The notes under the pieces are model-generated. The model searched no databases. It saw only the letters and a program-made list of their open reading frames with translations, and had not been told where the DNA came from. Shown here in pieces: positions 1-64,000 of a stretch of DNA of 64,000 nucleotides; position 1 is the stretch's first letter; each line of letters begins with the position of its first letter. The translations under genes were made by a program, and so were the position numbers. Origin of the DNA: an uncultured Chloroflexota bacterium (GTDB taxonomy: Bacteria > Chloroflexota > Limnocylindria > Limnocylindrales > CSP1-4); contig CAIJPD010000055.1 of the NCBI GenBank assembly GCA_903822495.1, positions 34,903 to 98,902 of the forward strand, given 5' to 3'.

Positions 1-19
1 CGTCGAGACGGCGGTCATA

Positions 20-844
20 TCAGTCATTCCAGGGGGCCACCTTCCGCTCGATGAACCTGGCCAGCTCGAGGAGCAGCAGCGCCTCGGCGATGACGAAGAG
101 GACGGTCGCGAAGACGTACGCGGGCTGCAGCCGGTCGCGGTACTCCAGGAGCAGCTTGCCGACGCCGGTGGCGACCAGGAGGAGCTCCACCGCGACCATC
201 CCGGTCAGGGCCCGGCCCAGGCCGATCCGCAGCCCGGCGAACATCGCTGGCACCGCCGACGGGATGACCACCTTGGTCCAGATGGTCCGCTCGCTGGCGC
301 CGAAGGCGTGCGCCATCTCCACCAGGCGCTGGTCAACGCTCCGGACCCCGGCCCGCGTGTTGACGTAGATGAAGATGACGGCGAAGAGGATCACGATGCT
401 GACCCGCGCGGCCAATGAGAGGCCAAAGGCCGTGATCGCAATGGGGACCAGCGGCGCCACCGGGATGGCCAGCAGGATGGCGGTATAGGGGCTGAGGGCG
501 CGGTCCAGGATGCGGCTGCGGCCGGCGGCCAGCCCCAGCGGGACGGCCGTGACCGCGGAGATGGCGAAGCCCAGGACCAGGGCGGCGTTGCTGTTGAGCA
601 TCGCCTCCCAGATCCGGCCGTTGCCGAACATGAGGTCCCACGCCGCCACCATGGTGTCGCTGAACGTGGCGATTCCGATGTTGTGGGCGAGCCGTGCGGC
701 CACCTCCCAGAACGTCAGGAACGCGACGAGCACGGCCAGCCGGAGGAGGCGTGCCCGCCGGCGATCATGGTCGCGGGCGGCGACGAGGCGGGAAGCGGAG
801 CCGGCCGCCGCTTGCAGCGGCGGCCGGCTCGCAGCCTGTGCCAA
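20..844 (-). CDS. ABC transporter permease, NitT/TauT (SsuC/TauC-like) family
   Basis: 274-aa hydrophobic multi-TM ORF with a binding-protein-dependent permease core and an EAA-type loop (EMAHAFGASERTIWTKVVIPSAVP). It lies 17 nt downstream of its SBP gene. The track start is TTG, so the true start is uncertain. Confidence 0.8.
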   Translation of the reverse strand: MAQAASRPPLQAAAGSASRLVAARDHDRRRARLLRLAVLVAFLTFWEVAARLAHNIGIATFSDTMVAAWDLMFGNGRIWEAMLNSNAALVLGFAISAVTAVPLGLAAGRSRILDRALSPYTAILLAIPVAPLVPIAITAFGLSLAARVSIVILFAVIFIYVNTRAGVRSVDQRLVEMAHAFGASERTIWTKVVIPSAVPAMFAGLRIGLGRALTGMVAVELLLVATGVGKLLLEYRDRLQPAYVFATVLFVIAEALLLLELARFIERKVAPWND

Positions 845-860
845 TGGGGTGCGGCCGGGC

Positions 861-1955
861 TTACTTCGCCTGGCCGACGAGTTGGAGCGCCTTGGTGCGG
901 ACGGTGGTGTTGGTGAGGGTGTCGGCCGCGAGGCCCGCCTTCAGGTCGCCAGTCCCCGTGAAGAACGTCAGGGCGTTGGCCACCTTGGTGGTGTCACCGC
1001 CGTTGGCCGGCCATGCCTTGATAGCGGCCGAGGTGATGTACGTGTTGACCAGGCTGACCGTGGGATTGTTGGTCGTGAAGACCGGGATGAACTTGATGAT
1101 CGCGGGCTGCACGATCGTGTGGTCCTCCTGGATCATCGCGAAGGTCTTGAGGATCTCCGCGAAGAACGCCACGGCCAGGTCGGGGTTCTTGGTCGCCCAG
1201 GCGTTGTTGACCCAGTAGTGCGCCCCGGTGATGTCGTACGTGGTGCCGGTGTCCAGGAGCTTGAACTTGCCCGGAGCGCGGGCGTCCAGGAGCAGCCAGT
1301 CCGCCATCTGGGCGATGGTCGCGTCGAGCTGGTCCTTCTCCATGGCGATGGTGCGGTTGTCGCCGCCGGAGATGATGACGTCCTGGCCCGTGGCGCCGCA
1401 GGCCTTGAGCCAGTTCTTGGTCACCACGGTGACGGGAGCCGCCGCGCCCTGGTAGCCGATCCGCTTGCCATCGAGGCTCTTGCAGTCGGCCAGGGAGGCC
1501 TTGGCGATCATCACGAACTCGCCGCCGTTGTTCTCGCCCAGCCAGCCCACGCTCCCGGCCGTGCTCGCCTGGAGGGCGCGTGCCGCGTCGAGGACCTGGG
1601 CCTGGGCAAACTGGACGTCACCCTGGACGAGCGCCTGGGTGTTGAGCGACGTGCTGGTGAACTCGACGTAGCTGGCCTTCCAGCCCTGGCTGTTGATGCG
1701 GTCCACCGTCATGGCGATGGGCAGCGTCGCGAAGGCGAGCACCGAGGGCAGGCCGATCTTGATGGTCAGGTCACCCGACGGCTTGGGGATGGCCAGGTCT
1801 GCGGCCTTGGGCTTCGCCGTGGGGCTGGCGGCGGCCGCCTGGCTGGCGACCGGCGCCTTGGTTGGCGCCGCCGTGGGCGCCGGTGTCGCCGCCCCTGAGC
1901 AGGCGGTCACCAGCATGGTGGTACCAACGAGCAGCCCGATGAGTCGAGAACGCAT
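861..1955 (-). CDS. ABC transporter substrate-binding lipoprotein (NMT1/THI5-SsuA-like)
   Basis: ORF 861-2075 trimmed to the ATG at 1955. The N-terminus MRSRLIGLLVGTTMLVTACSG looks like a signal peptide plus lipobox Cys. Size and adjacency to the NitT/TauT permease fit an SBP. The ATPase gene is presumably upstream of the window. Confidence 0.7.
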   Translation of the reverse strand: MRSRLIGLLVGTTMLVTACSGAATPAPTAAPTKAPVASQAAAASPTAKPKAADLAIPKPSGDLTIKIGLPSVLAFATLPIAMTVDRINSQGWKASYVEFTSTSLNTQALVQGDVQFAQAQVLDAARALQASTAGSVGWLGENNGGEFVMIAKASLADCKSLDGKRIGYQGAAAPVTVVTKNWLKACGATGQDVIISGGDNRTIAMEKDQLDATIAQMADWLLLDARAPGKFKLLDTGTTYDITGAHYWVNNAWATKNPDLAVAFFAEILKTFAMIQEDHTIVQPAIIKFIPVFTTNNPTVSLVNTYITSAAIKAWPANGGDTTKVANALTFFTGTGDLKAGLAADTLTNTTVRTKALQLVGQAK

Positions 1956-2271
1956 CACGACAGTCACCCCGATCACTCCCTGCGCCCCGAGACGGGACAT
2001 GAGGCGCAGGATAGGGGGGCCGAATGGCCCTCGCAAGGCGATTCCGCAGCCTCCGTGCAACCCACCGGTCGGCACCGGATGACGGCCGCGCGCTCGGTGC
2101 GGTGCGGTCCGGGGCGGTCACTTTCGGTCCCGGACCGCGCTGCGCGGTCACCCGGCCCGCCGACCACGACGCGGCGTAGGATGCCCCGGTCGACATGGTG
2201 GCCCAGCGAGGTGGACCCGCCATGGGCAGGTTCGCGTGTGGGATGGAACCACCCGAATTGGAGGGCTGATC

Positions 2272-3045
2272 GTGGCGGTCTGGGACCCCTTCCTCACCGA
2301 GCGCGACCGCCAGGTCTTCGCCGGGACCGGCCATGGGCGGGCCGCCGGGTTCGGGCGCCGGCCCGTCGTCATGGTGATCGACGTGAACTACTTCTTCTGC
2401 GGCGACGTCCGCGAGCCCATCCTCGAATCGATCAAGCGCTGGCGGAATGGCTGCGGCGAGGAGGGGTGGGCCGCCGCGGACCGGATCGCCGAGTTGCTGG
2501 CCGTGGCCCACCGGCAGGGCATCCCCGTCATCTACTCCACCGGGACCGAGCGCCGCCCCGACGGCTGGGGGCGCGGCCGATGGGGCGACAAGGTGTCGCG
2601 CAAGGATCCCGCCGCGGTGGAGGCGGCGGCCTATGCCAACACCATCCTGCCGGCCGTGGCGCCGCAGCCCCAGGACCTGGTCATCCGGAAGGCCAAGCCC
2701 AGCGTCTTCTTCGGGACCCTGCTGGCGTCGTACCTGGTCGACCTGGCGGCCGACACCATCATCGTCACCGGCGGCGTGACCAGCGGCTGCGTGCGCGCCA
2801 CCGTCGTGGACGGCTTCGCGTACAACTACCGGATGGGCGTGGTGGAGGAGTGCACGTTCGACCGGGGCCAGGCGACGCACGCGCTCAACCTGTTCGACCT
2901 CCAGCAGAAGTACGCGGACGTGATCTCGCTCCAGGCGGCCGGCGACTACCTGGCCTCGCTGCCGGCCGGCCTCTTCGACGACCAGATGCCGTCGCTCCGC
3001 GGGGCGCGGGAGGCGGCGCCCGGCGGCTCGCGGGCGACCGGGTGA
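2272..3045 (+). CDS. isochorismatase-family cysteine hydrolase (amidase-type)
   Basis: GTG at 2272 is preceded by GGAGGG (2260-2265). Triad contexts are present: VVMVIDVNYFF (Asp), KPSVFFGT (Lys), IVTGGVTSGCVRATVVD (Cys). Confidence 0.8.
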   Translation: MAVWDPFLTERDRQVFAGTGHGRAAGFGRRPVVMVIDVNYFFCGDVREPILESIKRWRNGCGEEGWAAADRIAELLAVAHRQGIPVIYSTGTERRPDGWGRGRWGDKVSRKDPAAVEAAAYANTILPAVAPQPQDLVIRKAKPSVFFGTLLASYLVDLAADTIIVTGGVTSGCVRATVVDGFAYNYRMGVVEECTFDRGQATHALNLFDLQQKYADVISLQAAGDYLASLPAGLFDDQMPSLRGAREAAPGGSRATG

Positions 3046-3088
3046 CAGCGCCGCGTGCGACGCGCAGCAAGTGCACCAAGCCGCGCCG

Positions 3089-5110
3089 TCAGCGCGCCGC
3101 CACCCCCAGCGCCCCGATCGCCGTCACCGAGGACGGGTTCTCCAGCGACGAGAGATCCCCCGGCTCCAGGCCAAGCCAGGCCGCCCGCGCCACGCGGCGC
3201 ATGATCTTGCCGCTGCGCGTCCGCGGCAGTTCCGGCACCACCACCACCCGTGCCGGCCGGAGCGGCTTGCCCAGGCTGTTGGCCACCGCGTCCGACACCT
3301 CCCGGGCCAGCGTCTCTGCCTCCACCCGCGCGTCGCGGCGGACCACCACCAGGACCACGGCCGCCTCGCCCTTGACCGCGTCCGGGACCCCGATGGCGGC
3401 CGCCTCCATCACCGCCGGGTGCGCGACCGCGACGGCCTCCAGCTCAGCCGGCCCAACGCGCTTGCCGGCGATCTTGAGCGTGTCGTCCGAGCGGCCGTGG
3501 ACGTACCAGAATCCGTCCAGGTCGCGTGTCGCCCAGTCGCCGTGGACCCACGTGCCGGGGAAGCGCCGCCAGTACGTGTCCAGGTAGCGCTCCCGGTCGG
3601 CGGGCGTGCCGCCCCAGAAGCCGCTGGTCATCCCGGGCCACGGGCCGCGCAGCACCAGCTCGCCGACATCGTCCACCAGCGTCGCCCCATCCGGACCGGC
3701 CACGTCAGCCGCCATCCCCAGGCAGGGGCCGTTGAACGAGGTGGGTCGGATGGGCCGCAGCGGCGAGGCGCCCAGGATCCCGCCGGCGATCTCGGTGCCG
3801 CCCGTGTAGTTGACGATCGGCAGCCGCCCACCGCCGGCGACCTGGAAGAGCCACGTCCATGGGTCGGGGTTCCACGGCTCGCCGGTGGAGCCCAGCACGC
3901 GCAGGGAGCTCCGATCGTGATCGAGCACCCATGCGTCGCCCGCGACGCGCAGCATGCGAACCAGCGTGGGGCTCACGCCGAGGTGGGTGATCCGGTGGCG
4001 GGCGACCAGCGACCAGACCCGCCCGGCGTCGGGGTAGTCGGGCGCCCCCTCGAAGATGACCAGCCGGGCACCCAGCAGGAGCGTCCCGATGATGGCCCAG
4101 GGGCCCATCATCCAGCCGAGGTCGGTGATCCAGCACAGCGCATCGCCCGAGCGCAGGTCGAAGGTGTGGGCCAGGTCCTGCGCCGCCTTGATCGGGAAGC
4201 CGCCGTGGACATGGACGGTGCCCTTGGGCGCCCCGGTGGTTCCCGAGGTGTAGATGACCATGAACGGCGTCTCGGGATTCACCGGTCCGATTGGCCTGGC
4301 GACGGCCGACAGCGAGGCTGACTGGCGCGCCGTGGGCATCGAACCCCAGCGGGCATCGCGGTCGGGGTCCGACAGGTCGGCGGGCAACCCGCCGGAATCG
4401 AGTCGCTCCACGACCAGCACGCGCCGAACCCCGGGACAGTCCGCCACCGCCTCCGCCGCGACCTGGGCCATCGGCACCGGCTTGCCACGGCGCAGAAAGC
4501 CGTCCGCCGTGACCAGGTGCGTCGCCTCGAATGTGCGCAGCCGAGACGCCACCGCCGGCCCCGCCAGCCCGCTGAAGATGGGCGTGAAGACCGCCTGGAG
4601 CCGGCCCAGCGCCAGCACCGTGACCGCGGTCTCGACCAGCATCGGCAGGAAGATCCCCACCCGCGTCCCGGGCCCAACGCCGTGCGCGGCGAAGCGGTCC
4701 GCCGCCGCCTCCACGGCCGCCACCAGCTCGCCACCCGTCAGCCGGCGCACCGCCCCGTCGTCGCCCTCCCAGGAGATCGCCTCGTCGTCCGGCCGCCCCG
4801 CCCAGCGGTCGAGCACGGCGGCCGCATGATCAAATGCCCCGCCCTGCCACCATGTCGGCCACTCGGGGCCGGCGCCCAGGTCCAGCACCCGGCTCCACGG
4901 CCGTGACCAGGAGAGCCCCAGATCGTCCACCGCGAGGCCCCAGAACCAGGCCGGATCCGCCACGGCCCGCGCCTGCAGCGCCTCGAGTGTCCCGGTCCCG
5001 GAGGCACGCAGCAGGGCCGCGGGGCGGCTGTCGTTGAGCAGCTCCGGCCCGGGCCGCCATGGCGCCTCGGCGTCGGGCCGGGCGAAGGTGCGAGGCTCCA
5101 GCGCGCTCAT
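3089..5110 (-). CDS. AMP-forming acyl-CoA synthetase (acetyl-/acetoacetyl-CoA synthetase-like)
   Basis: ORF 3089-5356 trimmed to the ATG at 5110 (MSALEPRTF). Adenylate-forming motifs are present: YTSGTTGAPKG, GDWATRDLDGFWYVHGRSDDTLKIAGKRVGPAELE, LPRTRSGKIMRR. The start overlaps the stop of the upstream UbiD-like gene. Confidence 0.85.
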   Translation of the reverse strand: MSALEPRTFARPDAEAPWRPGPELLNDSRPAALLRASGTGTLEALQARAVADPAWFWGLAVDDLGLSWSRPWSRVLDLGAGPEWPTWWQGGAFDHAAAVLDRWAGRPDDEAISWEGDDGAVRRLTGGELVAAVEAAADRFAAHGVGPGTRVGIFLPMLVETAVTVLALGRLQAVFTPIFSGLAGPAVASRLRTFEATHLVTADGFLRRGKPVPMAQVAAEAVADCPGVRRVLVVERLDSGGLPADLSDPDRDARWGSMPTARQSASLSAVARPIGPVNPETPFMVIYTSGTTGAPKGTVHVHGGFPIKAAQDLAHTFDLRSGDALCWITDLGWMMGPWAIIGTLLLGARLVIFEGAPDYPDAGRVWSLVARHRITHLGVSPTLVRMLRVAGDAWVLDHDRSSLRVLGSTGEPWNPDPWTWLFQVAGGGRLPIVNYTGGTEIAGGILGASPLRPIRPTSFNGPCLGMAADVAGPDGATLVDDVGELVLRGPWPGMTSGFWGGTPADRERYLDTYWRRFPGTWVHGDWATRDLDGFWYVHGRSDDTLKIAGKRVGPAELEAVAVAHPAVMEAAAIGVPDAVKGEAAVVLVVVRRDARVEAETLAREVSDAVANSLGKPLRPARVVVVPELPRTRSGKIMRRVARAAWLGLEPGDLSSLENPSSVTAIGALGVAAR

Positions 5111-6513
5111 CGCAGGTCTCGCTCGGCCAGGAAGTCCTCCGGCCGGATCGCCCGCCAGACCTCGTCGGGGACATCCGCGCGCGGCTGGACGGGCAGGTCC
5201 GCCGGCCGGGTGGCGTCCACGATCCACTTGGCATTCACCCCGCCGCGGCGGGTCCGATCGTTGGGCTGGTGGGCGGACGGGTCCAACTCGTTGGTCCAGG
5301 CGTCGGGGATCACGATGATGTCGCGGTCGGCCTGCACGCGGGTCGCCACGGCCCACATGACGTCCGCCTCGTTGAAGACATCGATGTCGTCATCGACCAC
5401 GATCACCTGCTTGAGGAACGAATCGGACGCGAAGGCCGCCATCGCGGCCTGCTTCGCGGCCCCGGGGTAGGCCGCCCCGATGGAGACATACGCCGTGAAC
5501 CGGCACGTCCCGGAGAGCGGCATCGAGACCGCCTTGAGCGAGGGGACCGCGGCCCGAACCCGCTGGCGGAGCAGCGCCTCGCGCGGCAGCATGCCCAGCA
5601 GGTTGTGCTCCGCATGCGCGGAGAAGACGTCCAGGTAGATGGCGTCCCGGCGACGGGTCACCGCCGTGATCTCGGCGACCGGGTTCATCTCCGCGGGCCC
5701 CAGCGTCCAGGTGAACTCGCCGAACGGCCCCTCCGGCTCCCGGATCCCGGGCAGGATCCGGCCCTCCACCACGATCTCCGCGTCGGCGGGCACCTCCAGC
5801 GCGATGGTCTCCGCCGGCACCATGCGCAGCGCCTCGCCAAGCAGCCCGCCGGCCACCTCCAGCTCGTCCACGTCGATGGGGCCGCGGTACTGGGAGGCCA
5901 GGAGGAGCGCCGGGTGATGGCCCAGGACCCAGGCCACCTCCAGCGCCTCGCCCTTCGCCTCGGCCTTGTTGTACAGGTAGCGCAGGTTGGTGGCAGCCGA
6001 CGGGTAGATCCGGACCTTCCGCTCGGACACGATCTGGGTCCGATAGACGCCCGCGTTGTAGATGCCCGTGTCGGGGTCCCTCGCCAGCACCACGCCCGAG
6101 GCGAAGTACGGCCCCGCGTCGGCCCCGCAGTGGACGATCTGGGGCAGGTCAAGGATGTTGGCCGCCTCCCCGGTCATCACCACCTCGCGCACGGGGACGG
6201 ACGCCCCGCGCTCCAGGTGCTCCACGGGGATCAGCCGGTCCTGGCGGCGCAGGTACTCGTCCACGACCTGCTCGCCGGAGACGCCGAAGACGAAGCCCAG
6301 CCGCTCGCGCGTGGCCAGCGCGTTAGCCACCACGCGGCACGAGGTCCCCTTGACGTTCTCGAAGAAGAGCACGGGATGGCGGCCATCCGCCTGGAGGCGG
6401 CGGATGAGCCCCGTCAGCTGCAGGTTGGGGTCCACCTCGCGCGTGATGGTGGCCAGGGAGCCTGGCGGCGCGGATTCCAGCGCGTCCAGGAACGATCGAA
6501 GATCGGCAGGCAT
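5107..6513 (-). CDS. UbiD-family (prFMN-dependent) decarboxylase
   Basis: ORF 5107-6945 trimmed to the ATG at 6513 (MPADLRSFLDALE), giving 468 aa. UbiD-like segments include HPVLFFENVKG and EPEGPFGEFTW. The stop at 5107-5109 overlaps the acyl-CoA synthetase start at 5108-5110. Confidence 0.85.
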   Translation of the reverse strand: MPADLRSFLDALESAPPGSLATITREVDPNLQLTGLIRRLQADGRHPVLFFENVKGTSCRVVANALATRERLGFVFGVSGEQVVDEYLRRQDRLIPVEHLERGASVPVREVVMTGEAANILDLPQIVHCGADAGPYFASGVVLARDPDTGIYNAGVYRTQIVSERKVRIYPSAATNLRYLYNKAEAKGEALEVAWVLGHHPALLLASQYRGPIDVDELEVAGGLLGEALRMVPAETIALEVPADAEIVVEGRILPGIREPEGPFGEFTWTLGPAEMNPVAEITAVTRRRDAIYLDVFSAHAEHNLLGMLPREALLRQRVRAAVPSLKAVSMPLSGTCRFTAYVSIGAAYPGAAKQAAMAAFASDSFLKQVIVVDDDIDVFNEADVMWAVATRVQADRDIIVIPDAWTNELDPSAHQPNDRTRRGGVNAKWIVDATRPADLPVQPRADVPDEVWRAIRPEDFLAERDLR

Positions 6514-6655
6514 GGCAGTCCCCCTTGCTCGGCCGGGCTTCGGCCCGCGTCCGTGGAATCCCTGCGCGGCGGCGCATCCCGCAGGGTATTGTGCGCTCGG
6601 GAACGGCGTCCACGAGTACCGACGCCGGGCATGCGCCGGACCACAGGAGGTCGAG

Positions 6656-7537
6656 ATGAAGATCGGCATCGGGCTGCCCATTCGCGAGGCCCACATCGAC
6701 GGCGAGTTCATCACCGAGTGGGCGCGCCGCGCCGAGGCCGCGGGCTTCTCCAGCCTGGCCGTGACCGACCGCGTGGTCCTCAACGCCAAGGAGCCGCTCA
6801 TCGCACTGGCCGTGGCGGCAGCCGTCACGCAGCGGATCCGCCTCATGACTACGGCCGTGGTGGTCCCGACCCGCGAGACCACCCTGCTGGCCCGCCAGTG
6901 TGCGTCCATCGATGCGCTGTCCGGGGGCCGCTTCTCCCTGGGCATCGGCGTCGCGGTCCGCGAGGAGGACTACATCGCCACCGGCTACGACTACCACAAG
7001 CGTGGCAAGCGCCTGGACGAGCAGCTGCCCATCCTGAAGCGAATCTGGGCGGGCGAAGCCGCCGACCCGGAGAAGAAGATCGGGCCCATCGGGCCCATCC
7101 CGGTTCGACCCGGCGGCCCGGAGGTGCTGATCGGCGGCTATCTCGCCTCCGCGGTGATCCGTCGGACCGTCGCCTGGGGCGACGGCTTCCTGGCGCCGGA
7201 CGGCATGGCGCCGGACCAGGTCGCGGGCCTCATCGGCCAGGTCAACGAGGCGTGGACGGCGGCCGGCAGGGCCGGGACACCGCGCAACGTGCACGGCGGC
7301 TACTTCGCGCTGGGCCCCAACGCCGAGGCGCAGGCCGACGAGTACACCGAGGTCAACTACGGCTTCAAGCCGGAGCTGGCCGCGCGGATGCGCAAGGGCA
7401 TCGTCACCAGCCCCGAGGCGATCCGCGAGATGCTCAAGCGCCGCGAGGACGCGGGCGTGGACGAGTACGTCTTCCGCCCGTGCACCGAGCAGCTGGACTC
7501 CGTGAGCCAGCTGGCGGACGTGGTCGCCGGCCGGTAG
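6656..7537 (+). CDS. LLM-class (luciferase-like) F420/flavin-dependent oxidoreductase
   Basis: ORF 6062-7537 trimmed to the in-frame ATG at 6656 (MKIGIGLPIRE). The TIM-barrel LLM pattern is present: FSSLAVTDRVV, LMTTAVVVPTRETTLLARQCASIDALSGGRFSLGIGV. Confidence 0.8.
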   Translation: MKIGIGLPIREAHIDGEFITEWARRAEAAGFSSLAVTDRVVLNAKEPLIALAVAAAVTQRIRLMTTAVVVPTRETTLLARQCASIDALSGGRFSLGIGVAVREEDYIATGYDYHKRGKRLDEQLPILKRIWAGEAADPEKKIGPIGPIPVRPGGPEVLIGGYLASAVIRRTVAWGDGFLAPDGMAPDQVAGLIGQVNEAWTAAGRAGTPRNVHGGYFALGPNAEAQADEYTEVNYGFKPELAARMRKGIVTSPEAIREMLKRREDAGVDEYVFRPCTEQLDSVSQLADVVAGR

Positions 7538-7580
7538 GCGCGCGACCGGGCCGCGATGGCCCGCGCCGGATACGAAGAAC

Positions 7581-7609
7581 GGGGAGCCGGCCGGCTCCCC
7601 GTTTCGATT
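7581..7609. terminator. bidirectional intrinsic terminator between convergent genes
   Basis: Perfect 20-nt palindrome GGGGAGCCGG/CCGGCTCCCC (7581-7600). It is followed by GTTTCGATT and preceded by GAAGAAC, and lies between the stop at 7537 (+) and the stop at 7626 (-). Confidence 0.7.
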
Positions 7610-7625
7610 CGCGGTGAGCGCCGCT

Positions 7626-8399
7626 TCAGCGATCCGGCGGGTTGCGGGGGTCCTCCAGGATCCGGCCATAGCCCCTGACCCCGCCCGGGTGGCCCATTGC
7701 CCGGAGACCCGCCCAGATCATCGTGTTGGGGACCGTGAGCACCGGGACCCCGGTGGCGTCCTCCAGCGGAGCCGTGTGCTCACCCACCGGCCAGAGCGGG
7801 CACGTGACAAAGAGCACCTCGGCCGTCCGGTCGCGGTCGAAGACCTCCATGCCCTTGACGTACGGCGCGTCCTGCGGGAGGGCGCGCACCTGCGCCAGGC
7901 CGTGGGTGGGGTAGCCGCCAATCGCGGTCACCTCGTAGCCGGCCGCGGTCAGGTACCGCACGATGTGGTCGTTCTGCGCGTCGCGGAAGGGCGAGGCCAC
8001 GGCCAGGCGACGGACGCCCAGCCAGTCCAGGCAATCCGTCACGGCTGTCATGGCGGTGGCGGCGCCGCGACCGGTGATGTCCGCGATGTCGTCCCGGAGG
8101 CGGCGGTCCCAGGCCGGACCCATCGCCGACTGGATCAGGTCCCCGGTGACCACGGTGAAGTCCGGGTGGCCGTACGCCTCGATGCCACGGACCACGTCGA
8201 GGACCTGTGGCCGCTGGACGGCGTCGAAGCCGGACCCGTCAAAGACCTCCGCCTCCATCATGGCCGTCGAGAGGGGCATGGCGAAGACCTGGAGGCGGAC
8301 GTCGCGCGGGGTCATGGCGAAGACGTCCATCGAGTCGCGGTCGAGCGGACCCGGCTTGAGCCAGGCGATGGTGCCGGTGGACGATCGGGTGCTGGTCAT
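7626..8399 (-). CDS. Asp/Glu/hydantoin racemase superfamily protein (maleate isomerase / arylmalonate decarboxylase-like), paralog 1
   Basis: ORF 7626-8990 trimmed to the ATG at 8399, preceded by GGGGGAGG. The 257-aa product aligns end to end with the neighbouring paralog (GTIAWLKPG..DVFAMTP...VTGDLIQSAMGPAW...TAMTAVTDCLDW...ASPFR...NTMIWAGLRAMGHPGGV.GYGRILEDP). Confidence 0.65.
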   Translation of the reverse strand: MTSTRSSTGTIAWLKPGPLDRDSMDVFAMTPRDVRLQVFAMPLSTAMMEAEVFDGSGFDAVQRPQVLDVVRGIEAYGHPDFTVVTGDLIQSAMGPAWDRRLRDDIADITGRGAATAMTAVTDCLDWLGVRRLAVASPFRDAQNDHIVRYLTAAGYEVTAIGGYPTHGLAQVRALPQDAPYVKGMEVFDRDRTAEVLFVTCPLWPVGEHTAPLEDATGVPVLTVPNTMIWAGLRAMGHPGGVRGYGRILEDPRNPPDR

Positions 8400-8503
8400 C
8401 GTGGGCCTCCCCCGGGTCGAGGCGGGCCACGGCTCGGCCGGCGGCCCGTGAATCGAACGGCCGGCGGGGCTCACGCCCGGCCGGCCGGCGGTTCGATCGC
8501 GCG

Positions 8504-9274
8504 TCAGCCCTTCGGCGGGTTGATCGGGTCCTCCAGGATCCGGCCGTAGCCCTTGACCCCGCCCGGGTGCCCGATGGCGTGGAGGCCGGCCCAGATCATG
8601 ACGTTCAGGACGGTCATGACCGGGACGCCCGTGTACTGCTCCAGGTCGTTGATGTACGGGGACGGGTCCCAGACCGGGCAGCCGATGAGCAGCGCGCCGG
8701 CGCTGCGGTCCTCGTCGAAGACCCGCTTGCCCAGCGTCAGGGCGGCGTCCTTGGGGAGCGCCTTGACGTCGCGCATGCTGTGCGTGTCGAAGCCGTCGAT
8801 GCTGGTGACCGTGTAGCCGGCCTCGGTGAGGTACTTGTGCATGTAGTCGTTCTGGCTCTTCCGGAACGGCGTCGCTACCGCGACCTTCCTGGTGCCGATC
8901 CAGTCGAGGCAGTCCGTCACGGCGGTCATGGCCGTGACGCCCTTGGCGCCGCTGATCCGCTCGATGTCCGCCACCAGCGCCTGGCCCCACGCGGGGCCCA
9001 TCGCGGACTGGATCAGGTCACCCGTGACCGAGATGTACGCCGGGTGGGCGTAATCCTTCATCCCCTGGACCGTCTCCAGGACGCCCGGCCGCTGGTTGCG
9101 GTCGAACGACGAGATGTCGAAGTTGGGGTTCTCCATCATGGACACGGCGGCGGTGTTGGTGAAGACCGCCAGCTTGACGTCCAGGGGCGTCATGGCAAAC
9201 ACGTCGAGCGACTCGCGGTCGAGCGCGCCCGGCTTCAGCCAGGCAATGGTCCCGTACTTCTTGTCCTCGGCCAT
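8504..9274 (-). CDS. Asp/Glu/hydantoin racemase superfamily protein (maleate isomerase / arylmalonate decarboxylase-like), paralog 2
   Basis: 256-aa ORF with the ATG at 9274 preceded by GGGAAGGA. It is colinear with paralog 1 over its whole length. Confidence 0.65.
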   Translation of the reverse strand: MAEDKKYGTIAWLKPGALDRESLDVFAMTPLDVKLAVFTNTAAVSMMENPNFDISSFDRNQRPGVLETVQGMKDYAHPAYISVTGDLIQSAMGPAWGQALVADIERISGAKGVTAMTAVTDCLDWIGTRKVAVATPFRKSQNDYMHKYLTEAGYTVTSIDGFDTHSMRDVKALPKDAALTLGKRVFDEDRSAGALLIGCPVWDPSPYINDLEQYTGVPVMTVLNVMIWAGLHAIGHPGGVKGYGRILEDPINPPKG

Positions 9275-9374
9275 GGATGTCCTTCCCTTCGGAGATGGGC
9301 GGAGCCCCGTCGGTCGACGGAGCTCCGGGTTCTGCGGGGTTGGGCGTGGGCGGCGCGTGCCGCCCGCGAGCTAG

Positions 9375-10319
9375 CTAGAAGAGCGAGGCGTACGTGCCGG
9401 CCCGGATGACCGTGTGCTTGCTCAGCCAGTTGCCGACCAGGATGAGCGCGCCGGCGACACCGGCCGCCATCGAGGCGTTGGAGCCCGAGGCGGACAGCGC
9501 GTAGGTGATGAGCGCGAGCGGGATGACCAGCCCGGCCAGCATCACGCCGCCCAGGTAGGCCACCTGGAGGTTGCCCGAGAGCAGGCGCCGAACGGCGACC
9601 TTGGCGGCCACGTGCGTGTACGTTCCGTTGAGGACGTGGGCGATCTGGAGGAAGACCGACAGGACAAGCATCCCGGTGGTCAGCGACAGCCAGCCGGTCA
9701 GCACATCACCCGTGACGTCCGACGGCGCGATCGCCGCGTAGATGAGCCCGCAGGCGAGGCCGCTGGCGAAGCCGTTGACCAGGAACTGCATGGGGATCAG
9801 CGTGCTGTTCCAGAACGGGATGCTGGGCGACGACGCCAGCACCAGGCCCGGGTACGTGATGACGACGATGGCGGCCAGCGCCGCGACCACCTGGAAGACG
9901 AGGCCCAGCGTGCCGTCGCCGTGCCAGGGGAGGCCGGTCAGGTTCAGGCCGCCACCCCCGACGTTGAAGTCAGCCAGCGTCCACAGGCCGGCGAGGCCCA
10001 TGAACGTGAAGTCCGCGATGGCGCCGACGCTGATCCACGACGTCCGCGGGTTGAGCAGCGACCGCAGGAGGCGGAGCGGCTTGCCCAGGTCGGCGATCAG
10101 GATCAGGCCGCCAACACCGATCAGGACGAGGCTGAGGATGTCCGCCCAGGTCATCCCCAGGAACCGGCCCATCTCGATGCCAAACACCATCCGGTTGATG
10201 AACAGGCCACCACCGACGCCCATGAATGTGAACCAGGTGGCGTGCTGGTTCCCCCAGACGTTCTGGGTCTTGGGCTCCATGATCCAGCGCCCGGTGAACG
10301 GGTTTACGACCGACGACAC
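9375..10319 (-). CDS. NrfD/PsrC-type integral membrane subunit of the Mo-oxidoreductase
   Basis: Polytopic membrane protein (about 8 hydrophobic segments by eye) directly downstream of the FeS subunit gene. A GTG at 10319 is preceded by GAGGGGGG; the alternative start is the ATG at 10280. The 5-prime part of track ORF 9375-10535 overlaps the FeS gene and is rejected. Confidence 0.7.
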   Translation of the reverse strand: MSSVVNPFTGRWIMEPKTQNVWGNQHATWFTFMGVGGGLFINRMVFGIEMGRFLGMTWADILSLVLIGVGGLILIADLGKPLRLLRSLLNPRTSWISVGAIADFTFMGLAGLWTLADFNVGGGGLNLTGLPWHGDGTLGLVFQVVAALAAIVVITYPGLVLASSPSIPFWNSTLIPMQFLVNGFASGLACGLIYAAIAPSDVTGDVLTGWLSLTTGMLVLSVFLQIAHVLNGTYTHVAAKVAVRRLLSGNLQVAYLGGVMLAGLVIPLALITYALSASGSNASMAAGVAGALILVGNWLSKHTVIRAGTYASLF

Positions 10320-10377
10320 GGGTCCCCCCTCGGCACTTGGCCGGTTGCGCGCAGTCCCTCGACCAGCGCGGCGATGC

Positions 10378-10980
10378 TCAGCGCAGGTAGTAGACCGACG
10401 GCCCGGTGCCGGCTTCGGGCCGGGCGGGGCTGCCGTTTCGATCGCGGATGACGCGAGAGATCTCGCTTCCCGGATCCTCCAGGTCGCCGAAGATCCGCGC
10501 CTTGGTCGGGCAGACCTCGACGCACGCCGGCTCAAACTTGCCCGCGTCGATCCGATGGGAGCAGAAGGTGCACTTCTGGACCGTCCCGGCCGTGGACTTG
10601 AAGGACTGCTTCTCCAGCTGGATCAGCTCGCCCCCGAAGGCGCCCTGCACCTCGTGGACGTAGTTCATGGCGCCGTACGGGCAGGCGGCGACGCAGGCAC
10701 GGGTCCCGCAGCACTTGGCCTGGTCGACCAGCACGATCCCATCGGTGCGCTTGGCGATCGCCTTGGTCGGGCACGCCTTCAGACAGGGCGCGTCCTCGCA
10801 GTGCATGCACAGCGTCGGGATGAACATGCGCTTGACGTTTGGATACTTCCCGACTTCCTTCTCGTAGACCGGTGCATACCAGACCCCGTCGGGCGTGCCG
10901 TTCTCGGTCTTGCACGCCATCGAACAGGCGTAGCAGCCGACACACCGCTCGAGGTCGAGGGCCATCCCCCAACGAGTCAT
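10378..10980 (-). CDS. 4Fe-4S ferredoxin-type (DmsB/PsrB-like) electron-transfer subunit
   Basis: 200-aa ORF with four Cys groups: CVGCYACSMAC, CMHCEDAPCLKACP, CCGTRACVAACP, CTFCSHR...CVEVCP. Confidence 0.9.
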   Translation of the reverse strand: MTRWGMALDLERCVGCYACSMACKTENGTPDGVWYAPVYEKEVGKYPNVKRMFIPTLCMHCEDAPCLKACPTKAIAKRTDGIVLVDQAKCCGTRACVAACPYGAMNYVHEVQGAFGGELIQLEKQSFKSTAGTVQKCTFCSHRIDAGKFEPACVEVCPTKARIFGDLEDPGSEISRVIRDRNGSPARPEAGTGPSVYYLR

Positions 10981-11007
10981 CGTTCGTCCTCCCCCGGATG
11001 CTGTTGG

Positions 11008-13581
11008 CTAGGCCTTGCTGATCTTGATCTTGACGCAGGAGTCCAGGGCGGCGGACACCGTGTCCATCCGGTCCAGCGTGAACTGGACCAGGTTGTTGAA
11101 GTGCACGCCGCGGCTGCCGTCCTTGCCGATGGCGTCCTTGTTGCCGGCCGTTGTCCGACCGAACATGCCGGGCGCCGATGCGCACTCGGGGTGGATGCCC
11201 TCGGTGAGGCGTGCGATGCCCTTGACCTTCTTGCCGATAGGCGTCTCGATCCAGATCTCGTCGCCGTCCACGATGCCCTTCCTGGCCGCGGTGGCTCGGT
11301 TGATCCCGATGTTGAAGACCTTGCTGTTGCGCTTGGCCAGGTCCATCAGGAGCGGGTTCTCCGCGCTGTAGGTGCCGGCCATGAACGGCAGCTTCTGGTT
11401 CACCAGCCACATGTCGAACTGGGCCGGCGCCTGCTTCTCGGTCAGGCAGGGCTGGAAGTCCATGACGGCGCTGTAGTCGGAGACGTCCCACTCGATGTCG
11501 CGGGAGTCCGTGTAGGCCTTGACGGCGACGCCCGCGTCGAGGAAATGCTCGAGGTAGAGCGGCACGCGACCGCCGTGGTGGATGAGCGGGTAGGCGTACT
11601 TGGCCAGCCGTGCCTCGTCCTTGAGGTAGCCGTTCTTCCGGAAGTAGTCCAGGCCGTGGTCGGCGCCCACCGTGGACTTGGTCCAGCGGTCGGAGAAGTC
11701 CTCCCAGGTGTACTTCTGGTCGCGCTTGAGTTGGTACTCGCCGGTGATGTGGCAGGCGGCGTTGAGGGCCGTGTTCATGTCCGGCCCGATGCCCGCCCGG
11801 AAGGCGACGTCGATAAGGACCTCGCCCCAGTTGCGGGCCTTCTCGACCACCTTGACGACCGGCTGCTGGAAGTTCCAGGTGCCGGACTCGTCGACGGAGG
11901 CCGCATTCGTGAAGTTGTTGGGGTTGCCCACGAGGGGGGTCAGCCGCTCCAGCGAGTGCTGATCGGGGAGGAGGAGGTCCGCAAACGCGGCCGTCTCGTC
12001 CTCGAACGGGTTGAGCGAGACGATGAACCCGATGGTCTTCATGGCCTTGGCCATGGTGTCGGGGTCCCCGGAGGTCTGCATGATGTTGCCGCGCGAGGTC
12101 ACCAGGACCTCGCACTTGTACGGCAAGCCGAACTTGTCGCCCTCCAGCAGGCCCAGCCAGAGCATGGCCCGGGCGTAGACGGAGGTCGGGAAGAGCTCCT
12201 GGAGCTCCAGCGTCTCGGGGGCCGACACCTTGCGCCGCGGGAGCGCGGGCTTCATGTGGCCGGCCAGCGGGTTGCCGGGGTAGATGAACCCGTCCGGGTC
12301 CAGGTTGGGCCGCCAGGTGGGGCCCATCGACGACGAGTTGAGCACGCCGCCCGGGACGTCCACGGCGCCCAGCAGCATGTTGAGCTGGCCCATGAGCATG
12401 CCCGAGGCCATCGCGTGACGGTGTGCCGAGATGCCGCGATACCAGCTGATGGCCGCGGTCCGGAGCGGGTAGGTGTCACCCTCCAGCTGGATCGTCTGGC
12501 CGATGCTGGCGGCCTCGACGACCTCGTGGGCGACGCGCGTGATGGTGGCGGCCGGGACCGAGGTGACCTTGGAGGCGTACTCGGCCGTGTACGGCTCGAG
12601 GTGCTTCTTGAACACGACGAACGCCGGGGTGGCCTGCACGCCGTCCACGGTGAAGGTGCCCTCGAGGGCGGCCTCGTCGGACGGGGCCTGGTCGAACGGC
12701 AGCGCGGCGCCGGTGGCGGCGATGCCGACGAGCGGCTTGTTGGTGGCCTTGTCGCGGATGTAGCGGCCGTCGGCGCCCACCAGGTAGGTGGCATTGGTGT
12801 GGCGCTTGAGGAAGGTCTTGTCGTAGTGGTCCTGGACGATGACCCACTCGCGCATCATCGCGAGGGCGAAGGCCGCGTCCGTGCCGGGGCGGATGGGAAT
12901 CCACTCGTCCGCGTGGGAGGCCGCGTAGTTGAGGACGGGATCCACCACGGTCAATTTCATGCCGCGCTGGCGGGCGTCCTGCATCTCGACGCTGTAGCCC
13001 ATCGCGTTGTGGCCGCCGACGAAGCCCGCCGACGCACCGAACATGAGCAGGTGGTTGCAGTACTTGAGGTCGTCGTGGATCTCGTTGGAGGCCGTCAGGG
13101 TGAAGGCCACCGGGTGCGTGCCGTTCCCGCAGAAGATGCCGGCCGAGCCCATCGTCACGTTGGGGCTGCCCACGGCGGTGGAGAACGCCTTGGCGACGGA
13201 GTAGGTGTAGCGGTCGAAGGTGTGGGTCAGGATGCTCCGGGGATCCTTGTCCATGGCGGCCTTGATCTTGCTGGCGAACAGATCAAGCGCCTCGTCCCAC
13301 GAGATCTCCTTCCAGCCCGGGTCGACGCCGACGCCCTTCTGGGGGTTCGTGCGGACCATGGGGGCCTGGACGCGATTGGGGCTGTAGACGTTCATCAGGG
13401 CCGACAGGCCCTTGGCGCAGGTCTTGCCGTAGTTGGGCCCGACCCCGGGGATGCCCTCGATCTTGACCGCGACCCCGTCCACCCGGTGCACCTGCACGGT
13501 GCAGCCGTTGTAGCACATGTCACAGGCCGTCGGAATCCAGACGTCCTCAGTCACCCCTGCCATCGGAAGTGCGACCGCCAC
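11008..13581 (-). CDS. molybdopterin (bis-PGD) oxidoreductase catalytic subunit, DMSO-reductase superfamily, no Tat signal
   Basis: 857-aa ORF. The N-terminal FS0 motif is CDMCYNGC...GKTCAKG, and the size is typical of this family. GTG at 13581 is preceded by AGAGGGGAGAG. Only 32 nt separate this start from the upstream MoaD-like stop, so there is no room for a twin-arginine leader. Confidence 0.9.
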   Translation of the reverse strand: MAVALPMAGVTEDVWIPTACDMCYNGCTVQVHRVDGVAVKIEGIPGVGPNYGKTCAKGLSALMNVYSPNRVQAPMVRTNPQKGVGVDPGWKEISWDEALDLFASKIKAAMDKDPRSILTHTFDRYTYSVAKAFSTAVGSPNVTMGSAGIFCGNGTHPVAFTLTASNEIHDDLKYCNHLLMFGASAGFVGGHNAMGYSVEMQDARQRGMKLTVVDPVLNYAASHADEWIPIRPGTDAAFALAMMREWVIVQDHYDKTFLKRHTNATYLVGADGRYIRDKATNKPLVGIAATGAALPFDQAPSDEAALEGTFTVDGVQATPAFVVFKKHLEPYTAEYASKVTSVPAATITRVAHEVVEAASIGQTIQLEGDTYPLRTAAISWYRGISAHRHAMASGMLMGQLNMLLGAVDVPGGVLNSSSMGPTWRPNLDPDGFIYPGNPLAGHMKPALPRRKVSAPETLELQELFPTSVYARAMLWLGLLEGDKFGLPYKCEVLVTSRGNIMQTSGDPDTMAKAMKTIGFIVSLNPFEDETAAFADLLLPDQHSLERLTPLVGNPNNFTNAASVDESGTWNFQQPVVKVVEKARNWGEVLIDVAFRAGIGPDMNTALNAACHITGEYQLKRDQKYTWEDFSDRWTKSTVGADHGLDYFRKNGYLKDEARLAKYAYPLIHHGGRVPLYLEHFLDAGVAVKAYTDSRDIEWDVSDYSAVMDFQPCLTEKQAPAQFDMWLVNQKLPFMAGTYSAENPLLMDLAKRNSKVFNIGINRATAARKGIVDGDEIWIETPIGKKVKGIARLTEGIHPECASAPGMFGRTTAGNKDAIGKDGSRGVHFNNLVQFTLDRMDTVSAALDSCVKIKISKA

Positions 13582-13613
13582 GGCTCTCCCCTCTCAGAAC
13601 TTGCCCGAGACCT

Positions 13614-13913
13614 CTACCCGCCCAGCAGCGGTGGACCCAACAACACGATCTCGACCTGGGCCGGCGTCTGCCGGTCCAGCCGAGCCTGCATCCCGCCGAC
13701 CTCTCGCGCGTAGTCGCCGTCGATCATCACGACAGCGTGGTTCGCGAGGTCACCGTTGAGCAGGATCTTGTCTTCGAACTCCTGTCCGAACCGCGCCGTG
13801 AGATCCGCCAGCAGGTCGCCCAGCGTCGAACCGGCGGGCAGCGTGACCGTCATCTCTGACGTCCCCACAACCCGCTTGATGAGCCCAGCGAAGATCACCT
13901 TGCACTGGATCAT
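13614..13913 (-). CDS. MoaD/ThiS-family ubiquitin-like small protein (C-terminal GG)
   Basis: ATG at 13913 (MIQCKVIFAGL...), preceded by GGAG. The 99-aa product ends in ...VLLGPPLLGG. It is the first gene of the Mo-enzyme cluster. Confidence 0.7.
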   Translation of the reverse strand: MIQCKVIFAGLIKRVVGTSEMTVTLPAGSTLGDLLADLTARFGQEFEDKILLNGDLANHAVVMIDGDYAREVGGMQARLDRQTPAQVEIVLLGPPLLGG

Positions 13914-14022
13914 GTGACTCCGGACGAATGCCACATCCGTCGCGCGCGCGATCGGCCCGGCAGGCGCCGAGTCGGGACATCTTGGCCCTGCGGACGGGCC
14001 ACTGTCAAACGGAGATCCCCGC

Positions 14023-14868
14023 CTAGAGGCGGGTTTTCCCGCGTTCGCTCCTGGCCGCGTGCTCCATGTAGAAATTGACCATCTCGTACGCCCACGCGGC
14101 GTCGAACGTCAGCGCGAACTGCTGGGCGATGCGCCGGTTCAACACCCGCTTGGACCAGGCCAGCGCGTAGGGCGTTCGCTTGAGCAGGCGGTCACACAGC
14201 TCCTTGACCGCGGCATCCAGCTGGTCCTTTGGCACGGCCCTGTGGATGTAGCCCAGGTCGGCCAGCTCGCGGCCGGTGAACGGGCGAGCCAGCAGCAGGA
14301 AGTCACGCGCGTGGGCCAGCGTCATCTGCATCGGCACGAAGACCGAGCCGCCGTCGCCCGGGACCACGCCGAAGTCCGCCCGGCCGAAGGGGAGCTCGCC
14401 CATCCCCAGGTGGTAGTCGGCGATCATCGCGTCCTCGTCCGCCACGACGAAGTCGCAGGCAAAGACCAGGCTGGACCCAAAGGCCACGGCGGCGCCGTTG
14501 ACCCGCGCGACGATCGGCTTCTCGCACTCGATGATCGCGTTGAAGGTGCGCGCCAGGCCCTGCGTCAGATCCCAGTCCTCGCCCGGGTCGTGGGCCTGGA
14601 TGCCGGGGCCGCTGGACGGCGGGATGAAGAACATGTCGCCCAGGCCCGTCAGGATGATCACGCGGACGTCGTTGTCGCCGCGCAGCTCCTCGATCGCCTC
14701 GCCGACCTCCTTGTGCTTGGGGAAGAACTTCTTGACCTTCCCCTCGGTCTCCCGCATCCGCTTGTACTGGGCGTCCCCGGACGGCAGCATCCCGATGGTG
14801 GCCACCCCGTCTTCGATGGCAATCCGCAGGTCCCCGTACTCGCGCAACACGGCTGATCCTCCAGGCAT
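14023..14868 (-). CDS. enoyl-CoA hydratase/isomerase (crotonase) family protein
   Basis: ORF trimmed to the ATG at 14868 (MPGGSAVLREYGDLRIAIEDGVATI). Crotonase core is present: VRVIILTGLGDMFF, EKPIVARVNGAAVAFGSSLVFACDFVVA. Confidence 0.85.
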   Translation of the reverse strand: MPGGSAVLREYGDLRIAIEDGVATIGMLPSGDAQYKRMRETEGKVKKFFPKHKEVGEAIEELRGDNDVRVIILTGLGDMFFIPPSSGPGIQAHDPGEDWDLTQGLARTFNAIIECEKPIVARVNGAAVAFGSSLVFACDFVVADEDAMIADYHLGMGELPFGRADFGVVPGDGGSVFVPMQMTLAHARDFLLLARPFTGRELADLGYIHRAVPKDQLDAAVKELCDRLLKRTPYALAWSKRVLNRRIAQQFALTFDAAWAYEMVNFYMEHAARSERGKTRL

Positions 14869-14948
14869 GAACTCTCTGGGCTGGCGCGTGAACTGTAGGG
14901 CCCGCGCGAGGCACCGGACGGGCCGTCGCGAAGCGCGGGGACGACCCG

Positions 14949-15773
14949 TCAGGCGGGCTCGGAACCCAGCGTGAGGCGGGCGCGGGCTGCCGCCACGCCG
15001 TCGGCGCCCCGAACGACGCTGCCATGCCACGCCGCGGAGGCCATGGAGGCTGCGGCGCCGGCGGAGGCCGTTGCGCCGGCGCCGCCCGGCGGAGGCTGCC
15101 AGGCCACGACGTTGGCCTCCGCACCCTGGGCGAGGGCCTGCAGGTACTCGACCCGGTAGCGACGCGGCAGGCGGGCCAGGTCCGGCGCCCCATTTGCGGC
15201 CGCGACGGCCTCCTCCAGCCAGTCCAGGTAGACGGCGTTGTTGAGGTGGCCGTTGGGGTCCACCTCGTGGGGCCGGACCGCCAGGGCGACGGACGCCGCG
15301 CCCTCGGGGGCCGAGGCCGCGGGGACGCGGGTCATCTCGAAGTCCGCCGCCGGGACGCCGAAGAGGGTGCTGAACGATTCCGGGATGCGGACCAGCCGGC
15401 CGGTGCCGTCGATGAGCACCCAGTCCGTGAGCGCGACGGCGGCGGGTGGGGCGGCGGGTGGGTCACCGGCCAGGCGCAGCTCGACTCGCCGGCGGGCCCA
15501 GACGCGGCGATGGCCCACGACGGCCGTCGTCACGTCGAGCCGTGCGCCGACAGGCATCGGCCGCGCCAGGACCAGGTCCACGGCACGGACCAGCCAGACC
15601 AGCTGGTGCTCCTCGTACCAGTCCCGGGTCAGCCCCAGCGCGGCGCCGTGCTGCCAGGCGGCGTCCTGGGCATAGCGGAGGAGCGACGACGCGCGCACCA
15701 GGCCGTCGGCGCCCGCCTCGTCGAACCGGACGCGGTAGGCCGCCTCGAAGCGATGGGGAACCGGGTCGCTCAC
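14949..15773 (-). CDS. acyl-ACP/acyl-CoA thioesterase, double hotdog fold
   Basis: 274 aa with two hotdog-like halves (YRVRFDEAGADGLVRASSLLRYAQDAAW... and VRPHEVDPNGHLNNAVYLDWLEEA). The GTG start at 15773 overlaps the stop of the upstream hypothetical gene (GTGA). Confidence 0.7.
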   Translation of the reverse strand: MSDPVPHRFEAAYRVRFDEAGADGLVRASSLLRYAQDAAWQHGAALGLTRDWYEEHQLVWLVRAVDLVLARPMPVGARLDVTTAVVGHRRVWARRRVELRLAGDPPAAPPAAVALTDWVLIDGTGRLVRIPESFSTLFGVPAADFEMTRVPAASAPEGAASVALAVRPHEVDPNGHLNNAVYLDWLEEAVAAANGAPDLARLPRRYRVEYLQALAQGAEANVVAWQPPPGGAGATASAGAAASMASAAWHGSVVRGADGVAAARARLTLGSEPA

Positions 15774-16459
15774 GCCTTCAGGGGCTGCGGTGGACCCGCG
15801 GCCATCCGGTTCAGGGTCTCGATGCTGACCAGTCCCGTCGCCCCCAGCGGGGCGGTCTGGCGGGCCAGCCGGACCAGGCAGGAGCGGCGGGCGTCGAAGA
15901 TCACCAGAGCGACCGCCAGGCGCTCGTCCTCAGCGGCAGCGTTGGCGCGCGCGGCATCCAGCTGGAGCATCACCTCGCCGTTGATCCCGCGGGCGCCCCA
16001 CTTGCAGTCGTACGCCTCGGCGCGGCCGTCCGCCTCGACGGTGACGTCATACGGGTGAATCTCCGCGCGCACCCCGTCGAACAGGATTCGCCGTTCGCGG
16101 CGGACCTCGGACGCCGGGGCACGGCGAGCCAGCAGGCGCTCCGTCAGCTCCTCCACGATGGCCCCGCGGAGCTGGCTCCGGACCTGGTCGCCGCGATCCG
16201 CGACGGCGAGGGAGACGGCCAGGACCTCCTGGGCGTGCGTGCGCACCTCCGGCGATGCATCGGGCCCGAACAGCGTCGGGAAGGCGACCCGCCAGCCGTC
16301 GGCGTCCGTGGTCTCACCGTTCATGACGGCCCGCGCGAGCACCCGACCGGCCGTGTTGGCGAGCACCAGGGCCTCGGCCGCGCGCGCGACCAGCGGGTCC
16401 GCCTGGACCGACGCGTAGACGACCGCACGCGCGTCGCGGGCTGCGTCCTGGAATCTCAT
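15770..16459 (-). CDS. hypothetical protein with PD-(D/E)XK nuclease-like motif
   Basis: ORF 15770-16708 trimmed to the ATG at 16459, giving 229 aa. Motif order is helix IVEELTERLL, then HPYD138VTV, then AEAYD151-C-K153WG. It is translationally coupled at both ends (ATGA at 16456-16459, GTGA at 15770-15773). Confidence 0.5.
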   Translation of the reverse strand: MRFQDAARDARAVVYASVQADPLVARAAEALVLANTAGRVLARAVMNGETTDADGWRVAFPTLFGPDASPEVRTHAQEVLAVSLAVADRGDQVRSQLRGAIVEELTERLLARRAPASEVRRERRILFDGVRAEIHPYDVTVEADGRAEAYDCKWGARGINGEVMLQLDAARANAAAEDERLAVALVIFDARRSCLVRLARQTAPLGATGLVSIETLNRMAAGPPQPLKA

Positions 16460-16791
16460 GCTGGGGATGCCGGCGCGGCGGCGGCCGGCGGCGAGACCGG
16501 GCCCGGGCCCAGCGCGAGGAGGACGGCCTGCGGGAACGTCGAGAGCCAGTCGATCGCGCGGTGCGGGTCGCTGATCCGCTCGATCTCGTCGATCAGCCGG
16601 TCCACGGCGGCCTGGGCGCCCGGCGTGGCCTGCTCGTCGGCGCGGGCGGCGGCCACCCGGTCCAGCTCGGCCAACCAGACGCGGCCCAGGTCCGTGACGT
16701 ACTGCCACTCGTCCTGGATCTCCTCGCCGAGAACGCCCAGCGCCTCGTACGCGACGCGGGCTCGGCCCAGCAGCTGGCTGACGGTGACCAT
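16456..16791 (-). CDS. hypothetical small acidic, probably helical protein
   Basis: ORF trimmed to the ATG at 16791 (MVTVSQLLGRARVAYEALGVLGEEIQDEWQY...), giving 111 aa. The stop overlaps the next start. I recognise no family. Confidence 0.45.
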   Translation of the reverse strand: MVTVSQLLGRARVAYEALGVLGEEIQDEWQYVTDLGRVWLAELDRVAAARADEQATPGAQAAVDRLIDEIERISDPHRAIDWLSTFPQAVLLALGPGPVSPPAAAAPASPA

Positions 16792-16899
16792 GGTGCCAAG
16801 CCTACGACCCCGATCGTCGGCGCGCACGGGACGGCGGGGACGGCGGGAACGGCACGGGAGGCAGGAGGCTCGCGCGGCGGAGCCGTGGGCCACGGCGAG

Positions 16900-17217
16900 C
16901 TAGCGCGGCTGGGCCACCTTGCGATGAGTGGACCAGGACCACGAGGTCTCCGCATCGCCGTCCGGTCGGACCCTGGATGCGAGCCGGTCGGCCTCGCCCA
17001 TCGGCCGGTGTGCGGCGAGCACGACCTCGATCCGGGCGACCAGGGCCGTCAGCCGACGCCGGCCGGCCTCGCCCCAGGCGCCCGAGTACGCGGCCGTCGC
17101 ATCGCGGCGAACCGCGTGGGCCTCCGCCCGCAGCCCGCACCGCTCCAGGTCGGCAACGCCGTCCAGGATCGCGCGATACAGCGCCGGGAATGCCTCTGCC
17201 GCGGTCGAACTCTCCAT
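16900..17217 (-). CDS. hypothetical small protein
   Basis: ORF trimmed to the ATG at 17217 (MESSTAAEAFPALYRAILDGVADLER...), giving 105 aa. Composition is coding-like, but I recognise no family. Confidence 0.4.
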   Translation of the reverse strand: MESSTAAEAFPALYRAILDGVADLERCGLRAEAHAVRRDATAAYSGAWGEAGRRRLTALVARIEVVLAAHRPMGEADRLASRVRPDGDAETSWSWSTHRKVAQPR

Positions 17218-17350
17218 GGGCCTGACTGTGGGGCCCGATGGTCCGGCCGCGTATAGCCCAACAGTCACGGACAGCACCCGCCCGAATGGGCTACCAGGGC
17301 ATAGGCTTGGCCCACCGATCGACCACGGGCTCGGTGCCCATCCCGGTCGG

Positions 17351-17659
17351 TCAGTCGCCGCGGTGGCCCCCCGACCGGATGGAGAACCGGTCGAACCCGC
17401 CGACGGGCGGCATCCACGCCTGGCTCACGTTGGTGACGAGCGCTCCTGCCGGGCCCACGGCGAGCGCCTCGGCCAGGCGCTCGAGGTCCTCACGGGAGCC
17501 CTCGGCGATGCACTGGACGCTGCCATTGAGCTGATTGGCGACCCAGCCCACGACCCCGAGGCGGTTGGCCGTCACCAGGACGAAGTAGCGGAAGCCCACG
17601 CCCTGGACACGGCCGGTCACGACGGCGTCCAGCCGCGCGGCGACGTGGCCCGGGCTCAC
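17351..17659 (-). CDS. acyP: acylphosphatase
   Basis: Signature VTGRVQGVGFRYF followed by GWVAN..NGSVQCIAEG. The GTG at 17659 overlaps the holB stop (GTGA). Confidence 0.8.
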   Translation of the reverse strand: MSPGHVAARLDAVVTGRVQGVGFRYFVLVTANRLGVVGWVANQLNGSVQCIAEGSREDLERLAEALAVGPAGALVTNVSQAWMPPVGGFDRFSIRSGGHRGD

Positions 17660-18963
17660 CCGGAGACCTCGGCACCGACCCCCGCTGGCCACGCGACAAC
17701 GAGGGTGTCGAGGACCAGCTCGGGGGCCACGTTGCCCTCCAGGAGCTCGGCGGCACGCGACAGGCGTGCCAGGAAGGCGGCCGGGCCGCCCGCACCGCTC
17801 GCGTGGTGGCGCTGGCCGGGCGCCGTCCCTTCACGCGTGACGGCTGCCTCCAGGTCGTCGAGCAGCCCCGGGTCACGGACCAGCCGCCGCTCCCCCAGCG
17901 CGACCAGGGCCATGTCGCGCGCCAGGTCCTGCCAGATCCGGACCAGCATCAGGGCGCCCCGCCGGCGCTCCGGTGCGGCCAGCTTGGTGCCACCCGCCTC
18001 GCCATCCGCGCGCGCAGCCTCGGGGGCGCCCTCGTCCGACCCATCGGTCCCACCGGCGCCGGTGTCCGGCCCCGCGCCGGCGTCGACCGCGGAGCCCTTG
18101 GGGCCTGCCTTCGAGCCCCGCCCCGTCCGGCCCTTGGCGGCCTTGGGCCCGCCCGCGCCGCCCGTCCCGCCGAGCGACGCGGCCGCGTCCAGGGTCTTCG
18201 CGAGGTCCATGGCGCGGGCCTGCAGCTCGCGGATTGCGACCAGGCCCGCCGCGGTTCCCTCGCCTCGCAGGTCGAGGAGCCGTCGGCACAGCTCGCCGCG
18301 GATGGCCTCGGCCTGTGGCGCCCGGGCATAGGCGATGGCGATCCCGGGCCGCCCCGCGGCGATCCGGGCGAGGCGGCCGGCCAGCGGCGGCTCGGCCAGG
18401 CCCAGCTCGCCCAGGAGGTCCTCGATCTCGCGGACCCCGACGGGGCCCAGCCGGATCCGGGCACAGCGCGACCGGACGGTGGGCAGCAGCCGCTCCTCCT
18501 CCTCGGCGCACAGGATGAGGACGACACCGGCCCCGGGCTCCTCGAGCGTCTTGAGCAGCGCCGACTGCGCTTCCTCGTTCAGCCGCTGCGCCTCCTCGAT
18601 GACGGCAACCCTGGCGCCGCCCTCGACGGGCATGAGGACCAGCTCGGCGATCAGGTCGCGGACGCCGCGCGACCGCTCCGTCCCGCCGATCCCGATCTGG
18701 GCCCCGGCACCCGAAGGCGCGAGGCGATGGAGATCCGGGTGGTTGCCCGCGTCCTGCATGCGGCACGCGCGACAGGCGCGACACGGCCGCGCGGCGACAT
18801 CCGGATGCTCGCACAGGAGCGCGGCCGCCAGGTCCAGTGCGAGCGTGGTCTTGCCCACGCTCGCCGGGCCCGTGAGGAGGATGGCGTGGGGCACGCCCGA
18901 GCGGAGCATGGCCCGGACCGCCCCGAGGGCGGCGGGTTGCCCGCGCGTGCGCGCCCCGTCCAT
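17656..18963 (-). CDS. holB: DNA polymerase III subunit delta-prime
   Basis: Motifs HAILLTGPASVGKTTLALDLAAALLCE, CRACRACR, NHPDLHRL, EEAQSALLKTLEEP, LPTVRSRC. The C-terminal part is Ala/Gly-rich and low complexity. Confidence 0.85.
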   Translation of the reverse strand: MDGARTRGQPAALGAVRAMLRSGVPHAILLTGPASVGKTTLALDLAAALLCEHPDVAARPCRACRACRMQDAGNHPDLHRLAPSGAGAQIGIGGTERSRGVRDLIAELVLMPVEGGARVAVIEEAQRLNEEAQSALLKTLEEPGAGVVLILCAEEEERLLPTVRSRCARIRLGPVGVREIEDLLGELGLAEPPLAGRLARIAAGRPGIAIAYARAPQAEAIRGELCRRLLDLRGEGTAAGLVAIRELQARAMDLAKTLDAAASLGGTGGAGGPKAAKGRTGRGSKAGPKGSAVDAGAGPDTGAGGTDGSDEGAPEAARADGEAGGTKLAAPERRRGALMLVRIWQDLARDMALVALGERRLVRDPGLLDDLEAAVTREGTAPGQRHHASGAGGPAAFLARLSRAAELLEGNVAPELVLDTLVVAWPAGVGAEVSG

Positions 18964-18989
18964 GGTCGAAACCGGCGCGCTGCCGGCGG

Positions 18990-21299
<2,310 letters not shown>

Positions 21300-21815
21300 A
21301 ATGACTCCTAAGTAGTGGTGAGCCCGCCGGCGCGTCCACGCTGCTCGGCGGGTTTCGTCAGATGACCCGAGGTGCGGCCCCCGGACCGCATGGGCCGCTT
21401 GCTATCGGGCCCCGGATCGTGTGCTGAGGGCCTGGCCGGCGCCGCTGCGGACGGGCCCCGACGGAGCGGTCACGGGGCGCGGGTGGGCGTCGTCGCGCTG
21501 GGCGATGCTGCCGTCCGAGTCCGTGATGCGGGCCGCTGGGACCTGGTGTTCCACGCGCCGGGTCGTACCTCGATGAGGTGGCCAAACCTGTGCAATCGCC
21601 AGCGCCTGAACGCTGTCCTGATGCTGGCGACAAGGGCCGCGGGACCGCACGGGAGGCGAGCGCGGTGCGCTCTGGGGCCTAGCCGGGTCGCGCGGACCGT
21701 CTTGCAATCGGTTCGCCGGCCCATATCATACGGCAAAGCGTTCTCGCAGCCAGACGTACGGCGCGGTCATCACCGCGTCGCCCGCTGCGGCGCTATTCGA
21801 TTTCGGAGGAGATCC

Positions 21816-23036
21816 ATGCAGCTCAGGAAACTCGGCGTGCTCGCGGCCACCGCCGCGCTGGTGCTTGGGGCCTGCTCAGGCGCCGCGACCGCGACGGACC
21901 CGCTCGGCGTCATCAAGGTCGGCGCGAACGACCCCATCCACGTCGCCTTCTGGGGCGTCATCTCGGGCGCTGATGCGTCCCTCGGGACGGACTCCCTGTA
22001 CGGCGTCCAGATTGCGGCGGACGACAAGGGCGGCAAGCTCCTCGGCCACGCCATCCAGGTCACCACCGAGGACGGCCTGTGCACGCCCGAGGGTGGCGCC
22101 ACGGCGGCCCAGAAGCTCGCGGCTGACAAGACCATCGTTGGCCTCGTCGGCTCGTCCTGCTCCGATGAGACGGTCGGCGGCATCAAGGCCCTCACCGATG
22201 CGGGCCTCACCACCATCTCGCCGTCCAACACCCGCCCGGCCCTGACCCTGGCCAGCCGTGGCCCCGAGTACGCCGGCTACGCGCGCACCGCCCACAGCGA
22301 TGCCTTCCAGGGCAAGGCCGTGGCCGAGTTCGTCTTCAACGTCCTCAAGCTGACCAAGGCCGCCACCATCCACGATGGCAGCGCCTACGCCGAGGCGCTC
22401 CAGGGCGTCTTCGCCGACGAGTTCAAGAAGCTCGGCGGCTCAATCGTGGCGCAGGAGGCCGTCTCCAAGGGCCAGACCGACATGAAGCCGGTCCTGACCA
22501 AGGTCGCCGCCGCCGCTCCGCAGGTCATCTACGACCCGGTCTTCGTCGCCGAGGGCGGCTACCTCTGGGCCCAGTCCAAGCAGGTCGCCGGTCTCGAGAA
22601 GACCGTGATGATCGGCTCCGACGGCATGTTCACGCCTGACTTCGTCAAGGCCGCGGGCAAGGCTGCCGAGGGCAACTACCTGTCCAGCCCCAACTTCTCG
22701 GCCTTCCAGGCCGGCTACGCCGACTTCCTGACCAAGTACAAGGCCAAGGTCGGCAAGGACCCCATCTCCGCGTTCCACGCCCACGCGTATGACGCGGCCA
22801 ACATCCTGTTCAACGCGATCGAGAAGGTCGCGGTCAAGAACAGCGACAACTCGCTGTCGATCGGCCGCAAGGCCCTCCGCGACGCGATCTTCGCCACCAA
22901 GGACTTCAAGGGCATTACGGGTGTCCTGTCCTGCAGCGCCTCCGGCGACTGCGGCGCTCCGCTCATCGCGGTCTACCAGATCACGTCGCGCGAGACGGGC
23001 GGCACCTGGCCGCCGGCCAAGCCGACCTGGCCCTAG
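21816..23036 (+). CDS. branched-chain amino acid ABC transporter substrate-binding lipoprotein (LivK/LivJ type)
   Basis: ORF 21372-23036 trimmed to the ATG at 21816, preceded by GGAGGAG. MQLRKLGVLAATAALVLGACSG gives a signal peptide and lipobox, followed by a type-I periplasmic binding fold pattern (IVGLVGSSCSDET..). Confidence 0.85.
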   Translation: MQLRKLGVLAATAALVLGACSGAATATDPLGVIKVGANDPIHVAFWGVISGADASLGTDSLYGVQIAADDKGGKLLGHAIQVTTEDGLCTPEGGATAAQKLAADKTIVGLVGSSCSDETVGGIKALTDAGLTTISPSNTRPALTLASRGPEYAGYARTAHSDAFQGKAVAEFVFNVLKLTKAATIHDGSAYAEALQGVFADEFKKLGGSIVAQEAVSKGQTDMKPVLTKVAAAAPQVIYDPVFVAEGGYLWAQSKQVAGLEKTVMIGSDGMFTPDFVKAAGKAAEGNYLSSPNFSAFQAGYADFLTKYKAKVGKDPISAFHAHAYDAANILFNAIEKVAVKNSDNSLSIGRKALRDAIFATKDFKGITGVLSCSASGDCGAPLIAVYQITSRETGGTWPPAKPTWP

Positions 23037-23083
23037 TCTCCCCGGCTGCGCCTCGGCGCAGCTCCGGACCGGAGTGACACAAC

Positions 23084-23117
23084 GAGTGAGCCGGGCGGGA
23101 AACTGCCCGGCTCACTC
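23084..23117 (+). terminator. intercistronic stem-loop between the SBP and permease genes (attenuator-like)
   Basis: 13-bp perfect stem GAGTGAGCCGGGC / GCCCGGCTCACTC with an 8-nt loop. A second hairpin GCTGCGCC-TC-GGCGCAGC lies at 23045-23062. There is no clear U-tract. Confidence 0.4.
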
Positions 23118-23156
23118 ATCTCTCAGGCAGCACGGCAAGCAGGGGGCGAGCGCTTC

Positions 23157-24229
<1,073 letters not shown>

Positions 24230-24233
<4 letters not shown>

Positions 24234-25978
24234 CGGTGACGAGCGCGGGCATGCCGGCCACGGGCGCGGCTCCCTCGGCAAACGGGGCCGCCCCGGCGAT
24301 GCCCGTCAGCTTCCAGCGGCGGGTCATCCGGACCGGCCTGCTCGGCGCGGTGATCGCCCTCTACCTGTGCATGGTCGGGATCGTCCCGATCTTCAACGCC
24401 CGGCCCCTGGTCCAGGGGGTCATCTCCCTCGGCCAGGCGGCCCTCATCCTCAGCCTCTTCGCCACCGGCTTCGTCGCCACCCGCCGGGTGGCGGAGTCCT
24501 CCGGCCGCCTGATCGCGGACGGGGCCATTGCCGGCGGCCTGAGCGGGGTCGCCCTGTCAGCCCTGGTGCTCCTGGGATCCGTGGTCGACGTTCGCGCCTT
24601 CCTGCCCAACGCCTCGCCCGTCCTGTACGGGATCCTGACCTTCAACCTGGGAACGATCGGCTTCTGGATCCCGATGGCCGCGGGCGCCGTCCTCGGTGGC
24701 CTCGCCGGCGCGATCGGCCTGGCGTCACCGCGCATGCGGCGTTCGCTGTTCGTCGGGCTCATCTCGCTGTTCGCGCTGGGCCTGTTCGCCGGCCTGATCA
24801 GGACGCCGATGCTCCAGCTGCCGGTCGCGGAGCTGGCCCGGCTGCTGTTCGCCTCGGATGGGCTGACCCTGATCGGGGCCGTGGTGGTGCTGGTGGCCTC
24901 CGTGGGCCTCCACCACGTCCAGCGCACCCGCCGCCTCGACCTCCAGTTCGCTGCGCTCCCGCCCTCCCGGCGCCGCCGCATCCAGGTCCCGCTGATCGCC
25001 CTGGCCGCCGTGATGATCCTCGTCCTGCCCCAGGGCCTTGGATCGTTCTTCGCCCAGGTCATCGCGATCGTGGCGCTGTACGTGATGATGGGCCTGGGCC
25101 TGAACATCACCCTGGGCCTCGCCGGGCTCCTGGACCTGGGCTTCGTCGCGTTCTTCGCGGTGGGCGCCTACACGGTGGGCCTGCTGACCTCCACCGCCGA
25201 GTTCGGCATCGCGCAGTGGCCGTTCTGGGCCGCCGTCCCGGTCGCCGTGATCGTTGCCATGGTCTTCGGTGCCTTCCTTGGCCTCCCCATCCTGAGCATC
25301 CGGGGCGACTACCTGGCGATCGCCACGATGGGCTTCGGCGAGATCATCCGGATCCTGGCCGGCTCGGACCTGCTGAAGCCGATCCTGGGCGGCCCGCGCG
25401 GCATCATCAACATCCCCAAGCCCATCGAGGTCCCCCCGGACAGCTTCCTGGCCGGCCCCAACCAGATCTACTACATCGCCTTGATCGGGGCCGCCTTGAT
25501 CGCCTTCGTGGCCTGGCGCCTGCGTGGGTCCCGCCTGGGCCGCGCGTGGATCGCGATCCGCGAAGACGAGGACGTCGCCGAGGCGATCGGCATCAACCTG
25601 ATCCAGACCAAGATCCTGGCCTACATGCTGGGTGCGGCATTCGCGGGCCTGGGTGGCGCGGTCTTCGCGGCGCTGGTGGGCTCCATCTTCGCCAGCAGCA
25701 TCCAGCTGATGGTGTCGATCAATGTCGCCTCGCTGATCATCGTCGGCGGGATGGGCAGCATCCCGGGCGTGATCGTGGGCGCCATCTTCCTGATCGGCCT
25801 GCCGGAGCTCTTCCGCGAGTTCTCGGAGTACCGCTTCCTCTTCTACGGCATCGCGTTGATCGCGATGATGCAGCTCCGGCCGGAAGGCCTGCTCCCCTCC
25901 AAGATCGTTCGGCGGGAGTTCCAGCACGGCGGGGGGGACGAGCCGCCCGAGTCCTCCGCCAGCCCGCTGGCGCTCTGA
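24230..25978 (+). CDS. livM: branched-chain amino acid ABC transporter permease with long N-terminal membrane extension
   Basis: 582 aa. The C-terminal ~330 aa is a LivM-type core (MGLGLNITLGLAGLLDLGFVAFFAVGAYT...). The N-terminal ~250 aa adds further TM segments. Confidence 0.85.
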
Positions 25979-25995
25979 GACGAAAGGCTGATGCG

Positions 25996-26850
25996 ATGCC
26001 GCTCCTGACAGCGACCGCGGTCACCAAGAAGTTCGGTGGGCTGACGGCCGTCAACAACCTCGACTTCGAGATCGAGCAGGGCTCGATCGCCAGCCTGATC
26101 GGCCCCAACGGGGCCGGGAAGACGACGTTCTTCAACTGCATCGCCGGCTTCTACCAGATCGAGGCCGGTCAGATCGTGTTCGACGGCCAGCCCATCCAGC
26201 GGCTGCGCCGGGACCAGATCGCCCATCTGGGGATCTCGCGGACGTACCAGAACATCCGCCTGTTCGCCAACATGACGGCGATGGAGAACATCCTCGTCGG
26301 GCAGCATTACCACCTGCGCTCATCGTGGATCGGCGCCGTCCTCGGGACGAAGGGGGTGCGGGAGGACGAGGGGCGCGCGCACCGCGAGGCGCGTCGCCTG
26401 CTCCGCTTCGTCGGCCTCCAGAACAAGGGCGATCTGCTCGCCAGCAACCTCCCGTACGGCGACCAGCGCCGGCTCGAGGTGGCCCGGGCCCTGGCCAACA
26501 AGCCGCGCCTCCTGCTGCTCGACGAGCCCACGGCCGGCATGAACCCGGCCGAGTCCCAGCAGATGACCGAGTTCATCCGCCACCTGCGTGACGAGCTGGG
26601 CACCACCATCCTGCTGATCGAGCACGAGATGCGCGTCGTGATGGGCATCTCGGAGAAGATCACGGTGCTCCACTACGGCCAGAAGATCGCCGAGGGGACG
26701 CCCATCCAGATCCAGACAGACCCGCTCGTGATCGAGGCCTACCTGGGCCGCGGGAGTGCCGGCACGGCCGGCCACGAGGCGACGGCCATTCCGGCCGTCG
26801 AGGCCACCCAGGGCGGGGCGTCTGCCGGCCCCACGCCCGCGAGCGCGTGA
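25996..26850 (+). CDS. livG: branched-chain amino acid ABC transporter ATP-binding protein
   Basis: ATG at 25996, in frame within track ORF 24205-26850. Walker A GPNGAGKTT, signature LPYGDQRRLEVARAL, Walker B LLLLDEP. Confidence 0.9.
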   Translation: MPLLTATAVTKKFGGLTAVNNLDFEIEQGSIASLIGPNGAGKTTFFNCIAGFYQIEAGQIVFDGQPIQRLRRDQIAHLGISRTYQNIRLFANMTAMENILVGQHYHLRSSWIGAVLGTKGVREDEGRAHREARRLLRFVGLQNKGDLLASNLPYGDQRRLEVARALANKPRLLLLDEPTAGMNPAESQQMTEFIRHLRDELGTTILLIEHEMRVVMGISEKITVLHYGQKIAEGTPIQIQTDPLVIEAYLGRGSAGTAGHEATAIPAVEATQGGASAGPTPASA

Positions 26851-26863
26851 GGACGATCGCCCC

Positions 26864-27586
26864 ATGAACCCCACGCCGATCCTCGAAGTGGCCGACATCC
26901 ACGTCTACTACGGCAACATCCACGCGCTCAAGGGCGTGTCGCTGACCATCAACAAGGGCGAGATCGTCACCCTCATCGGCGCCAACGGCGCGGGCAAGAC
27001 CACCACCCTCAACGCCATCAGCGGCCTGGTCCCGACGCGTGAGGGCCAGGTCCGGTTGCGCGGCGAGGCGCTCTCGGGCGTGGCGTCCCACCTGATCGTG
27101 GGGCGCGGCATCGTCCAGGTGCCGGAGGGACGCCGGATGTTCGCCCGCCTCACGGTGGAGGAGAACCTCCGGATGGGCGGCTACACGCTCACCAGGGCGG
27201 CGGATGTCCAGGCCGGGATTGACCGCGCCTTCGAGATGTTCCCGCGCCTCAAGGAGCGCCGCACCCAGGTGGCCGGCACGCTCAGCGGCGGCGAGCAGCA
27301 GATGCTGGCGATCGGCCGGGCGCTGATGGCCGGACCCGAGGTGCTCCTCCTCGACGAGCCGTCGATGGGGCTCGCCCCGGTGCTCGTCGACTTCGTGTTC
27401 GACACCATCAGCCGGCTCCACGCCGAGGGGACCACGATCCTCCTGGTCGAGCAGAACGCGCGCATGGCGCTCCAGATCGCCGATCGCGGCTACGTCATCG
27501 AGACCGGGATGATCGTGCTCAGCGACCTGGCGGCCAATCTGCGCGAGAACGACACGGTCCGCAAGGCGTACCTGGGCATCGTCTAG
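26864..27586 (+). CDS. livF: branched-chain amino acid ABC transporter ATP-binding protein
   Basis: ATG at 26864. Walker A GANGAGKTT, signature LSGGEQQMLAIGRAL, Walker B LLLDEPS. Confidence 0.9.
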   Translation: MNPTPILEVADIHVYYGNIHALKGVSLTINKGEIVTLIGANGAGKTTTLNAISGLVPTREGQVRLRGEALSGVASHLIVGRGIVQVPEGRRMFARLTVEENLRMGGYTLTRAADVQAGIDRAFEMFPRLKERRTQVAGTLSGGEQQMLAIGRALMAGPEVLLLDEPSMGLAPVLVDFVFDTISRLHAEGTTILLVEQNARMALQIADRGYVIETGMIVLSDLAANLRENDTVRKAYLGIV

Positions 27587-27667
27587 GCGTCTGGCCGACG
27601 CCCCGGCGTCACCCCGATTCCGGGGCCAGGGGGATCTGGGAATCAGGCGGCGCGGGACCCGCGCGCG

Positions 27668-28108
27668 TCAGTCGCGGCGCTCGCGCGCCATCTCGAAGAC
27701 GGCCTCCGAGAGGATGATCATCCCGATGACGACGACGGGCAGGCCCGCGCCGCGGGAGATCACCTCTTCCGGAGTCCGGAACACGAAGGCGCCCTGCATC
27801 GCCAGGTCGACGGTCCGCCCGATCAGCCCCAGCCAGGCGATGACCGCCAGCAGCAGGTAGCTGACCCAGCCCTCGAACCTGACGGGCCGGTCGCCCGAGG
27901 CGTACGGCAGGGTCACCAGGGCCAGCGTCGCCATCGCGACGATGAACACCAGGATGCCGCTCCCCTCGAACGCGTTCCCGGAGGTGACCGGCAGCCCGTT
28001 GGGGCCACCGCTGGTCCACCAGGGCAGGATGCAGCCGACGACCAGCACGATGGCAGCGATGATGGCCAGCACCCTGGCCCGGCCGAGCGGCCGTCGATAC
28101 ATCGTCAT
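27668..28108 (-). CDS. hypothetical membrane protein (about 4 TM)
   Basis: 146-aa hydrophobic ORF. The ATG at 28108 overlaps the hpt stop (ATGA). Confidence 0.6.
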   Translation of the reverse strand: MTMYRRPLGRARVLAIIAAIVLVVGCILPWWTSGGPNGLPVTSGNAFEGSGILVFIVAMATLALVTLPYASGDRPVRFEGWVSYLLLAVIAWLGLIGRTVDLAMQGAFVFRTPEEVISRGAGLPVVVIGMIILSEAVFEMARERRD

Positions 28109-28668
28109 TCGGGGACCGCGTAGACCTCCGGCTTGAGCACGCCGACATAGCGAAGGTTCCGGTAGAGCTCGTTGTAGTCGAGCCCGTAGCCGACGACGAA
28201 CTGGTCCGGGATTGTGAAGCCCGTGTAGTTGACGTTGATGTCGACGAGCCGGCGGGCCGGCTTGTCCAGCAGCGTGCAGATGCCCAGGCTGGCCGGGTTC
28301 TTGCCCCGCAGGTAGCGGACCAGGTAGTTGAGCGTCAGGCCGGTGTCGATGATGTCCTCGACGATCAGGACGTCCTCACCCTCGATGGACGCCGAGAGGT
28401 CCTTGAGGATGCGCACGAGGCCGGACGATTCGGTGGCGGCGCCGCCGTACGACGAGACCTCCATCAGGTCGATCCGGACGGGGATGGAGATGGCGCGCAT
28501 CAGATCGGCCATGAACGGGAGCGAGCCCTTGAGGACGCTCACCAGCGTCAGGCGCCGGCCGGCGAAGTCCTCGCTGATCCTGGCTCCCAGCTCGGCGACG
28601 CGAGCGGCGATCCGCTCCTCCGAGACCAGGGTGTCACCGATGTCGGCATGCAGATCCCGGGCGGTCAT
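28105..28668 (-). CDS. hpt: hypoxanthine phosphoribosyltransferase
   Basis: 187 aa with PRPP-binding motif VLIVEDIIDTGLTL and FVVGYGLDYNELYRNL. Confidence 0.9.
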   Translation of the reverse strand: MTARDLHADIGDTLVSEERIAARVAELGARISEDFAGRRLTLVSVLKGSLPFMADLMRAISIPVRIDLMEVSSYGGAATESSGLVRILKDLSASIEGEDVLIVEDIIDTGLTLNYLVRYLRGKNPASLGICTLLDKPARRLVDINVNYTGFTIPDQFVVGYGLDYNELYRNLRYVGVLKPEVYAVPE

Positions 28669-29138
28669 GAACTGGCAGCTCCCTCGGTGGCCTGGCTGGA
28701 CAGATGGTGACCGGCCCCGGCGGGACCCACCTGGCCGAGCGTACCGGACAGGGATTGGGCCAGGGCAAGCTTCCCGTACTTGAGCATGAGCGCCCGGAAG
28801 TCCCGGGCGTAGAAGAGCTTGATCCGGATGGCCGGATAGAGCTCCCGCAGCCGGCGCAGCTTGCGGTTCTTCTTGCGGACCAGCTTCTGGCGAAGCGTGG
28901 TGAGCTCAAGATAGAGGTCCAGCTCGGGGAGGAAGAAGTCCGGCGCGAAGCTCTCGACGACGGCCCCATCCAGGTTCCACAGGATTGGGAAGGTGTGCGG
29001 CTCGTAGTCCCAGCGGACGGCATAGAAGTCGAGGATCCGCGCCATCTCCGCCTCGCTCTCGTGGGCGAACAGGGGGCCGCCGACCGGGCGCGGCGGCGGG
29101 CCGGCCGTGACTGGGGGCAGGGCGACGGTGACGGTCAC
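28665..29138 (-). CDS. hypothetical protein, possible TnsA-N/PD-(D/E)XK-like fold
   Basis: 157 aa. The pattern HESEAEMARILDFYAVRWDYEP...FAPDFFLPELDLYLELTT resembles restriction-endonuclease-like cores. Both ends have 4-nt overlaps with neighbouring genes. The nuclease call is weak. Confidence 0.5.
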   Translation of the reverse strand: MTVTVALPPVTAGPPPRPVGGPLFAHESEAEMARILDFYAVRWDYEPHTFPILWNLDGAVVESFAPDFFLPELDLYLELTTLRQKLVRKKNRKLRRLRELYPAIRIKLFYARDFRALMLKYGKLALAQSLSGTLGQVGPAGAGHHLSSQATEGAASS

Positions 29139-29443
29139 GACCGCGCTCCCAGCAGCCCGCGGAGGTCGCCGGCCCAGCCGGCCAGGTGACGATGCATGTC
29201 CAGCACGTCATCCGTGCTGATCGGCGGCGCATCGGCAAGGCGCAGGACATCGGGAAGGAGGCGATCGCCGTCCGCGAACACGAAGCCCAGCGTCAGGCTG
29301 GCGCACTGCGGACAGCGGTGCTCCACGAAGAGGAGGTCGTCACGGCGGGCCAGGAGCCGGGTCAGCCCGGGTGCGGCAGGCTCCCGGCACACGCTGCAGG
29401 CCAGGTCGTCCGCTCGGGTCCGGGGACGATCACGGGAGTCCAT
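29135..29443 (-). CDS. hypothetical protein with CxxC...CxxC zinc-ribbon-like motif
   Basis: ORF trimmed to the ATG at 29443 (MDSRDRPRTRADDLACSVCRE...HRCPQCAS...), giving 102 aa. It is the first gene of the hpt operon. Confidence 0.45.
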   Translation of the reverse strand: MDSRDRPRTRADDLACSVCREPAAPGLTRLLARRDDLLFVEHRCPQCASLTLGFVFADGDRLLPDVLRLADAPPISTDDVLDMHRHLAGWAGDLRGLLGARS

Positions 29444-29492
29444 CCGCGCCAGTCTAGCGGACGTGGGCGCGGCGCGGCATGAGGAGAGCCAC

Positions 29493-29522
29493 TTGAATCT
29501 GGATACCCCGGGGGGGTATGAT
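29493..29522 (+). promoter_or_regulatory. sigma-70-type promoter of csoR, probably leaderless
   Basis: TTGAAT (29493-29498), 18-nt spacer, TATGAT (29517-29522). The ATG at 29529 lies only 6 nt after the -10 element and has no SD. Confidence 0.55.
29503..29519. promoter_or_regulatory. CsoR-type operator (perfect palindrome)
   Basis: ATACCCC-GGG-GGGGTAT: 7-nt perfect inverted arms lying between the -35 and -10 elements. This is the same type of GC-cored ATACCC...GGGTAT pseudo-palindrome bound by CsoR-family repressors. Confidence 0.7.
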
Positions 29523-29528
29523 CGAGCC

Positions 29529-29948
29529 ATGAATGCCGAGAGCGCCCCCAAGCATCAGGTGGCAGCCGGTTCGGCCGGAGCCCCCGACGTCGCGGCGGAT
29601 GCCCCGGCCGACCTCGCGCGCGAGGGCGCTCACGACCACTTTCGCCATAGCTACACGCGCGATCGGACCCAGCTGGTGCGGCGCCTGTCGCGCATCGAGG
29701 GCCAGGTCCGCGGCATCGCCCGGATGATCGAGCGCGAGGAGTACTGCGTCGACATCCTCCAGCAGACGGCCGCCCTCAGGGCAGCCGTGGATGCGCTCTC
29801 CATCCTGATCCTCGAAGACCACGTCCAGGGCTGCATCCGGACTGCCGCGGAGCGCGGCGAGGCGGACCGCTACGTGGACGAGGTGATCGACGTGGTCCGC
29901 CGCGCGCTGGGCCGGCCGGTTCGGGCAAGCGGCAAGAACCCCGGCTGA
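29529..29948 (+). CDS. csoR: CsoR/RcnR-family metal-sensing transcriptional repressor
   Basis: ATG at 29529, in frame within ORF 29196-29948. Core LVRRLSRIEGQVRGIARMIEREEYCVDILQQ...LEDHVQGC shows the C-H-C ligand pattern. Confidence 0.85.
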   Translation: MNAESAPKHQVAAGSAGAPDVAADAPADLAREGAHDHFRHSYTRDRTQLVRRLSRIEGQVRGIARMIEREEYCVDILQQTAALRAAVDALSILILEDHVQGCIRTAAERGEADRYVDEVIDVVRRALGRPVRASGKNPG

Positions 29949-30011
29949 CTGGGCCCCGGGTCCGCGGCGTCGCAAGACGCCTGGGGGCCCTGTCGCCGCC
30001 CTGTCGACCCG

Positions 30012-30056
30012 GTTATCCACCGCGATCCTCCTGCGCCGGGCCGTTTCGTGGATAAC
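30012..30056. repeat. 9-bp perfect inverted repeat matching DnaA-box-like TTATCCAC
   Basis: GTTATCCAC (30012-30020) and GTGGATAAC (30048-30056), separated by 27 nt, between csoR and rsmG. Confidence 0.6.
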
Positions 30057-30172
30057 TCCCGTTGACTCCGCGGCGGCCGGACCGTAGCGTCCACAGTCCG
30101 CAGCGCAGCGGCCCGATGGGTACCATGGCTCGCGAGGGGTCCGGGGAGACCCGACCGCGAACTGACCGAGCG

Positions 30173-31090
30173 ATGCAAGACCGAAGCCACGAACGCCGCG
30201 CGAAGAACGACCCCGCCGGGAGCGGCACTCACCGACGGCCCGGGGACGCCCTGCAGGGGGAGCCTCCGGACCGAGGGCGAGCACCGCTCCCGACGCGCGT
30301 CGACGACCTTCCCCCGCTCCCCCAGGCGTACCACCGCGCCCTCGACGACGGGCTGGCGGTCCTGGGCCTGGAGCTGGACGGCGGAACCCGGCGGTTGATC
30401 GACGATCACGTCCGCCTGCTGCTCGCCTGGAACCCGGCGATCAACCTCACCGCCATCGACGACCCGGCCGACGTCGCCGTCCGCCACGTCCTCGACAGCC
30501 TGACGGCGGTGTCCCTGCTCCGCGCCCGCCGGATCGACCGGCTCGTGGATCTGGGGAGCGGCGGGGGCTTCCCCGGCCTGACGCTGGCGGCGGCGGTGCC
30601 GCTCCGCCGGACGCTGCTCGTGGAGTCCGTCGGGAAGAAGGCGGGGTTCCTGGAGGCCGCGGCGCGGGCCACCGGCCTGGCAGGGGGTCGCGCGGGCGGG
30701 CGCGGCGGCGGGAGCGGCGGTGGCGGGGCGCGGTCCGGCGTCGACGTGGCCGCAGAGCGCCTGGAGACCATCGCCGCGCGGCCGACCGACCGGGGGCGCT
30801 GGCCGGCCGTCAGCGCGCGGGCCGTGGGACCCCTGTCGGACCTCGTGGAGCTGGCGTTCCCACTCCTCCAGCCCGGGGGCGTGCTGATCGCCTGGAAGCG
30901 CGGCGAGATCGACGCCGAGCTGGAGCTGGGCTGGCGCGCCATCGAAGGCATGGGCGGCGGCCGCCTGGAAGTCCTGCCCGTGGAGGTGCCCCAGCTGACC
31001 GGCCACGCCCTGGTCGTGGCGACGCGCACCGGCCAGGTCCCGGCCATGTTCCCGCGCGACCCACGCCTGCGAAAGCGGGAGCCCTGGTGA
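30173..31090 (+). CDS. rsmG: 16S rRNA (guanine527-N7)-methyltransferase RsmG
   Basis: Conserved core LLLAWNPAINLTAI...RHVLDSL...LVDLGSGGGFPGLTLA...LVESVGKKAGFL, with an inserted Gly/Arg tract. The start is uncertain: in-frame ATGs at 30116, 30125 and 30173, and a TTG at 30062. Confidence 0.75.
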   Translation: MQDRSHERRAKNDPAGSGTHRRPGDALQGEPPDRGRAPLPTRVDDLPPLPQAYHRALDDGLAVLGLELDGGTRRLIDDHVRLLLAWNPAINLTAIDDPADVAVRHVLDSLTAVSLLRARRIDRLVDLGSGGGFPGLTLAAAVPLRRTLLVESVGKKAGFLEAAARATGLAGGRAGGRGGGSGGGGARSGVDVAAERLETIAARPTDRGRWPAVSARAVGPLSDLVELAFPLLQPGGVLIAWKRGEIDAELELGWRAIEGMGGGRLEVLPVEVPQLTGHALVVATRTGQVPAMFPRDPRLRKREPW

Positions 31091-31115
31091 GCCCTCGGTT
31101 GCCGGCCACACGCCC

Positions 31116-31856
31116 ATGAGGGTCGCGCTGGTGTCGGACATCCACGCCAACCTCGTGGCCCTGGAGGCCGTGCTGGAGGCACTCGAGTCGAGTCCGCCGG
31201 TCGACGAGATCTGGCACCTCGGCGACGTGGTGGGCTACGGTCCCGATCCCAACGGCGTGGTGGCGCGGCTGGCCTCGCTGGGGGCTCACGGCGTCCGGGG
31301 CAACCACGACGCCGCCGCGTGCGGCGGGCCCGAGATCGAGTGGTTCAACCCGGAGGCGCGCCAGGCCATCGAATGGACCCGCCAGGCCATCTCGGAGACG
31401 ACGCGATCCTGGCTGGCGGCCCTGCCGCAGCGGTCGATCACGGGCGACTTCACGCTGGTTCATGGCAGCCCGCTCGACCCGACCTGGGAGTACGTGACCT
31501 CTGCCCCGGTGGCGGCGGCGAACCTCGCCGCCCTCGCATCGCGCAACGATCGCCACGGCCTGCACGGCCACACCCACGTCCCGGCCGCGTGGCGCGTGGA
31601 AGGCGGGCGGGTGGCCTTCACGGACCCGCGGCACCACCCCATCCTCGCGCTGGACGACCGGCCGGCCCTCCTCAACCCCGGCAGCGTCGGCCAGCCGCGC
31701 GACGGCGACCCGCGCGCCGCCTTCGCGATCCTCGACACCGGCGCCGCGACGATCGAGTGGCGCCGCGCCGGCTACGACATCCCCGCCGTCCAGGCCGCCA
31801 TGGCCGCCGCGGGGCTACCGCATTGGCTGATCACGCGGCTGGCGGCGGGCCACTAG
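31116..31856 (+). CDS. metallophosphoesterase (YfcE/MJ0936-like)
   Basis: Motifs MRVALVSDIHAN, WHLGDVVGYGPDP, VRGNHD, GHTH. Confidence 0.85.
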   Translation: MRVALVSDIHANLVALEAVLEALESSPPVDEIWHLGDVVGYGPDPNGVVARLASLGAHGVRGNHDAAACGGPEIEWFNPEARQAIEWTRQAISETTRSWLAALPQRSITGDFTLVHGSPLDPTWEYVTSAPVAAANLAALASRNDRHGLHGHTHVPAAWRVEGGRVAFTDPRHHPILALDDRPALLNPGSVGQPRDGDPRAAFAILDTGAATIEWRRAGYDIPAVQAAMAAAGLPHWLITRLAAGH

Positions 31857-32047
31857 GCGGCGGGCGCCGGCCATCGCCGACGTTCCCTCCTGTGGGGACC
31901 GATCGCCGGGGAGATGAATCCACCCCGCCTGGCGCCCGCCCGCACCCCGTTGCGCCCGTCCCCACCGCTTGGCGGTGGTATCGTCAGTCCTGCCCAGCGG
32001 CTCCTCCCGGGGCGCGCACCTGACCAGCATCGAGGTCCTGCCCAGCG

Positions 32048-32506
32048 GTGCCCGAGACCCAGACTCCCTCGTTCCGGCGCGCGGTCGTCGCCCTGAACGG
32101 TGGCCGGAGCGACGCCCGGATCACGCGCATCGCCTGCGAGTTGGCCCGGGCCAACCGTGCCGAGCTCGTCGCCGTCCACGTCGTCGAGGTGGGCTGGTCG
32201 CAGCCGCTCGACGCGGACATCGCGGGCCACTCCGACGAGGCCCAGCGCGTGCTGGACTATGCCGAGGAGATCGCCGAGGAGAGCAAGGTCGTCATCGAGC
32301 CGGTCCTCCTGCAAGCCCGAGACGCCGGCCCGGCGCTGGTGGACGAGGCGCTTGAGCGCGACGCGGACCTCCTCATCCTGGGCCTCCCGTATCGCAAGAA
32401 GTTCGGCGGCGAGTTCGTCATCGGCCGCACCATCCCGTACGTCCTCAAGAACGCGCCGTGCGCGGTCTGGGTCGTGCGCGAGCCCATCCCGGAGGGAGCG
32501 TCGTGA
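32048..32506 (+). CDS. universal stress protein (UspA family)
   Basis: 152 aa with AVVALNGGRSD..., DLLILGLPYRKKFGGEFVIGRTIPYVLKNAPCAVWVV. The stop overlaps the next start. Confidence 0.8.
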   Translation: MPETQTPSFRRAVVALNGGRSDARITRIACELARANRAELVAVHVVEVGWSQPLDADIAGHSDEAQRVLDYAEEIAEESKVVIEPVLLQARDAGPALVDEALERDADLLILGLPYRKKFGGEFVIGRTIPYVLKNAPCAVWVVREPIPEGAS

Positions 32507-33048
32507 AGATCGTGATCGTGGGCTGCGGCCGGGTTGGGGCCGCGCTCGCCGAGAGCTATGACGCGGCCGGCCACCAGGTGGTCATCCTGGACATCAGCAC
32601 CAGGGCCTTTGGACGGCTGGCCGGCACCTTCCGCGGGAGCGCGGTCCGGGGCGACGGCACGGACGAGGACACGCTGCGCCGCGTGGGCGCCGAGAACGCC
32701 GACGTCTTCCTGTCCCTCACCGAGGGCGACAACCGCAACGTGATGGCCGCGCAGGTCGCCGCCGAAGGGCTGGGCGCCAAGCGGGTGATCGCCAAGATCA
32801 ACGACCCGGTTCGTGCCGCCGCCTACGCGGAGCTGGGCCTGACGACCCTCTGTCGAACCACGCTGCTCGCCGACGCGGTGAGCGCCCACCTCGGCCTGCC
32901 GGTCTCCGGCCAGTCGGGCATCCGCGCCAGCAGCGGGAGCCACGCCGGCCACGGTCACGAGCTGCACCAGATGTACCAGGGCGGCTCGGGCGAGACGAAC
33001 GGGGAGACCGGGGCGGCGGCCGGCGACACCACCAGCCGGGAGGCCTGA
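32503..33048 (+). CDS. trkA: TrkA-N (RCK, NAD-binding) domain protein, CeoB-like
   Basis: GTG at 32503 (GTGA overlap with usp). Rossmann motif VKIVIVGCGRVGAALA. Confidence 0.8.
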   Translation: MKIVIVGCGRVGAALAESYDAAGHQVVILDISTRAFGRLAGTFRGSAVRGDGTDEDTLRRVGAENADVFLSLTEGDNRNVMAAQVAAEGLGAKRVIAKINDPVRAAAYAELGLTTLCRTTLLADAVSAHLGLPVSGQSGIRASSGSHAGHGHELHQMYQGGSGETNGETGAAAGDTTSREA

Positions 33049-33051
33049 GCG

Positions 33052-33738
33052 ATGTTCATCCTGGTCGTGGGTGGCGGGAAGGTCGGCTACTACCTCGCCA
33101 AGGAGCTGATCGAGAACGGCCACGAGGTCGTGATCATGGAGAAGGATCGCAGCCGGGCGGACCAGATCACCGACGAGCTGGGCTCGATCGTCATCTCGGC
33201 GGACGGCTGCGAGGGCACCTCGCTGGGCAAGGCCGGCTGCGCGCGGGCGGACATCGTGGCCGCGGTGACGGGCGACGACGAGGACAACCTTGTCATCTGC
33301 CAGATGGCCAAGCACCACTTCGACGTGCCGCGGACCATCGCGCGGGTAAACAACCCCAAGAATGAGGAGCTCTTCCGCCACCTCGGCGTCGACGAGCTGG
33401 CCAGCCCCACCCGGATGATCCTGGGCACCATCGAGCAGGACATCCCGGTCCAGGAGCTGCTCCACCTGGCCACCCTCGGCGAGGGCCGGCTGGAGCTGAT
33501 CGAGGCGCACCTGCAGGCCGACTCGCCGGCCGTCGGCAGGACGCCAAGCCAGCTGGCGATACCCGATGGCTGCGCGCTCTTCGGCGTCATCCGTGGTGGC
33601 GTGGCCGTGCCCCTGGCGCCCGACATGGCGCTGCGCGAGAGCGACAAGGTGATCGCGATCGGCAACAAGGCGTGCGAGAGAGCGCTCCACCGCCTGCTCA
33701 TCGGAGCGACGGGGACCGAAGGAGAGGCGGGAGCCTGA
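33052..33738 (+). CDS. trkA: TrkA family K+ transport regulatory protein (RCK N+C), CeoC-like
   Basis: Motif MFILVVGGGKVGYYLAKEL plus a TrkA-C segment (LELIEAHLQADSPAVGRTPSQLAIPDGCALFGVIRGG). No trkH/ktrB gene is present in the window. Confidence 0.85.
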   Translation: MFILVVGGGKVGYYLAKELIENGHEVVIMEKDRSRADQITDELGSIVISADGCEGTSLGKAGCARADIVAAVTGDDEDNLVICQMAKHHFDVPRTIARVNNPKNEELFRHLGVDELASPTRMILGTIEQDIPVQELLHLATLGEGRLELIEAHLQADSPAVGRTPSQLAIPDGCALFGVIRGGVAVPLAPDMALRESDKVIAIGNKACERALHRLLIGATGTEGEAGA

Positions 33739-33954
33739 CTCCGCGCGACTCCTGACCTGACTCCCCGCGCTCGGGGGCAGGAAGCCAGGGGCCGCGCCCC
33801 GAGGCATTGACCGCGCGGTGAGGCCGCCGGACGTCCCTGCCCGCCCGGCTGAGGTCAGCCTGTCCGGGCACGCGGTCGGTCGGATCCGGGCCCACCCTGC
33901 GACGTCAGGCCACGACGGCCGGACCTCGATATAGAATTCCTTACACTCCCCTCT

Positions 33955-33985
33955 CTTGACAATGGGATTGTCAGGCTTCTAGCAT
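33955..33985 (+). promoter_or_regulatory. HAIR-like HspR operator overlapping a sigma-70-type promoter
   Basis: CTTGACA-N7-TGTCAGG (33955-33975). The arms are 6/7 self-complementary and retain the outer CTTGA...TCA(A/G)G of the HAIR consensus CTTGAGT-N7-ACTCAAG. TTGACA (33956-33961), 18-nt spacer, TAGCAT (33980-33985). The region is locally AT-rich. Confidence 0.55.
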
Positions 33986-34061
33986 CCCCTTATGACCTTC
34001 CTCCGGACGAGCGGCGCCCACGGCGCGGGCAACCACGCCTTCTGGATGGGGGGCTGACGCC

Positions 34062-34487
34062 ATGGCACTCCGTCGGCCGGATGATCGGGATCCGCTGCGA
34101 CCCGTCTACGTCATCAGCGTGGCGGCCAGCCTCCTGAGCGTTCATCCGCGGACGCTGCGCATCTACGAGGACGAAGGGCTGGTCTGTCCGGCCCGGACGC
34201 CCACCAACATTCGTCTCTACTCAGAGCAGGACATCCGGCGGGTCCTGTGGATCCGCCACCTCACCCAGAACCTCGGCGTCAACCTGGCCGGGGTCCGCAT
34301 CCTCTTCGAGCTCGAGGAGCGCCTCGGCACCCGGATCCTCGAGGCCCTCTACGACGAGGGCGTCGCGGCCGGCCTGTGCACCACGGACTCGGAGCCCGAC
34401 ATCGGGGCCGGCGCGGGGCCGGAGGCCGGCACCACGGCCGCGCCACCGGGTACCACGGCCACGCGGAACGGCGGCGCGACGGGATGA
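34062..34487 (+). CDS. hspR: MerR-family heat-shock repressor HspR
   Basis: PVYVISVAASLLSVHPRTLRIYEDEGLVCPARTPTNIRLYSEQDIRRVLWIRHLTQNLGVNLAGV, a MerR HTH of HspR type. The context with lon, a J protein and clpB supports the call. Confidence 0.85.
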   Translation: MALRRPDDRDPLRPVYVISVAASLLSVHPRTLRIYEDEGLVCPARTPTNIRLYSEQDIRRVLWIRHLTQNLGVNLAGVRILFELEERLGTRILEALYDEGVAAGLCTTDSEPDIGAGAGPEAGTTAAPPGTTATRNGGATG

Positions 34488-34688
34488 CCGCCCGCCTCGC
34501 CTGACGATCGCCAACTCCCTGCCGGGGCCCACGCCCTGCCAACCGCCCTCATCTCAACCGAATCATTCAAACGCGAGACCAGAAACCAGTCCAAACCCCA
34601 AGCGCGACGGAGCGGACGCTCCACCGACAATCCACCCACGAGGACCCACCATCACCGTCCCGGTGCGCCGGGGCACAAGGAGACACCA

Positions 34689-37157
<2,469 letters not shown>

Positions 37158-37297
37158 CGGAGGAGAAGCACACAGTGACCGTCCAGACGAGTCGCGGGGA
37201 AGGCGGCCGAGAGGACCGGAGCGAGCGCACTCGGACGTGCGTGAGCGAGGACCACAGCGGCCAACGCCCCCCGCGGCCGTCTGGCGGGCGCTGAACC

Positions 37298-38476
37298 ATG
37301 GACATCCGGGACTACTACAAGACCCTCGGCGTGGGGCGGACGGCGACCCAGGCCGAGATCAAGAAGGCCTTCCGCAAGCTCGCCCGCGAGCATCACCCTG
37401 ATGCCAAGCCGGGCGACAAGGGTGCCGAACAGCGATTCAAGGAGATCAACGAGGCCAACGAGGTCCTGTCGGACCCGGCCAAGCGCGAGAAGTACGACCG
37501 GTTCGGCAAGGACTGGGAGGCGTACTCGCGCGCCGGCGCGACCACGGGCCGGCGCGCGAGCGGCGGCCCCGGCGACCCGTTCGGTCCCGGTGGGCCGTTT
37601 GCTGGCTACTCCGGGTTCGGCGGCGCAGGCGGGCCGGGCGGCGGCGCACGCTACGACTTCCGCACGGCTGGCGGCGACGCCGGCGGGGGGGACTTCTCGG
37701 ACTTCTTCCGGATGATGTTCGGCGGCGATGCCGGCGCTTCCGGCGATGCGGCGGGCCGTGGCGCCGGGGCCGGATCGGGCCGCCAGGGCCGCGGGCGCGG
37801 CGGGGCGAGTGGGGCGAGTGGGGCGAGTGGGGCGAGTGGGGCGAGTGGGGCGAGTGGGGCGAGTGGCTCGTTCGAGGACGTGCTCTCGGGCATGGGCAGC
37901 GGCGGCTTCGGGTCGTTCGGTGGTGGACGGGGACAGGGTGGCGCGCGCGGCGGTAACGCGGCACCGTCGGCCCCCGCTCCCGTCGAGGCCAACGCGGAGC
38001 TGGTCCTCGAGGAGGCGTTCCACGGCACCACCCGGATCCTGGAGATCGGCGACCGGCGGCTCGAGGTGAGCATCCCGGCCGGCGTCGACACCGGCAGCCG
38101 GGTCAAGCTCACCGGCAAGGGACCCGACGGCCGGGACCTGGTGGTGGTGGTCCAGGTGCGGCCCAACGGCGTCTTCACCCGGCGCGGCGCGGACCTGGAG
38201 CGCGAGATCCCCATCACCCTCGGCGAGGCGCTCCTGGGCGGCGAGGTTCCGGTGGGCACCCTCAAGGGCCGCGTGCTGCTGACGCTCCCGCCGGGGACCC
38301 AGAACGGCAAGACCTTTCGACTCAGCAAGCAGGGCATGCCCCGCCTCAAGGGCGACGGTCCAGGCGACCTGTACGTCCGGATCCGGGTGGTCCTGCCCAC
38401 CCATCTGCCGGAAGAGGCCCGCGCATCGGCGGAAGCCTTCCTGGCCCTGGCCAACCAACCCGACCCGCGGGCCTGA
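37298..38476 (+). CDS. J-domain co-chaperone (DnaJ/CbpA class, no zinc-finger domain)
   Basis: The J domain reads DYYKTLGV...HHPD...[20 protein letters not shown], followed by a G/F-rich region and DnaJ C-terminal domains. There are no CxxCxGxG repeats. Confidence 0.9.
37802..37864 (+). repeat. in-frame 9-bp x7 perfect tandem repeat (GAS)7
   Basis: ggggcgagt repeated seven times, codon-aligned with the J-protein frame. Confidence 0.9.
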
Positions 38477-38513
38477 CGCCCGCCGCACACACACGAACGA
38501 AGCGAGGCTGACC

Positions 38514-41285
38514 ATGCAGCTGGACAAGTTCACCGAGAAGGCCCAGGCGGCCGTGGTGGCCGCCCAACAGCTCGCCGAGCGATTGGCGAGCCCCGTGCTG
38601 GACGCGGAGCACCTGCTCGCCGCCCTCCTCGAGCCCGATGACGGCGTTCCCGCCGAGACGCTCCGACGGCTGGGCGCCGACCTGCCCGCCGTCCGCGGAG
38701 AGCTGGCCGCCCTCCTGGCGAAGCGGGCCCGCATCCAGGGCGGCTCCCTGGCCCTGGACCCGCGCACCAAGCGGATGCTGGAGCGCGCCCAGGAAGAAGC
38801 CCGCCGCCTGGTCGACGAGTACGTCTCCACCGAGCACCTGCTCCTTGGCGCCCTGGAGGTGGGCGGCGAGGGGCAGCGCCTGCTGGAGCGCCACGGCGCC
38901 GGCAAGGAGGCCATCCTCCAGGCCCTCGCCTCCGTGCGCGGCGGCCAGCGGGTCACCTCCGCCAACCCCGAGAACACCTACCAGGCGCTGGAGAAGTACG
39001 GGCGCGACCTCACGGCGGAGGCGCGTGCCGGCAGGCTGGACCCCGTGATCGGACGCGACGACGAGATCCGTCGGGTCATGCAGGTCCTGTCGCGGCGGAC
39101 CAAGAACAACCCGGTGCTGATCGGCGAGCCGGGCGTCGGCAAGACCGCCATCGCGGAGGGGCTCGCCCAGCGGATCGTCCGCGGCGACGTCCCGGAGACG
39201 CTCAAGGGCAAGCGCGTCGTCTCGCTGGACCTGGGCGCGCTCATCGCCGGCGCCAAGTTCCGCGGCGAGTTCGAGGAGCGGCTCAAGGCCGTCCTCAAGG
39301 AGGTCAAGGACGCCGACGGGCAGGTCATCCTGTTCATCGACGAGCTCCACACCGTGGTCGGCGCGGGCGCGGCCGAAGGCGCCATGGACGCCTCCAATCT
39401 GCTCAAGCCCATGCTCGCCCGCGGCGAGCTGCACACCATCGGCGCGACGACACTCGACGAGTACCGCAAGCACATCGAGAAGGACGCCGCCCTGGAGCGC
39501 CGCTTCCAGCCGGTGCTCGTGGACCAGCCGTCGGTCGAGGAGACCATCTCCATCCTGCGCGGCCTGCGCGAGCGCTACGAAGTGCACCATGGCGTCCGGA
39601 TCACGGACTCCGCCCTGGTCGCGGCGGCCACGCTGTCCAACCGCTACATCACCGAGCGCTTCCTCCCCGACAAGGCCATCGACCTGGTGGACGAATCCGC
39701 CAGCCGCCTCCGGATGGAGATCGATTCCATGCCGATCGCGCTGGACGAGCTGGAGCGGCGCCGGGTCCAGCTGCAGATCGAGCGCGAGGCGCTCCGCAAG
39801 GAGACCGACGAGGCCTCGAAGGCCCGCCTGGAGTCGCTCGAGAAGGAGCTGGCCGAGATCGCCGAGCAGGCCGGCGCCATGAAGCAGCGTTGGGAGGCCG
39901 AGAAGTCCGCCATCACGGCCCTGCGCGCCACCAAGTCGGAGCTGGAGCAGCTCCAGGTCCGGATCGAGCAGGCCGAGCGCGAGCTGGACTACGGGCGGGC
40001 CGCCCAGCTCAAGTACGGCACCCAGCGCGACCTTGCCGAGCGCCAGAAGGAGCAGGAGGCGGCCATTGCCGCCCTCCAGGGCCCTGGGTCGCTCCTCAAG
40101 GAGGAGGTCACGGCGGACGACATCGCCGAGATCGTCTCGAAGTGGACCGGCGTGCCGGTCACCCGCATGCTGGAGGGCGAGTCGGCCAAGCTGATGAAGA
40201 TGGAGGAGCGCCTCCACGACCGGGTCATCGGCCAGGACGAGGCCATCGCCGCGGTCTCCGACGCGGTCCGCCGCGCGCGGGCCGGCCTGAAGGACCCACG
40301 CCGGCCCATCGGCAGCTTCCTCTTCCTGGGGCCCACCGGCGTCGGGAAGACCGAGTTGGCCCGGGCGCTCGCCCAGTTCATCTTCGACGACGAGGCCGCC
40401 ATGGTCCGCATCGACATGAGCGAGTACATGGAGAAGTTCGCCGTCTCGCGGCTGGTGGGGGCGCCTCCCGGCTACGTGGGCTACGAGGAGGGTGGCCAGC
40501 TGACCGAGGCGGTCCGCCGGCGGCCGTACCAGGTGGTCCTGCTCGACGAGATCGAGAAGGCGCACCCGGACGTCTTCAACGTCTTGCTCCAGGTCCTCGA
40601 CGACGGCCGCCTGACGGATTCGCAGGGCCGGACCGTGGACTTCAAGAACACCGTCGTGATCATGACCAGCAACATCGGCTCCCAGGTGATCTCCGGCTTC
40701 GCCGGCCGAACCGACGAGGCCGCGGCCTACGAGGCGATGAAGCGCCAGGTGACCGAGGCGCTCCGGGCGCAGCTCCGGCCGGAGTTCCTCAACCGGATCG
40801 ACGAGGTCATCGTCTTCCACGCACTGACCGGGGCCGAGCTGACCCGGATCGTGGACCTCCTGATCATCGACCTGCAGGGGCGGCTGGTGAGCCAGGACCT
40901 GGTCCTGGAGCTGACGCCGGCGGCCCGGGCGCTGATCGTCCGCGAGGGGACGGACCTGGCCTACGGGGCCCGGCCGCTCAAGCGGACCATCCAGCGCCTG
41001 GTGGAGAACCCGTTCGCGCGGGCGCTGGTCGGCGGCGAGTTCCGCCCCAGCGACCGGATCGTGGCCGACGCGGACCCGGTCTCGGGCACGCTGGTCTTCA
41101 CCTCCGAGCGCTCGACGGTGGTCGCGGACGCGGCCGACCGACGCGACGCCCGGAGCGCGGGCGGTGAGCCGGGAGCCGGGGGGCTCGCCGGCGCGGGGGC
41201 GAGGGGCGGCGGTGGGCGCCGCGGCCCGCTGGACCTGCCGCCGGTGACGCCGTCGAAGCCGGACGGCGGGGACCGGCCCAACTGA
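38514..41285 (+). CDS. clpB: ATP-dependent chaperone/disaggregase ClpB
   Basis: 923 aa. Contains a Clp N-domain, two AAA modules ([22 protein letters not shown]) and a coiled-coil middle domain. A Gly/Arg-rich C-terminal tail follows. Confidence 0.95.
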
Positions 41286-41384
41286 CCACGGATCTCGGCG
41301 CGGACGGTTCGGCGCCGGCGTTCGGTCCCAACGGGCCGCGGCAGCTCCGGACTCCTGGCGGCCGCCGCGGCCGCCGCTCGGCGC

Positions 41385-41578
41385 TCCTTACCCACCGGTA
41401 TGAAACGGCACGGTTCGGGCCCGCCGCGACCTTGTGCCCGTGGCCTGGAGGCCGAAAGGTGTCCAGCCCATACGGACGGGTATGACATCGACCGGTCCGA
41501 ACCCCAGGCAGGCCAGCCGGGTTCGTCCGCGTTCGCCCGGGCGCTCCGGGGCGACCGCTTCATACGCCACGGTATGAA
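41385..41578. promoter_or_regulatory. three related AT-cored inverted repeats (operator- or hairpin-like)
   Basis: TCCTTAC-N6-GTATGAA (41385-41404), CCCATAC-N6-GTATGAC (41467-41486), TTCATAC-N6-GTATGAA (41559-41578). Centres are 82 and 92 bp apart, in the clpB-NUDIX intergenic region. Confidence 0.45.
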
Positions 41579-41625
41579 CCGTCCGGGCAACGGCGCCGCG
41601 CTTTGAACCTCGGCGCCGACGGGCC

Positions 41626-42348
41626 TTGCGTTCCCGCCGTATCGTGCCCGGCGTGAAGTACTCCGAGGCAGTCGCCCGCCTGGCCACGCTCCCGACGGTC
41701 CTGCCGGCGTCGTACCCCGTGCTCCGCCCCATGCGGATCGGCGAGGACGGCGAGACGCACGCCACCGAGACGCTCAACGACCGGATGCAGCCGGGCGTCG
41801 GCGGCCCGGGCGAGGGCGGCACCGGCGTGGCCCCGGGCGTGGGCCGGCCGGCGTGCGTCCTGGTCCTCATCACACCGGGCGAGGACGGGGACGCGCACGT
41901 CATCCTCACCGAGCGGGTCGCGCGGGGCAATCGACCCCATTCGGGCGAGATCAGCTTCCCGGGCGGCGTGGTGGAGCCGGAGGACGTCGACGCCGCGGCC
42001 ACCGCGCTCCGCGAGGCGCAGGAAGAGGTGGGGCTGGACGCCGAAGCCGCCGGGGTCCGCGTGATCGGGTTGCTCGACCTCTTCTACATCCCGGTGTCGG
42101 GCTTCGCGGTGACGCCCGTCCTGGCGATCGCCGAGCGGCGGCCCCTCCTGGTCGCCTCCCCGGCCGAGGTGGCCCGCATCCTGGAGGCACCCATCCGGCA
42201 CTTCCTGCCCGGCGCGCCCATCGAGGTGCACGAGCGCCCCATGCAGGACTGGCGCCTCCGCTACGGCGCCTTCCGCGTGGAGGAGGTCGTGGTCTGGGGC
42301 GCGACGGCCCGCATCCTGGGCCAGCTGGGCGCGCTCCTCGGCGACTGA
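41626..42348 (+). CDS. NUDIX hydrolase (CoA pyrophosphatase-like)
   Basis: Nudix box GGVVEPEDVDAAATALREAQEEVGL preceded by SFPGG. The track start is TTG, so the start is uncertain. Confidence 0.8.
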   Translation: MRSRRIVPGVKYSEAVARLATLPTVLPASYPVLRPMRIGEDGETHATETLNDRMQPGVGGPGEGGTGVAPGVGRPACVLVLITPGEDGDAHVILTERVARGNRPHSGEISFPGGVVEPEDVDAAATALREAQEEVGLDAEAAGVRVIGLLDLFYIPVSGFAVTPVLAIAERRPLLVASPAEVARILEAPIRHFLPGAPIEVHERPMQDWRLRYGAFRVEEVVVWGATARILGQLGALLGD

Positions 42349-42381
42349 TCGAACCGACGCAAGGCGAATCCGGATGGTGGG

Positions 42382-42966
42382 GTGATGAGGACGACCGCCC
42401 GCGACCGAGATCCTGCCGGGCGTCCCGATGGGCCGCTGTCCCGCGTGCCGGCGCTCGGCCGCGGGATGCTGCGGCCCGGGGTCGTGTACCTCGCGTTGTG
42501 CATCTTCGCGGTCGTCGTGTCGTATGGCTGGCTGGCGCTGGCAGAAGGCCAGGAGCCCGGCGACGTCCCGGCGGCCGTCGTCGACTCGCTCGCCCGCTTT
42601 GGGCCGGTCTCGCTGGCCGTCGTGGTCCTCCTGTTCTTCCCGGCCATGGTGATCAGCGTCGAGCTGGTGCACCGGGCCGGTGCGACACGCCTGGCACGAT
42701 CCCTTGTCTGCGCGCTGACCTGGAGCGGCTGGCTCGCCTTCATCGCGGTCGACGGCGCCGTGCTGAGCCACCTGTTCATGCGCCTGGACTGGATCTTCAT
42801 GCTGACCGTCTTCGTCGCGGCGGTGGGCGCCGGCTACGCGGCCATCGCCTTCAGGGGCACCGGGGCCCGCGCCGGCTGGGGCGCCCTCATCCTTTCGGTC
42901 GTCTGTGTGGCGCTCATCCTCATCGGCGGCGCGTGGATGGCCGGTCGCTGGGTTGGCGCCGCCTGA
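42382..42966 (+). CDS. hypothetical membrane protein
   Basis: 194 aa with about 5 hydrophobic segments. I recognise no family. Start could be the GTG at 42382 or the ATG at 42385. Confidence 0.5.
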   Translation: MMRTTARDRDPAGRPDGPLSRVPALGRGMLRPGVVYLALCIFAVVVSYGWLALAEGQEPGDVPAAVVDSLARFGPVSLAVVVLLFFPAMVISVELVHRAGATRLARSLVCALTWSGWLAFIAVDGAVLSHLFMRLDWIFMLTVFVAAVGAGYAAIAFRGTGARAGWGALILSVVCVALILIGGAWMAGRWVGAA

Positions 42967-42968
42967 TT

Positions 42969-44315
42969 TCAGGCCGGGGCTGGCGCCGACTTCGCCTCCC
43001 CCGTCGCCGCCCGGCTCAACGCCGGGTGGACCAGGCCGATGGCGCCCGGGACCACGTTGAGCACCGTCGCGACCAACACCGCCCAGGTGATGTCGCCGCC
43101 CGCCAGCAGGAACCCGGCCAGCAGTGAGCCCAGCGGCGGCGTCCCACGCATGAGGGTCCGGAGCACCGCGAACACGCGGCCGCGCAGTTCGGGCGGGATG
43201 AGGCGCATCCGGATGGTCTGCGCCCAGGCCGTGAGGCACGACGAGCAGAGCCCAATCCCCGCCAGCACCAGGACCAGCGGCATCAACGACGGCCGGAAGA
43301 TGAGCAGGCCCTGGACCAGCCCCGCCGCCAGCACCGCCGCGGCGATCGACCGCCCCAGCGGCCAGCGCCAGCCCAGCGCCCCCACCAGAACGGCCCCGAG
43401 CAGCGCCCCGCCCGTGAACGCGCTGACCACCACCCCGTACACCGCCGCATCGCCGTGGAGGACGTCGCGCACGTAGATGGGCGCGAAGACCGTGAAGATC
43501 CCCTCGCCGATGTTGCCGGTCATGTAGATCAACGTGATCGCCAGCACCGCGGGCGTGCCCAGGATGAAGCGGACCGCCGGACCCAGGCCGCGGCCGGCCG
43601 GCTTCGAATCCGTGGGGCCCGAACCAACCTCCGGCGCCGAACCCACCTGGCCGCCTTCGGCCGGGCCGGCGTCTCCCTCGACCCCGGGCGTTCCGCCAAG
43701 CGCCGAACGGCCCGCCGCGCTCCGGACCAGCGCGGGGAGCGGGCCCATCCCCAGCAGGCACGCGACGAAGACGCCGTAGCTGAGCGCGTCGAAGGCCAGC
43801 ACCGTCGGCGCCCCGATGACCGCGATCAGCAGCCCGGCCAGCACCGGGCCAACCAGCCCGCCGATGCTCCACGAGATGGACTCCATGGCGTTGGCGGTGA
43901 TCAGCTCGTCGCCCGACAGGAGCCGCGGCAGGATGGTGGGCATCCCCGCGCCGGAGACCATGTACAGCAGCCCGTACGTGGCCGCGGCCAGGAAGATGTG
44001 CGGGAGCGTGAGCACCCCCAGCGCCGCCGCGATGGGCACCGACGCCATGACCAGCCCCCGGATCGCGTTGTCGGCGATCAGCACCTTCCGCGGATCGAAC
44101 CGGTCCAGGACCAGACCGCCGGCCAGGCCGCCGATGATCACCGGGGCGCTGTACGCGGCGCCCAGCCAGCCCACCTCCGCCGCCCCGCCGCCGCGCTCCA
44201 GGACCAGCCAGACGAGGGCGACGAACGTCATCCCGTCGCCCAGCGACGAGACGGTCGCGCCGCCCCACAGCAGGGCGTAGGCGCGCTGCCGGAGGACGCG
44301 GAGGTAGCGCTGCAT
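42969..44315 (-). CDS. MFS transporter
   Basis: ORF 42969-45062 trimmed to the ATG at 44315 (MQRYLRVLRQRAYALLWGGATVSSLGDGM...), giving 448 aa and about 12 TM segments. The motif GGLVLDRFDPRKV is MFS-like. Confidence 0.85.
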   Translation of the reverse strand: MQRYLRVLRQRAYALLWGGATVSSLGDGMTFVALVWLVLERGGGAAEVGWLGAAYSAPVIIGGLAGGLVLDRFDPRKVLIADNAIRGLVMASVPIAAALGVLTLPHIFLAAATYGLLYMVSGAGMPTILPRLLSGDELITANAMESISWSIGGLVGPVLAGLLIAVIGAPTVLAFDALSYGVFVACLLGMGPLPALVRSAAGRSALGGTPGVEGDAGPAEGGQVGSAPEVGSGPTDSKPAGRGLGPAVRFILGTPAVLAITLIYMTGNIGEGIFTVFAPIYVRDVLHGDAAVYGVVVSAFTGGALLGAVLVGALGWRWPLGRSIAAAVLAAGLVQGLLIFRPSLMPLVLVLAGIGLCSSCLTAWAQTIRMRLIPPELRGRVFAVLRTLMRGTPPLGSLLAGFLLAGGDITWAVLVATVLNVVPGAIGLVHPALSRAATGEAKSAPAPA

Positions 44316-44432
44316 CCGGGGATCATCCGGGGTCGAGGCCGTCGCGGCAAGACGGCCCGGGGCAAAGGGTGCGGGAGGGGGCGCGGCACGGTGTGCCGGG
44401 GCGCGCCCAGCAACGCGGTACCCTTCGCGCCC

Positions 44433-45206
44433 ATGGACGACCTGCCGGAACACGCCCGGATCAATCGCACGGTCTGGGACGAATACGCCACCGAGTACGC
44501 CACCTACGCCCGGCGAAACTGGGCGAGGCCGGAGATGGCCTGGGGAATCTGGAACATCCCGGAGGCGGAGGTCGGGATGCTGCCGCCGGGCGGGGTCCAG
44601 GGCCTCGACGTCATCGAGCTGGGCTGCGGGACCGCCTATGTCTCGGGCTGGCTCGCCGCGCGCGGCGCCCGGCCCGTGGGGATCGACAACTCGCCCCGCC
44701 AGCTGGAGACCGCGCGCGCCTGTCAGGCCGAGTTCGGCCTCGCCTTCCCGCTCCACCTCGCCAACGCGGAGTCCCTGCCGTTCCCGGACGCCAGCTTCGA
44801 CCTCGCGATCAGCGAGTACGGGGCCTGCCTGTGGGCCGACCCGCATCGCTGGGTGCCCGAAGCCGCCCGCGTGCTCCGCCCGGGCGGGCGCCTGGCCTTC
44901 CTGACGAACTCGACCCTGATGTACCTGACGGTCCCGTTCGTGTCCGGCGGCGCCACCCAGACCCTGCTGCGGCCGCAGTTCGGGATGGGCCGGATCACCT
45001 GGGGCGGCGACCCAGGCGTGGAGTTCCACCTGCCGCACGGCGAGTGGATCGACCTGCTCCATGCCTCGGGCTTCCAGGTGGAGCGCCTGGTGGAGCTCCG
45101 CGCGCCAGACGGCGACCCGGCCGACGAGCGGTTCGACACCGCCAGCCGGGGATGGGCGCGGCAGTGGCCGTCCGAGGAGGTCTGGATCGCCCGCCGGCTG
45201 GGCTGA
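44433..45206 (+). CDS. class I SAM-dependent methyltransferase
   Basis: ATG at 44433, in frame within ORF 43455-45206. Motif I VIELGCGTAYVSGWLA, with a post-I acidic residue (GIDNS) and LRPGGRLAF. Confidence 0.8.
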   Translation: MDDLPEHARINRTVWDEYATEYATYARRNWARPEMAWGIWNIPEAEVGMLPPGGVQGLDVIELGCGTAYVSGWLAARGARPVGIDNSPRQLETARACQAEFGLAFPLHLANAESLPFPDASFDLAISEYGACLWADPHRWVPEAARVLRPGGRLAFLTNSTLMYLTVPFVSGGATQTLLRPQFGMGRITWGGDPGVEFHLPHGEWIDLLHASGFQVERLVELRAPDGDPADERFDTASRGWARQWPSEEVWIARRLG

Positions 45207-45257
45207 GGTTGGGCCGAGGTTGGCGGGCGTGCCGCCTCGGCGAAGGCGCCGTCCTGG

Positions 45258-45731
45258 CTAGAGCGGCTCACCCTCGCGGGTGACGAAGTCAGCCGGATCC
45301 ACCGGCTTTGGCGCCAGCCGGCCCTCGCCGCGGTCGGCCGCGCGACCCTGCCCCGGCCCAACCAGCCGCGCCCGCCCCTCCAGGATGCCGCGCGCCCACG
45401 CGTCGTCTGCGCCCGTCAGCTCAATGAGCAGCGCCCGCATGGGCACGTGGTCCGTCCAGGCCGCGTGCAGCACGTCTGCCGGCCACGCCACCGCCTCGCC
45501 GGCGGCCACCCGCCGCGCCTCCTCGCCCACCAGGACCCAGCCCCCGCCCTCGATCACGCACAACCACGCGGCATTGGGGCTCTGGTGAGGCTCCAGCCGC
45601 GCGTCCCGGGCGAACACCAGCTCGCTGACGGCACCCCGCGCGTCGCTGTGGATGATCACGCCATCGACGTGGCGCGACCCCTCCGGCCCATATGGGCGGC
45701 GGTGGCCAACCCCGAAGCGGCGGACATCCAT
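45258..45731 (-). CDS. cupin domain protein
   Basis: 157 aa with a beta-barrel-like pattern (LEPHQSPNAAWLCVIEGGGWVLVGEE...AGEAVAWPADVLHAAW). Confidence 0.6.
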   Translation of the reverse strand: MDVRRFGVGHRRPYGPEGSRHVDGVIIHSDARGAVSELVFARDARLEPHQSPNAAWLCVIEGGGWVLVGEEARRVAAGEAVAWPADVLHAAWTDHVPMRALLIELTGADDAWARGILEGRARLVGPGQGRAADRGEGRLAPKPVDPADFVTREGEPL

Positions 45732-45795
45732 CGGGATCGGAGACCCGTCGACGCTGCCTGCGTGCCTGCCGGCCCGACCTGCTGCCCGCCCGACC

Positions 45796-46233
45796 CTACC
45801 GCCGGCGGCGGTTGGTCCGGCGCGCCGGCTTGGACCGGATGGTGGCCTCGGGGTGCGTGAAGCGCGTCTTGCTGAAGTAGCGCTCCCGGGCCAGCTTCTG
45901 GTCGTAGATCGCGAAGACCGGCGGGAAGCGCCGGAAGCGCGCGTAGACCAGGACGCCCAGGCCGACGACGATCGTGAACAGCACGATGAAGAAGTCGAAC
46001 AGGAAGAGCGCCGCGATCGCCACCAGGAAGAAGGTGATGACCGAGGTCCACAGGATCCACTCCCACATGTCCAGGTACGGGGCGTGCTTGTGGAGCGCCC
46101 GGGTGCGCATGTTGTACAGGACGACCGCGACCGCGATGAGCGCCAGCGAGGCGGCCCAGCTCAGGTCGTAGACATCCGGAAAGTTCGTGCGGCTGAACGG
46201 CAGGAAGAGGTATTCCCAGGGCAGCAACGTCAC
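45796..46233 (-). CDS. hypothetical membrane protein with basic C-terminal tail
   Basis: 145 aa with 3 TM segments. GTG at 46233 is preceded by GAGGAA. G+C is locally lower than in the flanks. Confidence 0.6.
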   Translation of the reverse strand: MTLLPWEYLFLPFSRTNFPDVYDLSWAASLALIAVAVVLYNMRTRALHKHAPYLDMWEWILWTSVITFFLVAIAALFLFDFFIVLFTIVVGLGVLVYARFRRFPPVFAIYDQKLARERYFSKTRFTHPEATIRSKPARRTNRRRR

Positions 46234-46450
46234 GGTAGTTCCTCGTGGACCGATGCACGAGTGTCGTCTGTGAACACCCGGCGATGAGGGAGTATGCCAT
46301 GCCGGGCGCTATACTCGGGCGCAGTCGCGCGGGGCCGGAGCCAAGGGCCGGGCCGGATCGCACCAGGGGTCCCGGGCAGCCCTGCGGTCGGCCAGGAGAA
46401 CAGTCGGCCCTGTGCGGACGCCATCTCCCGCCAGTCGGAGGACCGCCCGG

Positions 46451-47998
46451 GTGCGAGCCCTGCTCTCAGTTGCCAACCGTGAGGGGATCAGCACCCTCGC
46501 CCGGGAGCTGACCGCGCTGGGCGTGGAGCTGTTCGCGACGGACGGAACCCGTGAGCACCTGGCCGCCGACGGCATCGCCGCGCGGCCCGTCGTCGAGCTG
46601 ACGCAGGTCCCGGAGTTCCTCGGCGGCCAGGTCAAGACCTTCCACCCCGCCGTCTACGCCGGGATCCTGGCACGCCGCGACCGCCCCGACCAGCTCCGGG
46701 AGCTGGCGGAACAGGGGATCGGCCTGATCGACATCGTCGTGGTCAACGTGCGCCCCTTCGGCGCCGAGATCGGGCAACGCCTGGTCAGCATCGACGAGGC
46801 GCTCGAGATGATCGATGTCGGCGGCGCGGCCCTGCTGGGCGCGGCGGGACGCAACGCGGCCGGAGTCGCGGCCGTGGCCAGCCCGGAGCACTACCCCCGG
46901 CTGATCGAGGAGCTCAAGGAGCGGGGATCGGTCAGCCCGGAGCTGCGCGCGCAGCTGGCGGCGGACGCCTTCGGGGCCGTGGCCGCCCACCACGCGGAGA
47001 TCGCGGCCTACCTCAACCAGTTCTCGGGCACCACCTTCCCGCGCCGATTGGCGATGGTCCTGGAGAAGGTGGGCGACCTGCGCTACGGCGAGAACCCGCA
47101 CCAGAGCGCGGCGTTCTACCGGGAGACCACGCACACGTCCGGGACGCTCGCGGATGCCACCCAGATCCAGGGCGAACGACCCTCGTTCAACAACCTGCAG
47201 GACCTGGACGCGGCCTGGCGGATGGTCGGCGACTACACCGCGCCCACCGTGGCCATCGTCAAGCACACGGACCCGGTGGGGCTGGCCTCCAACGGCGAGC
47301 TCGTGGAGGCGTACCGCAAGGCCCTCGAGACGGACCCGGTGGCGTCGTTCGGCGGGATCGTGGCGGTGAACCGCCAGATGGACGGCTCAACGGCGCGCGA
47401 GATCGCGAACAACTCGTACGAGGCCGTGGTTGCCCCGTCGTACAGCCCGGCGGCCCTCGGCATCCTGAAGGCCAAGCCCGGCCTGGAGATTCTCGCCGTG
47501 CCGCCGGACCCGTCCGAGGGGATGCGCGACTACGGCATCGCCAGCCTGGACTTCAAGCGGATCGGTGGTGGGCTGCTCGTGGAGACCCAGGACACGCTGG
47601 GCCTGGACCGCCGGCAGCTGCAGGTGGTCACCAAGCGACGACCCACGCTGGAGGAGCTCACGGACCTCCTGTTTGCCTGGCGTGCGGTCCGCCACGTGCG
47701 GTCCAACGCCATCGTGCTGGCGAAGAATGCCGGGACGGTGGGGATCGGCGCGGCACAGGCCAGCCGCCAGGTCTCGGTGGAGATCGCGCTCCGACGCGCG
47801 GGTGACCGGGCCCGCTTCTCGGTCATGGCCAGCGACGCCTACTTCCCGTTCCCGGACGGCATCCAGATCGCTGCCCAGAGCGGCGTCACGGCGATCATCC
47901 AGCCCGGCGGCTCCATCCGCGACGAGATGGCGATCGAGGTCGCGGACCGTCACCACCTGGCCATGGTCTTCACCGGCCGGCGGCACTTCCGGACCTGA
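46451..47998 (+). CDS. purH: bifunctional AICAR formyltransferase / IMP cyclohydrolase
   Basis: [12 protein letters not shown]...TDGT...GGQVKTFHP (MGS-like IMPCH) followed by an AICARFT domain ending RHFRT. GTG at 46451 lies 8 nt after GGAGGA; the alternative start is GTG at 46412. Confidence 0.9.
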
Positions 47999-48144
47999 CG
48001 ATGCCGCGCGGACGAATCCGCCAAACTGCACCCAACGGGCGAACGCCCAGCGATGGCGTCGTCCAGCACCGACGGATCAGCCGAACGCTCGGCACGCCCC
48101 GATCAGCCGCCTTGACTCCACCACCACGGGAGGCCCGAGCACCA

Positions 48145-49122
48145 ATGGAACAGCTCCTCGCACTCGACATGGTCCGCGTCACCGAGATCGCCGCCATCGC
48201 ATCGGCCCGGTTCATGGGCCGGGGCGACCGCATGGCCGCCGACCAGGCCGCCACCGAAGCCATGCGCAAGATCATGGACGAGATCGACATGGCCGGGACC
48301 ATCGTGATCGGCGAGGGGGAGCGCGACGAGGCGCCGATGCTGTACATCGGCGAGCAGGTCGGCACCCGCGCCCCCGGGGTGCCGGCGATCGACATCGCGG
48401 TGGATCCGCTGGAGGGCACCAACCTGGTCGCCTTCGGGCAGGCCGGCGCCATCACCGTCCTGGCCGCGTCCGAGAAGGGCGGCCTCCTGCACGCCCCGGA
48501 TACGTACCTCGACAAGCTGTGCGTGGGCCCGGTGGTCGCCGGCAAGGTCGACATCACCCGAACCCCCACCGAGAACGTCCATCGCATCGCGGAGGCCCTG
48601 GGCCGCAAGCCCCAGGACATCACGATCGTGATCCTGGAGCGGGCGCGCCACGAAGGCCTGATCAACGAGGTGCGCGCCGCCGGCGCCCGCATCAAGCTCA
48701 TCACCGACGGCGACCTGTCCGCGGCCATCTCGTGCGCGGTCTCCGGCACGGGCGTCCACGCGGTCATGGGCACGGGCGGGGCGCCCGAGGGCGTGATCAC
48801 CGCCGCCGCGCTGCGCTGCCTCGGCGGCGAGATCCAGGCCCGGTTCCGGTTCCGCAACCCCGAGGAGCGGGCCCGCGCCATCAAGATGGGCAACGACGAC
48901 GACGAGTCGCGGGTCTACCGGACCGAAGAGCTGGCCAGCGGCGAGAACCTGGTCTTCGCGGCCACGGGCGTCACCAAGGGTGACCTCCTCGACGGCGTGC
49001 GCTTCTTCGGCGGCGGCGCCCGGACGCACTCGCTGGTGATGTCGTACCAGAGCAAGCAGGTCCGCTTCGTGGACACCGTCCAGATGTTCGACCTGTCGAA
49101 GCCCCCGACGGTCCGCCTCTAG
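48145..49122 (+). CDS. glpX: class II fructose-1,6-bisphosphatase
   Basis: ATG at 48145 ([28 protein letters not shown]...), preceded by GGGAGG. GlpX pattern: [16 protein letters not shown]. Confidence 0.9.
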
Positions 49123-49162
49123 GCGTTCGCGGCGCGACGCCCGGGCCCCACGGCTCCGGGCG

Positions 49163-49765
49163 TCAGACCAGCTGGCCGAAGACCCAGGCGCCCACCGAAT
49201 CGCGCAGGGGGGCCAGCAGCAGGTCGCGCGTCATCTGCGGCCCGCCCTCCGATTCCCAGGGCAGCCAGACCGCCAGCGCGGCTTCCACTTCGTGGATGAG
49301 CAGCGCCACCTCGGCCGGCTCCAGGACCACGTACGCGCACGCGCTGGGCTGATCCTGGCCGGCCCGCCGGCCGCTGATCAACGACTTGAGCGCGGAGGCG
49401 GACGGCAGGCGCGTGACCAGCTCCCGAACCAGCGTCTGCGGGATCCCGGCGGGCGAGAGCGGCTCGACGAGCAACTCGGCGCCGAAGCCGCGGGGCGAGA
49501 AGATCTCGGGGACCAAATCGTCGGCCGCCGTGGCCTCGCGCAGGCTGAGATCGTCGTACGACAGGCCTGAGGCCAGGAACGTCTGCACCACGCGGACGGC
49601 GGTCGGCGGGTCGACCAGCCGGGTCTGCAGCTCCGGGGCCAGTGCCACCATCCGCACCACGGCGGGGCCGGACGGGTCGGCGAAGAGCTCGAAGAGCCGC
49701 TCGGCCTCGAAGCTGGCGAACCACCAGTGATACGCCACGTCCCGCCGTCCTCCTTCGGTCACCAC
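49163..49765 (-). CDS. hypothetical protein
   Basis: Only the C-terminal ~200 aa of track ORF 49163-50755 has balanced, coding-like composition (YHWWFASFEAERLFELFAD...). GTG starts occur at 49765 and 49762. The upstream part overlaps folK in another frame. Confidence 0.45.
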   Translation of the reverse strand: MVTEGGRRDVAYHWWFASFEAERLFELFADPSGPAVVRMVALAPELQTRLVDPPTAVRVVQTFLASGLSYDDLSLREATAADDLVPEIFSPRGFGAELLVEPLSPAGIPQTLVRELVTRLPSASALKSLISGRRAGQDQPSACAYVVLEPAEVALLIHEVEAALAVWLPWESEGGPQMTRDLLLAPLRDSVGAWVFGQLV

Positions 49766-49902
49766 GTCTGCGTCCGGCGGGTCGGCCGCCGGAGTCGCCG
49801 GGCGCGCGGTCCCGCTGCACTCGGGCCGAACTGTACGCACCGTCGCCGCAGCGTCAAGCGAGCGGCCCTCCGCGGCGACACCTAGCGCAGCGGGTGAGCT
49901 TC

Positions 49903-50532
49903 CTAGCGATCCACCCAGCGTCTCGTGCGAGCGTCCCAGTCCCCGGCCTGGCGCACGGCGTCGGCGCCCTCCTCGCGCTCGCGGCGCGCACGCACCGTCG
50001 CCACCGTCTCGTGCCAGCCGGGCGGGACCAGGCCGGGGGCAAGGTCGGCGAGCGGCGCCAGCACGAAGAGGCGGTCCGCGGCATCGCGATGCGGGACCTG
50101 GAGCAGGGTGGGCGCCGGGGGAACGCCGGCCGCTTCCGCCGAATCCATCACCCTGATCGGGGCCAGCTCGGGCGGCCGCGCCACCAGGATGCGGGCGCGC
50201 CCGAAGACGAGCAGGTCCAGGTCCAGGACGCGCGGCCCCCAGCGGCGACCGTCGGTCCGGCCGGCGTCGGCCTCGATTCCCTTGAGGGCGCGGAGGAGGG
50301 CGAGCGCGCCGTCGTCGGGGTGGGGCCCACGCGCCACCTCCAGCGCGACGACCGCATTCAGGTAGTCCGGCTGGTCCAGTACGCCCACGGGCCGCGTCAC
50401 GTACAGCCGAGACACCGCGCGGAGGCGCGCCCCGCCGAGCGCGCCCAGGGCCGCGACGGCGACGGCGAGCGTGGTCGCGGAGTCCCCCGTGTTGGACCCC
50501 AGCCCAACGTACGCCCGAACCCGTCGCGCCAC
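49903..50532 (-). CDS. folK: 2-amino-4-hydroxy-6-hydroxymethyldihydropteridine diphosphokinase (HPPK)
   Basis: Motifs AYVGLGSN.GD, SRLYVTRPVG..DQPDYLNAVVAL, WGPRVLDLDLL, PHRDAADRLFVLAPLADL. GTG at 50532 is preceded by GGAGGAGG. Confidence 0.85.
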   Translation of the reverse strand: MARRVRAYVGLGSNTGDSATTLAVAVAALGALGGARLRAVSRLYVTRPVGVLDQPDYLNAVVALEVARGPHPDDGALALLRALKGIEADAGRTDGRRWGPRVLDLDLLVFGRARILVARPPELAPIRVMDSAEAAGVPPAPTLLQVPHRDAADRLFVLAPLADLAPGLVPPGWHETVATVRARREREEGADAVRQAGDWDARTRRWVDR

Positions 50533-50615
50533 GTGCCTCCTCCAATCCGGCGCCGAACGCCCGGCGTCGAACGCCCGGCGTCGACCGCCGGGCCGGCGCC
50601 GCTAGACTCGGCGCG

Positions 50616-51704
50616 ATGATGCGCGTCGCCGTCCGAATCTTCCATCCGGAGCCCGGACCGGCCGCCGGGCCGCTCGAATCGTGGTTGGGCGCCTCCCGCG
50701 CGCGGCTGGCCCAGCGCCACCGGGCCGCGTTCGAGGCCGCCGGCGCCAACGACATCCGGATCGAGGCCGGCCCGCCCGACGACGTCCCGTTCGGCCGCAG
50801 GCTCCGCGACGCCCTCGCCGATCGACCCGAGCACGGAATGCACGGCCTGGTGGTCCTGGGCTCCGGCGCGATCCCGCTCGCGACCCGCCGCGACTACCGG
50901 CGCCTGGTGGATGCCGCGCGGGGACCCGCTGGGACCGCGCTGGCCAACAACCGCTTCTCCGCGGACGTGGTCGCCATCGCCGGCCTGGCCGCCCTGCGCG
51001 ACCTCTCGGATGCGATCACCGACAACGCCCTCCCGCGCTGGCTCGCCGAGGCGGCCGGCTACGCCGTCACCGAGCTCCGGGCACGGGACCGCCTGGGCCT
51101 GGACCTCGATTCGCCGCTGGACCTGGTGCTGACGTCGCTGGCCGCGGGCCGCCCGACGGGCGGGCAGACGCCGGCGTGGGCGCCCGAACCGCCCGCCGCG
51201 GCCGGCCTCGGACCGGTGCTCGATCGCCTCGGCCGGATTCGGGCCGTCGCCGCCGATCCCCGGGCCGAGCTGGTGGTCGTCGGCCGGACCTCGGCGGCGG
51301 CGCTGGCCTGGCTGGAGCAAAACGCGGCCGCGCGAGTTCGGGCGCTGGTCGAGGAGCGTGGGCTCAAGACCGGGGCCGCCGATGGCCGGCCGCCCGTGTC
51401 CGTGCTGGGTGCCCTGCTGGACCGGGATGGCCCCGATGCGTTGGGCACCATCCTCTCCCGGCTGGGCGAGGCCGCGATCCTGGACACGCGCGTGCTCCTT
51501 GCCCATCGCCTTGGCCGCGACGAACGGGGCTGGCCGGCCGCGGAGGACCGGTTTGCCAGCGACCTCCTGCTCCCCGGCCGCGTCCGCGACCCATGGCTCC
51601 GGGCGCTGACCGCCTCCGCGGCCGCGGCACCCATCCCGGTCCTGCTGGGCGGCCACAGCCTGGTGGGTCCCGGGCTCCACCTCGTCGTCGGCGGTGACGC
51701 GTGA
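50616..51704 (+). CDS. hypothetical protein (possibly nucleotidyltransferase/GT-A-like), coupled to the MidA-like gene
   Basis: 362 aa. The ATG at 50616 lies 7 nt after a TAGACT -10-like hexamer and has no SD (leaderless?). The stop overlaps the next start (GTGA). The segment HGLVVLGSGAIPLATRRDYRRLV only weakly resembles NTP-transferase folds. Confidence 0.5.
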   Translation: MMRVAVRIFHPEPGPAAGPLESWLGASRARLAQRHRAAFEAAGANDIRIEAGPPDDVPFGRRLRDALADRPEHGMHGLVVLGSGAIPLATRRDYRRLVDAARGPAGTALANNRFSADVVAIAGLAALRDLSDAITDNALPRWLAEAAGYAVTELRARDRLGLDLDSPLDLVLTSLAAGRPTGGQTPAWAPEPPAAAGLGPVLDRLGRIRAVAADPRAELVVVGRTSAAALAWLEQNAAARVRALVEERGLKTGAADGRPPVSVLGALLDRDGPDALGTILSRLGEAAILDTRVLLAHRLGRDERGWPAAEDRFASDLLLPGRVRDPWLRALTASAAAAPIPVLLGGHSLVGPGLHLVVGGDA

Positions 51705-52939
51705 CCCACGACCCGTTCGCCGCCGCCCTGGGCCTTCGGCGCGTCGCGGGCCTGGACCCTCGGCCAGCCCCGTCCAGCCATCCCGCCCTCGCCGCGAAGA
51801 TCGCCGGGGAGATCCGCGAGCGCGGCCCCATGACCTTCGCCCGGTTCATGGCGCTGGCCCTGTACGACCCCAAGGGCGGCTACTACACCGCCGAGCAGGC
51901 CCGACCCGGCCGGGAGGGCGACTTCATCACCGCCCCCGAGGCGCATCCCATCTTCGGCTGGTCGCTGGCACGCCAGGTCCACCAGGTCTGGGAGCTCCTG
52001 GGCTGTCCCGACCCGTTCGTCCTGCGCGAGCACGGGGCCGGGGCCGGCGCCCTGGCCCAGGCGATCCTCGACGGGCTGGCGCGCGACGGGTCCGGTGTCC
52101 TCCACGGGCTGCGCTATCAGCCCGTGGAGGTCGAGCCCCGCCGGATCGAGGCGCTCGCGGCGCGGCTGGCCGCCGCGGGTCACGGCGCGCGCCTGGACCT
52201 CGCGGGCGCCGCCGATCCGGCCCCGCTGACCGGGCTGATCCTGGGCAACGAGGTCCTCGACGCGCTCCCGGTCCATCGTGTCCGGGGGCTGGCCGACGGC
52301 GGGCTGGAGGAGCTGTTCGTGGTGGAGGCCGCAGGGGCGGCCGAATCCGTGCCTGCCTTCGAGGCCCTGGCCGGTCCGCCCTCCACCCCCGCCCTCGCCG
52401 CCCGTCTCGCCGGCGAGGGGATCACCCTCCGCCCCGGCCAGGACGCCGAGATCTGCCTGGCGCTGGATGCGTGGGTCGCGGACCGGGCCGCCGAGCTGGG
52501 CCGCGGCCTGCTCCTGCTCGTCGACTACGGGCATCCCGCCCCGGAGCTGTACGACGGCTTCAAGCGGCCGCGCGGCACGCTCCTCGCCTATCGCCACCAC
52601 CGCGCGCTGGACGAGCCGTTCGCGGCCGTGGGTCGCCAGGACCTGACCGCGCACGTCGACGTGACGGCCGTCCAGCGCGCCGCCGAGGCCGCCGGCCTGG
52701 TGACGGCGGGGATCACGACGCAGGCGGAGCTGCTCACCAGCCTGGGCGCGGGCGAGCTCTTCGCGGCGCTGGGAGGCGACCCCGCGACCGCGCCCGAGGA
52801 CTACCTGACGGCACGCTCGGCGCTCATGCGGATGCTCGATCCGGCCGCCATGGGCAAGTTCCGGGTCATGCTCATGGGGCGCGGGTTGCCGCCGGACTGC
52901 CGGCTCCGGGCCCTCGACTTCCGCCTCCCACGGCGCTGA
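51701..52939 (+). CDS. SAM-dependent methyltransferase, MidA/NDUFAF7 (DUF185) family
   Basis: Motifs MTFARFMALALYDPKGGYYT, DFITAPEAHPIFG, EHGAGAGAL, LGNEVLDALPVHRV, LLLVDYG. Confidence 0.85.
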   Translation: MTHDPFAAALGLRRVAGLDPRPAPSSHPALAAKIAGEIRERGPMTFARFMALALYDPKGGYYTAEQARPGREGDFITAPEAHPIFGWSLARQVHQVWELLGCPDPFVLREHGAGAGALAQAILDGLARDGSGVLHGLRYQPVEVEPRRIEALAARLAAAGHGARLDLAGAADPAPLTGLILGNEVLDALPVHRVRGLADGGLEELFVVEAAGAAESVPAFEALAGPPSTPALAARLAGEGITLRPGQDAEICLALDAWVADRAAELGRGLLLLVDYGHPAPELYDGFKRPRGTLLAYRHHRALDEPFAAVGRQDLTAHVDVTAVQRAAEAAGLVTAGITTQAELLTSLGAGELFAALGGDPATAPEDYLTARSALMRMLDPAAMGKFRVMLMGRGLPPDCRLRALDFRLPRR

Positions 52940-52998
52940 AACGTGCCGTTTGGCACCCGTCCGCGACGGCTGGCGGCCGCCCCGGCCCCGGGATGCGC

Positions 52999-53007
52999 TG
53001 CTAGAAT
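52999..53007 (+). promoter_or_regulatory. candidate extended -10 element upstream of nuoA
   Basis: TGcTAGAAT lies 109 nt upstream of the nuoA start, after a small hairpin GTGCC-GTTT-GGCAC (52943-52956) that follows the MidA-like stop. No convincing -35 element. Confidence 0.35.
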
Positions 53008-53115
53008 GGCCCCAGTGTCCGGGATTTCCGGGGCGCTTTTGCGCCGTCCGGAGATCAGCAACCAGGAGTCGCGTGCACGCCCAGTCGGACCGGCACCGCG
53101 CGAAGTGAGGACCGC

Positions 53116-53472
53116 TTGACCGCAGTCTGGTACGTCGTGGGCTTCGCGTTCGCGGCCGTATCGTTCGTCTTCGTCACCATCGGTGCCGCGTGGCTGATCT
53201 CCCACCGGAGCCGGGGTGACGTCCACAAGGGCGTTCCCTACGAATCGGGCATCGATACGTACGGCGACACCCACGGGCGGTTCGGTCTCTCCTTCTACAT
53301 CTACGCCCTGCTCTTCGTCGCCTTCGACATCGAGGTGATCTTCATCTACCTCTGGGCGATCGCGTTCCGCGACCTCATGGCGACCGGCTTCGTGAGCATG
53401 GTGGTCTTCGTGGCCATCCTCCTCCTGGGCCTGGCGTACGCCTGGCGGAAGGGCGTCCTCACATGGCGGTGA
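53116..53472 (+). CDS. nuoA: NADH-quinone oxidoreductase subunit A
   Basis: 118 aa with 3 TM segments. Motif YESGIDTYGDTHGRFGLSFYIYALLFVAFDIEVIFIYLW. The TTG start lies 4 nt after GAGGA. Confidence 0.9.
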   Translation: MTAVWYVVGFAFAAVSFVFVTIGAAWLISHRSRGDVHKGVPYESGIDTYGDTHGRFGLSFYIYALLFVAFDIEVIFIYLWAIAFRDLMATGFVSMVVFVAILLLGLAYAWRKGVLTWR

Positions 53473-54158
53473 ACGACGCCGCGGGGACCACGCTTCCGGC
53501 GGCATCCGGCGCGCGGGACCTGGCGGAGGCCATCGTGGTCCCCAACACGCTCTGGACGCCCACCGGGCAGTCCGCCACCGCGGCCAACACCTCCGAGTAC
53601 ACGCACCTTCGCGAGTGGGCGGAGACGGAGGGTGCCCGCCGCGACGACGCGCGCTGGGGCGGCGCCCTGGAGGTCATCCCCACCAAGGCGGACTACGTCC
53701 TGGACCTCATCCGCGCCAACAGCCTCTGGCCGCTCCTGTCGGGCCTGGCCTGCTGCGCGTTCGAGATGATGTCCAGCGCCACGTCGAAGAACGACATCGA
53801 CCGGTTCGGCATGTTCCCGTTCCGCGCCAGCCCCCGCCAGGCGGACGTGCTGATCGTGGCCGGCACCCTGACCACCAAGATGGCCGGGCCGCTCCTGCGC
53901 CTCTGGGAGCAGATGCCCGAGCCCAAGTGGTGCGTCGCGATGGGCGACTGCACGTGCTCGGGTGGCCGCTACAAGCGGAGCTACTCCACCATCGAGGGGA
54001 TCGATCGGGTCATGCCGGTGGACGTCTACGTACCGGGCTGTCCGCCACGGCCCGAGGGCCTGATCTACGGGATGATGAAGCTCCAGCAGCTGGTCAAGGA
54101 CCGTCGCGGCCACTGGCCGGAGCGCGCGATCGGCCCCACCGTCCCCACGGACGTCTAG
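53463..54158 (+). CDS. nuoB: NADH-quinone oxidoreductase subunit B
   Basis: N2-cluster Cys pattern: LWPLLSGLACCAFEM, PRQADVLIVAGTLT, WCVAMGDCTCSGG, VYVPGCPPRPE. The N-terminus before the core is longer than usual (~85 aa). Confidence 0.9.
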   Translation: MAVNDAAGTTLPAASGARDLAEAIVVPNTLWTPTGQSATAANTSEYTHLREWAETEGARRDDARWGGALEVIPTKADYVLDLIRANSLWPLLSGLACCAFEMMSSATSKNDIDRFGMFPFRASPRQADVLIVAGTLTTKMAGPLLRLWEQMPEPKWCVAMGDCTCSGGRYKRSYSTIEGIDRVMPVDVYVPGCPPRPEGLIYGMMKLQQLVKDRRGHWPERAIGPTVPTDV

Positions 54159-54160
54159 CG

Positions 54161-54706
54161 ATGGACGCCGCGCTCAAGCGCCGCCTGGAGGCCAGGTTCG
54201 GAGAGGGACTCCAGGGCCCCGTCCGGCAACGCCACGACGAGACCGAGATCCGGATCGCCCCGGCCCAGGTGCCGGACGTGCTGCGCACCCTGCACGACGA
54301 GGCCGATTTCCACTTCCAGCTCCTGGCGGACCTCGCCGGCGTCGACACCGGGACCGCCATGCAGGTGGTCTACCACCTGTGGAGCACCACCAGCAGCGAC
54401 TGGCTGCGCGTGATCGCGGATGGCCTGCCCCGCGAGGACCCGCGCGTCCCGTCGATCACGTTCCTCTGGCGAGGAGCGGAGTGGATGGAGCGCGAGGCCT
54501 ACGACATGTTCGGGATCATCTTCGAGGGCAACCGGGACCTCCGACGCATCTACATGCCGCCGGACTACACCAGCTTCCCGCTCCGCAAGGACTTCTACCT
54601 CCCGGATGACGCGGCCCGTTCCCCGGGCGGCGGCGTCCGCCACATGGAGCAGCCCGAGGCGCCCCTCGCCCCGGGCAAGACGCTCGTGCGCCGGACCAGG
54701 GCGTAG
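54161..54706 (+). CDS. nuoC: NADH-quinone oxidoreductase subunit C
   Basis: ATG at 54161, in frame within ORF 53615-54706. Motifs AEWMEREAYDMFGIIFEGNRDLRRIYMP and FPLRKDF. Confidence 0.9.
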   Translation: MDAALKRRLEARFGEGLQGPVRQRHDETEIRIAPAQVPDVLRTLHDEADFHFQLLADLAGVDTGTAMQVVYHLWSTTSSDWLRVIADGLPREDPRVPSITFLWRGAEWMEREAYDMFGIIFEGNRDLRRIYMPPDYTSFPLRKDFYLPDDAARSPGGGVRHMEQPEAPLAPGKTLVRRTRA

Positions 54707-54719
54707 GACGGGGAGAGAC

Positions 54720-55931
54720 ATGACCACCCACGCGTCCATGGACGACCCGCGCGTCACGCTCGACGAGCAGCTGGGCAGCTTCGAGCCCATCCCGCCGTAC
54801 CCGCCGCGCACCGAGCGCGAGCAGGAGTTCTACACCGTCGCCGACGGCGAGATGCTGGTCAACATCGGCCCGCACCACCCGTCCACGCACGGGGTGCTCC
54901 GCGTGGTCATGAAGCTGGACGGCGAGCGGGTCGTGGACATCGACCCGGTGCTGGGCTATCTCCACCGCGGCGTCGAGAAGCTCTGCGAGAACGCCGACTT
55001 CCACCACACCATCTCGTACATGGACCCGCTGGAGTACGTCTCCTCGCTCTTCTGCGAGTGGCCGGCGGTCATGGCCTACGAGAAGCTGCTGGACATCAAG
55101 GTCCCGCGCCGCGCCGAGTACATCCGGGTCCTCACGGGCGAATTGAACCGGATCTCCAGCCACCTGCTGGCGATGGGCTTCCACGCGCTGGATCTGGGTG
55201 GGATCACGCCCATCCTGTACAGCTTCATCGAGCGCGACGAGATGGTCGAGATGCTGGCGTCCATCACGGGCCAGCGGATGCTCTTCAACTACTTCCGGAT
55301 CGGCGGCGTCAACGGGGACCTCAACCACGAGTTCATGAGCCGCCTGGGCGACTGGATGAGCCGGGCCACGGCCCAGGTCGAGGCCAACCAGGGGCTGCTC
55401 AACGAGAACGAGGTCTTCGTCCGGCGCAACCGCGGCGTGGGCACCATCGATGCGCAGACCGCGCTCAAGATGTGCTGGACAGGCCCCAACCTGCGGGCCA
55501 CCGGGGTCCCGTTCGATATCCGGCGGGCACACCCCTACTCCGTCTACCCGGAGCTGGACTTCGACATCCCCACCCGGTCGGAGGGCGACAGCCTGGCCCG
55601 CTACCTGCTCCGGATCGACGAGATCAAGCAGAGCCTGCGGATCATCGACCAGTGCCTCCACCAGATGCCGGACGGGCCGGTGATGGCCCGGGTCCCGCGC
55701 CTGATGCGCCCGCGGCCGGGCCGCGCCTTCGCCACGGTGGAGGCTCCGCGTGGCCAGTACAGCATCTACGCCGTGAGCGACGGGACGGACCAGCCGTTCC
55801 GCTTCCGCATCCACGACCCCAGCTTCCTGCACCTGCAGTCCTTCACGCTGCTGATGCCCGGCCAGCTCCTGGCCGACTGGATGACGATCAACGCCTCACT
55901 GGACCCGATCATGGGCGGGATCGACAAGTGA
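54720..55931 (+). CDS. nuoD: NADH-quinone oxidoreductase subunit D
   Basis: ATG at 54720, preceded by GGGGAGAG. Motifs NIGPHHPSTHGVLRVVMKLDGE and GYLHRGVEKLCE; the C-terminus reads DPIMGGIDK. Confidence 0.95.
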   Translation: MTTHASMDDPRVTLDEQLGSFEPIPPYPPRTEREQEFYTVADGEMLVNIGPHHPSTHGVLRVVMKLDGERVVDIDPVLGYLHRGVEKLCENADFHHTISYMDPLEYVSSLFCEWPAVMAYEKLLDIKVPRRAEYIRVLTGELNRISSHLLAMGFHALDLGGITPILYSFIERDEMVEMLASITGQRMLFNYFRIGGVNGDLNHEFMSRLGDWMSRATAQVEANQGLLNENEVFVRRNRGVGTIDAQTALKMCWTGPNLRATGVPFDIRRAHPYSVYPELDFDIPTRSEGDSLARYLLRIDEIKQSLRIIDQCLHQMPDGPVMARVPRLMRPRPGRAFATVEAPRGQYSIYAVSDGTDQPFRFRIHDPSFLHLQSFTLLMPGQLLADWMTINASLDPIMGGIDK

Positions 55932-55951
55932 GCGCGCTGCTGCGCGCTCAC
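55928..55951 (+). other. perfect intercistronic hairpin at the nuoD/nuoH junction
   Basis: GTGAGCGCGC-TGCT-GCGCGCTCAC, a 10-bp stem with a 4-nt loop. It starts within the nuoD stop codon, and no U-tract follows. Confidence 0.6.
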
Positions 55952-55962
55952 GGGGTCGACTC

Positions 55963-57300
55963 ATGACCGTCATGTCGCGCGCGTGGGGTCGCCTGACCCT
56001 GCCGGGGAAGGTCATCTTCACCGCCATCCCGCTGCTGCTGGCCGTGGGCGTGGCGCTGGCGTTGGTCGTGGGCATCCTGGGCGGACCCATCGTCGAGCTG
56101 GCCAGCCAGTACGGCGCGGTGCTCCGCTTCCTGGTCGCGGCCACGATCATCCTCGTGATCACGATCCCCACCGCGTTCCTGATCATCTTCATGGAGATGA
56201 AGATCATCGCCTTCATGAACCTGCGGGTGGGACCGGACCGGGTGGGCCCGTGGGGCACGCTCCTGTCCGTGGTGCACGGCCTGAAGGTCCTCGTGAAGGA
56301 GGACTTCACCCCGTCCGGGGCGGACCCGCTGATCTTCACCCTGGCCCCCGTCGTGGTCTACGGCTCCAGCGTCATGACGCTCGTCGTCCTGCCGTTTGCC
56401 CCCGGCCTGTTCGCGCAGGACTTCAACATCGGCCTGCTCTACTTCTTCGCGATGGGTGGCCTGGCCGTGGTCGGCCTGCTGATGGCCGGCTGGTCCAGCT
56501 TCAACAAGTACTCCCTGCTGGGCGGCCTCCGCTCCGCGGCCCAGATGGTCAGCTACGAGATCCCGCTGACCCTGTCGGTCGCGGGGCTCCTGCTCCTGGC
56601 CGGCACCATGAGCGTCAACCAGCTCGTCGCCAACCAGTCCGGCTGGTTCACCAACTGGTACGTCTTCCAGCAGCCGCTGGGCTTCGTGATCTTCTTCATC
56701 GCCGTGACGGCGGAGGCCAATCGGACGCCGTTCGACCTGACCGAGGCGGACTCGGAGATCGTGGCCGGCTTCGCCACCGAGTACTCCGGGATGCGCTTCG
56801 GGTTCTTCTTCTTCGCCGAGTACGTCAACGTGTTCATCGTCTCGGCGATGACCGTGGCGCTCTTCTTCGGCGGCTGGAACGCGCCGTTCCCCTTCCCCGC
56901 CCTCGCCATCCTGCTGGATCCGGGGAGCCTGGGGATCTGGCTGCTCCTGGGCATCGCCATCGTGCCGCTCGTGGGGACGCTCCTCCTCAGCCTGCCGTTC
57001 CTCCTGACCCGGAGCTCCATGCCCGCGTGGCAGGCGATCGTGCTGGGCTTCGTCCTCTTCAACGTCGTGGTCATCGGACTCCTCGGCGTCTGGGCCTTCG
57101 TCTCGTTCGACTGGGTCGCCGGCCTCCTCTGGTTCCTGGCCAAGACGTACGTCTTCGTCTTCACGTTCGTCTGGATGCGCGCCACGCTGCCGCGCGTCCG
57201 GATCGACCAGCTCATGGGCTTCGCGTGGAAGTGGCTGATGCCCGCCGCGCTGCTCAACCTGTTCGTGACGGCCGGGGCCATCCTCGTGGTGGGCCGGTGA
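55963..57300 (+). CDS. nuoH: NADH-quinone oxidoreductase subunit H (with N-terminal extension)
   Basis: 445 aa. NuoH core: IAFMNLRVGPDRVGPWGTLLSVVHGLKVLVKED, AEANRTPFDLTEADSEIVAGFATEYSGMRF. It directly follows nuoD, so no nuoE/F/G lie between them. Confidence 0.9.
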   Translation: MTVMSRAWGRLTLPGKVIFTAIPLLLAVGVALALVVGILGGPIVELASQYGAVLRFLVAATIILVITIPTAFLIIFMEMKIIAFMNLRVGPDRVGPWGTLLSVVHGLKVLVKEDFTPSGADPLIFTLAPVVVYGSSVMTLVVLPFAPGLFAQDFNIGLLYFFAMGGLAVVGLLMAGWSSFNKYSLLGGLRSAAQMVSYEIPLTLSVAGLLLLAGTMSVNQLVANQSGWFTNWYVFQQPLGFVIFFIAVTAEANRTPFDLTEADSEIVAGFATEYSGMRFGFFFFAEYVNVFIVSAMTVALFFGGWNAPFPFPALAILLDPGSLGIWLLLGIAIVPLVGTLLLSLPFLLTRSSMPAWQAIVLGFVLFNVVVIGLLGVWAFVSFDWVAGLLWFLAKTYVFVFTFVWMRATLPRVRIDQLMGFAWKWLMPAALLNLFVTAGAILVVGR

Positions 57301-57313
57301 TGGTGGTGCGACC

Positions 57314-57961
57314 ATGAACCTGATCCCCGGCATCGGCATCGTGCGGGGCATGAGCCTGACCCTGCGGCGGTTCTTCCAGCCCAAGGTCACCATCCGCTAC
57401 CCCGAGGTCCCCTCGGACGTCGCGGTCAAGTTCCGTGGCCGCCTCCAGCTGCTCTACGACGAGAACGGCTCGCTCAAGTGCGAGACCTGCTTCCAGTGCG
57501 CCCAGGCCTGCCCCATCGAGTGCATCGACATGGGCGGCATGGACACCAAGGGCCGCTTCCACGTCCACTGGGGCGCGGCGGAGACCTACGGCGAGCGTCG
57601 CGAGGAGTCCGCGCTGCGACGATCCGGGCGTCCCGTCCCTGATCCCGCCTACGAGCGCTTCGCGCCGATCGACATCGCGGCCGTGGACAGCATCCTCGAG
57701 GACTTCGACCATGACCCGGCCCAGCTGCTGGGCATCCTCGAGGCAACCCAGGCGGCCTTCGACTACCTGCCGGTTGGGGCGCTGAAGCGCATCTCCGAGC
57801 GGACCGGCACCGGCTATGCACAGATCTACGGCACGGCCTCCTTCTACGGCCACCTCCGGCTGGGCGCCCTCGGCGCACCGGCAGCGGCACCCTCGGCCGC
57901 GCCGTACCTCGCCGCGCTCGCGGCCGCCACAGGTGCAGCCGGAAGGCAGGCCGACGCGTGA
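57314..57961 (+). CDS. nuoI: fusion protein: N-terminal half of NuoI (one 4Fe-4S motif) + NuoE-like N-terminal helical domain
   Basis: 215 aa. Residues 1-120 are NuoI-like (FFQPKVTIRYPE..., C56xxC59xxC62xxxC66P), with no second CxxCxxCxxxCP motif. Residues ~124-183 read DSILEDFDHDPAQLLGILEATQAAFDYLPVGALKRISERTGTGYAQIYGTASFYGHL, which resembles the NuoE N-terminus, and no 2Fe-2S Cys residues follow. Confidence 0.8.
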   Translation: MNLIPGIGIVRGMSLTLRRFFQPKVTIRYPEVPSDVAVKFRGRLQLLYDENGSLKCETCFQCAQACPIECIDMGGMDTKGRFHVHWGAAETYGERREESALRRSGRPVPDPAYERFAPIDIAAVDSILEDFDHDPAQLLGILEATQAAFDYLPVGALKRISERTGTGYAQIYGTASFYGHLRLGALGAPAAAPSAAPYLAALAAATGAAGRQADA

Positions 57962-59280
57962 CGACCATCATCGCCACCCCGCCCCACTGGCCGGCGATCC
58001 TCCTCCCCCGGACGGCTACCGCCGATCCCACGGACCTGACCGCCGCGATCCGCAACCACGCCTTCGAAGGCCTCCGCCGGTCCTTGCGTGATGGCCCCAC
58101 CACCACCATCGCGACCATCGCCGCCGCCCGGCTGCGCGGCCGCGGCGGCGCCGGCTATCCCGCCGCGGACAAGTGGCGCATCGTGGCGGAGTCGGCCTCG
58201 GACACCCGGTACGTCGTGGCCAACGGCTACGGCGCCGATCCCGCCGTCTCCGGCGACCGCGAGTTGCTGGAGCGCAACCCGTACGCCGTCATCGAGGGCG
58301 CGGCCATCGCCGCGCTGGCGGTCGAGGCCTCGGAGATCATCATCGCCGTCCGCGCCGAGAGCATGGAGGCCATCCGCCGGCTCCGGGCGTGCATCGCCGC
58401 CGCGGAGGATGCGGGCCTGCTGGGCCACAACGTGCTGGCCAGCGGCCGCGACCTGAATGTCGTGGTCCGCCCGGTCCAGGGCGCCTACCTCCTCGGCGAG
58501 GAGACCATCCTCCTGAAGGCCCTGGAGAACCGTCGCGGCCAGCCAGAGCAGCGGCCGCCGTTCCCGGCGACCGAAGGCCTGCACGGCCAGCCCACCCTGG
58601 TGCAGAACGTCCAGACGCTGGCGGCCGTGCCATGGATCATCGTCAACGGGCCGGAGGCGTTTGCCCAGACCGGCAGCAAGGACGCGCCCGGCACCATCCT
58701 CGTGCAGCTGCGCGGCCCTGCCGGCGAGGGGCTCGCCGAGGTGCCAATGGGCACGCCGCTTCGCCAGATCATCGCCCTGGCCGGAACCGCAGCGGACGGG
58801 CGACCCATCAAGGCACTGCTGATCGGCGGTCCGTCGGGCGGGCTCCTGCCGGCCGAGCTGATGGACACCCCGTACGACTTCGACACCCTGCGCGCCGCCG
58901 GGGCCCACATTGGATCCGGATCCATCGTCGTCGCCGACGACCGCGCCTGCGTCGTTGACCTGGCGCGGCTCCTCACCAGCTGGTGCGCCGCCCAGGCCTG
59001 CGGCAAGACCATCCCGTGCCGGATCGGCACCCGCCGCCTCGCCGAGATCGGCGAGCGCATCGTCACGGGCACCAGCCGGCCGGCGGACACAACCCTCCTC
59101 GCGGACCTCTCCGCCGATCTCGTGGCCTCCGCCCTATGCGACCACGAGCGGCTGACGACCCTCCCGCTCACGACCGGGATGCGATACTTCCGGGCGGAGC
59201 TCGAGGACCACATCCTCCGAAGCACCTGTCCCGCCGGCGTCTGCCATCCCATCGCGGTGGCCGCCGGAACGGTCAACTGA
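57958..59280 (+). CDS. nuoF: divergent NuoF-like flavoprotein subunit
   Basis: 440 aa. Motifs RGRGGAGYPAADKW, GAYLLGEETILLKALEN, RPPFPATEGLHGQPTLVQNVQT. The acidic FMN loop is replaced (ANGYGADPAVSGDR). The N3 motif reads C348-G-K-T351-I-P-C354...C394. GTGA overlap with the previous ORF. Confidence 0.85.
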   Translation: MTTIIATPPHWPAILLPRTATADPTDLTAAIRNHAFEGLRRSLRDGPTTTIATIAAARLRGRGGAGYPAADKWRIVAESASDTRYVVANGYGADPAVSGDRELLERNPYAVIEGAAIAALAVEASEIIIAVRAESMEAIRRLRACIAAAEDAGLLGHNVLASGRDLNVVVRPVQGAYLLGEETILLKALENRRGQPEQRPPFPATEGLHGQPTLVQNVQTLAAVPWIIVNGPEAFAQTGSKDAPGTILVQLRGPAGEGLAEVPMGTPLRQIIALAGTAADGRPIKALLIGGPSGGLLPAELMDTPYDFDTLRAAGAHIGSGSIVVADDRACVVDLARLLTSWCAAQACGKTIPCRIGTRRLAEIGERIVTGTSRPADTTLLADLSADLVASALCDHERLTTLPLTTGMRYFRAELEDHILRSTCPAGVCHPIAVAAGTVN

Positions 59281-59287
59281 GGGGACA

Positions 59288-61918
59288 ATGACCGACCTGC
59301 TCTCCCGACCCACCTCTTCCGCCGACGCCGAGCGAGCGCTTGCCGAGCGAGCGCTTGCCGAGCGAGCGCTTGCGGAGCGCCTGCTGACCGCCGACGCGCC
59401 CCAGCGCCCGCAGTCCACCCCGGTCATCCGGATCGAGGTCGACGGCCAGGTCGTGGAGGGCCGCGAAGGCCAGACCATCCTCGAGGTCTGCCGCGACAAC
59501 GGGATCGAGATCCCGACGCTCTGCTACGAGCCCAAGCTGCCGGGCTTCGGCGCCTGCCGCATGTGCGTCGTCGAGGTCGAGGGCGAGGAGCATCCGCCCA
59601 TCTCGTGCTCGCGCCACGCCGAGCCGGAGATGAAGGTCCAGACCCAGACCGAGGGCCTCCGGCGCCTCCGGAAGACCAACCTCGAGCTGATCTTCTCGGA
59701 CCACAACGCCTACTGCCTGCCGCCCTGCCAGAACAAGTGCCCCAGCCACATCGACATCCCCGGCTTCCTCAAGCAGAACGCCGAGGGCGAGTGGCGCGAG
59801 TCGGCCCGGATCTTCAAGCGCACCATCCCGTTCCCGTCCGTCCTGGGACGCGTCTGCCCCGCGCCATGCGAGGAGCACTGCCGTCGCGACGAGATCGACG
59901 AGGCCATCGCCATCCGCGACAGCCACCGGCACGCCGGCGACCAGGTCCTCAAGGCCATGCTGGACCAGGGCATCGACCCGCCCGTCCCGTTCGAGCTCCA
60001 GCCCAAGACCGGACGGCGCGCTGCCGTCATCGGCTCGGGCCCGTCCGGCATGTCCGCCGCCTACTACCTGCTGATCGCCGGCCACGACGTGACCATCTTC
60101 GAGCGCGACGCGGCCCCCGGCGGCATGCTCCGCTACGGGATCCCCCAGTACCGCCTGCCCAAGGTGGAGGTCCTGGAGGCCGAGTACGAGTCGGTGACCC
60201 GCCTGGGCGGCCGGATGGTCTGCAACCAGGAGCTGGGCAAGGACTTCTCGCTCGACGACCTGCAGAACCAGGGCTTCGACGCCGTCGTCGTCGCCATCGG
60301 CTGCTACGACAGCAACAAGCTGGGCATCCCCAACGAGGACGCGGACGGCGTCATCGACGGCCTCGAGTACCTGCGCACCGCCACCCTGGGCCTGCCCTAC
60401 CCGGACCACGCCGGCAAGCGCGTCGTCGTGATCGGCGGCGGCTTCACCTCCATGGACTGCGCCCGGACCTCGGTCCGCCAGGGCGCCGCGGAGGTCACGC
60501 TGGTCTACCGGCGCGACATGAAGGACATGCCGGCGTCCGGCGAGGTCCACGAGGCCATCGAGGAGGGGGCGCAGGCCATCTTCCAGGCCGGACCAACGCG
60601 CGTCGTCAAGGACGAGGCTTCCGGCAAGGTCACCGGCGTCGAGTTCATCCGGATGGCCCTGGGGGCACCCGACGCCTCCGGCCGACGCCGCCCGGAGCCC
60701 GCGCCCGGCACCGAGTTCGTCATCCCGTGCGACCGCGTCCTGCTGGCCATCGGCCAGGGGCCGGACCTGACCTGGATCGGCCCCGGCAACCAGGGCGTCC
60801 AGGCCGCGCGCTACCGCCTCAAGGCCGACGCGGTCACGTTCGAGACCGGCCGGACGGGCGTCTTCGCCGCCGGCGACGTCCGGGTCGGGGCCGCCACCGT
60901 GGTCCAGGCCATCGCCGAGGGCCGGCGCGCCGCCTACGCGGTCGACGCGTACCTGCAGGGCCAGGACCTCTCCGGCATCCGTGCCCGCCAGATCCTGGCG
61001 GAGCCGCAGCCCGAGTTCCTGAGCATCGTCCCCTTCACCAGCGAGGCCAAGGAGCCGCGCTATCGGATGGCGGCGATGGAGGCCGAGGAGCGCAACCGGA
61101 GCTACGTCGAGTACGAGCTGCCGTACACGCGCGAGCAGGCGGTCGCCGAATCCACCCGTTGCCTGCAGTGCACATGCGAGGCCATCGGCTTCTGCGACCT
61201 GCGGCGCATGGGCATCGAGTACGGGACCACGCTCAAGACGCTGGAGCCCGGCCACGACCACGGCGCCGGCTACCGCTCCGTGACCGAGAACCGGTTCACC
61301 GGCAGCAACCACGACTACGTGCGCGACGACAGCCACGCCTTCATCCTCCGCGAGCCGTCGCGCTGCATCGACTGCGGGCGCTGCGCCAACGTGTGCGCCG
61401 AGGTGGTGGGCGCCGCCTGCTACGACTTCATGCGGATCGGCTTCGACACCCTGGTGACGACGCCGCTCGACATGAGCCTCAACGACACCCCGTGCGTGTC
61501 GTGCGGGCGGTGCGCGGAGACGTGCCCCACCGGCGCGCTCATGCCCAAGCCGCGGATCCTCCAGAAGTACGAAGTGGACGAGAGCCGCTGCATCCTGTGC
61601 GGCATCTGCGTCGACGCGTGCCCCTACGACGCGCTGCGCGACGGCGGCGACTACGAGCTGGCGCACACCAGCCGGGCCGAGCCCACCATCGACCTGATCG
61701 CCCTCGCCGGCATCGACCGCGAGACCGAGGTGACCTACATCCGCCGCGACCAGAGCTGGCGCGATCGGGCGGCCGCGAGCGGACATCTGGTCGGCGCCGG
61801 TCGACAGCTGCCGGTCCTCCCCGCGTCCGTGACGGCGCAGCTGGGCGCGGGCAACGGACACGGCCACGACCACGGCCCGGCCGGAAGCTCCGGCACCGGC
61901 CTCGCGCGCCTCAAGTAG
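59288..61918 (+). CDS. multidomain FeS flavoprotein: NuoG-type 2Fe-2S + GltD-like FAD/NAD(P)H oxidoreductase + 4Fe-4S ferredoxin motifs + C-terminal half of NuoI
   Basis: 876 aa. Residues 45-110 carry CYEPKLPGFGACRMCVVEVEG...SC. Residues ~135-565 are GltD-like (CLPPCQNKCP, FPSVLGRVCPAPCEEHC, AAVIGSGPSGMSAAYYL, VVVIGGGFTSMDCARTS, GVFAAGDV). Residues 690-750 carry CIDCGRCANVC...CVSCGRCAETCP. Residues 755-810 read KYEVDESRCILCGICVDACPYDAL..DYELAHTSRAEPTIDL, which is NuoI-like. Confidence 0.85.
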   Translation: MTDLLSRPTSSADAERALAERALAERALAERLLTADAPQRPQSTPVIRIEVDGQVVEGREGQTILEVCRDNGIEIPTLCYEPKLPGFGACRMCVVEVEGEEHPPISCSRHAEPEMKVQTQTEGLRRLRKTNLELIFSDHNAYCLPPCQNKCPSHIDIPGFLKQNAEGEWRESARIFKRTIPFPSVLGRVCPAPCEEHCRRDEIDEAIAIRDSHRHAGDQVLKAMLDQGIDPPVPFELQPKTGRRAAVIGSGPSGMSAAYYLLIAGHDVTIFERDAAPGGMLRYGIPQYRLPKVEVLEAEYESVTRLGGRMVCNQELGKDFSLDDLQNQGFDAVVVAIGCYDSNKLGIPNEDADGVIDGLEYLRTATLGLPYPDHAGKRVVVIGGGFTSMDCARTSVRQGAAEVTLVYRRDMKDMPASGEVHEAIEEGAQAIFQAGPTRVVKDEASGKVTGVEFIRMALGAPDASGRRRPEPAPGTEFVIPCDRVLLAIGQGPDLTWIGPGNQGVQAARYRLKADAVTFETGRTGVFAAGDVRVGAATVVQAIAEGRRAAYAVDAYLQGQDLSGIRARQILAEPQPEFLSIVPFTSEAKEPRYRMAAMEAEERNRSYVEYELPYTREQAVAESTRCLQCTCEAIGFCDLRRMGIEYGTTLKTLEPGHDHGAGYRSVTENRFTGSNHDYVRDDSHAFILREPSRCIDCGRCANVCAEVVGAACYDFMRIGFDTLVTTPLDMSLNDTPCVSCGRCAETCPTGALMPKPRILQKYEVDESRCILCGICVDACPYDALRDGGDYELAHTSRAEPTIDLIALAGIDRETEVTYIRRDQSWRDRAAASGHLVGAGRQLPVLPASVTAQLGAGNGHGHDHGPAGSSGTGLARLK
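59327..59371 (+). repeat. in-frame 15-bp x3 perfect tandem repeat (AERAL)3, plus a degenerate 4th unit to 59386
   Basis: gccgagcgagcgctt at 59327, 59342 and 59357, followed by gcggagcgcctgctg. Located at codons 14-33 of the 876-aa ORF. Confidence 0.9.
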
Positions 61919-61928
61919 GGACCGAGCG

Positions 61929-62516
61929 ATGGGAGCCTGGAAGTACCTCCTCGGCACAACGCTGCTGGCCGGCATCCTGCTGACGCCCGCCCTGATCGTG
62001 ATGGGCCCGGCGGGCGGCTCCTTCGACGACGCGCTGTTCGTCGTGCTCGCCGCGCTGATGCTGGTCTCCGGGCTGGCCGTCGTGACGATGCGCGACATCA
62101 TCCGGTGCGGCCTCGCGATGATCGTCTGCTTCCTGGCCCTCGCCGGGATCTACGGGGTGGCTGGCTCGCCGCTTGTCGCCGCGGCCCAGGTGCTGGTCTA
62201 CGTGGGCGCCATCAGCGTCCTGGTCCTGTTCGCCATCATGCTGACCCAGTCGAAGCGGGCGCCGTCGCGCCTGGTCTTCCAGACCCAGGCCGGCCCGGCG
62301 GCCGTCCTGGCCGTGATCATCGCCGTGATGGTCACGCTGACCGTCACGGGTACCGCCTGGAATGAGGTCGCGGAGCGCATGCGGGTGGGGGCCAACGCCC
62401 TCGCCGCCACCCTCTTCGCCGACTACGTCCTGCCGTTCGAGATCGTGAGCGTGCTCCTCCTCATGGCCGTCGTCGGAGGGGTCTTCCTGGCCAAGCGGGA
62501 GGGGAAGGGCTCGTGA
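61929..62516 (+). CDS. nuoJ: NADH-quinone oxidoreductase subunit J
   Basis: 195 aa with about 5 TM segments. Motif [22 protein letters not shown]. Confidence 0.9.
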
Positions 62517-62830
62517 ACCTCGCGAACTCACTGGACAGCTACCTGGTGCTGTCCGGACTCCTGTTCGCCATCGGCACCTTCGGGTTCCTCGCCCGCCGGA
62601 ACGCCATCAGCATGCTGATGTCGGTTGAGCTCATGCTCAACGCCGTCAACCTGGCCATCGTCGCCTTCGGCTCGTTCATCGAGGGCCTGAAGGCCGACGG
62701 CCCCATCATCGCGCTCATGGTCATGGCGGTCGCGGCCGCCGAGGCCACCGTGGGCCTCTCCATCGTCATCGCGATCTTCCGCAACCGGAAGACCCCGCTG
62801 GTCGACGAGTACGACGCGATGTCCCGCTGA
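62513..62830 (+). CDS. nuoK: NADH-quinone oxidoreductase subunit K
   Basis: 105 aa. Motif [27 protein letters not shown], ending [21 protein letters not shown] overlap with nuoJ. Confidence 0.9.
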
Positions 62831-64000
62831 TGGATGCGCTGACGCCGTACATGGACACCCTGATCCCGCTCATCGCGGTCCTCCCGATCGCGGGCTTCCT
62901 GTTCACGGCCGCCTTCGGCCCCCGGCTGGGCCACAACGCCCACCTGGTGCCGGTCGCCGCCGTGGGCGCGGCCTGGCTGATCGCCATGGCGGTGGTCTAT
63001 ACCTCGTTCACCGGCGGGTTCGGGGACGGCGGCCACCTGGTCAAGCTCTGGGAGTGGATCCCCGCCGGCAACTTCAACGTCGAGGCGGCGTTCTTCGTCG
63101 ACAACCTGACCGCGTGCCTCCTGATCGTGGTGTGCACCATCGGCCTCCTCGTGCATGTCTACTCGATCGGGTACATGGGCCACGACACGGGCTACTGGCG
63201 CTTCTTCGCCTACCTCAACCTGTTCATGTTCTCGATGCTCCTGCTGGTGCTGGCCAGCAGCTGGCTGGTCATCTTCGTGGCCTGGGAGCTGGTCGGCCTC
63301 TCGTCGTACCTGCTCATCGGGTTCTGGTACAAGAAGCGGTCCGCCGCGCTGGCCAGCAAGAAGGCCTTCCTGGTCAACCGGGTCGGCGACATCGGGTTCG
63401 CGCTCGGGATCATGGCCATCTGGGTGAACACCGGGACGCTCGACATCCGCGAGTCCATCGAGTTCCTGGTCACCCACACCGCGACCCTGCAGATCCCGAT
63501 CGCGGTGGTCGCGCTGCTCCTGTTCGCCGGCGCGATGGGCAAGAGCGCGCAGTTCCCGCTCCACGTCTGGCTGCCGGACGCGATGGAGGGCCCCACCCCG
63601 GTCTCCGCGCTGATCCACGCCGCCACGATGGTCAATGCCGGCGTCTACCTGGTCGCCCGCGCCAATCCCATCTTCGCCAGCGCCCCGCAGGCGATGGCCG
63701 TGGTGGCCGCGATCGGCATCTTCACCGCGCTCTTCGCGGCGAGCATCGCGCTGACCCAGACCGACATCAAGCGCGTGCTGGCCTACTCCACGCTGTCGCA
63801 GCTGGGCTACATGTTCGCGGCCCTGGGCGTGGGCGCCTGGACCGCCGCGATCTTCCACCTGATGACCCACGGCTTCTTCAAGGGCCTCCTCTTCCTGGGC
63901 TCCGGCTCCGTGATCCACGCGGTCCACGAGGAGCAGGACATGCGCAGGATGGGCGCACTGGCAAAGAAGATCCCGCACACCTACCGGACCATGCTGATCG
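62830..64000 (+). CDS. nuoL: NADH-quinone oxidoreductase subunit L (3-prime truncated by window end)
   Basis: Own translation from the ATG at 62830 (overlapping the nuoK TGA): [25 protein letters not shown]...HVYSIGYMGHDTGYWRFFAYLNLFMFSMLLLVLASSWLVIFVAWELVGLSSYLLIGFWY. The frame stays open to the window edge. It is absent from the ORF track because no stop is reached. Confidence 0.9.
   Translation, partial: MDALTPYMDTLIPLIAVLPIAGFLFTAAFGPRLGHNAHLVPVAAVGAAWLIAMAVVYTSFTGGFGDGGHLVKLWEWIPAGNFNVEAAFFVDNLTACLLIVVCTIGLLVHVYSIGYMGHDTGYWRFFAYLNLFMFSMLLLVLASSWLVIFVAWELVGLSSYLLIGFWYKKRSAALASKKAFLVNRVGDIGFALGIMAIWVNTGTLDIRESIEFLVTHTATLQIPIAVVALLLFAGAMGKSAQFPLHVWLPDAMEGPTPVSALIHAATMVNAGVYLVARANPIFASAPQAMAVVAAIGIFTALFAASIALTQTDIKRVLAYSTLSQLGYMFAALGVGAWTAAIFHLMTHGFFKGLLFLGSGSVIHAVHEEQDMRRMGALAKKIPHTYRTMLI

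Follow-up and report, generated by a model that had tools for sequence, protein, structure and literature searches.

NfnABC and StnABC (Nfn-Bfu) are soluble electron-bifurcating transhydrogenases, and structures are available for Caldicellulosiruptor saccharolyticus (Csac) NfnABC (9BOV/9BP5), Sporomusa ovata StnABC (8OH5) and an archaeal Nfn-Bfu (9N5U). The minimal bifurcation site of this family is B1-FMN-C1, and the electron path of soluble NfnA includes a dead-end A2-A4-A5 branch (PMC11829005). A complex I-like relative, "Nuo-Bfu", has been predicted in Geobacter, Deferribacteres, Planctomycetes and Nitrospirae as an enzyme of 14 subunits (A–N) that has BfuABC for NuoEFG and is described without a GltD/NADPH domain (Schut et al. 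2022, PMC9304861); we infer that its NuoI is separate and intact, because that paper contains 0 mentions of NuoI. In the Mbx-like operons of Thermotoga and proteobacteria, a GltD-related flavoprotein substitutes for NuoI in an Mrp/Mbx-type complex (Degli Esposti 2015, PMC4758237). The locus analyzed here encodes a complex I in which NuoI is distributed over two polypeptides, with an Nfn/Stn-like module encoded inside the cut.

The window, the whole 64,000-nt stretch under analysis, derives from an uncultured Chloroflexota bacterium (soil and freshwater; GTDB Bacteria; Chloroflexota; Limnocylindria; Limnocylindrales; CSP1-4) and covers positions 34,903–98,902 of the forward strand of contig CAIJPD010000055.1, assembly GCA_903822495.1. 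Its plus strand carries a 13-gene operon, nuoA-B-C-D-H-ORF215-ORF440-ORF876-J-K-L-M-N. The upstream genes are nuoA (53116–53472, 118 aa; an ORF whose identical gene on other contigs matches Pfam Oxidored_q4), nuoB (53463–54158, 231 aa; Pfam Oxidored_q6, E 1.8e-26), nuoC (54161–54706, 181 aa; a Complex1_30kDa gene call on identical contigs mapped to the window, where the frame is open), nuoD (54720–55931, 403 aa; Complex1_49kDa gene call) and nuoH (55963–57300, 445 aa; Pfam NADHdh, E 4e-104). In translation, NuoB keeps the tandem-Cys CCAFEM, CSGG and PGCPP motifs binding cluster N2, and NuoD keeps HHPSTHG and GYLHRG with the quinone-site His and Tyr. Downstream lie nuoJ (61929–62516, 195 aa; Pfam Oxidored_q3), nuoK (62513–62830, 105 aa; an ORF, with Oxidored_q2 on identical contigs) and the 5′ part of nuoL (62830–64000), which runs off the window and is followed by nuoM and nuoN on identical contigs. 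The frames and junctions proposed in a first-pass annotation of this DNA were borne out: ORF215 (57314–57961) follows the nuoH stop at 57300, its own stop shares the GTGA at 57958–57961 with the initiating GTG of ORF440 (57958–59280), and gaps of 7 and 10 nt flank ORF876 (59288–61918) on its ORF440 and nuoJ (61929) sides, respectively. The neighboring genes in the window encode an amino-acid ABC transporter, an acyl-CoA synthetase, Lon and ClpB and have a heterotrophic look.

The proposal that nuoI is split here was confirmed by per-domain HMM searches. The N-terminal half, aa 1–87 of ORF215 (57314–57574), comprises the N-terminus that contacts NuoH (GMSLTLRRFFQPKVTIRYPE) and, with C56, C59, C62 and C66 (invariant in 79/79 sequences), the first CxxCxxCxxxCP motif, and stops at the hairpin tip ...RFHVHWG; aa 12–77 align to positions 1–65 of the 121-position NuoI model TIGR01971, and the matching PDB residues of TYKY/Nqo9 are those preceding the second motif. 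The missing half, aa 753–824 of ORF876 (61544–61759), supplies the second hairpin strand KYEVDESRC, the second CxxCxxCxxxCP (C768–C778; nt 61589–61621) and the NuoI-type tail DYELAHTSRAEPTIDL. Its aa 756–800 cover TIGR01971 positions 71–115 of 121, and the two envelopes are therefore complementary. This C-terminal piece scored best with NuoI family models (E about 1e-11), the match to the generic ferredoxin model FdxA_fam being weaker (E 9.5e-6); in the PDB, NuoI/TYKY chains matched over query residues 6–68 and reached the NuoI-specific D[YF]EL tail, whereas polyferredoxins covered the Cys motif only. Six-frame translation of the window located a single CxxCxxCxxxC motif in ORF215 (57479–57511) and three in ORF876 (61364, 61493 and 61589), and across the 64 kb neither nuoI nor nuoEFG was found intact; a two-motif NuoI-like ORF was likewise absent within ±10 kb in 80 related species loci. 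One further, unrelated motif of this type lies on the minus strand at 10912–10944.

When joined in silico, the two halves aligned to canonical NuoI over 148 colinear columns (hhalign probability 100%, E 1.7e-49) with a gap of 2 residues at the join. They formed one TIGR01971 stretch (positions 1–116 of 121) scoring 99.2 bits, compared with 49.8 and 44.1 bits separately; the joined score lies below the curated cut-off of 113.05, which we count against our preferred explanation. All of the 17 best families were NuoI/NdhI/FpoI or related complex I-type 2x[4Fe-4S] subunits, and across the two halves neither the eight Cys nor the two Pro vary. AlphaFold2 models of the joined protein had low confidence (pLDDT 33.6 and 49.5), and their Foldseek matches were all complex I subunit I, with TM-scores of only 0.3–0.38. 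In the 2x[4Fe-4S] ferredoxin fold each cluster draws ligands from both motifs, so that a lone CxxCxxCxxxCP cannot give four ligands to one cluster. This sharing of ligands, the colinearity with canonical NuoI and the invariance of the eight Cys support the earlier suggestion that the halves would have to re-associate.

The same data bear on the alternative that the operon encodes two enzymes, an 11-subunit complex I of the ferredoxin type and, from genes that came to lie within the nuo cluster, a soluble Nfn/Stn-like transhydrogenase, with no pairing between the half-motifs. NfnABC and StnABC are indeed soluble, and eleven-subunit complexes without an N-module exist. However, the core would then have no intact NuoI in the window or in the 80 related loci, and the unpaired motif would fall short of four ligands. 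Moreover, the NuoH-contacting NuoI N-terminus is fused to a NuoE-like domain and the NuoI tail to an NfnA-like protein, the one plus three motifs make exactly two complete 2x[4Fe-4S] domains only with paired halves, and an identical cut survives four domain rearrangements (see below). We consider the two-enzyme alternative very improbable.

The insert had been described as a NuoE′-NuoF′-[2Fe-2S/GltD/FeS] module. Its component domains were recovered, but by sequence they make up a pared-down NAD(P)H module of the NfnABC/StnABC type (Bfu family) and not a diverged NuoEFG. In ORF215, the NuoI-like part spans about 87 aa and not the ~120 aa first estimated, and is followed by a charged linker (aa 88–117, ETYGERREESALRRSGRPVPDP; 57575–57664) with ≥90% column conservation over most of its length (79 sequences), for which HMM family searches gave no match. 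Next comes the NuoE/BfuC N-terminal helical domain (NfnC/StnA-like; aa 118–187, 57665–57874), in which aa 125–185 cover only positions 2–62 of 145 of PF01257 (NuoE), and the whole aligns to residues 20–89 of Csac NfnC (9bov_C; E 2e-11). As the first-pass annotation had it, no thioredoxin-like [2Fe-2S] domain follows; ORF215 contains no Cys beyond C70.

ORF440 (57958–59280; Pfam Complex1_51K and NADH_4Fe-4S) represents the NuoF/BfuB core, an FMN/NAD(H) domain and the N3/B1 cluster domain, without the extra N- and C-terminal domains of bifurcating BfuB. Its best PDB matches were NfnB (9bov_B, residues 107–526 of 584; E 4e-101) and StnB, and the NfnB/StnB core, at E 1e-101, outscored every NuoF. 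Four of its motifs are altered and conserved in the altered form (NGYGADP, V[QH]NVQT, ACGKTIPCRIG and ALCDHE), the first two replacing the usual NADEGDP and INNVET of the FMN pocket, and Thr351 takes the place of the second N3/B1 Cys. The invariance of C348, C354, C394 and H396 suggests that a cluster with a His ligand is kept. ORF440 also mostly keeps the NADH-holding residues of Csac NfnB (the GRGGAG[FY]P loop, a Lys, the Glu of GEET and the adenine-stacking aromatics); both aromatics are present in the window, and the family consensus has His at one of the two positions.

ORF876 begins with a variable extension (aa 1–45, 59288–59422) containing an (AERAL)n repeat that arises from a 15-nt tandem repeat at 59327–59379. 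It continues with a NuoG/HydA-type N-terminal [2Fe-2S] domain (aa 46–121, 59423–59650; Pfam Fer2_4, E 1.9e-20; C79, C90, C93 and C107 invariant; aligned to NfnA from residue 3), a GltD/NfnB-like insertion (aa 139–560, 59702–60967; Pfam Fer4_20 and Pyr_redox_2) and a CxxCxCxxxxxC motif plus 2x[4Fe-4S] ferredoxin-like domain (aa 625–752, 61160–61543; Fer4_Nqo3 at aa 686–751), the invariant Cys of which (C625–C636; C693–C703 and C736–C746) are arranged as in NfnA/HydA/NuoG. The insertion contains HxxxCxxxCxxxCP, two [4Fe-4S] sites (Fer4_20), the FAD site GSGPSG and the NADPH site GGGFTS...VYRR, all at least 98% conserved. NCBIfam PRK12814 matched aa 47–705, and aa 46–778 aligned with Csac NfnA (E 4e-161), the aa 625–752 region reaching NfnA residue ~677. 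The homology to NfnA ends at the start of the NuoI half, which stands where NfnA has its inactive Fdh-like domain and is followed by a poorly conserved His-rich tail (aa 825–876, 61760–61918).

A synteny survey of the 80 species loci, mostly of Ca. Limnocylindria (Chloroflexota), found the order H-215-440-876-J-K in every long-enough locus, and ORF215 relatives are encoded by at least 432 stretches of the species-representative genome collection, each confirmed by tblastn. The layout is clade-wide, found in hundreds of related species, and it is accompanied by other domain arrangements: the NuoI model is cut at the same position in four of them (the window, L085, L092 and L087/L089), and the more distant L087/L089 type has a full bifurcation-type BfuBC core around that cut. 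By alignment, the insertion point is the hairpin tip between the two cluster-binding motifs of NuoI. Split NuoI occurred in Chloroflexota and in one MAG labeled Thermoleophilia, and the motifs for FAD, NADPH (YRR) and all clusters are invariant.

These comparisons also dispose of the reading in which nuoI is simply frameshifted, misassembled or decaying. Some records (L091, L012 and L039) do have these genes fragmented, in error-prone long-read MAGs. Nevertheless, one independent assembly is 100% identical over 11 kb, a second differs solely by one 15-nt repeat unit, and the exact ORF215 protein recurs on 9 contigs from separate samples. The dN/dS values against a related locus (L005) were 0.084 for ORF215, 0.083 for ORF876, 0.105 for NuoH and 0.226 for ORF440, and 4.6 kb of functional coding sequence separates the NuoI halves. 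The identity of the independent assembly and the purifying selection, together with the conserved gene order and invariant ligands, refute an artifact, to which we assign a negligible probability.

Relative to NfnABC/StnABC, the three genes keep the order C-like, B-like, A-like, and the [2Fe-2S] domain, GltD insertion and 2x[4Fe-4S] domain of ORF876 align colinearly with NfnA/StnC. In contrast to those soluble enzymes, the genes lie between nuoH and nuoJ, the C-like protein carries NuoI-N and lacks the [2Fe-2S] (C1) domain, the B-like protein lacks its terminal domains and has Thr for the second B1 Cys, and the A-like protein has NuoI-C for the Fdh-like domain. Because the C1 domain is lost and the B-like and A-like proteins are altered, the B1-FMN-C1 site is incomplete. 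The first-pass annotation was aware of no such complex I, and the searchable literature indeed contained no description of a split-NuoI enzyme; the closest is the Nuo-Bfu predicted in 2022. Both have a Bfu-family input module, encoded in mid-nuo cluster, for a proton-pumping, quinone-reducing complex I, and the L087/L089-type relatives keep the full BfuBC core; in the present complex, however, one piece of the cut NuoI is joined to the C-like subunit and the other to an A-like subunit of Nfn type, the window version lacks the bifurcating core, and the lineages differ.

The canonical 14-subunit complex I (Thermus thermophilus Nqo, E. coli Nuo) shares subunits A, B, C, D, H, J, K, L, M and N with the N2 and quinone-site motifs, the NuoF-, NuoE- and NuoG-related parts and, when the halves are summed, a full NuoI sequence. 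It differs in gene order (D-E-F-G-H-I-J, against H-I′E′-F′-G′I″-J here), whereas in the window NuoI is on two polypeptides, NuoE lacks the N1a domain, the N3 motif has three Cys, and NuoG has a GltD FAD/NADPH domain and no C-terminal molybdopterin-like domain. The A-B-C-D-H-I-J-K-L-M-N skeleton and a donor module at or near NuoI are also found in eleven-subunit enzymes (cyanobacterial/chloroplast NDH-1, Fpo and "Nuo11" of anaerobes), but these combine an intact NuoI/NdhI/FpoI with a diffusible donor (ferredoxin, F420H2) or small accessory subunits, whereas here a flavoprotein is covalently fused to both NuoI halves. Mbx-like operons likewise place a GltD-type NAD(P)(H) flavoprotein where NuoI would be in a membrane complex related to complex I; in the window, NuoI is split but retained and the core is quinone-type Nuo.

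Taken together, we consider it likely that the operon encodes a complex I with a trimmed Nfn/Stn-type (BfuABC-family) input module at the NuoI hairpin tip, its donor specificity and physical assembly being deduced from sequence. The NuoI halves would co-fold and bind N6a and N6b beside NuoB/D/H, so that both ends of the input module would be stapled to the quinone module, and the re-joined NuoI would take the docking role of the missing NuoG C-terminal domain. NADPH would deliver its electrons to the GltD-domain FAD, and NADH probably also would, to the FMN of ORF440. The electrons would then pass along the NfnA-type Fe-S chain and the ferredoxin-like domain adjoining NuoI-C to N6a, N6b, N2 and menaquinone, while the ordinary membrane arm would pump protons. 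The dead-end branch of NfnA, directed toward the inactive Fdh-like domain, would here continue into NuoI.

A point against this scheme is that, with no device for bifurcation, two nucleotide sites on one Fe-S wire would create a short circuit between the NADPH and NAD pools. A strictly NADPH-dependent enzyme, with the GltD-type FAD as the only entry and ORF440 reduced to a scaffold or Fe-S relay that has lost NADH oxidation, would remove this problem by having a single active site. Within the operon, conservation is lowest in ORF440 (median identity 65%), which is also under the weakest constraint, and highest in ORF876 (83%); the remodeled FMN pocket and Cys-to-Thr change of ORF440 point the same way, making its NADH site uncertain. 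On the other hand, ORF440 remains under purifying selection, mostly keeps the NADH-holding residues and has the invariant ligands suggestive of a retained cluster; a strictly NADPH-dependent enzyme is therefore possible but, in our judgment, clearly the less probable outcome. Complex I is reversible, and the enzyme might instead run mainly backwards, with the proton-motive force driving electrons from menaquinol to NADP+ and/or NAD+, as an energy-linked NADPH generator that stands in for a membrane transhydrogenase. With its conserved YRR, the GltD-type site belongs to the NADPH type, and Nfn/Stn enzymes supply NADPH in anaerobes, but the heterotrophic-looking neighbors imply no evident need for reverse electron flow, the window contains no other NADH dehydrogenase to serve as the forward enzyme, and sequence does not reveal direction. 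We regard a mainly reverse mode as unlikely.

Our preferred reading remains the forward enzyme with its fused input module, most likely a proton-pumping NAD(P)H:menaquinone oxidoreductase onto which that module would be stapled by NuoI reassembly. As neither the extra BfuB domains nor the [2Fe-2S] domain with C1 is present, we predict that the version in the window is a plain, non-bifurcating NAD(P)H:quinone oxidoreductase; relatives whose NuoI cut encloses the full BfuBC core may couple ferredoxin as well.

The operon consisted of 13 genes, with the module placed inside nuoI and containing an Nfn-type BfuA. On the plus strand, nuoA (53116–53472), nuoB (53463–54158), nuoC (54161–54706), nuoD (54720–55931) and nuoH (55963–57300) were followed by ORF215 (57314–57961, 215 aa), ORF440 (57958–59280, 440 aa) and ORF876 (59288–61918, 876 aa), and then by nuoJ (61929–62516), nuoK (62513–62830) and, after nuoK, the 5′ start only of nuoL. 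The tight spacing described in the first-pass annotation was borne out at every junction: the N-terminal half of NuoI (NuoI-N) in ORF215 begins 13 nt past nuoH, ORF215 and ORF440 share a GTGA overlap, 7 nt separate ORF440 from ORF876, and the stop codon of ORF876 lies 10 nt before nuoJ, with the C-terminal half of NuoI (NuoI-C) ending ~160 nt ahead of that stop. The position of NuoI between nuoH and nuoJ was therefore kept, as it was in 80 related loci. NuoB and NuoD had intact motifs for cluster N2 and the quinone site, and the membrane arm was ordinary. The nuoH gene was long (445 aa), and its residues 61–437 covered just 294 positions of the 298-position Pfam model, which implies an N-terminal extension of ~60 aa and ~80 aa of insertions; the gene call for nuoH in a related locus, L004, was 337 aa. 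Elsewhere in the window, a minus-strand three-gene set typical of a membrane-bound molybdoenzyme (8504–13581) encoded an 857-aa molybdopterin oxidoreductase, a 4Fe-4S ORF (10381–11007) and a 386-aa NrfD-like membrane subunit, and was adjoined by an arylmalonate-decarboxylase-like gene.

A six-frame motif scan of the 64-kb window detected one CxxCxxCxxxC motif in ORF215, three in ORF876 and one further, unrelated motif at 10.9 kb on the opposite strand, and found no intact nuoI or nuoEFG in the operon or anywhere else in these 64 kb. The two CxxCxxCxxxCP motifs that NuoI family members carry on one polypeptide were distributed over two chains, the single motif within 57314–57961 (C56–C66 of ORF215) having its partner at C768–C778 of ORF876. 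In the 2x[4Fe-4S] ferredoxin fold each cluster is ligated by three Cys of one motif and a single Cys of its partner, and neither NuoI half can therefore bind a cluster alone. The halves were complementary on the 121-position NCBIfam NuoI model TIGR01971, where ORF215 aa 12–77 matched positions 1–65 and ORF876 aa 756–800 matched positions 71–115. The NuoH-contacting N-terminus of NuoI (TL+xFFxPKVTxxYPE) was present at ORF215 aa 8–45 (model positions 1–35), with T26, Y29, P30, R41 and G42 invariant or nearly so in split and canonical NuoI alike, and a multiple alignment showed all eight Cys and both Pro to be invariant once the halves were summed.

Joining the halves in silico (ORF215 aa 1–87 plus ORF876 aa 753–824) restored a continuous NuoI match. 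The N-half scored 47.9–49.8 bits and the C-half 44.1–48.9 bits against TIGR01971, and the join scored 99.2 bits as a single stretch over positions 1–116 of 121, roughly the sum of the halves and below the curated cut-off of 113.05. Its top 17 families were all NuoI/NdhI/FpoI or related complex I-type 2x[4Fe-4S] subunits. Alignment of 15 joined with 15 canonical NuoI sequences by hhalign gave a probability of 100% and an E value of 1.7e-49 over 148 colinear columns, with a 2-residue gap located exactly at the join. The segment between the motifs had the canonical length, strand 1 of its hairpin being supplied by ORF215 (GRFHVHWG) and strand 2 by ORF876 (KYEVDESRC). AlphaFold2 modeled the joined protein with a pLDDT of 33.6 from a single sequence and 49.5 from a 17-sequence alignment; the 45 best Foldseek matches, spanning mitochondrial and bacterial complex I and photosynthetic NDH-1, were all subunit I of complex I-type enzymes, with low TM-scores (0.3–0.38) and a ranking that was largely sequence-driven, and they were not taken as proof of the fold. 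Three further residues of ORF215, C70, H83 and H85 (57521–57523 and 57560–57568), were invariant in 79 sequences and sit exactly at the cut end of NuoI-N (CIDMGG...RFHVHWG), where they could belong to an interface or bind a further metal.

The ORF876 tail might instead have been a generic ferredoxin, a reading to which the presence of the polyferredoxins FwdF and MvhB at the top of the PDB list lent some appearance. These proteins ranked there through summed repeats of the 24-residue motif alone; NuoI/TYKY chains aligned over 40–60 residues including the D[YF]EL tail, and the generic-ferredoxin reading was rejected on this basis. NuoI models also fitted the tail best (E ~1e-11), FdxA_fam being worse (E 9.5e-6). 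The split of NuoI is thus confirmed at the level of sequence, and the first-pass interpretation, in which the two halves must re-associate and thereby fix the flavoprotein module to the NuoI position, is supported, since none of the sequence-based tests set for it spoke against it.

The possibility of an assembly artefact, raised together with the original observation, was countered by an independently assembled contig, L002, that was 100% identical to the window over 11 kb, and by the recurrence of the exact ORF215 protein on 9 contigs. Another contig, L001, was 99.86% identical and differed in a single place, the 15-nt tandem repeat GCCGAGCGAGCGCTT. This repeat is present in the window in 3.5 copies (59327–59379) and codes for (AERAL)n within the variable extension at the N-terminus of ORF876; as L001 has exactly one unit fewer and is otherwise identical over 11 kb, the copy number varies within the population. 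At least 432 stretches in a species-representative genome collection encoded a relative of ORF215. Among the 80 best loci, labelled mostly Candidatus Limnocylindria/Limnocylindrales or Chloroflexota, the order H-215-440-876-J-K was found wherever the contig was long enough, apart from a rearranged second copy (L014) and a few loci with genes broken by assembly errors (L012, L039 and L068). The distribution of one motif in ORF215-type and three in ORF876-type ORFs recurred across the 80 loci, and no two-motif NuoI-like ORF was found within ±10 kb of them. Comparison with the closest relative, L005, gave dN/dS values of 0.084 for ORF215, 0.083 for ORF876, 0.105 for NuoH and 0.226 for ORF440, and the median identity across species was the highest of the operon for ORF876 (83%) and the lowest for ORF440 (65%). 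The His-rich tail of ORF876 (GNGHGHDHG; aa 825–876, 61760–61918) was poorly conserved, and its dS against L005 (0.57) was much above that of the remaining gene (about 0.11).

Two other explanations of the gene structure were considered and rejected. Homologues of 150–340 aa had first suggested a separate small gene for the ORF876 C-terminus; the context of such entries in locus L091 was one of genes fragmented by error-prone long-read assembly. In this MAG (L091, 4018–7265), the ORF876 orthologue and neighbouring nuo genes were broken into short ORFs, and long-read fragments of this kind become the 150–340-aa database entries named ‘ferredoxin’, ‘formate dehydrogenase major subunit’ and ‘4Fe-4S binding protein, partial’. 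The other was a programmed frameshift fusing the three ORFs: ORF215 and ORF876 lie in the same frame, ORF440 occupies another, and the intergenic distances range from overlap to >100 nt among species.

We considered whether the inserted module was a diverged NuoEFG and rejected this origin, all three proteins being closest to their Nfn/Stn counterparts among PDB matches, that is, to the Bfu flavoproteins NfnABC of Caldicellulosiruptor saccharolyticus (Csac) and StnABC of Sporomusa ovata. The best match of ORF876 aa 46–778 was Caldicellulosiruptor NfnA (PDB 9BOV chain A, E 4e-161), followed by archaeal NfnA and Sporomusa StnC. Residue-level alignment showed ORF876 aa 46–757 to be colinear with Csac NfnA residues 3–677 through the [2Fe-2S] region, the GltD-type insertion, the CxxCxCxxxxxC motif and the 2x[4Fe-4S] ferredoxin-like domain. 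From about NfnA residue 677 onwards the two proteins were no longer homologous: the formate-dehydrogenase-like domain of NfnA (CTFCGMGC) starts there, and ORF876 continued as NuoI-C. The features of a BfuA of the Nfn-Bfu type, whose GltD insertion is flanked by NuoG-like Fe-S domains, were found in ORF876, where H139/C143/C147/C151 and C625/C628/C630/C636 were invariant, as were the FAD site (GSGPSG) and the NADPH site (VYRR). Compared with canonical NuoG, which carries clusters N1b, N4 and N5 and a large C-terminal molybdopterin-oxidoreductase-like domain, ORF876 matched the N-terminal Fe-S domains only (TIGR01973, 86.8 bits; cut-off 470), lacked that C-terminal domain and contained the inserted GltD domain. 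The invariant H213 of ORF876 (59924–59926) aligned with Lys170 of Csac NfnA, an unusual non-Cys ligand of cluster A7 beside FAD (PMC11829005).

The two smaller proteins of the module were trimmed. ORF215 aa 118–187 matched NfnC residues 20–89, and the NuoE family PF01257 was covered only over positions 2–62 of 145 (aa 125–185), with no Cys after C70; because just the first 62 of 145 positions are represented, the thioredoxin-like [2Fe-2S] domain is missing, and ORF215 differs in this from a BfuC with its C1 [2Fe-2S] cluster. ORF440 was closer to the NfnB/StnB core (E 1e-101) than to any NuoF and scored 336 bits against the NuoF model TIGR01959 (cut-off 558.65). It did not show the full BfuB set of FMN, B1 and extra metal sites B2–B5 and had no extra Pfam domains; its alignment to NfnB was confined to residues 107–526 of 584, so that the accessory domains at both termini are missing. 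The B1/N3 motif read ACGKTIPCRIG, with Thr351 in place of the second Cys (58999–59016, aa 348–353), while C348, C354, C394 and H396 were invariant in 66 of 66 sequences, the last two within an ALCDHE motif (59137–59148, aa 394–397). This pattern suggests that the cluster is either of the [3Fe-4S] type or a [4Fe-4S] cluster whose fourth ligand, besides three Cys, is His or Asp. The FMN pocket was altered (NADEGDP to NGYGADP and INNVET to V[QH]NVQT), and the NADH contacts listed for NfnB were mostly kept, including the GRGGAG[FY]P loop, the stacking aromatics, the Glu of GEET and the Lys; of the NuoF residues, a Tyr was retained as well. The low conservation of ORF440 is a hint of a nucleotide site that may be altered or inactive. 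The minimal bifurcation site of the Bfu family is B1-FMN-C1 (PMC11829005); since this site is incomplete in the window version, no bifurcation is predicted there, and we predict the window-type enzyme to be non-bifurcating.

More distant relatives retained larger versions of the module. Distant homologues of ORF215 combined NuoI-N with a complete NuoE/BfuC carrying all four [2Fe-2S] Cys, and in four loci (L087, L089, L090 and L086, one of whose MAGs was labelled Thermoleophilia) nuoABCDH preceded a NuoI-N plus full BfuC protein (~253 aa) and a full BfuB (~636 aa). In the first three, BfuB was followed by an NfnA-like protein ending in NuoI-C (~824 aa) and then by nuoJKLMN; the L086 contig ends inside the BfuB-like gene, so that its upstream part alone was visible. 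The BfuB proteins of these three loci had Fe-S domains at both ends and FMN and B1 motifs of canonical form, the 636-aa protein of L087 carrying FMN, B1 and additional N- and C-terminal metal-site features. In a third arrangement, from an organism of 49% GC (L085, 1321–6023), NuoI-N was joined to full NuoE in a 251-aa protein. GltD formed the C-terminal part of the BfuB-like protein, a 1048-aa fusion that also contained a NuoE-like domain and NuoF, and NuoI-C ended a NuoG-N-terminal protein of 265 aa. L087 and L085 retained the full C1 domain, and two Limnocylindria homologues had a degenerate one, with three of the four Cys left in P0125 and two in P0148, suggesting a stepwise loss of C1. A groundwater Chloroflexi MAG (L092, 6481–14281) had the trimmed, window-like form, with nuoABCDH followed by 215-, 456- and 793-aa genes; nuoJ–N were absent downstream of this module, where genes for a flavin reductase, a small ferredoxin, pyruvate:ferredoxin oxidoreductase and rubrerythrin were found instead. 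NuoI was cut at the same place in all these arrangements (model positions 65–72 on one side and 69–72 on the other). In the rearranged second copy in L014 (7046–11981), the gene for an 856-aa protein (unknown N-terminal region, GltD and two Fer4 motifs) came first, an ORF215-like gene with 72% identity second and an ORF440-like gene third. The 10 kb upstream of this copy contained neither nuoH nor any further nuo gene, and its MAG also carries a standard operon (L016).

Few core subunits of complex I are as conserved as NuoI/TYKY, and we know of no other case of its being encoded in two pieces. In a full-text literature search that covered few subscription journals, neither a split NuoI nor a nuo operon with an Nfn-type module in it was described. 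The published proposal that comes closest is Nuo-Bfu, for which 14 subunits were predicted; in this complex I-like enzyme of Geobacter, Deferribacteres, Planctomycetes and Nitrospirae, BfuABC stands in place of NuoEFG (Schut et al. 2022, PMC9304861). Nuo-Bfu has no GltD domain, whereas ORF876 contains one. Its NuoI is probably separate and intact, as the enzyme is described as 14 subunits A–N and PMC9304861 does not mention NuoI; in contrast to these 14 genes nuoA–N with a separate nuoI, the window operon has 13 genes with the module within nuoI. In Mbx-like operons, a GltD-related flavoprotein stands at the NuoI position (Degli Esposti 2015, PMC4758237). The Nitrospina NUO-2 complex (PMC3578206) was rejected as the same system, its NuoI being intact, its genes scattered and a GltD domain absent. 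The window system lacks a single-polypeptide NuoI and the defining features of a BfuBC core, yet is clearly built with parts of both; it is a complex I with an exchanged input module. Public annotations name the proteins ‘NAD(P)H-dependent oxidoreductase subunit E’, ‘ferredoxin’, ‘formate dehydrogenase major subunit’ and ‘4Fe-4S binding protein’, and as no nuoI is called by the pipelines, automated reconstructions likely score complex I as incomplete in these genomes.

In the mechanism that we propose, the NuoI halves would co-fold beside NuoB, NuoD and NuoH and bind N6a and N6b. ORF440 would be held by the NuoE-type helical domain of ORF215 and, as in NfnABC, by the [2Fe-2S] domain of ORF876, so that the module would form a closed loop anchored at both ends in NuoI, making up for the missing NuoG C-terminal domain. 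Only ~20 residues separate C746, in the last motif of the ferredoxin domain, from C768 of NuoI-C, which points to a polyferredoxin-like continuation of the Fe-S wire into N6a/N6b, from where electrons would pass to N2 and menaquinone. In NfnABC, electrons follow the path FAD-A7-A6-A3-A2-A1 to B1-FMN-C1, and A2-A4-A5 forms a dead-end branch towards the inactive Fdh-like domain (PMC11829005); the counterpart of this branch would here lead into NuoI. NADPH at the GltD FAD would be the best-supported donor, and NADH at the ORF440 FMN a likely but uncertain one. A point against this scheme is that, in the absence of a bifurcation device, a wire with two nucleotide sites should let the NADPH and NAD pools equilibrate.

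These elements can be combined in one reading, which we put forward tentatively and with somewhat less than even confidence: an undescribed, widespread class of complex I would have an Nfn/Stn-type module threaded through a split NuoI. Its full-BfuBC form (L087/L089) would be a membrane-bound, proton-pumping confurcating enzyme that joins NADH, ferredoxin and NADPH chemistry to quinone reduction and has an extra NADPH port, and the window form would be an aerobic, reduced derivative oxidising NADPH and perhaps NADH. On this view, the ‘dead-end’ branch of NfnABC would correspond to the wire feeding NuoI, and the input modules of complex I would be tied in their origin to the Bfu family.

The cut in NuoI would serve to anchor a different input module, in an architecture that is clade-wide in abundant environmental bacteria and implies an NADPH-linked complex I. 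If this is true, the relatives would form an evolutionary series from a full Bfu core through a degenerate C1 domain to its loss, the operon would be a natural example of input-module exchange on a complex I chassis, and a use would be suggested for the Fe-S branch that dead-ends in soluble NfnABC. In those relatives that have a full Bfu core, the long-discussed idea of a bifurcating or confurcating complex I would become open to a direct test. Candidatus Limnocylindria, abundant in soil and freshwater, would respire via a complex I with a built-in NADPH site, and models of their redox balance and energy yield would change.

Follow-up and report, generated by a model that had tools for sequence, protein, structure and literature searches.

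Which electron donors could feed the complex I encoded in this stretch of Limnocylindria DNA? The question is raised by an 876-aa ORF at 59288-61918 (hereafter X), which lies among the nuo genes of the window, that is, the whole 64,000-nt stretch analyzed. A sequence-only reading had placed X at the NuoG position, with a GltD-like unit instead of the molybdopterin-like body, and had suggested either an NfnAB/HydABC-like bifurcating or confurcating system or the use of NADPH as well as NADH.

The genes are arranged as nuoABCDH-[I_N::C']-[B']-[A'::I_C]-nuoJKLMN (Table 1), and the same order was found in 80/80 Limnocylindria species loci examined. The operon encodes the complex I set NuoA, B, C, D, H, J, K, L, M and N, where M and N are known from orthologous loci: nuoM and nuoN are outside the window, and the order nuoL, nuoM, nuoN was observed downstream in all 54 full-length orthologous loci. 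Intergenic distances range from -4 to +10 nt (Limnocylindria loci, n = 80), that is, the genes overlap or abut, and all ORFs are intact with a coding-type GC3 of 0.91-0.96. The nuoB translation shows the N2-cluster motifs LACCAFEM, MGDCTCSGG and PGCPPRPE, and Pfam Oxidored_q4 was found in the nuoA-equivalent gene of loci L081, L083 and L084. The 215-aa, 440-aa and X genes form one block between nuoH and nuoJ, the expected place of nuoI, and not between nuoD and nuoH. X does follow a NuoF-like gene, but the position of the block is that of nuoI rather than nuoG.

Table 1. Features of the nuo operon in the 64,000-nt window.
Feature	Position	Strand	Basis
nuoA, 118 aa	53116..53472	+	ORF; orthologue at same place in 68 complete loci
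nuoB, 231 aa	53463..54158	+	ORF; conserved synteny; N2-cluster motifs CC...C...CP
nuoC, 181 aa	54161..54706	+	start located; Complex1_30kDa in equivalent gene, L081-L084
nuoD, 403 aa	54720..55931	+	start located; median identity 78.5%, 71 loci
nuoH, 445 aa	55963..57300	+	Pfam NADHdh, E 4e-104
NuoI N-half, residues 1-83 of 215-aa ORF	57314..57562	+	TIGR01971 and TYKY/NDUFS8 alignments
Linker, residues 84-117 of 215-aa ORF (HVHWGAAETYGERREESALRRSGRPVPD...)	57563..57664	+	highly conserved in 77 orthologues
NuoE/NfnC-type N-terminal helical domain, residues 118-187, and non-conserved Ala/Pro tail	57665..57961	+	NfnC/StnA alignment
NuoF/NfnB-core protein, 440 aa	57958..59280	+	Complex1_51K and NADH_4Fe-4S (Pfam); PDB matches; motif conservation
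X, N-terminal extension, non-conserved	59288..59422	+	low conservation; 15-bp tandem repeat inside
X, [2Fe-2S] domain, A1/N1b type	59423..59650	+	Fer2_4, E 2e-20; C79, C90, C93, C107 invariant
X, HxxxCxxxCxxxCP and GltD-type two-[4Fe-4S] domain (A6/A7)	59702..59953	+	Fer4_20; 9bov_A alignment
X, FAD and NAD(P)H Rossmann domains	60020..60922	+	Pyr_redox_2, E 1e-27; AF2; Foldseek; key residues invariant
X, C625-x2-C628-x-C630-x5-C636	61160..61195	+	invariant; signature known from StnC (PMC7483475)
X, ferredoxin-like dicluster domain (A2/A4; NuoG N4 region)	61343..61540	+	Fer4_Nqo3, residues 686-751; 9bov_A alignment
NuoI C-half, X residues ~754-822	61547..61753	+	TIGR01971 and TYKY alignments
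X, C-terminal tail, Gly/His-rich, non-conserved	61754..61918	+	low conservation
nuoJ, 195 aa	61929..62516	+	Oxidored_q3, E 1e-30
nuoK, 105 aa	62513..62830	+	ORF; synteny
nuoL, 5' part, runs beyond window end	62830..64000	+	tblastn, 58% identity to Thermoleophilia NuoL

Translation of X confirmed the NuoG-type 2Fe-2S motif near its N-terminus (C79-x10-C90-x2-C93-x13-C107; Fer2_4 at residues 46-121). The absence of the molybdopterin body also held, because no Pfam molybdopterin domain was found in X and the NuoG model TIGR01973 gave 86.8 bits, where the cut-off is 470. The GltD-like unit is complete, as had been claimed: it comprises H139-x3-C143-x3-C147-x3-C151-P together with C190/C194/C198 (Fer4_20, residues 143-222), the FAD motif GSGPSG at 249-254 and the nucleotide motif GGGFTSMDCARTS at 383-395 (Pyr_redox_2, residues 245-545). 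Scores with the curated GltD/GltA models were all under the cut-off (TIGR01318, 308.9 versus 482.95 bits; TIGR01317, 241.6 versus 447.7 bits). The NADPH-site elements GGGFTS (383-388) and YRR (407-409) are present, and the YRR and GxGxxS/A motifs, combined with homology, suggest that the FAD domain is specific for NADPH. X further carries three CxxCxxCxxxC(P) motifs, at 693-703, 736-746 and 768-778. Ferredoxin-type motifs had been noted here; the first two (C693-C703 and C736-C746) belong to the dicluster domain (A2/A4), but the last one, together with the sequence around it, forms NuoI's C-terminal half. In the non-conserved N-terminal extension, the tandem repeat at 59327-59379 encodes (AERAL)n.

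The suspected resemblance to NfnAB/HydABC proved to be real homology. X aligned over residues 46-778 with Csac NfnA (9bov_A, E 4e-161), the alignment stopping at residue 699 of the 1178 in 9bov_A, and further matches were Tsi NfnA and StnC (E 1.5e-141); the NuoF-like protein matched NfnB/StnB at about 1e-101. The AF2 monomer model of X was confident over the FAD/NAD(P)H Rossmann domains and unusable at residues 629-825 (pLDDT <50). Foldseek returned the same top three as the sequence search, namely Csac NfnA, Tsi NfnA and StnC, and superposed the FAD/NAD(P)H unit on NfnI-L, NfnB and GltD with TM 0.77-0.78 and an rmsd of about 3 Å.

The 440-aa NuoF-like protein has an FMN/NADH fold and a B1 (=N3) cluster site, and its best PDB matches are NfnB (9bov_B, residues 107-526 of 584, E 4e-101), StnB and HydB. 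According to alignments with 9bov_B and Thermoleophilia BfuB, it has neither the thioredoxin-like domain at the N-terminus of BfuB nor the 2x[4Fe-4S] (B3/B4) domain at its C-terminus. At the FMN site, NADEGDP is changed to an invariant NGYGADP. The B1/N3 motif, CGK[T/S]IPC...LCDHER, has three of the four Cys, with T/S as the second and LCDHER where LCGLGQ is expected. Only 27% of the positions are conserved at 97% or more; variation is almost absent from the NADH/FMN loops GRGGAG[F/Y]P, K72-W73, GEET and GSG and from the cluster motifs. D94, the counterpart of the FMN-adjacent StnB D186 and Tsi D195, is retained, and so is the Glu of GEET, which in NfnB selects NADH over NADPH (PMC12018979). 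The NuoE/NfnC-type domain of the 215-aa ORF aligned with residues 20-89 of 176 in 9bov_C and 17-87 of StnA (8oh5_A), and Pfam 2Fe-2S_thioredx matched at positions 2-62 of 145 only. The thioredoxin-like 2Fe-2S (C1) domain is absent from this ORF, and in 77 orthologues there is no Cys beyond residue 70.

In the same 215-aa ORF, the NuoE/NfnC N-terminal domain is preceded by, and fused to, the N-terminal half of NuoI. This half matched TIGR01971 positions 1-65 of 121 and TYKY/NDUFS8 residues 23-88, and contains one CxxCxxCxxxCP motif (C56, C59, C62, C66) and an extra C70, all invariant in 77 sequences. The linker behind it showed no family match. The C-terminal half makes up about the last 70 conserved residues of X, with C768, C771, C774, C778-P and PYDAL...YELA, and matched TIGR01971 positions 71-115/116 of 121 and TYKY residues 99-163. 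When the halves were spliced in silico, a single end-to-end NuoI match of 101.3 bits was obtained, slightly below the TIGR01971 curated cut-off of 113, and the halves alone scored 50.7 and 45.7. NuoI as one polypeptide with two CxxCxxCxxxCP motifs is absent, its halves being on separate polypeptides, and no intact nuoI was found between nuoH and nuoJ in any Limnocylindria locus examined. Because the two halves are complementary and the three genes are homologous to NfnABC/StnABC, nuoI is split by an Nfn-type module. The NuoI halves on both ends are the strongest evidence that the module would physically belong to complex I.

Conservation is highest in X, the median identity of which (83%) exceeds that of NuoD (78.5%) and of every other protein of the operon. 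All FeS Cys, H139, H213, the glycines of the FAD and NADPH sites and R408/R409 were invariant in 80 orthologues and also in a second clade with no more than 41-47% identity, which is far beyond chance. The FAD GxGxxG motif with E272 and the NADPH GxGxxS motif are invariant as well, so the assignment of the GltD-like domain as a FAD- and NAD(P)H-binding unit withstood alignment of its binding residues. His213, invariant in both clades, occupies the place of the Lys ligand of cluster A7; in StnC this ligand (K170) is "strictly conserved", and its role has been described (PMC11829005, PMC10482914).

We compared the locus with known systems. NfnABC/StnABC (Nfn-Bfu; PDB 9BOV/9BP5, 9N5U, 8OH5) is a bifurcating transhydrogenase with the same order of C-like, B-like and A-like subunits and with E-values of 1e-100 to 1e-161 to the proteins of the window. 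The A subunit layout (2Fe-2S, HxxxCxxxCxxxCP, GltD/NfnL-like FAD/NADPH, CxxCxCx5C, dicluster), the B core (FMN/NADH fold, B2 Zn-site residues) and the N-terminal domain of the C subunit are all shared. In contrast, NfnABC/StnABC is soluble whereas the module of the window is fused to NuoI halves within a nuo operon, and its A subunit ends in an Fdh/NuoG-like domain (A5) where X has the NuoI C-half. The window also lacks C1, B3/B4 and the N-terminal thioredoxin-like (B5/Zn) domains, has three Cys instead of four at B1, and has His instead of Lys at the A7 ligand place. "Nuo-Bfu", a predicted 14-subunit complex I with BfuABC for NuoEFG, was reported for Geobacter, Deferribacteres, Planctomycetes and Nitrospirae, with no Chloroflexota or Actinomycetota (Schut et al. 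2022, PMC9304861). The concept is likewise that of a proton-pumping quinone reductase fed by a Bfu-family input module, the genes of which lie amid the nuo cluster. However, that module is at the canonical nuoEFG position with nuoI intact, its BfuA is NuoG-like without the GltD/FAD/NADPH domain found in X, and its BfuB keeps the ferredoxin domain that the B-like protein here is without. The window falls outside Nuo-Bfu, with an incomplete BC core and a non-canonical position, and so do the Thermoleophilia loci, where the core is full but the position is equally non-canonical.

The likeness to canonical NuoEFG consists of the NuoF-type FMN/NADH fold, the N1b-type 2Fe-2S and N4-type ferredoxin-like domains and the NuoA-D/H/J-N core. 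Compared with it, the window is without cluster N1a and the molybdopterin-like NuoG body, has an additional FAD/NADPH domain and two more [4Fe-4S] clusters, and differs in gene position and in the split NuoI; electrons would likely exit to NuoI via the A4 arm, not N5. In Mbx-like operons, a gltD-related flavoprotein replaces NuoI and NADP+ reduction was proposed (Degli Esposti 2015, PMC4758237). They too combine a GltD-type NAD(P)-binding flavoprotein at the NuoI position with a complex-I-like membrane module, but this is a different complex (Mbx/Mrp type), in which the flavoprotein takes the place of NuoI and does not interrupt it, and the NuoF-like and NuoE-like partners present here are lacking. 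The Fer4_20 and Pyr_redox_2 unit of X is common to GltD, NfnB/NfnL, SudA, SfrB and DPD N-terminal domains. Unlike the stand-alone GltD of ~470 aa, it lies within a NuoG-like FeS protein, and the locus has nuo genes as neighbors and no GltB partner.

The homology, domain content, NuoI split, co-conservation and residue conservation observed here are best explained, with a probability of about 0.55, by a non-bifurcating complex I that has an NfnABC/StnABC-derived input module in nuoI and passes electrons from NADH at FMN and NADPH at FAD to quinone. The three-subunit module would descend from a soluble NfnABC/StnABC-type enzyme that entered nuoI in a complex I operon of the 11-subunit type. The NuoI N-half would thereby have been joined to the NfnC-like anchor domain and the C-half to the NfnA-like end, replacing the formate-dehydrogenase-like domain. 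To bind N6a and N6b, the halves would have to come together again, which would connect the input module with N2 and with the quinone site. From these features we infer cofactor occupancy, substrate specificity, direction and electron route as follows. NADPH would enter via FAD, A7, A6 and A3 to A2, and NADH via FMN, B1 and A1 to A2. Both would continue from A2 through A4, split NuoI (N6a/N6b) and N2 to quinone while NuoH and NuoJ-N pump protons, the hand-over from A4 to split NuoI being proposed from sequence position. As the sequence-only reading had predicted, two flavin/nucleotide sites, NuoF-like FMN/NADH and GltD-like FAD/NADPH, are expected on one FeS chain, and this complex I probably has, next to the customary site for NADH and FMN, another one for NADPH and FAD. 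Since both flavins share one FeS junction, slow exchange between NADPH and NAD+ might also take place.

The altered FMN/B1 site may have lost FMN and/or B1, which would leave NADPH as the sole donor, entering at the GltD-like FAD, with the NuoF-like and NuoE-like proteins as relics that scaffold X. The change of NADEGDP to NGYGADP, the second N3 Cys replaced by T/S, LCDHER for LCGLGQ, the median identity of 65% that makes the NuoF-like protein the least conserved of the operon, and the reduction of the NuoE-like part to its anchoring domain fit this explanation. Nevertheless, we regard it as unlikely: the altered motifs are themselves invariant, which does not suggest decay, and the NADH/FMN loops, K72, GEET and three cluster Cys are nearly invariant in a protein with so few conserved positions, and D94 beside FMN is kept. 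Complex I is reversible, and the enzyme might instead run as a pmf-driven quinol:NADP+ reductase, or sideways as an FeS-chain NADH:NADP+ transhydrogenase, and supply NADPH for biosynthesis. In addition to reversibility, this is favored by the connection of the nucleotide sites via A2-A1-B1, as judged by homology, and by the physiological production of NADPH by the Nfn/Stn ancestors (PMC11829005, PMC10482914). We give it a somewhat lower weight still, because sequence sets no direction and the tested features show no dependence on reverse electron flow, uncoupled transfer from NADH to NADP+ has almost no driving force, and aerobic heterotrophy, which we assume for these lineages, would speak against dependence on reverse flow.

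Flavin-based bifurcation or confurcation, for example with NADH and a low-potential donor or with NADPH, NADH and quinone tightly coupled, is suggested by the homology to bifurcating NfnABC/StnABC and by the confurcation to quinone proposed for Nuo-Bfu in other phyla (PMC9304861). The Thermoleophilia (Actinomycetota) loci, a sister clade with the same split-nuoI operon, also have a full bifurcation-type BC core: the C1 domain, all of [B1-FMN-C1] and the ferredoxin domain with B3/B4 are kept. However, [B1-FMN-C1] is the minimal bifurcation site and ferredoxin exits via B3/B4 (PMC11829005), and the FAD of StnC was reported to be non-bifurcating (PMC10482914). Since the window has neither C1, B3/B4 nor the N-terminal thioredoxin-like domain and its B1/N3 site is altered, Bfu-type bifurcation, as raised by the sequence-only reading, is improbable in this version. 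Input of NADPH as well as NADH is better supported, and the Limnocylindria form most likely works as a simple NAD(P)H:quinone oxidoreductase with two donors. Foreign genes occur within the nuo operons of some genomes, and we also considered that the module might be an unrelated operon for a soluble oxidoreductase, or that the arrangement might stem from misassembly or a false frameshift. This was effectively refuted by the 80/80 synteny, the gene spacing and the spliced NuoI match: X is co-conserved with nuo in every locus, the identical arrangement recurs in 80 independent species assemblies and a second phylum, the overlapping or abutting genes are intact with coding-type GC3, and the module is flanked at both ends by fused NuoI halves in an operon with no other nuoI.

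We tentatively propose that the two phyla, Chloroflexota (Limnocylindria) and Actinomycetota (Thermoleophilia), may share an undescribed class of complex I in which a whole NfnABC is spliced into NuoI; no published description of a complex I with an NfnABC-derived module splitting nuoI was found in the literature. If so, N6a and N6b would be ligated across two different polypeptides, and the FeS "Y-junction" would use all three arms, FMN/NADH, FAD/NADPH and quinone. In the Thermoleophilia form, a membrane-bound proton pump would then use flavin-based bifurcation or confurcation to couple NADH and NADPH with ferredoxin and quinone, and the Limnocylindria form would be derived, its bifurcating parts having been lost. 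In the NJ tree, Limnocylindria and Thermoleophilia X formed one clade within the NfnA-like proteins in 100/100 bootstraps and, judging from this tree, X is of single origin in the two groups.

All the motifs that the sequence-only reading had assigned to the 876-aa protein (hereafter X) were found in place, namely C79-x10-C90-x2-C93-x13-C107, the GltD-type Cys residues at 143-198, the FAD motif GSGPSG (249-254), the NAD(P)H motif GGGFTSMDCARTS (383-395) and the later ferredoxin motifs. The Pfam search assigned Fer2_4 (46-121), Fer4_20 (143-222), Pyr_redox_2 (245-545) and Fer4_Nqo3 (686-751) and found no molybdopterin domain in X. Classification of X as a NuoG, GltD or AegA/YgfK-type protein was rejected because the curated models all scored under their cut-offs, and an SfrB-like assignment was rejected likewise (PRK12814, 542.8 bits versus a cut-off of 916). 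Among proteins of known structure, X is closest to the A subunits of Bfu-family transhydrogenases, namely Caldicellulosiruptor NfnA (9bov_A, E = 4e-161, X 46-778 aligned to residues 3-699 of 1178), Thermococcus NfnA (9n5u_A, E = 1e-142) and Sporomusa StnC (8oh5_C, E = 1.5e-141). When the AF2 model of X, a monomer calculated from a 70-sequence two-clade alignment, was submitted to Foldseek, the same three structures were the top matches, and the GltD-like part gave TM scores of 0.77-0.78 against NfnI-L, NfnB and GltD. The GltD part of the model was good, pLDDT was below 50 at residues 629-825, and no cluster-to-cluster geometry is derivable from the monomer for the dicluster domain or the NuoI-like tail. 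The junction motifs of StnC, HxxxCxxxCxxxCP and CxxCxCx5C (PMC7483475), are also present in X.

No intact nuoI lies between nuoH and nuoJ, and its two halves are found in the 215-aa protein IE and in the tail of X. In the NCBIfam NuoI model (TIGR01971, 121 positions), IE 12-77 matched positions 1-65 and X 756-800 matched positions 71-115; against solved structures, IE 9-74 aligned to residues 23-88 of plant TYKY/NDUFS8 and the X tail to TYKY 99-163. The halves scored 50.7 and 45.7 bits singly, and an in-silico fusion of IE 1-82 with X 754-826 matched the model end to end as one hit (positions 1-116 of 121) at 101.3 bits, which is under the curated cut-off of 113; the same fusion for the Thermoleophilia homologues described below gave 106.5 bits. 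Each half holds one CxxCxxCxxxCP motif. Because a cluster of the 2x[4Fe-4S] ferredoxin fold is held by three Cys of one motif and a fourth belonging to the other motif, formation of N6a and N6b would require pairing of both polypeptides. The motifs at 736-746 and 768-778 of X might also be read as a self-contained 8Fe ferredoxin, polyferredoxins being the top phmmer matches. We rejected this reading because the flanks are NuoI-specific, because 693-703 and 736-746 align to the dicluster domain of NfnA, and because it would leave the single motif of IE partnerless. Directly behind the motif of the NuoI N-half (CPIEC), IE has an additional invariant C70.

Genes of the split-nuoI operon in the window, and corresponding cores in Thermoleophilia loci (coordinates within each locus)
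Feature	Coordinates	Strand	Remark
nuoA	53116-53472	+	
nuoB	53463-54158	+	
nuoC	54161-54706	+	
nuoD	54720-55931	+	
nuoH	55963-57300	+	
IE, 215 aa	57314-57961	+	directly after nuoH
F, 440 aa	57958-59280	+	
X, 876 aa	59288-61918	+	
nuoJ	61929-62516	+	
nuoK	62513-62830	+	
nuoL, 5' part	62830 onward	+	only start inside window
BfuBC core, L081	7330-10004		full bifurcation-type, in split-nuoI operon
BfuBC core, L083	7311-9994		full bifurcation-type, in split-nuoI operon
BfuBC core, L084	7318-10004		full bifurcation-type, in split-nuoI operon

IE and the NuoF-like protein F correspond to reduced C and B subunits of NfnABC. IE 118-187 matched the N-terminal domain of NfnC/StnA (9bov_C 20-89 of 176), which in NfnABC holds the C subunit in place between A and B (PMC11829005). 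The thioredoxin-like domain with the [2Fe-2S] cluster C1 is absent from IE, which has no Cys beyond residue 70. F matched NfnB, StnB and HydB at approximately 1e-101; together with the matches of X to NfnA, this bears out the likeness to Nfn/Hyd-type systems suspected earlier. The match covers the core only (9bov_B 107-526 of 584), and in the alignment to 9bov_B F is without the N-terminal thioredoxin-like domain and the C-terminal 2x[4Fe-4S] domain. Retention of the Bfu-specific B2 Zn-site residues (C331, H418, C424 and C429) points to descent of F from BfuB rather than from canonical NuoF. Near-invariant in F are loop 1 GRGGAG[F/Y]P, K72, GEET, loop 3 GSG and D94, the last corresponding to D186 of StnB and D195 of Tsi, and just 27% of F positions overall are that conserved. 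The corresponding features of NfnB contact NADH or FMN, and the Glu of GEET is said to select NADH over NADPH (PMC11829005, PMC12018979). F also has invariant NGYGADP in place of NADEGDP and invariant LCDHER in place of LCGLGQ, and the motif of cluster B1 (N3) reads CGK[T/S]IPC, with the second Cys lost. These changes look less like decay than like selective re-tuning, with putative occupancy by FMN and B1. Beside the cluster motifs, C343 (68/77), T/S351 and D395-H396 are invariant or near-invariant; all four residues are candidate fourth ligands of the altered cluster.

Co-conservation of X with nuo, on which the earlier proposal depended, was decisively upheld. When GTDB species genomes were scanned, close relatives turned up in at least 547 species representatives, and the best 80 of these are labelled, with few exceptions, as MAGs of Chloroflexota or Candidatus Limnocylindria/Limnocylindrales. 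The order nuoA-B-(C)-D-H-IE-F-X-J-K was observed in 80/80 of these best loci (68 complete, 12 cut by contig ends) with intergenic gaps of -4 to +10 nt, and nuoL-M-N followed in 54/54 full-length loci. Median identity was highest in the operon for X (83%), followed by NuoB (79.6%), NuoD (78.5%), NuoH (71.2%), IE (70.6%) and F (65.4%). Among the 80 orthologues of X, all FeS Cys, H139, H213, the FAD and NADPH glycines, E272 and R408/R409 are invariant.

A second clade, 41-47% identical to X, comes from sources named as Thermoleophilia or Actinobacteria MAGs. The split-nuoI arrangement is not rare. Four Thermoleophilia loci (L081-L084) have the NuoI tail and operon as in the window. Their C-like protein (253 aa) keeps the Cys motifs of C1, and the B-like protein (~640 aa) still has its thioredoxin-like domain, the canonical motifs NGDEGDP and CGKCVPC...LCALGG, and two C-terminal [4Fe-4S] motifs. 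In two of L081, L083 and L084, GESTAL and KHIRTVAHGL replace GEETAL and RPPFPA..GL. In a simple neighbour-joining distance tree, the Limnocylindria and Thermoleophilia forms of X made one group inside NfnA-like proteins (100/100 bootstraps), a grouping that favours one insertion event, with later reduction in Limnocylindria. Comparison of the two forms shows which parts are dispensable to a module that remains strongly selected. The Thermoleophilia form could bifurcate in the Bfu manner and can be put to the test as a candidate quinone-linked membrane complex with flavin-based bifurcation.

In canonical complex I, NuoI takes electrons from N5, an A3-type cluster. The exit proposed below for X differs from this, and the corresponding arm of X is occupied by the GltD insertion. 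Every diagnostic FAD and NAD(P)H residue of the GltD-like domain is present and invariant; the reading of two flavin sites, one GltD-like and one NuoF-like, was right, with cofactors assigned from sequence. YRR, placed behind the second Rossmann strand, and GxGxx(S/A) fit NADPH, and the NADPH site of StnC has been discussed on the same grounds (PMC7483475). Cluster A7 of Nfn/Stn is ligated by a Lys described as 'strictly conserved' in StnC; NfnSL has Glu there (PMC11829005, PMC10482914), and X has the invariant His213 at the equivalent position. In Csac NfnABC the path is FAD-A7-A6-A3-A2-A1-B1-FMN, and a dead-end branch, A2-A4-A5, leads into an inactive Fdh-like domain (PMC11829005). The NuoI C-half starts approximately 20 residues past the A2/A4 dicluster domain in X, and its motif (768-778) aligns with the A5 motif of NfnA (9bov_A 689-699). 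The former dead-end arm would then be the outlet, from A2 via A4, N6a/N6b of the split NuoI and N2 to quinone, and A2 would be reached by NADPH via FAD, A7, A6 and A3 and by NADH via FMN, B1 and A1. NADPH use, electron route and direction are predictions for the enzyme encoded in the window. Bfu bifurcation needs at the least the site [B1-FMN-C1], with B3/B4 serving ferredoxin (PMC11829005). Since C1 and B3/B4 are absent, Bfu-style bifurcation is unlikely for the window enzyme, for which bifurcation or confurcation had been suggested.

Complex I is thought to have acquired its NADH module once, through recruitment of a NuoEFG-like diaphorase that was soluble. In the present operon the soluble enzyme recruited is another one, a Bfu complex of the Nfn type, which entered separately, at another operon site and through another physical link, the split NuoI. 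This makes the operon a second natural example of complex I acquiring input modules. The closest concept is the 'Nuo-Bfu' that Schut et al. 2022 predicted for Geobacter, Deferribacteres, Planctomycetes and Nitrospirae, with BfuABC instead of NuoEFG at the canonical position (PMC9304861); it has neither the GltD domain nor the split NuoI. Degli Esposti 2015 described Mbx-like operons with a gltD-like flavoprotein in the place of NuoI (PMC4758237). The full-text literature searched, subscription journals being outside its coverage, yielded no account of nuoI being split or of a nuo operon with an Nfn-type module, and measured against the literature found, the splitting of nuoI with fusion to the two ends of a module derived from NfnABC is new. 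The arrangement leads one to expect direct oxidation of NADPH by a proton-pumping enzyme; if this is true, catabolic NADPH could enter the respiratory chain without transhydrogenase.

The 5' end of the X ORF contains a 15-bp tandem repeat (59327-59379, 3.5 copies, 97% match) encoding (AERAL)n. P0003, a protein of another assembly (871 aa, 99% identical to X), has exactly one AERAL unit fewer, indicating that copy number varies; the N-terminal extension with this repeat is not conserved among species. Six NfnA-like proteins of 810-850 aa in the homologue set (P0134, P0147, P0158, P0179, P0195 and P0221) all end in '...N(N/S)(I/V)DHCARL'; an in-frame UGA codon for selenocysteine, belonging to a formate-dehydrogenase-type active site, probably truncates them. 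If so, there are Sec-dependent FDH-like enzymes with a GltD part that are wrongly called as short proteins.

G+C content is ~70% across the window. Pfam found no canonical nuoE, nuoF or nuoG among 20 further window ORFs, and tRNA and Rfam scans of the whole 64 kb gave no tRNA gene and no Rfam family at gathering threshold. Directly 5' of nuoA, 51701-52939 (+) encodes a PF02636 (Methyltransf_28) protein (E = 8e-52), a family that we take to be NDUFAF7/MidA, the complex I assembly methyltransferase of eukaryotes; its position adjoining a bacterial nuo operon may be meaningful. At 9375-13581 (-), an 857-aa molybdopterin oxidoreductase with Fe4S4 and dinucleotide-binding domains adjoins an NrfD-type membrane subunit, the pair being a second quinone-linked redox complex in the window. 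A 769-aa ORF at 18990-21299 (-), in a stretch of 78% G+C, has an N-terminal domain that is NYN/LabA-like by eye only, followed by ~600 aa of repeats (RSEGTPIETLRETGRGG x3, GEAGE runs and APADEA.KPRRTRA x3).
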